Assembly (NCBI RefSeq): GCF_000734015.1 | Contig: NZ_CP008796.1 | Coordinates: 1,080,001-1,112,000, forward strand | From: Thermodesulfobacterium commune DSM 2178 | GTDB lineage: Bacteria > Desulfobacterota > Thermodesulfobacteria > Thermodesulfobacteriales > Thermodesulfobacteriaceae | DNA: 32,000 nucleotides | Reading direction: 5' to 3' | Part shown: positions 1-32,000 of the stretch, in pieces | Numbering within the stretch: the first letter of the stretch is position 1 | How the letters are laid out: every line of letters starts with the position of its first letter | The notes under the pieces: generated by a model | Database searches by the model: none | The model's input: the letters and a program-made list of their open reading frames with translations, nothing else | Told to the model about the DNA's origin: nothing | Position numbers and translations under genes: made by a program

Positions 1-1296
1 GAAGACCTTCCTACCATCATAAAAGCAGCCTTTTATATAGCAAAAACAGGAAGACCTGGACCGGTTCTAGTGGACATACCTAAAGATATTCAACAAGCTA
101 AAGGTGAGTTTAATTACCCTGAAGAAATAAAACTAAGAAGTTACAATCCTGTTTACGAACCTCATATAAAGCAGATAGAAAGGGCTTATCAACTTTTAGA
201 AAACGCAGAAAGACCTGTCTTGATGTTAGGAGGAGGGATAATTTCTGCTAATGCTTCTGAAGAAGCGAGGAAATTAGCTGAAAAATTAAAATTACCGGTG
301 GTTATGACCCTGATGGGGTTAAGTGCTTTTCCTGGCGACCACGAACAGAGTTTGGGAATGTTAGGGATGCATGGTACCTACTATGCAAACATGGCAGTAG
401 CCAACTGTGACGTACTCTTAGCCGTAGGGGTACGTTTTGATGACCGAGTAACTGGCAAAGTAGATGCTTTTGCACCTGGAGCAAAAATCATTCATATAGA
501 TATAGACCCAAGTTCTATTCAAAAAAACGTAAAAGTTGACGTTCCTATAGTAGCAGATTGTAAAAGGGCTTTAAAACGGTTATTAGAGTTTGTAAAACAA
601 GGAGGAAAAGATAAAAAATACTGGGAAGAACGATTTACCGATTGGTGGGAACAGATTAACATCTGGAAAAGAAGGTATCCCTTGACCTACAAACAAGAAG
701 GAGATTACATAAAACCTCAGTTTGTGATAGAAAAACTATGGGAACTTACTAAAGGGGAGGCTATCATCGCCACCGAAGTAGGACAAAATCAGATGTGGAC
801 TGCGCTTTTTTATAAGTTTAAACATCCTCGGTCGCTTATTACCTCAGGTGGATTAGGCACGATGGGATTTGGTTTCCCAGCAGCAATTGGAGCCCAAATA
901 GGTAACCCTGATAAATTGGTAATAGATATAGCAGGAGATGGATCTATTCAGATGAATATTCAAGAATTAGCCACCGCTGTAGAGCAAAGACTTCCTATTA
1001 AAATCATCATTTTAAACAACGGGTTTTTAGGGATGGTCCGTCAATGGCAAGAACTTTTTTACGGAAAAAGATATTCTGCAGTTAAATTTCAGGTGATCCC
1101 TGACTTTGTTAAGTTAGCCGAAGCCTATGGAGCTGTAGGAATGAGAATAACCCGACCAGAAGAAGTTGAACCAGCGTTAAAAAAGGTTTTGCAAACGAAT
1201 TCTTTGGTAATCCTTGACATCCATATTGCTCCAGAAGAAGGGGTCTTTCCGATGGTACCTGCAGGAAAGGCCACCACAGAAATGATACTTTTATAA
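1..1296 (+). CDS. ilvB: Acetolactate (acetohydroxyacid) synthase large catalytic subunit; 5' end lies outside the window
   Basis: Frame 1 is open from base 1 (EDLPTIIKAAFYIAKTGRPGPVLVDIPKD...), so tracked ORF 70..1296 is only the part after the first Met. It has ThDP-enzyme motifs GLGTMGFGFPAAIGA and IAGDGSIQMN...NNGFLGMVRQWQ. The ACT-domain small subunit follows directly. Confidence 0.9.
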   Translation, partial: EDLPTIIKAAFYIAKTGRPGPVLVDIPKDIQQAKGEFNYPEEIKLRSYNPVYEPHIKQIERAYQLLENAERPVLMLGGGIISANASEEARKLAEKLKLPVVMTLMGLSAFPGDHEQSLGMLGMHGTYYANMAVANCDVLLAVGVRFDDRVTGKVDAFAPGAKIIHIDIDPSSIQKNVKVDVPIVADCKRALKRLLEFVKQGGKDKKYWEERFTDWWEQINIWKRRYPLTYKQEGDYIKPQFVIEKLWELTKGEAIIATEVGQNQMWTALFYKFKHPRSLITSGGLGTMGFGFPAAIGAQIGNPDKLVIDIAGDGSIQMNIQELATAVEQRLPIKIIILNNGFLGMVRQWQELFYGKRYSAVKFQVIPDFVKLAEAYGAVGMRITRPEEVEPALKKVLQTNSLVILDIHIAPEEGVFPMVPAGKATTEMILL

Positions 1297-1315
1297 TATG
1301 GAAAAGGGGGAATTT

Positions 1316-1813
1316 ATGGAAACCAAAAGATATACCCTTTCAGTCCTTGTAGAAAATACACCCGGAGCTCTTGCCAGAATAGCAGGACTTTTTAGCGGAA
1401 GAGGATTTAACATAGACAGCCTTTGTGTGGCCGAAACTTTAGACCCTACTCTTTCACATCTTACCTTGGTAACCCATGGGGACGAGCAAATATTAGAGCA
1501 AATCTTAAAGCAATTGAGAAGGCTTATAGATGTTTATAAAGTGGTTAACGTAACCGAAGAAGGAGATCACGTTGAAAGAGAAATGGCTCTTATCAAAGTA
1601 AAGGCTGAAAAGGAAAACAGAGATGAAATCTTTAGAATTTGTGAAATTTTTCGCTGTAAAATAGTAGACGTAAGTCCCAAAACCTATGTAATAGAAGTTA
1701 CAGGTGATAGAGATAAGTTGGAAGCAGTGATAGAATTACTTAAACCTATGGGGATCAAAGAAATCGTAAGAACAGGAGTTATAGCTATCAGAAGAGAAAA
1801 AAAATCCGGTTAA
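1316..1813 (+). CDS. ilvN: Acetolactate synthase small regulatory subunit (ACT domain)
   Basis: METKRYTLSVLVENTPGALARIAGLFSGRGFNIDSL is the canonical IlvN/IlvH N-terminus. I prefer ATG 1316 over ATG 1298 because AAGGGGG (1304-1310) sits 5 nt upstream of it as an SD. Confidence 0.85.
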   Translation: METKRYTLSVLVENTPGALARIAGLFSGRGFNIDSLCVAETLDPTLSHLTLVTHGDEQILEQILKQLRRLIDVYKVVNVTEEGDHVEREMALIKVKAEKENRDEIFRICEIFRCKIVDVSPKTYVIEVTGDRDKLEAVIELLKPMGIKEIVRTGVIAIRREKKSG

Positions 1814-1890
1814 AAATTAAGTCTTTCCTCTTGATTTTTCTATATCTCAAGTTATAAATGTTAATCAATTTTTACGGTTGAGGTGTCAAA

Positions 1891-3834
1891 ATGCTTAAAA
1901 TAGACATAAAACAGGGAAGTCTTACTGAAGAACAGATAAAATGGTTTGAAAAAGCTTTTAGAAGATGTGCTAGAAGGATTATTCTTTCTACTACTTTAGC
2001 AGGATGTGGGCATCCAGGTGGGTCTCTTTCTTCTTTAAGTTTACTTTTGGTAGTCTATTCTTTAGCTAAGGTTAACCCGCAAAATCCTAGGGCATTAGAA
2101 AGAGATAGAATCTTAATTAGCCATGGGCATATAAGTCCTGGGGTTTATAGTGTGCTTTGCGAATACGGCTTCTTTCCTGAAGAACCCTTTTTGATGGAAT
2201 TCAGAAGGGCTGGTTCTGCTTTCGCAGGGCATGTAGAACAATCAGTACCAGGGGTAGAATGGAACACAGGTAACCTTGGTCAAGGCCTTTCAGCAGCCTG
2301 TGGTATGGCTCAAGCGTTAAAACTTAAAAATCTTTCTAATCTTGTGTTTTGTTTTATGGGAGATGGAGAACAACAAAAGGGTCAAGTAATCGAGGCCAGA
2401 AGATGGGCGGTTAAATTTAAACTTGACAATCTTATCACCTTAATAGACTATAATCAGTTACAAATAGGGGGCAAAATTTCTGAAGTAATGCCGCAAGATT
2501 TGAAAGCAGAAATAGAAGCCACAAAATGGAATGTATTAGAGATCGACGGACACGACTTTCAACAGATTTTTCAAGCACTCAAGGTTGCCATCGAAAAAAA
2601 AGTATCTAATCCTGAACATCCTACAGCTATCATAGCCCACACGGTGATGGGCAAAGGAATTTCTTTTATGGAAAATGATCCTAAGTGGCATGGGATGGCT
2701 CTCCCAGAAGATCTAGCTAAGAAGGCTTTAGAAGAGTTAGGGTTTGACCCTGGTGAACTTGATGTTTTAAAAGAAAAAAGAAAAACCTGGAACGTCAGTT
2801 TTCCACACCAAAATTATGATCCTCTACCAATAGAACTAAAAATCCCAGCTCCTACGATTTATCCACCTGAGGTTAATACAGATTGTAGAAGTGCATATGG
2901 TAAAACATTGTTAAATCTTGCTAAAGAAAACAATCCTCCAACAGGAACTCCCAAAATTTTGGGTTTAACCTGTGACCTTGAAGGTTCGGTAAAAATGACA
3001 GATTTTAAAAAATGGTCTCCTCAGGCTTTTTTTGAATCAGGAATACAAGAACATCATACAGCTTCTGTAGCAGGCGCCCTCTCTAAAGAAGGATTTTCAG
3101 TATTTTTCTCTACCTTTGGAGTGTTTGCGATAGATGAAGTCTACAACCAACTAAGAATAAACAGTATCAATCGTACAGCGTTAAAGGTGGTAGCTACTCA
3201 CCTTGGAGCTGACGTAGGAGAAGATGGGCCTACTCATCAGTGTATAGATTATATAGGTCTTTTGTTAAATCTTTATGATTTTGAAATTTACATTACTGCT
3301 GACCCCAACCAAACAGACCATATCATAAGATATATAGCAGACAAACCTCGTAACATCTTCGTAGGAATGGGGCGGTCTAAACTGCCGGTGGTTACCAAGG
3401 AAGATGGAAGTCCTTACTTTGACGAAAATTATACCTTTATTCCTGGCAAGGCTGATTGGATAAGACAAGGTGATAAAGGAGTTATTATTACCTACGGTAC
3501 GATGATACCTTATGCTTTAAAAGCTTGGGAAATTCTAAATTCTGAAGGAATTAAAGTAAGCCTTTTAAATGTAGCCTCTATAAGGCCTTTTCCAGAAAAA
3601 GACTTATTAAAAGCCTCTGAATTAAAAAATCTTATCATCGTAGAGGATCATCTGGTAGAAACAGGTCTTGGTACAAGGATAGCCAGTTTTTTTGGGCTCA
3701 AACAAATTAAAGTAAATCTTAAACTATTAGGACATAAAACTATTTGCTCCTCTGGTAAACCTTCGGAACTTTTTAAACAAGCAGGGTTAGACCCAGAAAG
3801 TATTGCTCATACCATGAAACAAATGTTAAAATAA
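1891..3834 (+). CDS. tkt: Transketolase (single 647-aa polypeptide)
   Basis: ThDP motifs GHPGGSLSS and GDGEQQKGQ...NLITLIDYN; the C-terminal pyrimidine-binding/transketolase-C part has GIQEHHTASVAGAL and GEDGPTHQCIDY. Confidence 0.85.
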   Translation: MLKIDIKQGSLTEEQIKWFEKAFRRCARRIILSTTLAGCGHPGGSLSSLSLLLVVYSLAKVNPQNPRALERDRILISHGHISPGVYSVLCEYGFFPEEPFLMEFRRAGSAFAGHVEQSVPGVEWNTGNLGQGLSAACGMAQALKLKNLSNLVFCFMGDGEQQKGQVIEARRWAVKFKLDNLITLIDYNQLQIGGKISEVMPQDLKAEIEATKWNVLEIDGHDFQQIFQALKVAIEKKVSNPEHPTAIIAHTVMGKGISFMENDPKWHGMALPEDLAKKALEELGFDPGELDVLKEKRKTWNVSFPHQNYDPLPIELKIPAPTIYPPEVNTDCRSAYGKTLLNLAKENNPPTGTPKILGLTCDLEGSVKMTDFKKWSPQAFFESGIQEHHTASVAGALSKEGFSVFFSTFGVFAIDEVYNQLRINSINRTALKVVATHLGADVGEDGPTHQCIDYIGLLLNLYDFEIYITADPNQTDHIIRYIADKPRNIFVGMGRSKLPVVTKEDGSPYFDENYTFIPGKADWIRQGDKGVIITYGTMIPYALKAWEILNSEGIKVSLLNVASIRPFPEKDLLKASELKNLIIVEDHLVETGLGTRIASFFGLKQIKVNLKLLGHKTICSSGKPSELFKQAGLDPESIAHTMKQMLK

Positions 3835-4577
3835 TGAATTCCCAGATTAAAGAAGTAGAGGAGAAAAAACTAAGTCTAATTGAACACTTATTAGAACTTA
3901 GAGCTTGTCTAATAAAGGCATTTATTGGTTGGGTTATTGCTTCTGTAATTGCTTATTTTTTAGCAGACCACATCATAGATTTATTATTAAAACCTTTAAT
4001 GAAAGCTATACCTCAACAGAATTATGTATTTTTCCGTACCTTTCCTGAAGTTTTTGCTTCTTATCTTAAACTTTCTATAATAACAGGTTTTATTTTTGGT
4101 AGTCCTTATATTTTTTATCAACTGTGGTCCTTTATCGCCCCTGGACTTTATCCTCATGAACAAAAATGGGTAAAAACTGCAGTATTTTTAACCTCTTTTG
4201 CGTTTATTTTAGGAGACCTTTTGGCTTATTTCTTTTTTTTACCGTTTATTCTTAAATTCCTTTATTCTTTTGGGGAAAAATTTCTGGTTTTTAAACCTTT
4301 TTTAAAAGACTATATAAGTTTTTGTCTTCGTTTTTTTTTAATCATAGGGGCGGTGTTTCAAATACCATCTTTTATGGTTTTACTTAATCGGTTAGAAATA
4401 GTAAACTACGAAGGATTTAAAAAATTTAGACCTTATGCAATCCTTCTCGCCTTTTTTATAAGCGCTATACTAACTGGTGGAGGAGATCCTTTTAACCAAA
4501 TTATTTTAGCCATACCCTTGACACTATTATATGAAACAGGTATAATTTTAATCAGGTTATTTAAAACACTTAAATAA
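3834..4577 (+). CDS. tatC: Twin-arginine translocase subunit TatC
   Basis: N-terminus LSLIEHLLELRACLIKA... followed by 6 hydrophobic segments; ATG overlaps the tkt TAA by 1 nt; tatA follows. Confidence 0.85.
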   Translation: MNSQIKEVEEKKLSLIEHLLELRACLIKAFIGWVIASVIAYFLADHIIDLLLKPLMKAIPQQNYVFFRTFPEVFASYLKLSIITGFIFGSPYIFYQLWSFIAPGLYPHEQKWVKTAVFLTSFAFILGDLLAYFFFLPFILKFLYSFGEKFLVFKPFLKDYISFCLRFFLIIGAVFQIPSFMVLLNRLEIVNYEGFKKFRPYAILLAFFISAILTGGGDPFNQIILAIPLTLLYETGIILIRLFKTLK

Positions 4578-4594
4578 AAAGGAGGCTTTCTGAT

Positions 4595-4816
4595 ATGTTA
4601 CCCAGCTTAGGAGGTCAAGAGCTTTTTATAATACTTTTCTTAGCTTTACTCTTGTTTGGGGCTAAACGTTTACCTGAAGTAGGAGCAGGGTTAGGGAAAG
4701 GTATAAAATCCTTTAAAGAAGCTCTTCGTTCTGCCGACGTCAAAGAAGATTTAGAAAAATTAGAAAATCAAAAAGAAGAAAAATCTAAAACTCAAGAAAC
4801 TTCTAATAAAGTTTAA
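4595..4816 (+). CDS. tatA: Twin-arginine translocase subunit TatA/E
   Basis: 73 aa; ELFIILFLALLLFGAKRLPEVGAGLGKGIKSFKEA is the TatA TM helix plus amphipathic helix signature; SD AAGGAGG lies upstream. Confidence 0.85.
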   Translation: MLPSLGGQELFIILFLALLLFGAKRLPEVGAGLGKGIKSFKEALRSADVKEDLEKLENQKEEKSKTQETSNKV

Positions 4817-4896
4817 ATCTTAATAATCTCTTGATTTTGATCACTTTTTTTCAGGTTAAATTTTTTATTTTTAAAATTTAAAAATTTATTCAAAAA

Positions 4897-4931
4897 TAAA
4901 ACAGGGGGGACTTTAAGTCCCCCCTGTTTTA
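4897..4931. terminator. Bidirectional rho-independent terminator between convergent tatA and dsrD
   Basis: Perfect hairpin AAAACAGGGGGGAC-TTTAA-GTCCCCCCTGTTTT (14-bp stem, 5-nt loop) with an A-run 5' and a T-run 3'. Confidence 0.75.
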
Positions 4932-4949
4932 TTAAATTATTGGCTAACT

Positions 4950-5207
4950 TTATTCTTTAGGTTTTTCTACTCCTGCTTCCAACCCCATACCTACGCCAGG
5001 TAATCCAAACATAACCGTACTACCAGTAGAGAAATACTCTAACTTCCCTTCTCTTACCAACTCGTTAGCAGCATTCTTAATCTCACGGGGGTTGGCATCA
5101 GGAATTTCTCTTTGTAAATCTTTTAAATAGATCTTAGTTTTACCACCTTTTTTAACCTTTTCTTCCATTATTTGAAGTATCTTCTGTTTCAATTCTTCTT
5201 TATCCAT
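4950..5207 (-). CDS. dsrD: DsrD, small winged-helix protein of the dissimilatory sulfite reductase locus
   Basis: 85 aa, directly downstream of dsrB. KLEYFSTGSTVMFGLPG matches the DsrD LEYWSSGSTTMYGLKG motif as I remember it from Desulfovibrio. Confidence 0.8.
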   Translation of the reverse strand: MDKEELKQKILQIMEEKVKKGGKTKIYLKDLQREIPDANPREIKNAANELVREGKLEYFSTGSTVMFGLPGVGMGLEAGVEKPKE

Positions 5208-5241
5208 AACACACTCCTTTTCAAAGTTTTTTATTTTAATT

Positions 5242-6498
5242 TTACTTAAAAAGTTCTACTTTATAATTTTCCGGAGCATTAAATACTTCATCTACATGTT
5301 TGGTGAACTTAAAGTGCATAGAAGTTCTGTAGGTAGTATAAGCAAGTCTGTAATCGTCAATACACTTTTCAGTAAATGGAATACCGGTTAATTCAAAGAA
5401 TCTTTCCCAACCAATTCTGTTAATCCAAGTACCAATCCTTTCGTACTTATTAGCATGCTGAGAATAGATCTCAATAATCTTTTTAATCCATTTAACAGTG
5501 GTTGGCCAACGAGGAGGTTCATTAGGAATATAAGGTATTACTACTCTTGAAAATTCAGGAGGAGTAATCCTGTTAGAAACCTTTCCACCGACCACAATAG
5601 CAATACCATCACCTTCTCCGTCAGCAATAGGTAAAGCTGGACACATGGTATAACAGTTACCACAGAACATACAACGATCTACATTTATTCTAACTGTCTT
5701 TTTCTTCTTACCATCTACTTCAGCAGTAGCAGGTTTGATAGCACCTAAAGGACAGGAAGCTATAACCAATGGTATTTCACAAACATGTTCTAACCTTTCG
5801 TCTTCAACCAAAGGTGGTTTTCTGTGAATACCAACCAAGGCAAGGTCAGAACAATGCACAGCACCACACATGTTAAGACAACAGGCAAGGGCTAACTTAG
5901 TCTTTGCAGGAAGTTTATGAGATCCAAAGTATTCAAATAGTTCATCCATGATAGCCTTAACTATACCGGAAGCGTCGATAGCAGGAGTATGACAGTGGAT
6001 CCATCCCTGGGTATGGACTATGTTGCTAATACCTGCCCCTGTACCACCGATAGGAAACTTATAAGAACCATTAGGATGTTTCCTGTTTTTCAAGTCTTCT
6101 ATAAGAGCCTTTAAAGTTTCTTCATCAGTTACATGAAATTCTACGTTATTACGGGTAGTCCAGCGTACATAACCGCCACAATATTTATCTGCGATCTCAC
6201 AAATTTCTCTGATGTAGTCTGTAGTTTCCAAACGAGGGGTACCACATCTTACCACATAAACTACATCACCTGTTTCAGACTTATACTTTAAAACCCCAGG
6301 TTGGATTATCTCATGAGAAACCCATTTACCATAGTTTTTCTGAATAACAGGTGGCATAAACTGCCAGAAATAAGGAGGTCCTATATCAGTAATTCTGTTT
6401 TCCATGGGTTTTTCAGGGTTATACAACTTTTCTGCCAAAGTTGGATCATAGGGCTGTGTATAAATCGGGTCTAACTCTTTAAATTTTTCAATTCCCAT
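5242..6498 (-). CDS. dsrB: Dissimilatory sulfite reductase beta subunit
   Basis: [17 protein letters not shown]-terminal signature; sirohaem/[4Fe-4S] cysteines ([24 protein letters not shown]); ferredoxin-like insert CPLGAI...[12 protein letters not shown]; SD AAGGAGGG before the ATG. Confidence 0.9.
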
Positions 6499-6556
6499 TT
6501 TACCCTCCTTTTATTTTAAAATATTTAGGTCTTTATTCATCAAATCCATCCTCACC

Positions 6557-7855
6557 TTAAGCAGGGTGGCGTTTTCTAAATTCAGCCACGTCTCTGGTCC
6601 AACCACCCTCAACCTCTTCTTCCTTCCAGAAGATGTATGGGTTGTCACGAGGTACTCTTACATGCTGAGGAATAGGTGTAAGTCCCATAACCTCGGTGAT
6701 AAACTTGTTCAAACCAATTCTCTGGATAAGTTCACCGATACGTTCACGGTTCTTTCCATTTTCCATCCAATAATCCCAGGCCTTATAGATAAAATCTTTA
6801 AGTTCATCATAAGGTGGTTCCACCTTCATAAAAGGAACAATAAGGGTAGAAAGCTGAGCACCTTCTAAGATCGGGGCTTTAGCTCCGATCAATATAGCGA
6901 TACCGGTATCTTGACCAGGTCTTAAAGCCTCTGGCATAACAGCTATACAGTGCATACACCTGTTGCATTCACTGTTGTTGATATAAAGCTTCTGCTCGTT
7001 TTCATCCCAGTACATACACTTGGTAGGACAAAGGTCAATAACTTCCTTCTTAATATCAAAAGGACCCCAGTCTCTGTCAGAAAAAGCACCTGCATTAGGT
7101 TTAAGCTCACCCCTTACATAGGCTCTTACTGCTTCTTGATCTATTCTAATTTCATCTCTCCAAGTACCTATGAAAGACATGTCAGCTCTTGCTACAGCAG
7201 CCACACAATCTAAGGGACATCCAGAAAATTTAAACTTAAACTTATATGGAAATGCAGGACGGTGCAATTCATCTTGGAAAGCCATGGTTAACTCATAGTC
7301 TAATTCTTGAACATCTATCAAAGCCCACTCACAACGAGACTTACCCACGCAGCAAGCAGGGCTTCTTAAGTTAGAACCAGAACCACCAAGATCCCAATGA
7401 AGCTGATGAGTTAAGTCAAAAAAGATAGGCTCAAGCTGGTCAGTAACCGTACCTAAAAGGATGATATCACCGGTAGAACCATGAAAGTTAACAATACCAC
7501 TACCCCTATGATCCCACATATCACAGAGTTTCCTTAAAGCTGAAGTATGATACCACTTTCCTGCGGTATGGTGCACACGGATAGTATGGAAAGCCCAGAT
7601 AGCAGGGAATCTTTCCTGCTGGTCAGAATAACGCCCAATAACTCCACCACCATAACCAAACACACCAACAATACCACCGTGCTTCCAATGGGTCTCTTTG
7701 TGGGTATAGGAAAGCTCCATTTGACCCATTATGTCAAAACAGGCTTGTTTCTTGTGCTTCTCACCATAAGAATAAATGTCATCAACAAAACTTGGCCAAG
7801 GACCAGTCTTAAGCTGGTCTATTTTCGGTGTATCATGTTTTTTCACCTCGCCCAT
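6557..7855 (-). CDS. dsrA: Dissimilatory sulfite reductase alpha subunit
   Basis: TPKIDQLKTGPWPSFV, ETHWKHGGIVGVFGYGGGVIGRY and HGSTGDIILLGT are classic DsrA blocks; ferredoxin domain CNRCMHCI; SD AGGGAGGG before the ATG. Confidence 0.9.
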   Translation of the reverse strand: MGEVKKHDTPKIDQLKTGPWPSFVDDIYSYGEKHKKQACFDIMGQMELSYTHKETHWKHGGIVGVFGYGGGVIGRYSDQQERFPAIWAFHTIRVHHTAGKWYHTSALRKLCDMWDHRGSGIVNFHGSTGDIILLGTVTDQLEPIFFDLTHQLHWDLGGSGSNLRSPACCVGKSRCEWALIDVQELDYELTMAFQDELHRPAFPYKFKFKFSGCPLDCVAAVARADMSFIGTWRDEIRIDQEAVRAYVRGELKPNAGAFSDRDWGPFDIKKEVIDLCPTKCMYWDENEQKLYINNSECNRCMHCIAVMPEALRPGQDTGIAILIGAKAPILEGAQLSTLIVPFMKVEPPYDELKDFIYKAWDYWMENGKNRERIGELIQRIGLNKFITEVMGLTPIPQHVRVPRDNPYIFWKEEEVEGGWTRDVAEFRKRHPA

Positions 7856-7887
7856 TGTACCCTCCCTACAGTTTTTGTATAGAATAC

Positions 7888-7915
7888 ATTTTATTGATCT
7901 TTAATTTTATGTCAA
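7888..7915 (-). promoter_or_regulatory. Putative sigma70-type dsrA promoter
   Basis: On the minus strand: TTGACA (7915-7910), a 16-nt spacer, then TAAAAT (7893-7888), about 30 nt upstream of the dsrA ATG. This is a motif match only. Confidence 0.4.
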
Positions 7916-8060
7916 GAATAAAAAATTTAAATTAAGGTTGATTTTCTAACTAATTCTTCAAATTTTTCTTTTTTACTTTGTTTTTTTAGTTTTTTTTATC
8001 TTTTGCTACTGTAAAATTTTGGTTGCCTTAGATAAATTTTTAGATATACTCAAAAACGTT

Positions 8061-8738
8061 ATGGAAATTTTTGTTATAGAAAAGGTAACCAAAGTTTATA
8101 ACCCCTATTTTAAAGTGCTGGATGAAGTATCTTTTATCGTAAAAGAAGGAGATTTTTTGATCTTAACCGGACCGACTGGAGCAGGTAAAACCACCCTTCT
8201 AAAGTTACTTTACCGAGAAGAAAAACCTACTGACGGAGAAATATTTTACAAAAACTTCCCTTACTCTAAGCTCAATAAACGACATTTTTTACATCTAAGA
8301 CGCAATTGGGGGATCATTTTTCAAGATTACAAACTAATACCAGACTTAACGGTTTTTGAAAATATAAAAATCTCTTTAATCTTAAGTCAAAAAAAAGTAC
8401 CTAAAATAAAATTTCACATCTTAAACTATCTTGAAAGATTTAACCTTGCTGCCAAGGCCTTCAAAAAAGTAAAAGAACTTTCAGGAGGTGAACAACAGAA
8501 AGTAGGTATCGTAAGAGCTATCATTAGAGACCCTGAATTGTTAATAGCTGATGAACCTACAGGAAATCTTGATCCTGAAAGCATAAGGGAAATTATTAAG
8601 ATATTTCAAGAATATCAACAAGCAGGAAAAACGGTAATTCTTGCTACCCATGACCCAGTTATCCTACAACTTAACGCGGGAAAAATTCTTAGATTAGAAC
8701 AAGGAAGGTTGGTAGGAAATGTTCAAACTTCTTGCTAA
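8061..8738 (+). CDS. ftsE: Cell-division ABC ATPase FtsE
   Basis: Walker A GPTGAGKTT, signature LSGGEQQKV, Walker B LLIADEPT; followed by an overlapping FtsX-like permease. ATG 8061 (MEIFVIEKVTKVY) is preferred to the tracked TTG 8019. Confidence 0.75.
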   Translation: MEIFVIEKVTKVYNPYFKVLDEVSFIVKEGDFLILTGPTGAGKTTLLKLLYREEKPTDGEIFYKNFPYSKLNKRHFLHLRRNWGIIFQDYKLIPDLTVFENIKISLILSQKKVPKIKFHILNYLERFNLAAKAFKKVKELSGGEQQKVGIVRAIIRDPELLIADEPTGNLDPESIREIIKIFQEYQQAGKTVILATHDPVILQLNAGKILRLEQGRLVGNVQTSC

Positions 8739-9579
8739 GTTAGAGATTAAAAAGGGTTTACTTTATTATCTTTTTTTTATCCTATTTTTCTTTTTTTGGA
8801 ACTTTTTTTCTTTAGCCCTTATTTATGCTTATGGAGTTTTATTTACCTTAGAAAAACACTGGAAAGATCAAATAACCTTAACCCTCTTTTATTATCCTAA
8901 AGACCAAGAGCAGTTAGAACTTTTTATTAAAGGACTGCAAAACAGCTTTTCTTCTTTCACAGAAAAAATTGAAGTAGTTACTCCAGAAATGGTCCTAAAC
9001 CAAGCTCAAAAAAACCTTCCCAAAGAAATAACCCAAATTTTTACTGAAGAAGAGCTCAAGGAAAACTTACCTTTTCTCATCAAAATTTATCCTAAATCTT
9101 TGGGAAGTTATATAGAACTTACAGAGCGTTTAAAACTAATCGCCGCCTCAACTCCTGCTTTAGAGCTTCAAAACCCTAAATATTTTAAGTTTCTAAAACT
9201 AAGCTTTTTTCTCAAATCAGGGATAATCGGGTTTTGGTTTAGCTGGATAATAGTTTATCTCGGGGCTATTTTTTTTATAAATAACTTATTAAACAACCTG
9301 CTTTATCAACAATATAAACTGATCCTTCTTTTAGGAGGTAATCCTTTTTATCTAAAATTCATCAGGTTGGGTTTTTTGGTTTCTCTCATAACCTTAGGAT
9401 TCTTTAGTTCAGGGGCTACCTTTTACTTAGCAGTAAATTCTTTAACAAGTATCATAAACTTTCCTCTTTTAGATATTTTCTGGGTAAATCCCTGGTATTC
9501 TTTGGTGTATTTTATCCTTTTGGTAGTATTAATACCTTTTTTAAGTGTGTGGATAAGTTTTTGGGGTTATGAAATATAG
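8719..9579 (+). CDS. ftsX: FtsX-like cell-division permease
   Basis: Has FtsX topology: TM1, a ~115-aa extracytoplasmic loop, then 3 C-terminal TMs. It overlaps ftsE by 20 nt. Confidence 0.65.
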   Translation: MFKLLAKLEIKKGLLYYLFFILFFFFWNFFSLALIYAYGVLFTLEKHWKDQITLTLFYYPKDQEQLELFIKGLQNSFSSFTEKIEVVTPEMVLNQAQKNLPKEITQIFTEEELKENLPFLIKIYPKSLGSYIELTERLKLIAASTPALELQNPKYFKFLKLSFFLKSGIIGFWFSWIIVYLGAIFFINNLLNNLLYQQYKLILLLGGNPFYLKFIRLGFLVSLITLGFFSSGATFYLAVNSLTSIINFPLLDIFWVNPWYSLVYFILLVVLIPFLSVWISFWGYEI

Positions 9580-10195
9580 AAAAATCTTAACCCTCTTAGG
9601 GTGCCTTATTCTAATTTTCTCAAAAAATAATGTTTTATGTCTTCCTACTCAAGACTTAAAATTAAAGGATATAGAAAGAAGATTAACAGACATAGAACAA
9701 ACTAAAAAAGAGATTTTGAGAGAATATCTAAAACTCTTTATCAGAAACCATCATATTTCTTATTTAAAGGATGAATATCCTTTAAACAGGTTTTTAGAAA
9801 AAACCTTACTCAAAAAAATAATCCAACTAAACCAAGAAAGGTTAAGATTAGAAACTAAAAAAGCAGAGCTTATCAACATGTATTTGTTTAACAAAAAAAT
9901 TATTTCCCAGGTTATAAATCCTGTTTCTGGAGAGGCTATTAACCCAGGAGAGTATAGTTTTAAACTAACCCCTCCTGTTTTTATTAGAGCTCCCATTTCT
10001 GGAATGATAACCAACATAAAATACTTGTCAGAAGGGATTATGGTTAAGGTAGAAAATGAAAAATGCAGTGTGTCTATGTTTCCCTTAAGTAGCATAAGGA
10101 TAGACTTGGGAGAAAAGGTAGTGATGAAAGAAATCCTCGGAGAGGTCAAAAATAACAACTTTCTTAGGGCAAAGATAAAATGTAGTTCTGAATAA
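9569..10195 (+). CDS. Secreted coiled-coil protein with a histidine-free LytM/M23-like C-terminal domain (EnvC-like)
   Basis: Signal peptide MKYRKILTLLGCLILIF; central K/E/L-rich coiled-coil; C-terminus APISGMITNI...GIMVKVENEKCSVSMFPLSSIRIDLGEKVVMKEILGEV follows the M23 fold pattern but has no His residues; overlaps ftsX by 11 nt. Confidence 0.4.
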   Translation: MKYRKILTLLGCLILIFSKNNVLCLPTQDLKLKDIERRLTDIEQTKKEILREYLKLFIRNHHISYLKDEYPLNRFLEKTLLKKIIQLNQERLRLETKKAELINMYLFNKKIISQVINPVSGEAINPGEYSFKLTPPVFIRAPISGMITNIKYLSEGIMVKVENEKCSVSMFPLSSIRIDLGEKVVMKEILGEVKNNNFLRAKIKCSSE

Positions 10196-10262
10196 TGTTT
10201 GGTTTTCTTAAAATCTTTGATATAATTAAAGATCAGAAAAATCTAAAGGGAGGGTAGTGTTA

Positions 10263-10511
10263 ATGCCTATCTATGAGTTCAAGTGTGAAGACTGTAAAAC
10301 TGAGTTTGAAGTTTTTTTGAAAAACAAAGAGGAGTTAGGGTCAGTTGAGTGTAAAAACTGCAAAAGCAAAAACGTTAAAAGACTGATGAGTGTGGTAAAC
10401 TCTATCGTTAGTGGTTCAGTGGGATCTTCAGACAAACCAAGGATCACAGAATCTCATTCCTGTCCGTCAGGAACTTGCACCCATATAGAACTACCAGGGT
10501 ATGGAGATTAG
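10263..10511 (+). CDS. FmdB-family zinc-ribbon protein (CxxC...CxxC)
   Basis: MPIYEFKCEDCKTEFEV...CKNCKS is the FmdB/CxxC_CxxC_SSSS signature; SD GGGAGGG is 8 nt before ATG 10263 (tracked GTG 10257 is too close to the SD). Confidence 0.7.
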   Translation: MPIYEFKCEDCKTEFEVFLKNKEELGSVECKNCKSKNVKRLMSVVNSIVSGSVGSSDKPRITESHSCPSGTCTHIELPGYGD

Positions 10512-11131
10512 TCTTCGGAGTTTAAGTTAGCCTGTTCCTTTTCTAAAAGTTCTAAACCTTCTTTTACCTTTTCTGCAAGTTCTCCAGCTCCCATTCCTTT
10601 GTATATTTTATAAGCTAAGGAATAAGCCTCTTTAGCTGCCTCAAAGTTATTCTGGAGTCTATACACATCCCCTATCCCTACCAAGGAACGAGCTGCTCGA
10701 TGGGCATCTCTATATTTTTCTCCTATCTCTAAGTTTCTGTAAAGATAAGGAAGCATTTTATCGTATTCTTTTTTAGTACGATAAATATGGATAATCTTTT
10801 CTAGTATAACTGCCACACTAAATTCATCTTCTCCGGTTTCACATACATCTAAGCAGGCTTTATAACATCTTAGAGCTTTTTCTATATTTCCTCTCATATG
10901 GTATACATCTCCTAAAAAGTCTAAGATGTTAGCCATTTCTTTATAAGCCTGATGTTGTTGAAAAAACTCTAAGGCCCTTTCCATAAGTTCTATAGTATCA
11001 AGAACTCTACCTTCAATCCAACACTTATGGGCTTCTATACAAAGTTCATATCCTGGTTTCAACTCCTCTGAAACCCCCATTTGTTTAAAATAAAGCTCTT
11101 TTCTTTTCTCAATAAAGTTCTTATTTTCCAT
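10508..11131 (-). CDS. TPR-like repeat protein, unknown function
   Basis: Repeated A/Y/L-patterned helical pairs (LGDVYHMRGNIEKALRCYKACL, IGDVYRLQNNFEAAKEAYSLAYKIY); last gene of a coupled 3-gene unit. Confidence 0.55.
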   Translation of the reverse strand: MENKNFIEKRKELYFKQMGVSEELKPGYELCIEAHKCWIEGRVLDTIELMERALEFFQQHQAYKEMANILDFLGDVYHMRGNIEKALRCYKACLDVCETGEDEFSVAVILEKIIHIYRTKKEYDKMLPYLYRNLEIGEKYRDAHRAARSLVGIGDVYRLQNNFEAAKEAYSLAYKIYKGMGAGELAEKVKEGLELLEKEQANLNSED

Positions 11132-11132
11132 G

Positions 11133-12203
11133 TTAACCCCTTTGTATTTGTTGTATAATGTCCTTTAATTTAACCTTCTCGTATGAAAAGGTTTCGTGAT
11201 TAAAAACCTCAGCCTCTTCCTCAGGATTTATTTTATCTAAATAAGGAGATATCTCCTTAGCCCCAAGATTAATAAACGTCTTTAAAATCAAGGCTTTTAT
11301 TTCAGAAGAAGAACGTTCTATCAGGTCTAAAAGCAAGAAATAGCTATGTTTTTTTAAAACTTCGGGATTTTTTTCGGAAATCCGGTAAAGCGCATAAAGG
11401 ACATAGCCGTGATATTCAGGAAACTTTAAAAAAGCTAACAGATTTTTTATAAAAATAGCATATCTATCTCCTGTCTCTCTTATGATCTCTCCTACTGCTT
11501 CAAGAGCCCCCCAGGCAGAAGACGCAGAATCAGCGGCAGCATAAAGAAGCCTTTTTATAAAGTCTAACAGTCTTTCTGGATAGACCTTAGCTAAGGCAGG
11601 AGATACTTTACCCAAAGCAACTACCGCTTTTCTACGAAAAACAGGGTCTGGATGGTAGAAAAACTTCTGAAGTACGTTGAGGTTTAAAGGTTCTGAAACT
11701 ATATAGATATTGAGAGTGTTGAAATCTTCCTTTTCGATTAACTCTTCTAATTCCCTTTTAGAAAGCTTTCTCCTAGGTTTGTTAAAGTCCTTTTCGGAGA
11801 GAGGTTCTTTTTGCAAAGCTTGACTTAGTTTTACGTGTTTTAATTCTCTAATGTCATCTGCTACTTTCAAAAAACAAAGCGCTCCTTTAGAGACTATCCT
11901 TGAAGTAGCTGGCATAGGAAGGATGGTATGGGTTTTTAAATCATAATTTTCAATCCAAACTTCTTTATAGTCTTCTTCAGGGATTAATTCCCACATCAAA
12001 TCCCAATCACCTGCAGTAGCAAGAAAAAGAGCCTCTATAAAGGCATTTCCTCGATTATGTCCGGTCACATCGCATACGTAAACACTCCCACATTCGCACA
12101 CACCAGCCTCTAAGTCAGAAAGACCTATAGGTAGAAGCTCTGGTTTTTTGATAAACCTACCACAAAAGGGACAGGTAGGAGGTTTAGGAACGGGCTTTTT
12201 CAT
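11133..12203 (-). CDS. Hypothetical protein: N-terminal Cys4 zinc-ribbon plus C-terminal HEAT/ARM-like helical repeats
   Basis: CPFCGRF...CECGSVYVCD at the N-terminus. The C-terminal 200 aa have repeat-like helices (PDPVFRRKAVVALGKV..., AWGALEAVGEII...). I do not recognise a characterised family. Confidence 0.5.
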   Translation of the reverse strand: MKKPVPKPPTCPFCGRFIKKPELLPIGLSDLEAGVCECGSVYVCDVTGHNRGNAFIEALFLATAGDWDLMWELIPEEDYKEVWIENYDLKTHTILPMPATSRIVSKGALCFLKVADDIRELKHVKLSQALQKEPLSEKDFNKPRRKLSKRELEELIEKEDFNTLNIYIVSEPLNLNVLQKFFYHPDPVFRRKAVVALGKVSPALAKVYPERLLDFIKRLLYAAADSASSAWGALEAVGEIIRETGDRYAIFIKNLLAFLKFPEYHGYVLYALYRISEKNPEVLKKHSYFLLLDLIERSSSEIKALILKTFINLGAKEISPYLDKINPEEEAEVFNHETFSYEKVKLKDIIQQIQRG

Positions 12204-12798
12204 TTAAAAGCTCCTCAAATTCTGGACTTACTGGATAACCTAAGCTTTTAGCTTGTGCTAAATTTTCTTTGGCCTTATCTATATCTCCCTGATAGTAATA
12301 AGCCACGGCTAAATTATTGTAAAGAGTAGCCATTTTAGGAGCCATGGATTTTGCTTTTTCTAGCATAGTAATGGCTTCTACAAACAATTCTTTTTCTATC
12401 AAAATGGTAGAAAGGTTTATCATAGCAGGGATAAAATCAGGATTTATCTCTAAGGCTTTCCTATAACATCTTTCTGCCTCATCCAGGTTACCTAACTGAA
12501 ACTCTATCAACCCTAAGTTTACCCAGGCCTCTACAGATTTGGGATAAAAGTTAAGGGTAAAGGTAAAGGCCTTTTTAGCCTCCTCAAGTTCCCCTTCTTG
12601 AGCTAATATGATGCCAAGGTTAACCATAGCCTCAAAATGGTAGGGATCAAGTTTTAAAACCTTTTTAAACGCCTCTTTAGCCTCTTGTAATTTTCCTAAA
12701 TTAAAGTAAGCTATAGCTAACTTATGTTGTGCAAAAGGGGAATGAGGGTTTTCTATGGCTTCTTTTTCTAAAATTTTTAAAGCTTTTTCGTCTATCAT
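12184..12798 (-). CDS. TPR repeat protein (about 5 canonical 34-aa repeats)
   Basis: Repeated motifs AIAYFNLGKLQEAKEAFKKVLKLDP, WVNLGLIEFQLGNLDEAERCYRKALEINP, YNNLAVAYYYQGDIDKAKENL. Confidence 0.7.
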   Translation of the reverse strand: MIDEKALKILEKEAIENPHSPFAQHKLAIAYFNLGKLQEAKEAFKKVLKLDPYHFEAMVNLGIILAQEGELEEAKKAFTFTLNFYPKSVEAWVNLGLIEFQLGNLDEAERCYRKALEINPDFIPAMINLSTILIEKELFVEAITMLEKAKSMAPKMATLYNNLAVAYYYQGDIDKAKENLAQAKSLGYPVSPEFEELLNEKARS

Positions 12799-12839
12799 CT
12801 TTTCCTCCTTTTAAAACTTTTTAAAGGATACCATCAATT

Positions 12840-13952
12840 ATGAAGTTCTCAAGACGTAAAAATAAGAAATGGATGTTAACCTTTGGGTTGGTAATTTTTT
12901 GTGTTTTGATCTTAGGTTTCTTGGGTTACTATTTTGAAGGGTTAGAACCTGTAGTAAAAGGCCCTACCAAAGAATTTAAGGTAGTAGAAATCAAAAAAGG
13001 TGAAAGTGCCTGGGCTATAGCTCAAAAGCTTAAAAACCACGGGATTATCAAGAGTTCTGTAGTATTTTATTTAGAAGCCTTAAGAAAAGGCTATTATCAT
13101 AAACTAAAACCTGGAGAATATGGCTTTTACCTTAACCAATCTCTGTCAGAAATTCTTACCATGTTAGTAGAAGGAAAAGTTTTAGCCAAAAAGATAACCA
13201 TACCAGAGGGGTACACTCTTTGGCAAATCGCTGATTTGCTCGAAAAGAATGAAATCTGCCGCAAAGAGGATTTTCTAAAGTTGGCTGAAAGCCCTCAAAC
13301 AGCTAAACAATATGGATTACCTGGTCCTACCTTAGAAGGATATCTTTTCCCCGATACTTATTATTTTTACCGAAACTCTCATCCAGGACAGGTAGTAAAA
13401 ACCATGGTAGATAACTTTTGGAAACACTGGAAAAAATATGAAGAGGTAGCTAAAAAACAAAAAAAATCCTTAAAGGAGGTAATTACTTTAGCCTCTATCG
13501 TAGAAAAAGAGGCTTATCTAAACTCAGAAAAACCAGTAATTGCTGCAGTTTATTTAAACAGAATAAAGAAAAAAATGCCTCTCCAAGCTGACCCTACCAT
13601 CAACTATGCCTTAAAATCTTTTAGACGTTTAACTTACAAAGATTATTATCAAGTAAAAAGTCCTTATAACACCTACTTAAATCCTGGCCTACCCCCTACC
13701 CCCATAGGAAATCCTGGAGAAGCAAGCATAAAAGCAGTACTTTTTCCGGCTAAGGTGCCTTATCTTTATTTTGTAGCTGCAGGTAACGGTTCTCACGTGT
13801 TTTCTGTAACTTATAAAGAACATTTAGAAGCTATTAACAAAATAAGAGAAACCCCTAAAAACTCTGTTTCTAACCAGACTTCAGAAAATTTAGTTTATAA
13901 AACTCCTTCTGATAAACCTTCTACTGAACCCAAATCTGATACAAAGTTATAA
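12840..13952 (+). CDS. mltG: Endolytic murein transglycosylase MltG (YceG family)
   Basis: N-terminal TM anchor; ASIVEKEA, LQADPTINYAL, YNTYLNPGLPPTPIGNPG are YceG signatures. Confidence 0.85.
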   Translation: MKFSRRKNKKWMLTFGLVIFCVLILGFLGYYFEGLEPVVKGPTKEFKVVEIKKGESAWAIAQKLKNHGIIKSSVVFYLEALRKGYYHKLKPGEYGFYLNQSLSEILTMLVEGKVLAKKITIPEGYTLWQIADLLEKNEICRKEDFLKLAESPQTAKQYGLPGPTLEGYLFPDTYYFYRNSHPGQVVKTMVDNFWKHWKKYEEVAKKQKKSLKEVITLASIVEKEAYLNSEKPVIAAVYLNRIKKKMPLQADPTINYALKSFRRLTYKDYYQVKSPYNTYLNPGLPPTPIGNPGEASIKAVLFPAKVPYLYFVAAGNGSHVFSVTYKEHLEAINKIRETPKNSVSNQTSENLVYKTPSDKPSTEPKSDTKL

Positions 13953-14649
13953 AATCCAAAAGATTAAGTTCTTCTACCCTTTTTTGAGGTAAAATAGAGG
14001 CTTTTTCTAAAATTTCAGGTGGCACTTTATGTTTTAACATCTTTCTTTTTTGGCTAAAAATTTGCACTAAAAAACTTTTATATCTTTTCAAATCTTTTAT
14101 TTCATCAAAGTTTTTCCGGGTAAACTTAAGATAGGCTGAATTCACCTTAGGAGGGGGGACAAAAAACCTTGGGGGGATACTCATTAGGTATTCAAGCTGA
14201 TAAAAGGTATTTACAAAAACAGAAAGCCAGGATTTTTGCTGGATAAGTCTTTCAGCTACCTCTTTTTGAACCATATAAAAAGCCTGGTATATAAGATGTT
14301 TATGGTATATCGTGTTTTCTATGATAAGGCTGGCAACGTTATAAGGGAGGTTACCTATAAGTTTGAGTTCTTTTTCATTTAAGGTGTTAAAATCAAAGGT
14401 AGTAGCGTCGGTCTGAAAGATCACCACCCGAGGGTCGTTTAGACTAACTTTAAGTTTCTCTACCATTTCTGGGTCTATTTCTAGAAGATAAAGGCGCTTT
14501 AGAGGGGTATTAAGCAGTCTTTTGGTAAGGTTTCCTGTCCCTGGACCTATCTCTACTACCACCTCTTCTTTTATCTCAGCTAGTTCAACCAGTCGATCTA
14601 ATACACCTGATGAAACCAAAAGATGTTGCCCCCATTTTTTCTTTAGCAT
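13921..14649 (-). CDS. rsmA: 16S rRNA (adenine1518/1519-N6)-dimethyltransferase
   Basis: KKKWGQHLL, SAM motif VVEIGPGTGNLT, catalytic GNLPYNV. Confidence 0.85.
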   Translation of the reverse strand: MLKKKWGQHLLVSSGVLDRLVELAEIKEEVVVEIGPGTGNLTKRLLNTPLKRLYLLEIDPEMVEKLKVSLNDPRVVIFQTDATTFDFNTLNEKELKLIGNLPYNVASLIIENTIYHKHLIYQAFYMVQKEVAERLIQQKSWLSVFVNTFYQLEYLMSIPPRFFVPPPKVNSAYLKFTRKNFDEIKDLKRYKSFLVQIFSQKRKMLKHKVPPEILEKASILPQKRVEELNLLDFITLYQIWVQ

Positions 14650-14775
14650 GTTTCAAAGTTTAAATTCTTTCTGTTTTTTTTCCAGAGGATGAAAAAAACA
14701 GGCTTATTGTAAAACCTGAAATTTTTGGTAGATTTAGAAAAACTTTTTTAATTTTTTAGGAAGGAGATCAAAATC

Positions 14776-16017
14776 ATGCCTGATTGTCTTCCATTTTATG
14801 GGTGGAGATATAATCCTGAAAAAGTAAAAATCGAAGAAGTGGTTGCCCCTCCTTACGATGTGGTTGGCGAGGAAGAAAAAGCTTTTTATCAGAAAAAAAG
14901 TCCTTATAACATCTTTCATCTGGAGCTTCCTGAAACCTACCAAAAAGCCAAACACCTTTTGGAAGAGTGGATAAGGTCACAAATCCTTGTAAAAGAACCT
15001 AAACCTTGTCTCTATTTTTATGAACTATCCTTTATGAGAGAACAGAAAACCCTTTCCCGAAAAGGTTGGATTCTATTGGTAAAGCTACATCACTTTGAGG
15101 AAGGGATAGTTTTACCCCATGAGAAGGTTTTTCCAAAGGTAACAGATGATCGGTTTGAATTGCTTAAGACTACCGGGTTTCAGTTTAGTCAGATTTTTGG
15201 GTTGTATGAAGACCCGGACCTTCTTACCATTTCTTATAGTCCCAAAAATCTACTTTATGAAGTAACCCTTGACCAACAAACCCATCACCTTTATCAAGTT
15301 TCTGAGGTGGACATAATAAAAGAAGTGACTGACTATCTTAAACATCAAAAAATATACATAGCAGATGGACACCACAGATACACTACTGCCTTGAGATATA
15401 AAGAATACATGGAAAATAAGTTAGGCACAACCCCACCAAGGGATTATCATTACATAGCCATGTATGTTTGCCCTATAGAAGAGCCAAACCTACTTATGCT
15501 TCCTACTCATAGAATCTATCGTTTACCAAACCCTGAAGATTTAATTCAAGCCTTAAAAAATTGGGCAGAAAAAGTTTACACCACAGAGCCTATTAATTTT
15601 TCTCAGAATTTTTTTAAAATAAAAGAAAGGGATTTTGGTATTTGCTTTAAAAATAAAGTGATGATTTTCAGGATAAAACAAGAAGTGTATGAGCGTTTCC
15701 AACAGAAAGATCCGGTGCTTTCAAAACTAACCCTTTACAACTTTTTGTCCCTGATGGAACAAGCTTTTCAGATAAAAGAAGAAAGCTTAAAGGAACAAAA
15801 TCAGGTTGAATTTATCTCTGAGGTAAGAGAGGTTTTTAACCACGTCAAAGATCAAGAAATCGGAGTAATTTTCCCTGAGCTTTCTCCCTTAATCTTAAAA
15901 GAGGTTGCATTGCAAGGGAAAAGAATGCCTCATAAAAGCACGTTTTTTTATCCTAAAATCCTTACAGGGTTGGTTTTAAATGAAGTAAGAGGAAAACCTC
16001 TGGACTTTAAGTTATGA
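14776..16017 (+). CDS. DUF1015 family protein
   Basis: PFYGWRYNPEKV...VVAPPYDVVGEEE...SPYNIFHLELP and IADGHHRY match the DUF1015 (COG4198) pattern. Confidence 0.75.
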   Translation: MPDCLPFYGWRYNPEKVKIEEVVAPPYDVVGEEEKAFYQKKSPYNIFHLELPETYQKAKHLLEEWIRSQILVKEPKPCLYFYELSFMREQKTLSRKGWILLVKLHHFEEGIVLPHEKVFPKVTDDRFELLKTTGFQFSQIFGLYEDPDLLTISYSPKNLLYEVTLDQQTHHLYQVSEVDIIKEVTDYLKHQKIYIADGHHRYTTALRYKEYMENKLGTTPPRDYHYIAMYVCPIEEPNLLMLPTHRIYRLPNPEDLIQALKNWAEKVYTTEPINFSQNFFKIKERDFGICFKNKVMIFRIKQEVYERFQQKDPVLSKLTLYNFLSLMEQAFQIKEESLKEQNQVEFISEVREVFNHVKDQEIGVIFPELSPLILKEVALQGKRMPHKSTFFYPKILTGLVLNEVRGKPLDFKL

Positions 16018-16532
16018 AGGAGAGTTTAGCCTATTTTAACCACTGGCTTTCCTTTTACTACGAAAAAAAGGATTTATTTTTAAAAGACCCTTTTATTCAG
16101 GAAAAACTCGAATTATTAAAAAAAGCCATAGAAAAGAGTCGTCAGGCATTTATAGAAAAAGGGTCTTTTGCTTTTTGCAGTGCTTGTGCAAACTCAGGAG
16201 AGAAGTGTTGTAAAGCTGGGTTAGAATGGAAACTAAGTCCTGCTGAGTTTTTGATAAATCTTCTGCTTGCAGAAACCTATAGTTTACCCCTTGCTTTTAA
16301 TACTTCTCGAAAGGAAGACTGTCTCTTCTTAGGAGAAAAAGGGTGTAGCCTTATCCTTACCCCTATTTTTTGTAGAAACTTCTTCTGTGATAAACTGGTC
16401 AAACACTTAGGTCATGCTAACCTAACCTACATCCAGCAAGCGATGGAAGAGGAGGCTACCTTAGGTTTTATTGTAGCTAACTATATAACCACTAAATTGT
16501 TACAAAAGGAGGGAACTAAACATGGAGCTTAA
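16014..16532 (+). CDS. Cysteine-cluster protein (YkgJ/CxxC...CC-like putative Fe-S or Zn protein)
   Basis: FCSACANSGEKCCKAG and CLFLGEKGCSL...FCRNFFCD cysteine clusters; ATGA overlap with the DUF1015 gene. Confidence 0.45.
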   Translation: MKESLAYFNHWLSFYYEKKDLFLKDPFIQEKLELLKKAIEKSRQAFIEKGSFAFCSACANSGEKCCKAGLEWKLSPAEFLINLLLAETYSLPLAFNTSRKEDCLFLGEKGCSLILTPIFCRNFFCDKLVKHLGHANLTYIQQAMEEEATLGFIVANYITTKLLQKEGTKHGA

Positions 16533-17268
16533 GGGAAAGGTAGCTTTAGTAACAGGAGCCTCAAGAGGGATAGGTAGGGCGATAGCCTATCAACTTGCAA
16601 AGGATGGAGCGGAGGTAGTTATCAATTATAAAGGAGCCGAAGAAAAGGCTAAAGAGTTGGCTACCGAAATAGAAAAGCTTGGGACCAAGGCCTATCTTTC
16701 TAAGTTTGACGTAGCCAACCCTGAGGAAGTTCAAAAAGCTATAAAAGAATTAGAAGAAGCTGTCGGACCTATTCAAATCTTAGTAAACAACGCAGGGATC
16801 ACCAGAGATGCTTTGTTTTTAAGGATGAAAGAAGAGGACTGGGATTTGGTTATTAAAACCAACCTATATTCGGTTTTTTATGTGACTAAGGCAGTACTTC
16901 CGATGATGACCAAAGCTAAATGGGGAAGAATAATTAACATCTCTTCGGTAGTAGCCTTTAGCGGAAATGCTGGGCAAACCAACTATGCAGCAGCTAAGGC
17001 TGGGATCATAGGTTTTACTAAAGCTTTAGCTTTAGAGGTTGCTTCGCGAAACATAACGGTTAATGCCGTGGCTCCAGGCTATATAGAAACTGACATGACG
17101 AAACAGTTACCTGAAAAGGTTAGAGAAGCTTTTTTGCAAGAAATCCCTTTAAAAAGACCAGGAACCCCGGAAGAAGTAGCCTATCTTGTTTCTTTTTTAG
17201 CCAGCGAAAAAGCAAGTTATATCACAGGATGTGTGTTTCATGTTAACGGAGGTTTGTTGAGGGTTTAA
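16522..17268 (+). CDS. fabG: 3-oxoacyl-[ACP] reductase (SDR)
   Basis: TGASRGIGRAIA, NNAGITRD, catalytic YAAAKAG, PGYIETDMT. Confidence 0.85.
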   Translation: MELKGKVALVTGASRGIGRAIAYQLAKDGAEVVINYKGAEEKAKELATEIEKLGTKAYLSKFDVANPEEVQKAIKELEEAVGPIQILVNNAGITRDALFLRMKEEDWDLVIKTNLYSVFYVTKAVLPMMTKAKWGRIINISSVVAFSGNAGQTNYAAAKAGIIGFTKALALEVASRNITVNAVAPGYIETDMTKQLPEKVREAFLQEIPLKRPGTPEEVAYLVSFLASEKASYITGCVFHVNGGLLRV

Positions 17269-17292
17269 CCCTTTTTTTTGATTTTTTAGGCA

Positions 17293-17321
17293 TTGACTTT
17301 TTTAAATTTTAGGTATATAGA
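17293..17321 (+). promoter_or_regulatory. Putative promoter of yjbQ, possibly giving a leaderless mRNA
   Basis: TTGACT (17293-17298), a 17-nt spacer, then TATAGA (17316-17321). ATG 17329 is 8 nt after the -10 and has no SD. Confidence 0.3.
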
Positions 17322-17328
17322 AAATAAC

Positions 17329-17715
17329 ATGGAAGTTATCACGGTTAAAACTCACAAAAAGGTTGAATTGATTGACATAACTGAAGAAGTCTTAAAAAGG
17401 CTCCCTCCTAAGGATGGGATTTGTGTGCTTTATGTCCCTCACACCACAGCAGGTATTATCATTAACGAAGGGGCTGACCCAGCTGTTAAAGAAGACCTGA
17501 TCATGGCTTTCGAAAGGATAGCACCAGAAACCCTTCCTTATAAACATCTGGAAGGAAACTCACCAGGACATGTGAAATCTTCGATAACAGGACCTTCTTT
17601 AACTCTTATCGTAGAAAAAGGAAAGCCCATTTTAGGTACCTGGCAAAGGATTTTTTTTGCAGAATATGATGGACCAAGGACAAGAAAGATATTTTTAAAA
17701 TTTTTAGAGGGTTAA
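17329..17715 (+). CDS. yjbQ: YjbQ/UPF0047 family protein (secondary thiamine-phosphate synthase-like)
   Basis: ITVKTHKKVELIDIT..., HTTAGIIINEGADPAVKEDL, GHVKSSITG. ATG 17329 is preferred over the tracked TTG 17293. Confidence 0.8.
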   Translation: MEVITVKTHKKVELIDITEEVLKRLPPKDGICVLYVPHTTAGIIINEGADPAVKEDLIMAFERIAPETLPYKHLEGNSPGHVKSSITGPSLTLIVEKGKPILGTWQRIFFAEYDGPRTRKIFLKFLEG

Positions 17716-17719
17716 GTCT

Positions 17720-18607
17720 ATGAAAAAACATTTAGTCTGGTTAGGGTTAGGTGTTGTTTTTACTTTGGTTTTAGGAGGATGTAGAGCAAGTTCTCAATAT
17801 TTTGAGCAAAAAATCTCTTCTCATAAAGAAATCGCTCAGACCTTTATCCAAGAAAAACGTTATACCGAGGCTTTAAAGGAACTTGAACTAGCAGAAAAAT
17901 CAAGCCAGTGTGATATCTGTGAAATAAGAAGAATTTTACAACTTTTAGAAAACGCCACCACTCCAGGAACGATAGAAGATCTTAAAAAAGCCTTGCAAAA
18001 CGAAAGAGAAAAATGTGACCCAGAGGTTTATAATCTTTTAGGCTTAGCCTACATAGGGAAAAAAGACTACGAAAAGGCCAGACAGGCCTTTAAAGATGCT
18101 ATCAGCATTAAACCTGATTATTCAGAGGCCTATAACAATCTTGGTTCTTTGATGATTTTACAACAAAACTATCATAAAGCCATAGAATATCTGGAAAAGG
18201 CGATTCAGAATCCTTACTATACCAATGCTTACATGGCTAAAACCAATTTAGGATGGGCTTATTTTCTCTTAGACCAAAAGGAAAAAGCTAAAAGCATTTT
18301 GATCGAAGCATTTAGAGAAAACCCAAGATATCCCAAGGCTGTAATCTATCTTGGTTATGTATATCTTAACGAAAACGACCTTACCTCAGCCAAGTTCTAT
18401 TTTAAAAAGGCCTTAGAAATAGACAAATATTCCAGTGAAGCACGCTTTTATTTAGGAGAAATAGCCTTTAGAGAAGGCGACTTTAAACTTGCTAAAGAGT
18501 TATGGAATTCGATTGTTTTACTTGAACCGAATTCTGAATGGGCTAACAAAGCTTCTGAAAGGTTGTATTTATTAGAAAGAAAATATCTTGGAAAACCAAA
18601 CCCTTAG
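17720..18607 (+). CDS. TPR-repeat lipoprotein (PilW/BamD-like architecture)
   Basis: Lipobox LVLGGC after a signal peptide; multiple TPRs (YNLLGLAYIGKKDYEKARQAFKDAISIKPDY, AYNNLGSLMILQQNYHKAIEYLEKA). Confidence 0.6.
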   Translation: MKKHLVWLGLGVVFTLVLGGCRASSQYFEQKISSHKEIAQTFIQEKRYTEALKELELAEKSSQCDICEIRRILQLLENATTPGTIEDLKKALQNEREKCDPEVYNLLGLAYIGKKDYEKARQAFKDAISIKPDYSEAYNNLGSLMILQQNYHKAIEYLEKAIQNPYYTNAYMAKTNLGWAYFLLDQKEKAKSILIEAFRENPRYPKAVIYLGYVYLNENDLTSAKFYFKKALEIDKYSSEARFYLGEIAFREGDFKLAKELWNSIVLLEPNSEWANKASERLYLLERKYLGKPNP

Positions 18608-18630
18608 CCTCAAAGCTAAGTTTTGAGGCT
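18606..18630. terminator. Bidirectional terminator hairpin between the convergent TPR lipoprotein gene and leuA
   Basis: AGCCTCAAA-GCTAAGT-TTTGAGGCT, 9-bp stem and 7-nt loop, starting in the TAG stop codon. Confidence 0.55.
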
Positions 18631-18643
18631 AAGGGCTAAAAAC

Positions 18644-20284
18644 TTAATTTGCTAAGGTTAATACCTGGCTTTTCAGTTCTTTTTCTTTTGTTTTTAAAAC
18701 CTCTAACCGGTTTAAAGCCTTTAAGAAAGCCTTAATACTTGCTATAACGATGTCTCCGTCTTTACCAAGCCCTGCGGTTCTTAACCCTGTTTCGTCTTCT
18801 ATGATCACACTACAGACTCCCTCAGAAGAGGTTCCACCTGTAAGGGCACTGATGTTAAAATCTACGAGTTTGAGATGTTTTTTATCCTTCTCTTCTCCAT
18901 TAAAGCTATACCCTAAGGCTTGAGCTACTGCTTTATAGGCTGCATCTATAGGCCCTATCCCTAAACCTACAGCTACTTTATTTCCTGAAAGATTATCTCT
19001 TATCTCTACTTGAGCAACCGGCTTAAGTGAGCCACTCAACACACTTATCACCTGAGAGGAAACCAACTCATAACGATACTCTTTGTCACAAAAGAGATCA
19101 AGAAGAATTCCTTCTAAATGTTCTTCGTCTATCTTTCTTAAAACATCCTTTATTTCTTCTCTAAACTTTTCAAAAACTTTAGTTAAAACGGTATCATCAA
19201 ACTGCCAGCCTCTGCTTTTTAGTTTGAAAGACAGGGCATGTCTTCCTGAGTGTTTACCGAGAACGATAGCAGAACCGGTCCAACCTACCTCTTCTGGCTT
19301 GATAATCTCATAGGTCGTGCGCTCACAGATAACACCGTGTTGATGGATACCAGATTCATGAGCAAAGGCATTGGCTCCAACTATAGCCTTATTTGGCTGG
19401 ACTAACATTCCGGTATATTTGGAAACAAGCTGGCTGGTAGGCACTATTTTTTCAGTCGCAATGTTTACCTCTAAAGGATACCCTAAGGACCTTTCAAAGA
19501 AGTCTTTTCTAATTTTTAAAGCCATTATAACTTCTTCCAAAGCGGCGTTTCCTGCCCTTTCTCCAATACCGTTTATCGTGCCTTCTATTTGGGTAGCACC
19601 GGCCAAGATGGCAGAAAGGGAATTAGAAACAGCAAGCCCAAGGTCGTTATGACAATGAACGGAAAGTCTTAAACGCCCAGATTTCAAGTCTTCTTCGTAT
19701 CCAGCCGCTATCAATTTTTCTACCAAAAATTTAAACAGGTTATAATATTCCTGAGGTACTGTATAACCCACGGTATCAGGAATGTTGATGGTGGTAGCTC
19801 CTGCTTTCACCACCTCTATCACCACTTGAGCCAAATATTCCCAATCACTTCTGGTTGCGTCTTCAGCAGAAAATTCAACGTTAGGGCACAAGGAACAGGC
19901 ATATTTTACAGCTTCCCTGGCAATTTCTAACACCTGAGACCTGTCTTTTTTCAATTTATACTTTAAATGGATGTCAGAAGTAGCTATAAAGGTATGAATT
20001 CGCGGAGACACAGCATGCTTGATAGCCTCCCAAGCTACCTCTATGTCTTTTTGATTAGCCCTGGCCAAAGCTGCAACAGTACATCTTTTTATCTCCTTAG
20101 CCACGTTTTTTACTGCCTCAAAATCCCCGGGAGATGTTATTGGAAACCCTGCCTCTATTACGTCTATACCTAACTCTTCCAAAGCCTTGGCTATCTCTAT
20201 CTTTTGTTTTAAGTCCAATGATACCCCAGGAGACTGCTCTCCATCTCTAAGGGTGGTATCGAAAAACACTATTTTGGGATTCAA
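18644..20284 (-). CDS. leuA: 2-isopropylmalate synthase
   Basis: FDTTLRDGEQSPGVSL, HCHNDLGLAVSNSLSA, HESGIHQHG, plus a C-terminal LeuA dimerisation/regulatory domain; TTG start with SD AAGGAGGG. Confidence 0.85.
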   Translation of the reverse strand: MNPKIVFFDTTLRDGEQSPGVSLDLKQKIEIAKALEELGIDVIEAGFPITSPGDFEAVKNVAKEIKRCTVAALARANQKDIEVAWEAIKHAVSPRIHTFIATSDIHLKYKLKKDRSQVLEIAREAVKYACSLCPNVEFSAEDATRSDWEYLAQVVIEVVKAGATTINIPDTVGYTVPQEYYNLFKFLVEKLIAAGYEEDLKSGRLRLSVHCHNDLGLAVSNSLSAILAGATQIEGTINGIGERAGNAALEEVIMALKIRKDFFERSLGYPLEVNIATEKIVPTSQLVSKYTGMLVQPNKAIVGANAFAHESGIHQHGVICERTTYEIIKPEEVGWTGSAIVLGKHSGRHALSFKLKSRGWQFDDTVLTKVFEKFREEIKDVLRKIDEEHLEGILLDLFCDKEYRYELVSSQVISVLSGSLKPVAQVEIRDNLSGNKVAVGLGIGPIDAAYKAVAQALGYSFNGEEKDKKHLKLVDFNISALTGGTSSEGVCSVIIEDETGLRTAGLGKDGDIVIASIKAFLKALNRLEVLKTKEKELKSQVLTLAN

Positions 20285-20457
20285 GGTAACCCTCCTTAAT
20301 AAGATTTTTTAAGTAAAAATTTTATCTTAATTTTTGGTTTTGCCAACGTGTTCTCAAAAAATAAGGTTTTAACTTCGTAAACCTCAGATATTCTAATTTT
20401 TATCAAAACTTTTCATTTAGGTAAATAAGTTTTATAATATCTTCTATATAATTAGGG

Positions 20458-21414
20458 ATGAGCCCTTTAAAAATGTGGACCAATTATCCCAAACCAAGAC
20501 TAGTCATAAGCGCCTGCCTTTTAGGAGAAAACACGAGATATGACGGAAATCCCATTGTATTCCCTTTAATCCAAAAACTCTCCAAGTTCTGTGAGTTTGT
20601 AAAGGTTTGCCCAGAAGTAGACATAGGTCTTCCTGTACCACGAGATAGGATTATTGTCTACAGAAAAGAAGAAAAACTTGGGGTCTTTCAACCGGCTAAA
20701 AAAAGAGATTTGACAGAAGAAATGTTAAACTTTTCTAAAAAATTTCTTGAGAACCTTAAAGATATAGACGGCTTTTTGTTAAAGAGTCGTTCTCCTTCGT
20801 GCGGAGTTTCTGGAACACGCTGGTATAAGGATAGGGAAGGCACCTTTCCTATCGGTAGAGGAAAGGGTCTTTTTGCGATAGAGGCAGAAAAAATGTTTCC
20901 TGAAATTCCTGTCGAAGACGACGGAAGGCTTCATGACCCTTTTATCAGAGAAAACTTTCTCACTAAAATTTTTAGCTTAGCAGACTTAAGAGAGTTTTCA
21001 ACTACAGCTGAATCTTTAAAAGACCTTATAGTCTTTCATCAAAGATATAAGTATCTTTTAATGAGCTATTCACCAGAAGGACTTAAAAAATTAGGTCAAC
21101 TGGTAGCCAGTGGAAATAAATTTCCTTTTAATCAAACCTTACAAAAATACAAAACCCTTTTTAAAAAAGTCTTATCTCAACCTCCTACAAAAGGAAAAGT
21201 TACAAACGTATTTCTTCACGTGTTTGGCCATTTTTCTTCTAAACTAACACCTGGTGAAAAAAAACACTTTCTATGGTTGATAGAACGCTACAAAAAAGGA
21301 AAAGTTTCCAAAAACACCCTTCTTGAAATTCTTAGAGCCTGGACATTTAGGTTTGAAGACCATTACCTCAAAAACCAGGTATTTTTAAACCCCTACCCTC
21401 TTGAATTAGAATAA
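20458..21414 (+). CDS. DUF523 (TudS-like thiouracil desulfidase fold) fused to DUF1722 (YbgA-like)
   Basis: N-terminal half has the three-Cys DUF523 pattern (VISACLLGENTRYDG, VCPEVDIGLPVPR, SRSPSCGVS). The C-terminal half (HQRYKYLLMSYSPEGLKKLGQLV...) has the DUF1722 pattern. Confidence 0.65.
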   Translation: MSPLKMWTNYPKPRLVISACLLGENTRYDGNPIVFPLIQKLSKFCEFVKVCPEVDIGLPVPRDRIIVYRKEEKLGVFQPAKKRDLTEEMLNFSKKFLENLKDIDGFLLKSRSPSCGVSGTRWYKDREGTFPIGRGKGLFAIEAEKMFPEIPVEDDGRLHDPFIRENFLTKIFSLADLREFSTTAESLKDLIVFHQRYKYLLMSYSPEGLKKLGQLVASGNKFPFNQTLQKYKTLFKKVLSQPPTKGKVTNVFLHVFGHFSSKLTPGEKKHFLWLIERYKKGKVSKNTLLEILRAWTFRFEDHYLKNQVFLNPYPLELE

Positions 21415-21460
21415 TTTGTGTTTTATAATTTTTAAAAGAAATAATAAAATGGAGGAGCCT

Positions 21461-21937
21461 ATGAAAGGGATTTTGCAAAAATTTGCGATAGGTTTGTTGG
21501 TTTTTCTTGGATACTTAGGGCATGGTTGGGGTTATGATGTAGAGCTTGCTAAAAAGTTTGATAGTTTTTTCTCTAAACTTACTCCAGAGGTAATAGCTAA
21601 GAAACCCTGTATGATAAGTGTAAAAAATCTGTTTGAGATGATTGAAAAAAAAGAACCTTTTGTGGTTTTGGACATAAGAACTCCTCAAGAAAAAAAATTT
21701 GTTAGCATTTCCCTTCCTAACACGATAGACATACCGATGCATGAACTTTTTAAAGAGGAAAACCTTAAAAAACTTCCCAAGGATAAATTAATAGTGGTAG
21801 TTTGTCACACTGGAGCCAGAGCGATTGCTGCCAGTTTGCCTCTTAACATGCTTGGGTATAAAACTGTAGTCCTTGATGGCGGTATTTCTGAGCTTGCCAA
21901 AGCAGCCGGAAGAAGTGTAGTAGGTATTCACTGGTAA
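21461..21937 (+). CDS. Exported single-domain rhodanese (sulfurtransferase)
   Basis: Signal peptide MKGILQKFAIGLLVFLGYLGHGWG; active-site loop VVVCHTGARA; FVVLDIRTPQE. ATG 21461 has GGAGG 5 nt upstream (tracked start 21416 is less likely). Confidence 0.75.
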   Translation: MKGILQKFAIGLLVFLGYLGHGWGYDVELAKKFDSFFSKLTPEVIAKKPCMISVKNLFEMIEKKEPFVVLDIRTPQEKKFVSISLPNTIDIPMHELFKEENLKKLPKDKLIVVVCHTGARAIAASLPLNMLGYKTVVLDGGISELAKAAGRSVVGIHW

Positions 21938-21940
21938 AAG

Positions 21941-23269
21941 TTGGAAGTAGATTTTTTATTTATTAATCCTTGGATATATGACTTTTCTGCCTATGATTTC
22001 TGGCTTAAACCTTATGGGTTACTGTATATAGGGGGTAAGTTAAGAAAGTTAGGATATAAAATTTATTATCTAGACCTGCTTGACCCCTTTGCAGAAGAAC
22101 TACCTAAACTTCCTAAGAGAAGGGACTTTGGCACAGGACATTTTTACAAACAGCCTGTGCCAAAGCCTTATTTTTTTCAAGACGTTCCAAGAAGATTTTA
22201 TCGCTATGGACTTCCTTTCGAAACCTTTAAACATAAAGTATCTCGTCTTAAATTTAAAGCAGTCTTTATTACCACCACCCTTACCTACTGGTATCCTGGG
22301 CTTTTTTGTCTGATAGATTTTTTTGCTAAAAATTATCCTCAAACCCCGATTTACATAGGAGGAATCTACGCCAAACTCTGTAAAGACCACCTCCTACATT
22401 TTTTATCACACTATCCAGACACAAAAACTGTTGTGGTTACCCAAGAAGAGGAAGAATTCCTCGCCGAGGTCCAAAAAGAGTTCCTTCCTTCTGGCCCAGC
22501 TTTTATTCATGACTATCCTGTGTTTGACCTGCAAACCCGAATACCTTATGTAATCATAATGAGCAGTATAGGGTGCCCGTTTAACTGCCCTTACTGTGCC
22601 TCTAAAAGGCTTTATCCTTACTATAAAGAAAGATCTCCTGAAGGGCTTTGGGAGGAAGTAATTTTTTGGCACAAAACCTACGGAGTTAAGGATTTTGCTT
22701 TTTATGACGATGCCTTACTTTTTAATTTTGAAAAAAAATTAAGACCCTTTTTAGAAAAGGTTATCGATTCCAAACTTAACATAAGGTTTCATACCCCTAA
22801 TGCAGTGCATGCAAGGTTTATAGATAAAGAAGTCGCCTTACTTTTAAAACAGGCAGGATTTAAAACCATAAGACTTGGGCTTGAAAGGGTAGAAAATCGG
22901 TTTGACCATAAAGTTACTCTTGAAGAATTTATAGAGGCAGTCTCTTACCTTAAACAGGCAGGATTTACTGCTAAAGAATTAGGGGCCTATGTTCTTTATG
23001 GAATTCCTGAAGAAAACTTTAGAGAAGTAGAAAAAGCCCTATTTTTCCTTGAAAAAATAGGAGTAAGCCCTTATTTAGCAGAGTTTTCACCTATCCCAGG
23101 GACTCCTTTCTTTGAAATGGCTAAAACTTACTCCCGCTATCCCATAGAAGATGACCCTATCTTCCATAACAACTCGGTGTTTCCTGCCTTAAAAAACCCT
23201 GTTTGGGAAGATATCGAAAGGATAAAAAATTTAGCAAGAACCATAAGACATAGGCTATCAACAGTTTAA
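21941..23269 (+). CDS. B12-binding-domain-type radical SAM protein
   Basis: N-terminal FLFINPW...YGLLYIGGKLRKLGY (B12-like Rossmann part) and SSIGCPFNCPYCAS (CxxxCxxC). The TTG start is assumed. Confidence 0.7.
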   Translation: MEVDFLFINPWIYDFSAYDFWLKPYGLLYIGGKLRKLGYKIYYLDLLDPFAEELPKLPKRRDFGTGHFYKQPVPKPYFFQDVPRRFYRYGLPFETFKHKVSRLKFKAVFITTTLTYWYPGLFCLIDFFAKNYPQTPIYIGGIYAKLCKDHLLHFLSHYPDTKTVVVTQEEEEFLAEVQKEFLPSGPAFIHDYPVFDLQTRIPYVIIMSSIGCPFNCPYCASKRLYPYYKERSPEGLWEEVIFWHKTYGVKDFAFYDDALLFNFEKKLRPFLEKVIDSKLNIRFHTPNAVHARFIDKEVALLLKQAGFKTIRLGLERVENRFDHKVTLEEFIEAVSYLKQAGFTAKELGAYVLYGIPEENFREVEKALFFLEKIGVSPYLAEFSPIPGTPFFEMAKTYSRYPIEDDPIFHNNSVFPALKNPVWEDIERIKNLARTIRHRLSTV

Positions 23270-24105
23270 AACTCTATCCACAGAAAGGCCCACTCTTTTA
23301 AAAACTTTTTTTCTACCAACCGATAACCTAAGGCTTCATATATTCTTACCATCTCCTCTGCATCTTCAGTTAAGATGCCTGTTAAAAATATATTTGTTTT
23401 TCCTTCCTCTGATATTTCAACCATCTTTTGAGAAAGATTTTTAAGCTCTCTATAACCTATGTTAGCAAGTATCAGATCAAATTTTTCGGCAGGGACTTCC
23501 TTACTTATAATAATCCTTCCTTCTACCTGGTTTAACTGAAGATTTTCTAAACAGGCTTTTAGAGCTTCTTCATCTATGTCTACTGCCCAGATTTTGGCTT
23601 TAGGTAAAAGCTTAGCACAGGCTATGGCTAAGATACCTGTCCCACAGCCAAGGTCAAGCACCTTATAAGGACTGTTTTGTCCCTTAGTCAAGGCAAAATG
23701 TTCTATGTATTCAAGCATCATCTGGGTGGTAGGATGATGCCCTGTCCCAAAGGCCTGCCCTGGTTCTATTAAAATCACCACCTCACCCTGTGTGCTAAAA
23801 CCTTCTTCCCAGGGAGGAATAACCCAAAGATGCTTTCCTACTTTTAAAGGCTTAAAGTTTGCTTTCCAAAGTTCAGCCCAGTTCTTTTCTTCAAAAACTT
23901 TATATTCTAACTCCACAAAAGGGTATTTAGCCAGGGCCTTTTCAATTTCTTCTAACTCTGGACTATCCTCTTTAAGGTAAAACCTAAAAACCACCCTGTC
24001 TCCCTGATAGGCTGTTTCCCAACCTTGAGAAAGCAACTGATAAAGCACTTCTTCTATTTCTTCCTCTTTTTCTTTAGGAACTTTTACGTTTATTTCATAT
24101 AGCAT
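23266..24105 (-). CDS. prmA: Ribosomal protein L11 methyltransferase
   Basis: IEPGQAFGTGHHPTTQMMLEYIE, VLDLGCGTGILAI. Confidence 0.85.
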   Translation of the reverse strand: MLYEINVKVPKEKEEEIEEVLYQLLSQGWETAYQGDRVVFRFYLKEDSPELEEIEKALAKYPFVELEYKVFEEKNWAELWKANFKPLKVGKHLWVIPPWEEGFSTQGEVVILIEPGQAFGTGHHPTTQMMLEYIEHFALTKGQNSPYKVLDLGCGTGILAIACAKLLPKAKIWAVDIDEEALKACLENLQLNQVEGRIIISKEVPAEKFDLILANIGYRELKNLSQKMVEISEEGKTNIFLTGILTEDAEEMVRIYEALGYRLVEKKFLKEWAFLWIEF

Positions 24106-24220
24106 TTAAATGAACCTCCTAATTGTTTTTCGATCATATTTTAAAGCATTTTTGGATTTTACCCAAATAAAAATCAATCCCGTGCCAATCTTCAAAATTG
24201 GTTGTAAAATAGGTTTCCAT

Positions 24221-25423
24221 ATGCGTAAACTCTCAAAAGAAACTCAAAAACTTTTTTATTTATCTCTCATCTATTTTTTTTCAGGCCTTCCTTTTGGTTT
24301 TTTCTATACCTTTATTCCTGTATTTTTAAGGACAGAAGGAATAAGTTTAGTACACATCGGACTTTTTTCCTTAGCCAGTTTGCCCTGGAGCCTAAGACTT
24401 CTATGGGCTCCTTTGATAGACCGGTATTTTAATAAAACTTTTTGGATGGGCATATCTTTAATAAGCATCGGAATAGTTATCTTATCGTTAGCCTTTATTC
24501 CTCCTCAAGGGATCACCTTTTTCATCTTGCTTATCCTGCTTTGTTTTTTTTCCTCGGTGTTTGATGCCGCTGCCGATGGTTTTGTGGTAGAGTGGATCCC
24601 TTCTGCTACCTTAGGAAAAGCTAATGGTTTGAGGATTGCTGCCTATCGTTTAGCCTTGATTACTTTTGGAGGTGGGTTAGTGGCAGTAAGCCATTACTTG
24701 GGTTTTAAATCGATATTTTATCTAATTTTTCTGGTAAGTTTATCCATAGGGCTATTTTTATTACTCAACCCTTTCCTTAAACACAACCTACCTAAAAAAA
24801 CCTATTCTCTAAAAGACCAGTTTATTCTACCCATTGTTGAGATACTAAAGAGGAAAGGGGTTTTCACCCTTCTTTTGTTTGTCTTTACTTACAAAATAGG
24901 GGATTCTTTGCTTGGGGCGATGGTTTATCCCTTTTGGGTGGACAGAGGTTTTTCTCGGTTAGAAATAGGGTTAGTTGCAGGCTCTATCGGAAGCCTTCTT
25001 ACCATCCTTGGGTCCCTTTTAGGAGGATATCTTTCCAGCAGATGGACGGCCAAAAAATCCTTGCTAACATTAGGCTTATTTCAAGCCTTTTCCAACTTAG
25101 GTTATACCTTTGCCTCTATTTCAGCCCTTCCCAAAGAGACCGTTTATTTAGCCTCTGTAATCGAAAGCTTTACCGGAGGCCTTGGCACAGCAGCCTTTGT
25201 TACCTTTCTTACCAAACTCTGCCAGAAAGAGTTTTCTTCAACCCAGTATGCGGTTTTTTCTACTCTGTTTAGCCTTTCTTTAACCTTATCAAGAAGCTTA
25301 TCAGGGGTTTTAACCACCTATTTAGGGTATACCTTATTTTTTGGTCTAACCTTTCTGGTTTCTCTCCCTGTTTTTCTTCTGATACCTAAGGTTACACAAC
25401 ATCTAAACTCGGAAGGCTCTTAG
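24221..25423 (+). CDS. ampG: MFS transporter, AmpG/muropeptide-permease-like
   Basis: 12 hydrophobic segments; LSLIYFFSGLPFGFF and LRLLWAPLIDRY resemble AmpG family motifs. ATG 24221 is preferred to tracked 24110, which would abut the divergent prmA start. Confidence 0.6.
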   Translation: MRKLSKETQKLFYLSLIYFFSGLPFGFFYTFIPVFLRTEGISLVHIGLFSLASLPWSLRLLWAPLIDRYFNKTFWMGISLISIGIVILSLAFIPPQGITFFILLILLCFFSSVFDAAADGFVVEWIPSATLGKANGLRIAAYRLALITFGGGLVAVSHYLGFKSIFYLIFLVSLSIGLFLLLNPFLKHNLPKKTYSLKDQFILPIVEILKRKGVFTLLLFVFTYKIGDSLLGAMVYPFWVDRGFSRLEIGLVAGSIGSLLTILGSLLGGYLSSRWTAKKSLLTLGLFQAFSNLGYTFASISALPKETVYLASVIESFTGGLGTAAFVTFLTKLCQKEFSSTQYAVFSTLFSLSLTLSRSLSGVLTTYLGYTLFFGLTFLVSLPVFLLIPKVTQHLNSEGS

Positions 25424-25854
25424 AAATTAATTTGAAATTTTTTAGCATAAGGACAAACCCTTTTAGGAGGCCATTTTTTAAAAATCTTATCCTTTTCAGA
25501 ATGGCAGTTTAGACAAAAACCTACCTTTAAAATTTTTACCAGTTCCTCCTGAGTAAAAGGACGAAGATTTGGCCGAGAAAAATTGACCAGCTTAGTTCCG
25601 TTAAGATTAACCATTTGAGAAAGACAAACCCTTGGGGATTTTATAAAAGTTTTTTCTAAGTTTACTACCTCTATTGAATTTTTGGTTTTTACCACTTTTC
25701 CATATCCTAACCCTAAGGTTTTTGTGTTCTGATGACAGCTTTTACAGGAGCGTCCTTGTTTCCCTGTGCTATGAGGGTTAAGTTTAGCAAAGGTAAGACT
25801 TGTTATTTCTTTTTTTACCTCTCCTGTCTCTGAGAGGATGGTGATAAAATCCTG
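25420..25854 (-). CDS. In-frame continuation of the multihaem cytochrome c beyond TGA 25855-25857 (144 codons, 2 CxxCH)
   Basis: Hand translation shows the same frame as ORF 25855..27168 and no stop: QDFITILSETGEVKKEITSLTFAKLNPHSTGKQGRSCKSCHQNTKTLGLGYGK, then the tracked ORF VVKTKNS...CLNCH.... There is no ATG/GTG/TTG before 25695, no SD and no signal peptide. Confidence 0.55.
   Translation of the reverse strand, partial: QDFITILSETGEVKKEITSLTFAKLNPHSTGKQGRSCKSCHQNTKTLGLGYGKVVKTKNSIEVVNLEKTFIKSPRVCLSQMVNLNGTKLVNFSRPNLRPFTQEELVKILKVGFCLNCHSEKDKIFKKWPPKRVCPYAKKFQINF
25818..25837 (-). other. Hairpin 17 nt downstream of the in-frame UGA (candidate SECIS-like element)
   Basis: RNA CCUCUC-AGAGACAG-GAGAGG: 6 Watson-Crick pairs (4 G-C), an 8-nt loop with G at loop position 2. 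It is short and was not scored with any model. Confidence 0.25.
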
Positions 25855-27168
25855 TCAGCCTGGGGTAACGGTAACCACTCTTTGATTATCTTCCACCGCT
25901 AAAGTAGGAAGTGCAAGTCTTCTATAAGATTCATGCTCTATCCAAAGCCCCTTCGTTTCCTTAGCAAGTATTTTGTCAAGATGGGTGTCTCTTGGGTCAT
26001 ATTTGATATGACAGCCGTAACAATCAGGCATATGTTTGGCATGGCAGCTTACACAGGTTAATCGTTTATGATAAGAAAGACTACAAGCTTTAACTGGTTT
26101 TTTGATTAAAACCCTTTTTTCAGAACCTTTACTTTCTAAATAAGCTTGCTTACCTTTTTTATAAAAATTTTTGAGTTTTCTTCCTTTTTTAGTAGTACCA
26201 TCTCCTCCATGACAGGTTTGGCACTCAATTTCTAAAGCCTCATGTAAACTGTAATAAAAATTTCCATCTCCCATCACTTCTTCTTTAGTATGGCAGTCTA
26301 TGCAAGATAACCCTTTTTGGAAATGAATATCAGGAGAAACCCGATCTAACCATCTTCCGTCAACCCAAACTTCATCCCCTATCCCACCTTGCTCATTTTC
26401 ATAAAGTCCTTGATAGGTGAATCCTATCCTCCCACTTCGGTTATGGCACCTTACACAGTTTTCCATCGGAGGATATCTAACCAGTTTAGGATGAACTTTT
26501 CGAGAAGAATTGGGGGTCTCATCTTTCTCTTTTACCGAATGACAGGCGGTACATCCCCCTCCTTTTTCTTTCAAAAAATAGGGAAGTTTTCCCTTTTCTA
26601 ACCAAAGATGACAACTACCACAAAGTTTTCGATAATAGTCTAAACCTAAACTGTTTTTGGTTTTATGATAAACCTCTTGATGATAAAGTTGAGATACACT
26701 CAACTTAGGATATAAAGATAAAACCTCTTTTTCTTCAAAAACTTCAACCACTCTTTTTATCATTCCATGGTTGGTAGCCATAAGAGAATTTTTTACCTTC
26801 GATATCTCCGTAAGATGACATCCTGGTTGTCCACAGGTAAGATTAACATATCTCAGATCTCCAGGGTTTTTTACTATGTTTTTATGGGCCTCTTTAAAAT
26901 CTAAAGTATAAGGATTTCCTAAATGACAGGAAGAACAACCAACGACCTTTTTGTCGTGCACCTTTTCAGGAACTACCTCCTGATGACAAGTAATACATAA
27001 CTCTACTTCACCTGAGGTTAACTTAGCAACCTCCCGTCTATCTTTTTTAGCTTCAGAATAGAACAAACAGAGTAAGATAACTAATCCTAATAAAATCCAA
27101 AATGACTTAGTCTTAGCTAAACGTTTAAGTGTGGGCATCTCTGTAGATGATAAGACTAAAAATAACAT
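25855..27168 (-). CDS. Membrane-anchored/exported multihaem cytochrome c (9 CxxCH + 1 CxxxxCH up to the TGA)
   Basis: Motifs CITCH, CSSCH, CGQPGCH, CGSCH, CTACH, CVRCH, CIDCH, CQTCH, CVSCH, CYGCH. N-terminal anchor KRLAKTKSFWILLGLVILLCLF. Start is either ATG 27168 or ATG 27138; both overlap the cytochrome b gene end. Confidence 0.85.
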   Translation of the reverse strand: MLFLVLSSTEMPTLKRLAKTKSFWILLGLVILLCLFYSEAKKDRREVAKLTSGEVELCITCHQEVVPEKVHDKKVVGCSSCHLGNPYTLDFKEAHKNIVKNPGDLRYVNLTCGQPGCHLTEISKVKNSLMATNHGMIKRVVEVFEEKEVLSLYPKLSVSQLYHQEVYHKTKNSLGLDYYRKLCGSCHLWLEKGKLPYFLKEKGGGCTACHSVKEKDETPNSSRKVHPKLVRYPPMENCVRCHNRSGRIGFTYQGLYENEQGGIGDEVWVDGRWLDRVSPDIHFQKGLSCIDCHTKEEVMGDGNFYYSLHEALEIECQTCHGGDGTTKKGRKLKNFYKKGKQAYLESKGSEKRVLIKKPVKACSLSYHKRLTCVSCHAKHMPDCYGCHIKYDPRDTHLDKILAKETKGLWIEHESYRRLALPTLAVEDNQRVVTVTPG

Positions 27169-27985
27169 AAACTAACAACCACCATATTAAAGCCCCAACT
27201 ATCCAGAGGCTAAACTTTCTTGCAGGCTTAAAACCTAAAAGAACAAGCCAAACAACCGCTAAAAAAAGTAAAAAAAGCACTCCCAAAGGGGGTAAAAACT
27301 TTAAAAGTCCCTGAGCTCCCCAAAAAAACCATGGACCAGTAACTATCGTTTTCCCTTTCTCTGACTCAAGAGGAACATAAAAGATGAGAGGCAAAATCAG
27401 GTTTAGGTAAAGATAAGGGGCATATTTAAGGCTTAAAACCCGTTTAATCGAGGCATGCCAAACAAAAAGCCCTATGGCTAATAAAAAAGAACCATAAATA
27501 TGGGCTAAATAAACTCTATAAAGACCTCCTTTAGAGATTGGGAACAAAAGGTCTCTTAAGACTTCTCCTACATAAGGTATGCTTAAACAAAGATTTTCAG
27601 CTATGGTTCCTGCAAGCTTCCCTACCTCATCAAACCTTATCACATAACCGGTAAAGGTAATAAAAATAAGGACGATAAAGCTTAACACCAAAAACAACCA
27701 GGCAACAAAATTCTTTTTATGATGCCATCCTTTGTAAAGGCTATCTATCAGATGGAAAAAAGTTGAGATTAAAGCAAGTTGAGAAGAAAAGTAGTGAAGA
27801 CTTCTAAAAAACCTGCCAAAAGGCACCGATGACTCTAACCGAATCACACTGTAGAGAGGTTCGGTATAAAAGTAATGATAACTAACCACCATCCCAGATA
27901 AAATAGAGATTATAAGGCTTATCAAACAGAGATTGGCTATAAACAGGTTGATTTTTGAAGAGGTAGAAAAGCTAAAAAACCTCAA
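27125..27985 (-). CDS. Cytochrome b (b6 + subunit-IV-like, 7 TM) of a Rieske/cyt b complex
   Basis: His pairs H64/H78 (13 intervening, RSLHYFSS...FFH) and H162/H177 (14 intervening, LAHIYG...VWH) lie in predicted helices B and D. TGYVIRFDE replaces TGYxLPWxQ, and GPWFFWGAQGLLK aligns to the PEWY Qo region. The only available start is TTG 27985, overlapping the Rieske gene by 14 nt. Confidence 0.75.
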   Translation of the reverse strand: MRFFSFSTSSKINLFIANLCLISLIISILSGMVVSYHYFYTEPLYSVIRLESSVPFGRFFRSLHYFSSQLALISTFFHLIDSLYKGWHHKKNFVAWLFLVLSFIVLIFITFTGYVIRFDEVGKLAGTIAENLCLSIPYVGEVLRDLLFPISKGGLYRVYLAHIYGSFLLAIGLFVWHASIKRVLSLKYAPYLYLNLILPLIFYVPLESEKGKTIVTGPWFFWGAQGLLKFLPPLGVLFLLFLAVVWLVLLGFKPARKFSLWIVGALIWWLLVYVIFSLIIYRDAHT

Positions 27986-28367
27986 CCTCTAAACCCTGAG
28001 AATTAAGTCTGTAGTTGTATGTAGTAAGGTCTTTTTTAGCAGGTCCAGAGAGAAACTTTCCTGAAAGATTAAATTTACTTTGATGACAGGGACAGACGAT
28101 CAGAGCCTCTTCAGGAGAATAGTTAAGCAAACAGCCTAAATGAGGACACTTCCTGGAAAAAACCTTAAAATTAGAGCCTGTTTTCATCACAATAAAGTTT
28201 TCTTTAAATAGTATATCTTTAGCTTTTTCTATCTCCTCAAAAAGAACGATAACCTTTTTAGGTGGGGGAGAAGATAAACTAGTTAGGTTTTTAAAAGCTC
28301 CATAGGTTAAAAAACCCAAAACACCCAAAGAAAAAAGCCTTAAAAAGTTTCGTCTCTTTTTATCCAT
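27972..28367 (-). CDS. Rieske [2Fe-2S] protein, bc-type, Tat-exported, minimal (131 aa)
   Basis: Twin-arginine signal KRRNFLRLFSLGVLGF; box I CPHLGC and box II CPCHQS, including the extra disulfide cysteines typical of bc1/b6f Rieske proteins. Confidence 0.85.
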   Translation of the reverse strand: MDKKRRNFLRLFSLGVLGFLTYGAFKNLTSLSSPPPKKVIVLFEEIEKAKDILFKENFIVMKTGSNFKVFSRKCPHLGCLLNYSPEEALIVCPCHQSKFNLSGKFLSGPAKKDLTTYNYRLNSQGLEVEVF

Positions 28368-28369
28368 TT

Positions 28370-28933
28370 TTATTTAAAATAAACCGATAATTTTTTAAAC
28401 TCTTCGGTTCCTGCTTTTTGTAAAAGTTGAAAAGTGATGGTTTCGGTATCACCAGGCAAAGCCCCTGCAAGTATGCTAAGCTGAAGGCCTGTCTTCCAGT
28501 TTTCCTCTTTACGACTACATACAGCATCCTTAGGTAAAAACACAAAATATCCTTTCGAAAGAAGGCTTAAGGCAGTTTGATAGATACAAATGTGAGTTTC
28601 CATCCCTGTCAGAATTACTTTATTACGTCCATAGGACCTTAAAGTAGCTAAAAATTTCTCTTCGGCACAACAATCAAAGGTTATCTTCTCAATAGGATGA
28701 TATTCGGGAAGGACCTTTTTTAAGTCCTCTATGGTTTGTCCTAACCCTTTAGGATATTGTTCGGTAAGGATAACAGGTATTCCTAAGACTTTAGCCACCT
28801 CAACCAAGATGATTATGTTTTTTATTATCTTAGAAACTATCTTTTCTTCCATCGCTCTCACCAATTTTTCCTGTACATCTACCACAATCAGAATTGCCTC
28901 TTCGGACTTGATAAAATACCTTTCCCAGTCCAT
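28370..28933 (-). CDS. Isochorismatase-family cysteine hydrolase
   Basis: ILIVVDVQEKL (Asp), VILTGMETHICIYQTALSL (nucleophile Cys) and the overall ~185-aa size fit the family. Confidence 0.7.
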   Translation of the reverse strand: MDWERYFIKSEEAILIVVDVQEKLVRAMEEKIVSKIIKNIIILVEVAKVLGIPVILTEQYPKGLGQTIEDLKKVLPEYHPIEKITFDCCAEEKFLATLRSYGRNKVILTGMETHICIYQTALSLLSKGYFVFLPKDAVCSRKEENWKTGLQLSILAGALPGDTETITFQLLQKAGTEEFKKLSVYFK

Positions 28934-28950
28934 CTTAACCCCCTGTAATT

Positions 28951-29574
28951 TTAGTCAAACCTTTCTTCTTTAACACTTGGTGCAAGTTCCTTTAAAGCCC
29001 TTTTTATCAATTCATCTAAGGTAACCCCTTCTTCAAAAACGTTATACAAAACAGAATCTATCTCTTTAGAACTAAATCCTAAGGATAAAAGACAGCTTTT
29101 AGCCTCTTCAAGGACCATTTCTTTTTCTGGAGGTAAGGTTATCCCTTTGAGGCTGGGTTTTAAAAATAAGTTCTTTAGTTCTAAAAACAGTTTTTCTGCC
29201 CTTTTGGGGCCTATACCTGGAACTTTTGCAAGCTCCTTCCAACGTGCTTCGAGGATTACTTGTCTCAGCTCTTCAGGAGAAAAGACAGAAAGTACGTTTA
29301 ACGCAAGTTTAGGACCAACCTTAGAAAGGGTGTTCAGTTTTATAAAAAGCTCTCTGGTTTCTTTGTCTAAAAATCCATAAAGCTCTAAAAATTCGTTTTT
29401 TCTTATAAAACTAACCAAATACATGGTTATCGGTTTATCAATAAACTTAGTTTTAAGCGGCTCTACCAAGTTTAAAGGCACAAAAACTTCTATGGATAAA
29501 ACCTGTAAAATTTCTATGATTGCTTTATTAGGGGGATTTACAGTTTTTAGAACCCCTGAGACTGCAAAAAACAA
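28951..29574 (-). CDS. ruvA: Holliday junction branch-migration complex subunit RuvA
   Basis: LYGFLDKETRELFIKLNTLSKVGPKLALNVLS and the HhH motif LAKVPGIGPKRAEKL. Confidence 0.85.
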   Translation of the reverse strand: MFFAVSGVLKTVNPPNKAIIEILQVLSIEVFVPLNLVEPLKTKFIDKPITMYLVSFIRKNEFLELYGFLDKETRELFIKLNTLSKVGPKLALNVLSVFSPEELRQVILEARWKELAKVPGIGPKRAEKLFLELKNLFLKPSLKGITLPPEKEMVLEEAKSCLLSLGFSSKEIDSVLYNVFEEGVTLDELIKRALKELAPSVKEERFD

Positions 29575-29576
29575 AA

Positions 29577-30077
29577 TTAACCTCCTAGTTCAAAACCAAG
29601 TAAAAGAGCCACTGCTAAGGCATCCACCTTATGAGAGTCTAACCCATCTTCCTCAAAATCTTCTACAAAAGATAAAACCCCGTGTTTACTCAACCACTGA
29701 ATTTGAGAAACCATATCCTGTTTTTCAGCATTTCCATTTTGGGTCAAAAACTTTTTTATTTCCTTAGGAGTAAAAGTTTTAAACCTAAGATTATAAAGCC
29801 CACAGAGAAGCAACACCAAAGCCTGAGCCTGAGAAAGCTTTAGGGTAGCATTTCCAACCCCTCGGGTATAAACCTCTTCTAACGCCAAATAATCTGGGGA
29901 AAATTTATTTATGATATTTTTAAGGCTCTCAAAGATCAAAGCCAGCTTTTGAGGAAGGGATAAGGTTGGAGGGGGGCTGATGGTCCCCCAGGTTAACACC
30001 TTAAATCTTTGCTGAGATTTTTCCACACAGGCATAACCTAAATGATTGAGCCCAGGGTCTATCCCCAAAATTTTCAT
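29577..30077 (-). CDS. ruvC: Holliday junction resolvase RuvC
   Basis: MKILGIDPGLNHLGYA..., LALEEVY, DSHKVDALAVAL. Confidence 0.85.
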   Translation of the reverse strand: MKILGIDPGLNHLGYACVEKSQQRFKVLTWGTISPPPTLSLPQKLALIFESLKNIINKFSPDYLALEEVYTRGVGNATLKLSQAQALVLLLCGLYNLRFKTFTPKEIKKFLTQNGNAEKQDMVSQIQWLSKHGVLSFVEDFEEDGLDSHKVDALAVALLLGFELGG

Positions 30078-30823
30078 CTATTAAGTTTTTCCATGATATT
30101 TTCAGGGATATCAAAGTTAGCATATACCTGCTGGACGTCGTCGTTATCATCCAGTGCTTCGATAAGTTTTAAGAGGGTGTTTGCGGTTTGTTCATCTGAG
30201 ATAGGAACAAGAGTTTTTGGTACCAAAGTAAGCTTGGCAGAAAGGATTTCAATCCCAGCCTCTTCTAAGGCCTTCTTAACCTCTTCAAACTGAGAAGGTT
30301 CTGTGATGATTTCGACCTCACTTTCATACTCTTTGGTATCCTCTGCCCCTTTTTCTATAGCTATCTCTAAAGCCTTCTCTTCATCCTTTTTAGGTACAAC
30401 GATCAATCCTTTGTGTTCAAAGATCCAAGAAACTGCCCCTGGCTCTGCCAAATTACCCCCATGTTTACTAAAAATATGTCTTACCTCAGAAACAGTTCTT
30501 CTCCTATTATCGGTGATAGCATGGACCAAGATGGCAACCCCACCAGGACCATACCCTTCAAACACCGCCTCTTCATAATTAGTCCCTTCTTCTTGCCCTA
30601 AGGCTTTTTTTATGGCCCTTTCGATGTTTTCTTTGGGCATGTTAGCTGCTCTTGCCGCCTGGATAGCTGCCCTTAACCTTGGATTTAAATCAGGGTCTCC
30701 ACTTCCACCCGTCCTTACAGCAACCACGATTTCTCTTATCAGTTTAGTAAATATTTGACCTCTTTTAGCATCTTGAGCCGCTTTTTTTCTTTTTATTTGT
30801 GCCCAATGGGAATGTCCAGCCAT
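30074..30823 (-). CDS. yebC: YebC/PmpR family DNA-binding regulator
   Basis: MAGHSHWAQIKRKKAAQDAKRGQIFTKLIREI...NPRLRAAIQAARAANMPKENIERAIKK. Confidence 0.9.
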   Translation of the reverse strand: MAGHSHWAQIKRKKAAQDAKRGQIFTKLIREIVVAVRTGGSGDPDLNPRLRAAIQAARAANMPKENIERAIKKALGQEEGTNYEEAVFEGYGPGGVAILVHAITDNRRRTVSEVRHIFSKHGGNLAEPGAVSWIFEHKGLIVVPKKDEEKALEIAIEKGAEDTKEYESEVEIITEPSQFEEVKKALEEAGIEILSAKLTLVPKTLVPISDEQTANTLLKLIEALDDNDDVQQVYANFDIPENIMEKLNR

Positions 30824-30850
30824 AATACCACCCCTTTAAAATTTTTTATA

Positions 30851-30891
30851 AGTATAATAGGTCTTGCCAAAAATTCAAACTCTATTAAAAT
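30851..30891. promoter_or_regulatory. Putative overlapping divergent promoters (yebC operon leftward, tRNA-Leu rightward)
   Basis: Plus strand: TTGCCA (30864-69), 16 nt, TAAAAT (30886-91). Minus strand: TTGAAT (30878-73), 16 nt, TATACT (30856-51). These are motif matches only. Confidence 0.3.
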
Positions 30892-30911
30892 AGGTTTTTA
30901 ATAAATTTTCC

Positions 30912-30996
30912 GCCGGGGTGGCGGAATTGGCAGACGCGGTGGACTCAAAATCCACTGGGGTTCACCCCCGTGCGGGTTCGACTCCCGCCCCCGGCA
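30912..30996 (+). tRNA. tRNA-Leu (anticodon CAA), class II with long variable arm
   Basis: Folded by hand: acceptor GCCGGGG/CCCCGGC + A; anticodon stem GTGGA/TCCAC with loop CTCAAAA; variable arm GGGG-TTCA-CCCC; T arm GCGGG-TTCGACT-CCCGC. No encoded CCA. Confidence 0.9.
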
Positions 30997-31005
30997 TTTC
31001 CGGCT

Positions 31006-31337
31006 TTAAACCTCTGTATAAAACTCATACACAGCAATCTCAAAAGATTGAAATTTAAAGACCTCTCCATCAAATCCTGTTCCCTTTTGAATAAGGTATG
31101 GTAAGTCATACCCGTATTTCCAGGTAACTAAAGATCCATTTTTGGGTCCTGAGGATTACCAATAATATTCGGGATCACCTATTATTTTTACCGTTCCGTC
31201 TGGCATCTTAAAAGCCACCTGCTTGCTCTCTGATAAGCCTGGTTGGGTAGGTTAAGCAACTGCCCTCCCTCGAGTGACACAACGATTAAGAGGACAGTCA
31301 GGTGAAAACAAAACATCTCTACAAGAATAATAATCAT
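31006..31337 (-). pseudogene. Decayed gene for a small exported protein (one frameshift, one in-frame TAA)
   Basis: ATG 31337 gives MIIILVEMFCFHLTVLLIVVSLEGGQLLNLPNQ... The reading then has to shift near 31250 to PTQPGLSESKQVAFKMPDGTVKIIGDPEYYW, hits TAA (31158-31156), and continues SSGPKNGSLVTWKYGYDLPYLIQKGTGFDGEVFKFQSFEIAVYEFYTEV to stop 31008-31006. Confidence 0.35.
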
Positions 31338-31513
31338 CTTAGGTCTTCTCTAAACCGATCGACTACCCCCTCAGTTACAGGTTCTTCCGTCAATCAAAAC
31401 TATCGCCTCAACCCTTTCCTCTGACCTTTCTTCGTTAAAAACCAACCAACTACTTTTAAATCTATAACACCATCCAGATTTCTGTACCTCTTTTTCTTAA
31501 AATCCTTAACCAT
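31334..31513 (-). pseudogene. Truncated/broken ORF with intact SD and start
   Basis: AAGGAAGG-TTTT-ATG (31513) gives MVKDFKKKRYRNLDGVIDLKVVGWFLTKKGQRKGLRR, then TAG, F, TGA, then LTEEPVTEGVVDRFREDLR and TGA, all in the same frame. Confidence 0.3.
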
Positions 31514-31643
31514 AAAACCTTCCTTTTAAAAGTTTATTTAAATAAATCAATACTATATTCTAAATCGAAACTGCATTTTCCTTTTTCTAATTTTATAGTA
31601 AAATTGATTATACAAGCTTTACATTTCATCAAGGAGGGAAACG

Positions 31644-32000
31644 ATGGGGCTTCAAAAAATAATAACTCAATATCTTCCACAAGGCGTTTTTATCGTTACC
31701 TCTAAGGCTAACGATAAGATAAACGGAATGACAGCAGCTTGGGTGTCTCAAGTATCTTTCAGACCAAGACTTATAGCCGTCTCGATTGCTCCTCAAAGGT
31801 ATACCTATGAACTTATTAAAGAATCTGGATTTTTTTGCCTCAACGTCTTAGGTAAAGGGCAACAGGACCTTGCTAAACACTTTGGGTTTAAAAGCGGAAA
31901 AAACTATAATAAGTTCGAAAACATACCTTATACCTTTTCGTTAAACGGGATGCCTGTGTTAAAAGACGCAATAGCTTACTTTGAGTGCGGGGTCTACGGA
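31644..32000 (+). CDS. Flavin reductase-like (FMN-binding split-barrel) protein; 3' end outside the window
   Basis: SD AAGGAGGG 5 nt before the ATG. GVFIVTSKANDKINGMTAAWVSQVSFRPRLIAVSIAPQRYTYELIKESGFFCLNVL is the Flavin_Reduct pattern. The frame is open to the window edge and is absent from the ORF track. Confidence 0.75.
   Translation, partial: MGLQKIITQYLPQGVFIVTSKANDKINGMTAAWVSQVSFRPRLIAVSIAPQRYTYELIKESGFFCLNVLGKGQQDLAKHFGFKSGKNYNKFENIPYTFSLNGMPVLKDAIAYFECGVYG

Follow-up and report, generated by a model that had tools for sequence, protein, structure and literature searches.

The window (the whole 32-kb stretch of DNA analysed) carries a three-gene cluster on the minus strand. The first gene (27972..28367) encodes a Rieske [2Fe-2S] protein, recognised by Pfam PF00355 and by NCBIfam Rieske families; the second (27125..27985) encodes a cytochrome b (Pfam PF00033/PF13631; its best NCBIfam match, ExtP, is under cutoff); and the third (25420..27168) is a putative 12-haem, ExtM-like c-type cytochrome gene whose translation, with an in-frame UGA and the TAA stop included in the span, runs to 582 residues. 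The first two genes immediately precede the cytochrome c gene, with overlapping ends, the 3′ end of cytochrome b running into the cytochrome c start, and 15 related loci share this gene order. It is kept in loci of Thermodesulfobacterium, Thermodesulfatator and Thermosulfurimonas; the linkage is missing in the Caldimicrobium and Desulfobulbales orthologues. The cluster meets the gene criterion for a Rieske/cytochrome b (bc-type) quinol oxidoreductase module with the c-type cytochrome as third subunit, and a physical complex has not been shown. An isochorismatase-family gene, ruvA, an AmpG-like MFS transporter gene and prmA flank it.

The cytochrome c gene is interrupted. A 437-codon open reading frame (27168..25855, minus strand) is closed by TGA at 25857-25855, the following 159 nt (25854-25696) hold no stop in this frame, and these join a listed open reading frame at 25695..25420. 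One TGA therefore breaks a frame of 582 codons that ends in TAA at 25422-25420 (minus strand), with 144 codons in the same frame between TGA and TAA. This is the arrangement proposed in the preliminary description, whose coordinates and counts all hold, as does its judgement that 144 open codons are unlikely by chance: at the composition of the window (36.7% G+C) the probability is about 1-3e-5, and the remaining two frames over the stretch contain 13 and 14 stops. Its remark that TGA is a genuine stop elsewhere is also borne out, both by the DUF1015 gene, which ends in TGA within an ATGA overlap, and by the long open reading frames of the window, 3/29 of which terminate in TGA.

Ten haem motifs precede the TGA: nine CxxCH and one CGQPGCH (CX4CH) that is invariant in the family. 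Two more follow it, as had been noted before: CKSCH at 25746-25732 (minus), upstream of the only possible start (GTG 25695), and CLNCH at 25515-25501 (minus strand). Over 582 residues the total is 11 CxxCH plus one CX4CH, or 12. The part after the UGA (25423..25854, minus strand, 144 codons) is beta-rich, judging by the AF2 secondary structure of a homologue (P0003), and contains haem motifs 11 and 12. At the other end, a basic n-region followed by a hydrophobic helix can be read as an N-terminal signal anchor (MPTLKRLAKTKSFWILLGLVILLCLFY, 27058..27138, minus strand); the AF2 model of P0003 has one long N-terminal helix at residues 2-34. Such an anchor would put the haem domain in the periplasm, export itself being inferred. 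The UGA (25855..25857, minus strand) would encode residue 438, proposed to be selenocysteine (Sec) in a P-G-U-Q-D motif, and the peptide across the junction reads VVTVTPG-X-QDFITILSETGEVK.

Orthologues give this frame its meaning. Across 80 orthologous loci the codon at the TGA column is TGA in 29 (Thermodesulfobacteriales) and TGC or TGT in 51 (mainly Desulfobulbales); with the window gene added, the TGA set numbers 30. The preliminary description had named a Cys/Sec pair as the classical sign of selenocysteine, and the orthologues are indeed either single open reading frames of about 570 aa with cysteine (TGC/TGT) at this column or genes with TGA there. The Cys-type homologues of about 570 aa are full-length and align end to end with the 582-residue product. 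All full-length homologues in the alignment (A1) carry Cys where the window gene has TGA, and those of about 420 aa all stop at ...TPG. The column sits inside a P-G-[U/C]-Q-D motif that is invariant across the orthologous loci (P436 and G437 are both invariant) and, together with its neighbours, is the most conserved part of the C-terminal half.

Coding past the TGA is conserved as well. Each of the 30 TGA genes continues open for another 121-153 codons and retains both CxxCH motifs. The nearest orthologue (L001), whose tblastn match spans residues 1-582, differs from the window at first, second and third codon positions by 1/0/11 in the "intergenic" 159 nt, by 5/5/21 after the TGA and by 13/15/61 before it. 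No homologue in the 80 loci has a non-TGA stop at this column, and no Cys-type lineage has lost the C-terminal part. The Sec-type genes group in one clade, with the Cys-type Desulfobulbales as its sister; nested separately within it are two Cys genes from Caldimicrobium lineages (L005 and L010), in which the hairpin described below is still present. A second, independent lineage from a metagenome (L083) has P-G-TGA-Q-V at the same column, a hairpin and two CxxCH motifs downstream. A generic scan of the same loci for TGA between long open frames returned only the cytochrome gene and antisense artefacts.

The third line of evidence is an RNA hairpin. As the preliminary description had stated, a SECIS-like element with a 6-bp stem (CCUCUC/GAGAGG) and an 8-nt loop (AGAGACAG) lies at 25818..25837 (minus strand), its stem beginning 17 nt after the UGA, but taken alone it has no significance: z = -0.81 against dinucleotide shuffles and z = -1.7 against synonymous-codon resampling. 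Its energy over 6 bp is -8.9 kcal/mol at 37 C and, because the organism is probably a thermophile, it would be marginal without SelB. The window hairpin acquires meaning only through comparison with orthologues. There, every Sec-type orthologue has a corresponding hairpin, and compensatory changes are seen; Cys-type genes have a weaker one or none. The mean stem is 8.1 bp in Sec-type genes versus 5.2 bp in Cys-type genes, and z-scores against synonymous-codon resampling are about -2 and about 0, respectively (Mann-Whitney p = 2e-10 and 2e-8 for this pair of comparisons; the sequences are related, so these values overstate independence). The bSECIS model calls for an apical loop some 16-37 nt downstream of the UGA, with a G near the start of that loop; in the Sec-type genes the loop begins 18-25 nt past the UGA. 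Covariation, which the preliminary description had suggested looking for across orthologues, is present as compensatory pairs but is only modest column by column, and the register of the hairpin varies between clades. Because the register shifts between subclades, RNAalifold chose a different weak helix for the Thermodesulfobacterium/Thermodesulfatator group; compensatory pairs were for that reason counted on a stated structure instead of on the RNAalifold consensus. A search against Rfam returned tRNA-Leu only.

Comparison of the genes shows a signature of recoding: a Sec/Cys pair, conserved downstream coding and a TGA-linked hairpin. Sec insertion, one of the options raised in the preliminary description, is supported by the Cys/TGA orthologues, by the downstream frame in 30 TGA genes and by the enrichment of the hairpin. 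We consider it highly probable, on sequence evidence and with selenium itself not shown, that 27168-25420 (minus) is one gene in which UGA is decoded as Sec to give a periplasmic, membrane-anchored, 582-residue cytochrome with 12 haems. By the standard bacterial route, Sec-tRNA(Sec) would be brought by SelB bound to the mRNA hairpin at 25837-25818, and failed recoding would release a 437-residue, 10-haem fragment. The machinery was not found near the gene: ARAGORN detected no tRNA-Sec in the 32-kb window or in 24 locus flanks; E. coli SelA, SelB and SelD as tblastn queries gave, over the window and the 80 loci, a single match that proved to be EF-Tu; and NCBIfam scans of the window's genes (the 32 kb, not the whole genome) found no sel genes. 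Complete selABCD sets have been reported in all isolate genomes bearing selC*, Thermodesulfobacteria among them (PMC5389517), and a Sec-type MccSep is listed for Thermosulfurimonas dismutans (PMC13510729). No literature record of this cytochrome family as a selenoprotein was found.

The comparative evidence demonstrates recoding but cannot identify the inserted amino acid, and this leaves room for a selenium-free 12-haem product. Cysteine could be inserted by a tRNA(Cys) of the selC* type whose anticodon is UCA, using SelB and the same hairpin, or Trp or Cys could come from near-cognate tRNAs. Genes for selC* tRNA(Cys) are present in Thermodesulfobacteria isolates, and some selC* tRNAs have an opal anticodon (PMC7609411, PMC5389517). 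However, the opal-anticodon selC* tRNAs with a dedicated CysRS* were described from a Desulfobacterales subgroup rather than from Thermodesulfobacteria. A cysteine product would also need no recoding system, since TGC would suffice, and two Caldimicrobium lineages did switch to a Cys codon; that TGA and hairpin have been kept across an order-level radiation points to a Sec-specific benefit. Recoding without selenium seems to us improbable.

Bacterial Sec insertion competes with RF2, and some truncated product is expected. It could be that both products are functional, a 10-haem form made when UGA acts as a stop and a 12-haem form made with Sec, in a ratio set by the selenium supply. The competition with RF2 predicts some truncation, and the N-terminal 437 residues do contain 10 complete haem motifs and the signal anchor. 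Yet the absence of any non-TGA stop among homologues in the 80 loci and the retention of the C-terminal part in every Cys-type lineage argue that the 10-haem form alone is not a selected product, and the TGA column and its neighbours are the best-conserved portion of the C-terminal half; we give two functional products quite little credence. A genuine stop, with the downstream frame a decaying remnant of a recent nonsense mutation or an artefact of a base-call error, is hardly tenable, for although TGA ends other genes in the window and a database orthologue (P0001) is a 437-aa hypothetical protein, this reading is already contradicted by the comparative data, since 29 other species-level genomes and the L083 metagenome lineage have the same TGA (which excludes the mutation or sequencing error that the preliminary description had left open), with the frame intact, third-position bias and both haem motifs conserved, and CKSCH lies upstream of any possible restart codon.

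If UGA is read as Sec, the question becomes what residue 438 does. Of 141 superfamily representatives aligned with the query, 94 have Met at its column and 38 have Cys. Since sister lineages carry Cys here and most of the ExtM-like superfamily carries Met, the likeliest inference is that residue 438 serves as the distal ligand to one haem or is placed directly over it; ligation has not been demonstrated. The remaining conserved Met residues outside motifs, M130 and M299, are replaced by His in some members, as for haem ligands. The superfamily alignment shows N101, K181, G249, R417 and Q439 as residues particular to the Cys type, K181 and R417 being fixed only in the Cys/Sec branch. The change from Met to Cys/Sec, with the newly fixed polar residues N101, K181, R417 and Q439, may have converted a haem used for electron transfer into a site that catalyses chalcogen chemistry; inferred candidate substrates are polysulfide, another sulfur compound or selenite, by analogy with MccSep and with His/Cys haems such as that of TsdA. 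Given the Rieske and cytochrome b genes upstream, the cytochrome would link this site to the menaquinone pool, again by inference and with electron direction and substrate unassigned.

Structure adds little to this inference, which for both a haem-ligand and a catalytic role rests on alignment logic alone. Sec438 is inferred to sit at the tip of a beta-hairpin (P-G-U-Q-D). The AF2 model of the Cys-type homologue P0003 is mediocre (pLDDT 67), a PDB sequence search gave nothing below E = 0.1, and Foldseek against PDB gave nothing significant, the best fold match being an octahaem protein (1sp3) at E = 0.22. It remains a tentative idea, possible but on present evidence unlikely, that Sec438 is a distal axial ligand or van der Waals contact of a c-type haem, standing at the end of a Met to Cys to Sec series, and forms the catalytic centre of a Rieske/cytochrome b-linked enzyme coupling the menaquinone pool to polysulfide, sulfur or selenium redox in Thermodesulfobacteriales. 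Were it true, MccSep would be joined by a second multihaem selenoenzyme, not homologous to it, and the protein would provide the first case of a Sec-ligated c-type haem. The Thermodesulfobacteriales concerned are sulfate-reducing and sulfur-disproportionating.

The gene bears on annotation in at least 30 species-level genomes in which it ends at an in-frame TGA. The deposited orthologous proteins that were examined are 10-haem "hypothetical proteins" of about 420-437 aa, and such records miss haems 11 and 12 together with the family's most conserved motif. Several genera encode the cytochrome with a Rieske/cytochrome b module, and the enzymes of sulfur disproportionation and sulfur respiration are poorly known there. 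Experimental proof of a multihaem selenoenzyme is very recent (MccSep, 2026); if the UGA is indeed read as Sec, this would be a second, unrelated family, with 12 haems and a membrane anchor. Sec is old here: it has been held across an order and replaced by Cys at least twice, with the hairpin remaining. The occurrence of Met, Cys or Sec at one column, depending on the branch, offers a natural series on the role of selenium at or beside a haem.

Among known cytochromes, the best NCBIfam match is ExtM (NF040943, an equivalog model), at 313.2 bits against a cutoff of 800, which indicates a distant relative and not ExtM. ExtM of the Geobacter extHIJKLMNOPQS cluster (GSU2935; PMC5877670) likewise has ~600 aa and 12 haem motifs and lies next to Rieske and cytochrome b genes (ExtO/ExtP-like). 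Identity with ExtM was rejected on the score and on the absence of an extHIJKLMNOPQS-type cluster: only the Rieske and cytochrome b genes are adjacent here, and ExtH, I, J, KL, N, Q and S genes are missing from the locus. None of 20 representatives tested reaches the ExtM cutoff, and no literature report of ExtM as a selenoprotein was found.

ExtKL was cited as a precedent in the preliminary description. The precedent is real: ExtKL of Geobacter sulfurreducens (GSU2937-2936; NF040886) has now been characterised as MccSep, a multihaem selenoprotein polysulfide reductase (PMC13510729). The cytochrome here, however, is not ExtKL and has no detectable similarity to it; homology was rejected for want of an NF040886 match at E <= 0.01 and on the 12 haems and P-G-U-Q-D motif. 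No PDB sequence or fold match to MccSep appeared either, in PDB copies from which its entries were perhaps missing. Both are periplasmic multihaem c-type cytochromes (as predicted here) of sulfur-metabolising Desulfobacterota, Thermosulfurimonas included, with annotation split by an in-frame UGA and a SECIS-like hairpin close behind; both have Cys-type homologues, and in each Sec comes after Gly, in a loop within a C-terminal part rich in beta structure. MccSep differs in being a soluble tetramer with five haems, a C-terminal Ig-like domain and D-G-U-P, against 12 haems, P-G-U-Q-D and an N-terminal membrane anchor here. In MccSep a separate Cys ligates the haem with Sec beside it, whereas most relatives of the present protein have Met at the very column that holds its Sec.

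More distant parallels exist. The GSU2204 family (NF041027) and the octahaem tetrathionate reductase family (TIGR04315) are further predicted cytochrome selenoproteins (2026 review, PMC13188914), also c-type, and neither model matches this protein. The His/Cys-ligated catalytic haems of TsdA, SoxAX and DsrJ (PMC13510729) have a distal chalcogen side chain, S-S bond chemistry and basic residues nearby, to which K181 and R417 would be the parallel, by mechanistic analogy only and without homology. Finally, although its haem is b-type, its Sec proximal and its P450 fold unrelated to multihaem c-type cytochromes, a native Sec-ligated cytochrome P450 (bioRxiv 2024, PMC11703216) provides a precedent for a natural Sec axial haem ligand, in a gene likewise truncated at a TGA, there at the ligand position.

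The minus-strand stretch 27168-25420 translates in a single frame as 582 sense codons with a lone TGA at codon 438 (25857-25855) and a TAA at 25422-25420. The ORF before the TGA (27168-25855, 437 codons) carries nine CxxCH haem-binding motifs and one CX4CH motif (CGQPGCH), and two more CxxCH motifs follow the TGA: CKSCH (25746-25732, minus strand), which precedes the one codon that might serve as a restart, GTG 25695, and CLNCH (25515-25501, minus strand). At the composition of the window (36.7% G+C) a run of 144 stop-free codons has a chance probability of about 1-3e-5, and the other two frames of the post-TGA stretch hold 13 and 14 stops. TGA terminates 3 of the 29 long ORFs in the window. 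The preliminary description had proposed that one TGA interrupts a 582-codon frame, that CKSCH precedes the sole possible restart and that 144 open codons are improbable by chance, and it had taken TGA to be a genuine stop elsewhere, citing an ATGA overlap at the end of the DUF1015 gene; translation bears out its coordinates and motif counts, and the overlap is found as described.

Homologous proteins fall into the pattern expected of a Cys/Sec (selenocysteine) pair. A protein-collection search gave 983 homologues in two length classes, about 420 aa (Thermodesulfobacterium, Caldimicrobium) and about 570 aa (Desulfobulbaceae, Desulfurivibrionaceae, cable bacteria and others). When these are aligned, all of the short proteins stop at ...(V/I)TPG and all of the long ones go on as ...TPG-C-QD..., with P436 and G437 invariant and Cys exactly at the TGA column. 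The preliminary description had asked whether orthologues show Cys or TGA here, and reading the codon at the DNA level in 80 orthologous loci from species-representative genomes answers that they show both: TGA (Sec-type) in 29 loci, from Thermodesulfobacterium hveragerdense (L001, 94% identical to the window gene), Caldimicrobium, Thermodesulfatator, Thermosulfurimonas and related metagenome-assembled genomes, and TGC or TGT (Cys-type) in 51, from Desulfobulbales and relatives plus two Caldimicrobium (L005, L010). Every TGA locus with a long enough contig has 121-153 further open codons and keeps both downstream CxxCH motifs.

The UGA is very probably recoded, most likely as Sec, within a single 12-haem gene, although the sel genes have not been shown in this genome. 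None occurs among the genes of the 32-kb window, whose only tRNA is a tRNA-Leu, and neither sel genes nor tRNA-Sec were found in the flanks of the orthologous loci. According to the literature, selC* genes are present in isolate genomes of Thermodesulfobacteria, and all selC*-bearing genomes have a complete selABCD set (PMC5389517). Thermosulfurimonas dismutans, which carries the TGA form of the present gene (locus L020), is also listed with a Sec-type MccSep (PMC13510729). Because a selC* tRNA(Cys) exists, reading of the UGA as Cys remains a small possibility, but the opal-anticodon selC* forms have been described in Desulfobacterales. The preliminary description had also allowed for a recent nonsense mutation or a base-call error, and neither survives: differences between the window and L001 keep a codon-position pattern downstream (1/0/11 at positions 1/2/3 in the 159-nt "intergenic" stretch and 5/5/21 in the whole post-TGA part; 13/15/61 before the TGA), which rules out a nonsense-mutation remnant, and a base-call error is excluded since the same TGA recurs in 29 other genomes.

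The hairpin that had been noted after the TGA is present in the sequence (25837-25818, minus strand). It is SECIS-like, with a 6-bp stem (CCUCUC/GAGAGG) that begins 17 nt past the UGA, an 8-nt loop and a folding energy of -8.9 kcal/mol at 37 C. Alone it is not significant, either against dinucleotide shuffles (z = -0.81) or against synonymous-codon resampling (z = -1.7). Comparison across genes in the region +9 to +51 nt after the codon separates the 30 Sec-type from the 51 Cys-type genes: mean stem length is 8.1 versus 5.2 bp, mean folding energy -12.0 versus -9.0 kcal/mol, and z against synonymous resampling about -2 versus about 0 (Mann-Whitney p = 2e-10 for stem length and 2e-8 for z-score; these values ignore kinship and overstate independence, because the genes are related). 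Stem sequence varies by clade (CCUCUC/GAGAGG, CCCUUCU/AGAAGGG, CUUUCCC/GGGAAAG). In the Caldimicrobium group a consensus 7-bp helix shows compensatory changes at two pairs; in the other group a helix of 8 specified pairs is 78.9% paired, a figure that drops to 33-62% on sliding the partner by 1-3 columns, and three of its pairs are compensatory. Column-wise covariation is limited because the helix register moves by a few nt between subclades. The hairpin is still present in both Cys-type Caldimicrobium genes. Two other Cys-type genes (TGC), from Desulfobulbaceae and Desulfurivibrionaceae metagenome-assembled genomes (L037:11134 and L043:11168), have a perfect 7-bp hairpin (CCCUCCU-GGAUG-AGGAGGG) at the SECIS position despite the TGC; this hairpin may be left over from an ancestor with Sec, or may merely follow from the codons for LLDEEG.

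In a neighbour-joining tree of 81 genes, all Sec-type genes fall in one clade, sister to the Cys-type Desulfobulbales. The two Caldimicrobium genes with TGC are nested at separate places within that clade: L010 (L010:2399) is 91% identical to the Sec-type L012, and L005 (L005:2515) is 81% identical to the Sec-type L035. This placement points to two recent changes from Sec to Cys. Among representatives at 50% identity, a search also turned up a truncated protein from another branch of the superfamily (P0203). On its contig (L083, JGI metagenome 3300005073), 3327-3857 reads ...PFVPG-TGA-QVIYTSLDREG... Its TGA falls at the same column and has a hairpin (CUUCCC/GGGAAG) and a further two CxxCH motifs after it, which implies that Sec, as predicted at the codon-438 column, is not restricted to one lineage. 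Upstream on this contig, at 304-1266 and 1319-1690, are genes for a rhodanese with a weak ExtH-like match and a TPR protein, and downstream is a second ExtM-like cytochrome (3858-4586).

Sec recoding and multihaem selenoproteins are both already known. The best NCBIfam match of the window cytochrome is ExtM (NF040943), with a score of 313 bits where the cutoff is 800; ExtM is a 12-haem cytochrome of the Geobacter ext cluster, where it stands alongside the Rieske protein ExtO and the cytochrome b ExtP (PMC5877670). A 2026 review lists the ExtKL, GSU2204 and octahaem tetrathionate reductase families as cytochrome selenoproteins and does not mention ExtM; the NCBIfam search matched the window protein to none of these three (ExtKL is NF040886). 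It seems that the ExtM-like family has so far escaped recognition as a selenoprotein: the window cytochrome matches none of the selenoprotein models in NCBIfam, no link between ExtM-like cytochromes and Sec was found in that review or by full-text literature search, and the closest deposited orthologues (P0001, P0002) are called "hypothetical protein" and stop at the TGA. The same name is given to the other named records (P0012, P0019; all four are 403-437 aa), P0019 and the unnamed short homologues likewise end at ...PG, and the C-terminal 120-150 residues are absent from the short records.

The gene lies directly downstream of genes for a Rieske protein (28367-27972, minus strand) and a cytochrome b (27985-27125, minus strand), which overlap each other by 14 nt (27972-27985). 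The cytochrome b gene shares its last 44 nt with the cytochrome c gene as annotated (27125-27168), but only 14 nt if translation really begins at the second ATG, 27138. Such overlaps among three genes are compatible with a translationally coupled operon. Past its matched N-terminal domain, the cytochrome b ORF continues for about 100 residues. The Rieske-cytochrome b-cytochrome c arrangement recurs in 15 loci (Thermodesulfobacterium, Thermodesulfatator, Thermosulfurimonas and allies); the cytochrome c gene of Caldimicrobium and Desulfobulbales stands alone amid housekeeping genes. The N-terminus of the cytochrome looks like a signal anchor, and the structural model of a homologue (P0003) has a helix at residues 2-34. 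The dissimilatory sulfite reductase genes dsrB (5242-6498) and dsrA (6557-7855) on the minus strand, both scoring well over cutoff, point to an organism that reduces sulfate or sulfite; it is close to T. hveragerdense and T. thermophilum, to whose cytochromes the window protein is 94-95% identical. About 2 kb from the operon lies a gene for a small rhodanese-domain protein (PF00581; 21416-21937, plus strand), with one for a B12-binding radical SAM protein (21941-23269, plus strand) after it; the pair might conceivably have a part in sulfur or selenium handling. Elsewhere, three ORFs of 172-286 aa (8719-10195 and 16014-16532, plus strand) match nothing in NCBIfam or Pfam; a divergent ftsX may be among the two that come after ftsE.

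What residue 438 does can be approached through the wider superfamily (384 representatives at E <= 1e-30, 141 of them aligned with the query). At this column 94 of the 141 have Met ("PGM") and 38 have Cys ("PGCQ"), while a few sequences are truncated. The non-motif residues conserved superfamily-wide (H71, H95, M130, H226, H282, M299, H367, residue 438 and H466) look, from conservation alone, like a set of distal haem ligands, and the replacement of M130 and M299 by His in some members resembles ligand behaviour. Specific to the Cys/Sec branch are fixed N101, K181, G249, Q439 and an inserted R417. In the P0003 model, the Cys equivalent to residue 438 lies in a turn between strands 421-427 and 432-436. 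Residue 438 might thus be the distal ligand of one haem, or sit directly over it, and form a catalytic site, a doubtful reading that rests on sequence and a model of moderate quality and is not demonstrated. PDB sequence and fold searches found no similar solved structure. Within the narrow Sec/Cys "QD" subfamily C362 (26083-26085, minus strand) never varies, and elsewhere its column holds His in 24 of 35 other Cys-type and 27 of 94 Met-type representatives; this may mark a second change at a ligand-like position, here from His to Cys.

By analogy with MccSep, TsdA and SoxAX, the change from Met to Cys or Sec, along with the basic and polar residues gained around it, would have given rise to a centre that catalyses chalcogen chemistry. 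The literature describes a P450 that is naturally Sec-ligated (PMC11703216), a precedent for Sec as a haem ligand but not in a c-type multihaem protein. The Geobacter ExtKL invoked as a precedent in the preliminary description is real and is now characterised as MccSep, but it belongs to a different family from the window cytochrome. MccSep, a polysulfide reductase with 5 haems, uses Cys239 as a ligand of haem 2 and Sec325 (in D-G-U-P) as the nucleophile, and the pairing of C362 with the putative Sec438 recalls this haem-ligating Cys beside a nearby Sec.

Follow-up and report, generated by a model that had tools for sequence, protein, structure and literature searches.

The most informative feature of this locus is an in-frame UGA codon in the gene for a multihaem cytochrome c, the product of which is very probably a 582-amino-acid, 12-haem selenoprotein with selenocysteine (Sec) at position 438, as judged from the gene and its relatives. 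The window, that is, the whole stretch of DNA that was analysed, is 32 kb from the thermophile Thermodesulfobacterium commune. It carries dsrAB at 5242-7855, in agreement with an earlier sequence-only reading of this DNA that described the host as a sulfite reducer. That reading also described three overlapping minus-strand genes for a Rieske protein, a cytochrome b and a multihaem cytochrome c, all of which are real. The features of this module, in window positions, are:

27972..28367, minus strand: Rieske 2Fe-2S protein, 131 aa (Pfam Rieske PF00355, E 1e-11)
28338-28355, minus strand: Tat motif RRNFLR, residues 5-10 of the Rieske protein
28131-28148, minus strand: Rieske box I, CPHLGC, residues 74-79
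28077-28094, minus strand: Rieske box II, CPCHQS, residues 92-97
27125..27985, minus strand: compact cytochrome b, 286 aa (Pfam Cytochrome_B, E 1e-14)
27326-27337, minus strand: Qo motif GPWF of cytochrome b, in the ef-loop
25420..27168, minus strand: ExtM-like 12-haem cytochrome c, 582 aa with the UGA read as selenocysteine
27049-27105, minus strand: N-terminal membrane helix of cytochrome c, residues 22-40
25855..25857, minus strand: in-frame UGA, predicted Sec438, context TPG-U-QD (codon census in relatives)
25818..25837, minus strand: SECIS-like hairpin CCUCUC-AGAGACAG-GAGAGG, weak alone, supported as a class

The cytochrome c ORF at 25855-27168 stops after 437 codons at the in-frame TGA (cca ggc TGA cag gat). 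Ten haem motifs precede this TGA, and 144 further open codons carry motifs 11 and 12. Together the motifs comprise 11 CxxCH and one CxxxxCH in a single reading frame, and since just one other CxxCH occurs in the six frames of the 32-kb window, they are not a product of chance. The membrane-anchored multihaem cytochrome that had been proposed as the third gene is therefore present, but not as the uninterrupted ORF that was assumed, because its end at 25420 can be reached only by reading through the TGA. The earlier estimate of 10-12 haems had passed over this codon.

Among 80 related loci, codon 438 is TGA in 25 and TGC or TGT in 55-56 (42 TGC, 14 TGT); other stops never occur there. Public proteins from the TGA lineages all terminate at ...TPG, whereas the full-length relatives read TPG-C-QD at this point without exception. 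None of the 12 haem motifs varies among the 78 complete read-through sequences. Comparison of the window with T. hveragerdense shows 20 synonymous and 8 non-synonymous codon changes 3' of the TGA, a pattern like that upstream, and the TGA-carrying lineages keep Sec at only 45-55% identity to each other. An aligned UGA/Cys pair followed by a conserved, open downstream frame is the criterion for a bacterial selenoprotein, and the aligned sequences display this arrangement.

A SECIS-like hairpin has its stem starting at the 18th base 3' of the UGA. In the window it comprises 6 bp with a folding energy of -8.9 kcal/mol, calculated at 37 C for a thermophilic host; its z-score is -0.81 against dinucleotide shuffles and -1.84 against synonymous-codon variants, 4% of which fold equally well. 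Sec-class hairpins are stronger than those of the Cys class: the respective mean z-scores are -2.27 and -0.63 with composition-preserving mononucleotide shuffles (p = 3e-7) and -1.66 and -0.67 with synonymous-codon variants (p = 2e-4), comparisons that are partly confounded by phylogeny because the two classes form largely separate clades. The hairpins lie in different registers across lineages, so that no single covariation model or consensus structure describes them. The TGA/Cys pairing, the conserved downstream part under purifying selection and the hairpin together make the 12-haem selenoprotein very probable. We give hardly any credence to a true stop or a decaying gene, which would yield a 437-aa, 10-haem product and leave the 144 codons after it as a relic. 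Such a product agrees with the public annotation (the 437-aa protein P0001) and with the weakness of the window hairpin by itself. It does not explain, however, why 25 independent genomes have TGA, and never TAA or TAG, at precisely the codon that specifies Cys elsewhere, or why the downstream frame is open, with both haem motifs invariant and synonymous changes in the majority. The downstream part would also be unable alone to be exported or to acquire haem; it has no signal peptide, and haem motif 11 precedes every start codon of the downstream ORF. No selA, selB, selC or selD gene was found in the window or the fetched related loci, nor a tRNA-Sec in the window or any fetched locus. The sole Rfam match was a tRNA, and promoter and terminator scans gave nothing informative.

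The residue that Sec replaces varies in a distinctive way. Of 136 representatives, 90 have Met at position 438, 38 have Cys and 8 have some other residue, while the flanking P-G is conserved; the Desulfobulbales carry Cys, and relatives further away carry Met. On sequence grounds, an axial ligand of haem would be expected to alternate between Met and Cys in this way, and M130 and M299 alternate with His across the cytochrome c family, as axial ligands do. Whether 438 is Met or Cys correlates with the residues at 243 and 249, beside the haem-6 motif. C362 was considered as a partner of residue 438 and rejected, as it does not follow the Cys state across the family. An AF2 model was made of a Cys-form homologue (P0003) and contains no haems; in a well-predicted region of it, a beta-hairpin carries residue 438 at its tip, and Sec438 would correspondingly belong to the beta-rich domain that separates haems 10 and 11. 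We infer from the alignment and the model that Sec438 lies against a haem iron and probably serves as its distal ligand. Sec at a position otherwise taken by Met or Cys suggests that the haem site is special and possibly catalytic. To our knowledge, engineering has until now been the only source of selenolate-ligated haem.

The Rieske gene overlaps that of cytochrome b by 14 nt, and the cytochrome b gene overlaps that of cytochrome c by 44 nt, or by 14 nt if the true start of the latter is Met11. The Rieske protein corresponds to its earlier description as a 131-aa, Tat-exported protein with bc-type boxes; the two boxes are 13 residues apart and include the disulfide cysteines. An S-F signature directly follows CPCH, which by the rule in PMC4122944 indicates about +260 mV, a fairly high predicted potential for this Rieske protein. 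Such a potential would fit tetrathionate as an acceptor, and not polysulfide.

Cytochrome b has about seven helices and combines b6 and a subunit-IV-like part in a single chain. Its haem ligands have b6-type spacing, with His64 and His78 14 residues apart and His162 and His177 15 apart, so that the fused 286-aa cytochrome b with well-spaced bis-His pairs of the earlier account is upheld. Three of the four haem His columns are invariant in the family alignment, and for the fourth the 15-residue spacing is kept in hand-counted sequences, allowing for an alignment gap. The GPWF motif is invariant across the family. As the protein has no CxGG motif, no third haem is predicted. Foldseek matched the AF2 model of this protein (pLDDT 90.8; models carry no haems) to whole bc1/bcc cytochrome b chains with probability 1.00 and TMq 0.7-0.78.

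By motif and signature, the module is a member of the GPWF/GPWY clade of the Rieske/cytochrome b superfamily, and it corresponds in type to the core of Geobacter Cbc6. As Cbc6/ExtMNOPQS and the cytochrome b clade GPWY/GPWF both have names already, there is no novelty in the architecture as such. The Geobacter sulfurreducens cluster (GSU2930-2935) likewise combines a 12-haem ExtM-type cytochrome, a Rieske protein (~14 kDa) and a b6-like cytochrome b, with ExtM in the same cluster as the other two. The best NCBIfam matches of the window proteins are ExtM and ExtP, but the scores indicate homologs rather than equivalogs: ExtM gave 248.5 bits, with another 47.7 from the tail, where the cut-off is 800, and ExtP gave 82.5 bits, where it is 290. 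The ExtM cut-off was reached by none of 10 family representatives tested. Compared to Geobacter Cbc6, cytochrome b and the ExtQ-like part form a single chain here, the gene order differs, and Sec is in the 12-haem cytochrome, whereas the Sec protein of the Geobacter cluster is ExtKL. The window contains no extN, extS, extKL or extHIJ, and no other CxxCH-rich frame. The family shares with the GPWY/GPWF clade its invariant GPWF, the Rieske S-F signature ('Mid+', as reported for the clade) and multihaem-domain fusions, which have been mentioned for Ignavibacterium (PMC4122944). APWY and GPWY complexes have been described as lacking biochemical characterisation (Kao & Hunte 2014, PMC4122944). As had been supposed earlier, we found no biochemical characterisation of this type, and Cbc6, itself uncharacterised, is listed merely as a putative cluster. 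Cytochrome b6f and the menaquinol:cytochrome c reductases of Firmicutes and Actinobacteria also have the b6-type helix-D His spacing and the disulfide cysteines in the Rieske boxes, and the fold matches of the cytochrome b described here include QcrB along with cytochrome b chains. The module differs from these complexes in having no haem c_n motif (CxGG), a Qo motif without an acidic residue, and a 12-haem c subunit in place of cytochrome f, c1 or a dihaem protein.

Cytochrome b (GPW[FY]) is fused to a 12-haem domain in 29 of 148 family representatives, and cytochrome c adjoins Rieske/cytochrome b with overlapping ORFs in 10 of 80 loci plus the window. This adjacency occurs in Thermodesulfobacterium, Thermosulfurimonas, Thermodesulfatator and several MAGs. 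The fusions and the recurring adjacency bear out the proposal of a multihaem c-type partner for Rieske/cytochrome b, and we infer that the three proteins would form a complex in T. commune. The genes are not generally co-located, however: in the fetched stretches of 69 of the 80 loci, including those of Caldimicrobium and Desulfobulbales, no Rieske or cytochrome b gene was detected near cytochrome c. In the unlinked lineages the Rieske-cytochrome b pair is located elsewhere. Close relatives show yebC-ruvC-ruvA-Rieske-cytochrome b synteny without the cytochrome c, and no cytochrome c gene was found beside the pair in the 8-kb flanks of a Desulfobulbus locus (L081). The 69 unlinked loci and the synteny lacking cytochrome c are what would be expected if the pair and the cytochrome were chance neighbours that form no complex in this organism. 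We consider this very improbable in view of the natural cytochrome b/multihaem-domain fusions, the overlapping ORFs in the window and in two other loci (L015 and L028), and the independent adjacency in Geobacter. The common taxonomic range of both families covers Thermodesulfobacteria and Desulfobulbales, including cable bacteria.

The explanation that we favor, and hold to be probable although by no means secure, is that the three genes would specify one cytoplasmic-membrane redox complex. Menaquinol would be oxidised, or menaquinone reduced, at a Qo-type site of the two-haem cytochrome b together with the Tat-exported Rieske cluster, which would exchange electrons with the membrane-anchored periplasmic 12-haem cytochrome. 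Full-length cytochrome would be made only by decoding the UGA at 25855-25857 as selenocysteine. With Sec438 at its iron, the haem concerned would be a special, probably catalytic, end-point and not a relay. The most plausible candidate substrates would be periplasmic S-S or S-Se compounds, such as tetrathionate/thiosulfate, polysulfide or species derived from sulfur. Both this choice of substrate and the direction in which electrons run are suggested rather than observed.

Alternatively, the cytochrome might be purely a wire that relays Rieske electrons to soluble periplasmic cytochromes or an external partner, with Sec or Cys438 tuning a haem or having a structural role. We regard this as unlikely, though worth serious consideration, since the twelve invariant haem motifs and the Pfam matches of the c3/c7 type agree with it, as does the Met at 438 in most family members, which is typical of plain electron-transfer haems. 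A haem with His/Cys or His/Sec ligation would have a very low potential, however, and would be poorly suited to relaying electrons from a mid/high-potential Rieske cluster. Sec is kept across lineages that are only 45-55% identical, and the 32-kb window has no porin or outer-membrane cytochrome genes that could provide an outer-membrane conduit, so that the wire to an extracellular partner proposed earlier has gained no specific support. Sec is also costly, and the selenoproteins treated in two reports (PMC13188914; PMC13510729) have it in sites that are redox-active or catalytic. Substrates other than sulfur compounds seem quite improbable to us; the complex would then be a menaquinol-dependent reductase of peroxide/oxygen, nitrite or another high-potential oxidant, and Sec, which is typical of peroxide-reducing enzymes, would act as in peroxidases. 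The mid/high potential predicted from the Rieske S-F signature is compatible with this. A PDB sequence search with the family profile gave weak matches to NrfA alone (E 6e-4), and the best match in a fold search, which was not significant (E 0.76), was octahaem cytochrome c 1sp3; octahaem tetrathionate reductase from the same organism as 1sp3 is reported to reduce tetrathionate, nitrite and hydroxylamine. No evidence is specific to such oxidants, and the family range (sulfate reducers, sulfur disproportionators and cable bacteria) and the precedent of MccSep suggest sulfur chemistry instead.

In MccSep (ExtKL), Sec and a His/Cys-ligated haem reduce polysulfide (PMC13510729). MccSep resembles the cytochrome described here: it too is a multihaem protein of the periplasm whose single Sec lies in a loop of a beta domain, Sec in some lineages is matched by Cys in others, and it is found in similar organisms, including Thermosulfurimonas (PMC13510729). 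It differs in being a soluble tetramer with five haems, an Ig-like domain and the Sec context DG-U-P, and in having a separate haem-ligating Cys besides Sec; both proteins would work through a ligated haem of this kind only if residue 438 is a ligand. We found no match to NF040886, the entry for MccSep/ExtKL, at E <= 0.01, and no PDB sequence or fold match to five-haem MccSep. TsdA, SoxAX and DsrJ, to which no homology was detected, provide an analogy only, in that Cys at a haem iron is their reactive centre for S-S chemistry. Campylobacter TsdA receives electrons from a bc complex. No rhodanese gene was found near the module in the window.

These results add a probable, mis-annotated selenoprotein, which public records cut at 437 aa or split in two; ExtM is absent from a review of 2026 on the selenoprotein families of prokaryotes, in which three cytochromes appear. 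If Sec is at the haem iron, selenium-haem chemistry in sulfur metabolism would have a second example that is independent of MccSep. The Met/Cys/Sec switch at 438 offers a testable handle on the function of a widespread, uncharacterised class of Rieske/cytochrome b complexes in strict anaerobes. On the strength of the operon and the natural fusions, the 12-haem cytochrome, until now an orphan, becomes a candidate partner for the Rieske/CytB pair, which electron-transport models of cable bacteria and Desulfobulbales invoke without a named c subunit. Only tentatively do we suggest the joint proposal that Sec438 is a distal haem ligand, catalytic for menaquinol-linked S-S chemistry, and that the Cys form is the missing Rieske/CytB subunit of Desulfobulbales and cable bacteria.

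An isochorismatase-like gene upstream of the module (28370-28933) was considered as a further component and rejected, as it is divergent in Thermosulfurimonas and absent in two other loci (L083 and L085). The Thermosulfurimonas copy adjoins an ORF that we take, from its sequence, to be a nicotinate phosphoribosyltransferase.

The three closely packed genes of the Rieske/cytochrome b module are real, but the sequence-only reading of them was incomplete, since it missed an in-frame TGA in the cytochrome c gene. Its coordinates, which run to 25420, do take in 12 haem motifs in one frame, but they silently include a tail of 144 codons beyond that TGA. The locus merits follow-up because of a predicted ExtM-family selenocysteine (Sec438), which that reading overlooked.

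Features of the window
25420-28367, minus strand: the module, three closely packed reading frames (ORF reading)
27972-28367, minus strand: Rieske protein, 131 aa (twin-arginine motif and cluster boxes)
27125-27985, minus strand: cytochrome b, 286 aa (bis-His pairs)
27168 (start) to 25420 (end with read-through), minus strand: cytochrome c frame, with N-terminal hydrophobic helix and haem-binding motifs
5242-7855, minus strand: dsrAB

The cytochrome c ORF runs for 437 codons and 10 haem motifs to the TGA at 25855-25857 (cca ggc TGA cag gat); beyond it the frame remains open for 144 codons, with haem motifs 11 and 12, to a TAA at 25420-25422. All 12 motifs (11 CxxCH and one CxxxxCH) share this single frame and the remaining five frames of the 32-kb window contain one CxxCH in total; this is therefore no chance pattern. 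The protein is 94-95% identical to its counterparts in T. hveragerdense and T. thermophilum, and public records cut the Thermodesulfobacterium cytochrome c to 437 aa. Short database relatives (approximately 403-437 aa) come from Thermodesulfobacterium and Caldimicrobium, and all seven that were aligned end exactly at ...TPG. Full-length relatives (565-600 aa), from Desulfobulbales, Desulfurivibrionaceae and their relatives, have an invariant TPG-C-QD at the TGA position. A scan of one genome per species identified 561 relatives; among the best 80 of these loci, codon 438 is TGA in 25, TGC in 42 and TGT in 14, with no TAA or TAG. The tblastn alignments cross codon 438 and reach the C-terminus, and 12/12 haem motifs are invariant in the 78 complete read-through sequences. 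Compared with T. hveragerdense, the window has 20 synonymous and 8 non-synonymous changes in the 144 downstream codons, the same pattern as upstream of the TGA (49 versus 26). The downstream part lacks a signal peptide and its first start codon in the window comes after haem motif 11, so that it would be periplasmic and haem-bearing only within the fusion. Taken together, the classes of relatives, codon census, conservation, selection, export and hairpins described below argue that the TGA is very probably decoded as selenocysteine.

A hairpin, CCUCUC-AGAGACAG-GAGAGG, lies at 25818-25837; the 18th base past the UGA is the first of its stem. Taken singly it is not impressive (-8.9 kcal/mol, z = -0.81); against synonymous-codon variants z is -1.84, with 4% of variants folding equally well. 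Across the related loci, folding after the codon is stronger where it is TGA than where it is TGC or TGT, despite the lower G+C of the TGA loci. Mean z against shuffles is -2.27 for TGA and -0.63 for TGC/TGT (Mann-Whitney p = 3e-7; the Sec and Cys classes are largely separate clades), and against synonymous-codon variants encoding the same peptide it is -1.66 and -0.67 (p = 2e-4). No single covariance model applies, because the hairpin register differs between lineages. Two Caldimicrobium loci (L003:2515 and L008:2399) have TGC where sister Caldimicrobium carry TGA and retain the downstream hairpin, as expected of a recent Sec-to-Cys change; they look like recent conversions with a "fossil SECIS". 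After the codon, Cys-class genes too show folding a little stronger than that of their synonymous variants (mean z = -0.67, Wilcoxon p = 4e-6); this could be left over from a Sec-type ancestor or reflect a general coding bias.

Among 1.84 billion cluster representatives, a profile search picked out 1772 relatives of the cytochrome c, 391 of them at E <= 1e-30, and 136 were aligned. Position 438 is Met in 90 of the aligned representatives, Cys in 38 and another residue in 8, and the Pro-Gly before it is conserved. M130 and M299, invariant in the close family, alternate with His in this alignment, as haem axial ligands do. Residues 243 and 249, right after the haem-6 motif (C238xxC241H242), change together with the Met/Cys state at 438. 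The Cys-form homologue P0003 (58% identical) was modelled with AlphaFold2 (pLDDT 79.8, approximately 85-95 in the half holding residue 438); there the equivalent residue forms the tip of a beta-hairpin, within the beta-rich domain located between haems 10 and 11. We infer that residue 438 is located at a haem iron; the Met/Cys-variable position is probably haem-ligating. For the 12 haems, the strictly conserved His, Met or Sec positions outside the motifs that could serve as distal ligands number only nine, so that unusual haem coordination somewhere in the protein is plausible.

The Tat signal and bc-type boxes proposed earlier for the Rieske protein were confirmed: a twin-arginine motif, RRNFLR, occupies residues 5-10, the boxes CPHLGC and CPCHQS are spaced by 13 residues, and the disulfide cysteines of bc-type Rieske proteins are present. 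The box II context, CPCH-Q-S-K-F, gives an S-F ("Mid+") signature that is kept in the relatives examined. Description of the second protein as a fused b6/subunit-IV-like cytochrome b also holds. Its His64/His78 and His162/His177 pairs, 14 and 15 apart, have b6-type spacing, its closest solved relatives by sequence are cytochromes b6, and its AF2 model (pLDDT 90.8, pTM 0.87) aligns full-length with bc1/bcc cytochrome b chains (TMq 0.7-0.78). Hydropathy shows six clear helices, or seven when the sub-threshold amphipathic helix B, which ligates haem through His64/His78, is counted. The CxGG motif of a third haem (PMC5600118) is absent from the window cytochrome b, and GPWF replaces PEWY invariantly across the family. 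The protein falls in a 90%-identity cluster named Thermodesulfobacterium commune.

That these genes form a Rieske/cytochrome b-multihaem module is supported by fusions and recurring adjacency. Fusion proteins account for 29/148 family representatives (731-966 aa; 28 of the 29 are 872-966 aa), including P0222, P0231, P0235 and 26 others; those members with names are MAGs of Bacteroidales and Bacteroidota. A complete cytochrome b makes up the N-terminal half of 28, 23 of these with GPWF or GPWY (24/29 overall), and the shortest, P0242, matches only the C-terminal part of cytochrome b. The remainder of each is an ExtM-like 12-haem domain, with Met at the Sec438 position in those visible in the printed alignment. 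Outside the fusions, co-conservation proved partial: the Rieske-cytochrome b-cytochrome c order is seen again in T. hveragerdense, Thermosulfurimonas, Thermodesulfatator and Thermodesulfobacteriales/Thermodesulfobacteriota MAGs, and the ORFs overlap in the window and loci L015 and L028, but no Rieske or cytochrome b gene was detected near the cytochrome c gene in 69/80 loci (tblastn, E <= 1e-5). ORF inspection of five unlinked loci (Caldimicrobium, cable bacteria, Desulfurivibrio, Desulfogranum) found no conserved neighbours, and in Desulfobulbus (L081, 8-kb flanks) a Rieske-cytochrome b pair lies elsewhere with no cytochrome c gene nearby. The window has yebC-ruvC-ruvA and an isochorismatase/nicotinamidase-like gene (28370-30823, minus strand), then Rieske-cytochrome b; loci L083 and L085, from one Caldimicrobium-like contig and one Thermodesulfobacterium MAG, keep yebC-ruvC-ruvA-Rieske-cytochrome b without the isochorismatase-like gene and without the cytochrome c. 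These unlinked cases argue against a universal operon. The genes from yebC to cytochrome b almost abut and may thus share a transcript. In Geobacter, the ExtM gene shares a cluster with genes for a Rieske protein and a cytochrome b (PMC5877670), and close homologues of cytochrome b and of cytochrome c share taxa.

The best reading of these observations is a single menaquinol-linked complex of the three subunits, in which the 12-haem protein would have as its end-point a Sec-associated haem that acts on S-S compounds in the periplasm. Given the incomplete linkage, the three genes might be neighbours by accident and form no complex; with the fusions and recurring order in view, this is very improbable. 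Still harder to credit, given the census and the conserved tail, is that the TGA is a true stop or the gene is decaying, although the window hairpin by itself is weak. A cytochrome c serving purely as an electron wire, to be weighed with the frequent Met at position 438 and with the Sec predicted there, is unlikely, though less so than the other alternatives. It is improbable that the acceptor is an oxidant without sulfur, for example peroxide or nitrite. For the complex acting on S-S compounds, tetrathionate or thiosulfate would fit best with the potential predicted for the Rieske protein, and polysulfide would fit by analogy with MccSep (formerly ExtKL), a five-haem enzyme that a 2026 study showed to reduce polysulfide at an active site combining Sec and a Cys-ligated haem (PMC13510729). 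MccSep has no detectable relation to the window cytochrome c, but sets a direct precedent, in organisms of the same kinds, for sulfur chemistry that uses selenium and haem. The complex may also run in reverse, as discussed for the APWY clade (Kao & Hunte, PMC4122944).

The module maps to a kind that is already named, though itself uncharacterised: the equivalent Geobacter cluster is "Cbc6", a putative quinone oxidoreductase (bioRxiv 10.1101/2021.04.15.440034). Its architecture thus makes it a minimal example of a kind that is named though unstudied, not a new one. Kao & Hunte described a GPWY/GPWF clade in delta-Proteobacteria, Ignavibacteria and Nitrospinae, with one multihaem-fused member and Rieske signatures of "Mid+ to high" potential (PMC4122944); the invariant GPWF and "Mid+" Rieske signature here resemble it. 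The best NCBIfam matches are ExtM for the cytochrome c and ExtP for the cytochrome b, both far under equivalog cut-offs; no ExtN, ExtS or ExtKL was found in the window. A 2026 review of prokaryotic selenoproteins lists as cytochromes ExtKL, a GSU2204-family protein and the octahaem tetrathionate-reductase family, and ExtM is absent from its family list (PMC13188914). The window cytochrome c matches none of those three models.

Usage of ExtO is inconsistent: NCBIfam NF040968 ("FeS_ExtO", 416 positions), whose description is that of an iron-sulfur subunit, hits multihaem cytochrome sequence rather than the Rieske protein, whereas ExtO in Jahan et al. 2018 is the Rieske protein. Several Desulfobulbaceae homologues of the 12-haem protein (P0018, P0047, P0059, P0065 and others) appear at NCBI as "amino acid ABC transporter substrate-binding protein", an evident misannotation. 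Elsewhere in the window, four ORFs of 172-356 aa, at 8719-10195 (+), 11133-12203 (-) and 16014-16532 (+), are without a Pfam match at E <= 1e-5, and two come after an ABC ATPase gene. A tatC gene (3834-4577, +) is separated from dsrB and dsrA by a few hundred bases; on its upstream side are genes for acetolactate synthase subunits and for a transketolase-family protein (Pfam Transketolase_N, Transket_pyr, Transketolase_C). Convergent with the cytochrome c gene is an MFS transporter gene (24110-25423, +) with a weak acetyl-CoA-transporter-like match; the two overlap by 4 nt, covering the final codon and stop codon of the cytochrome.
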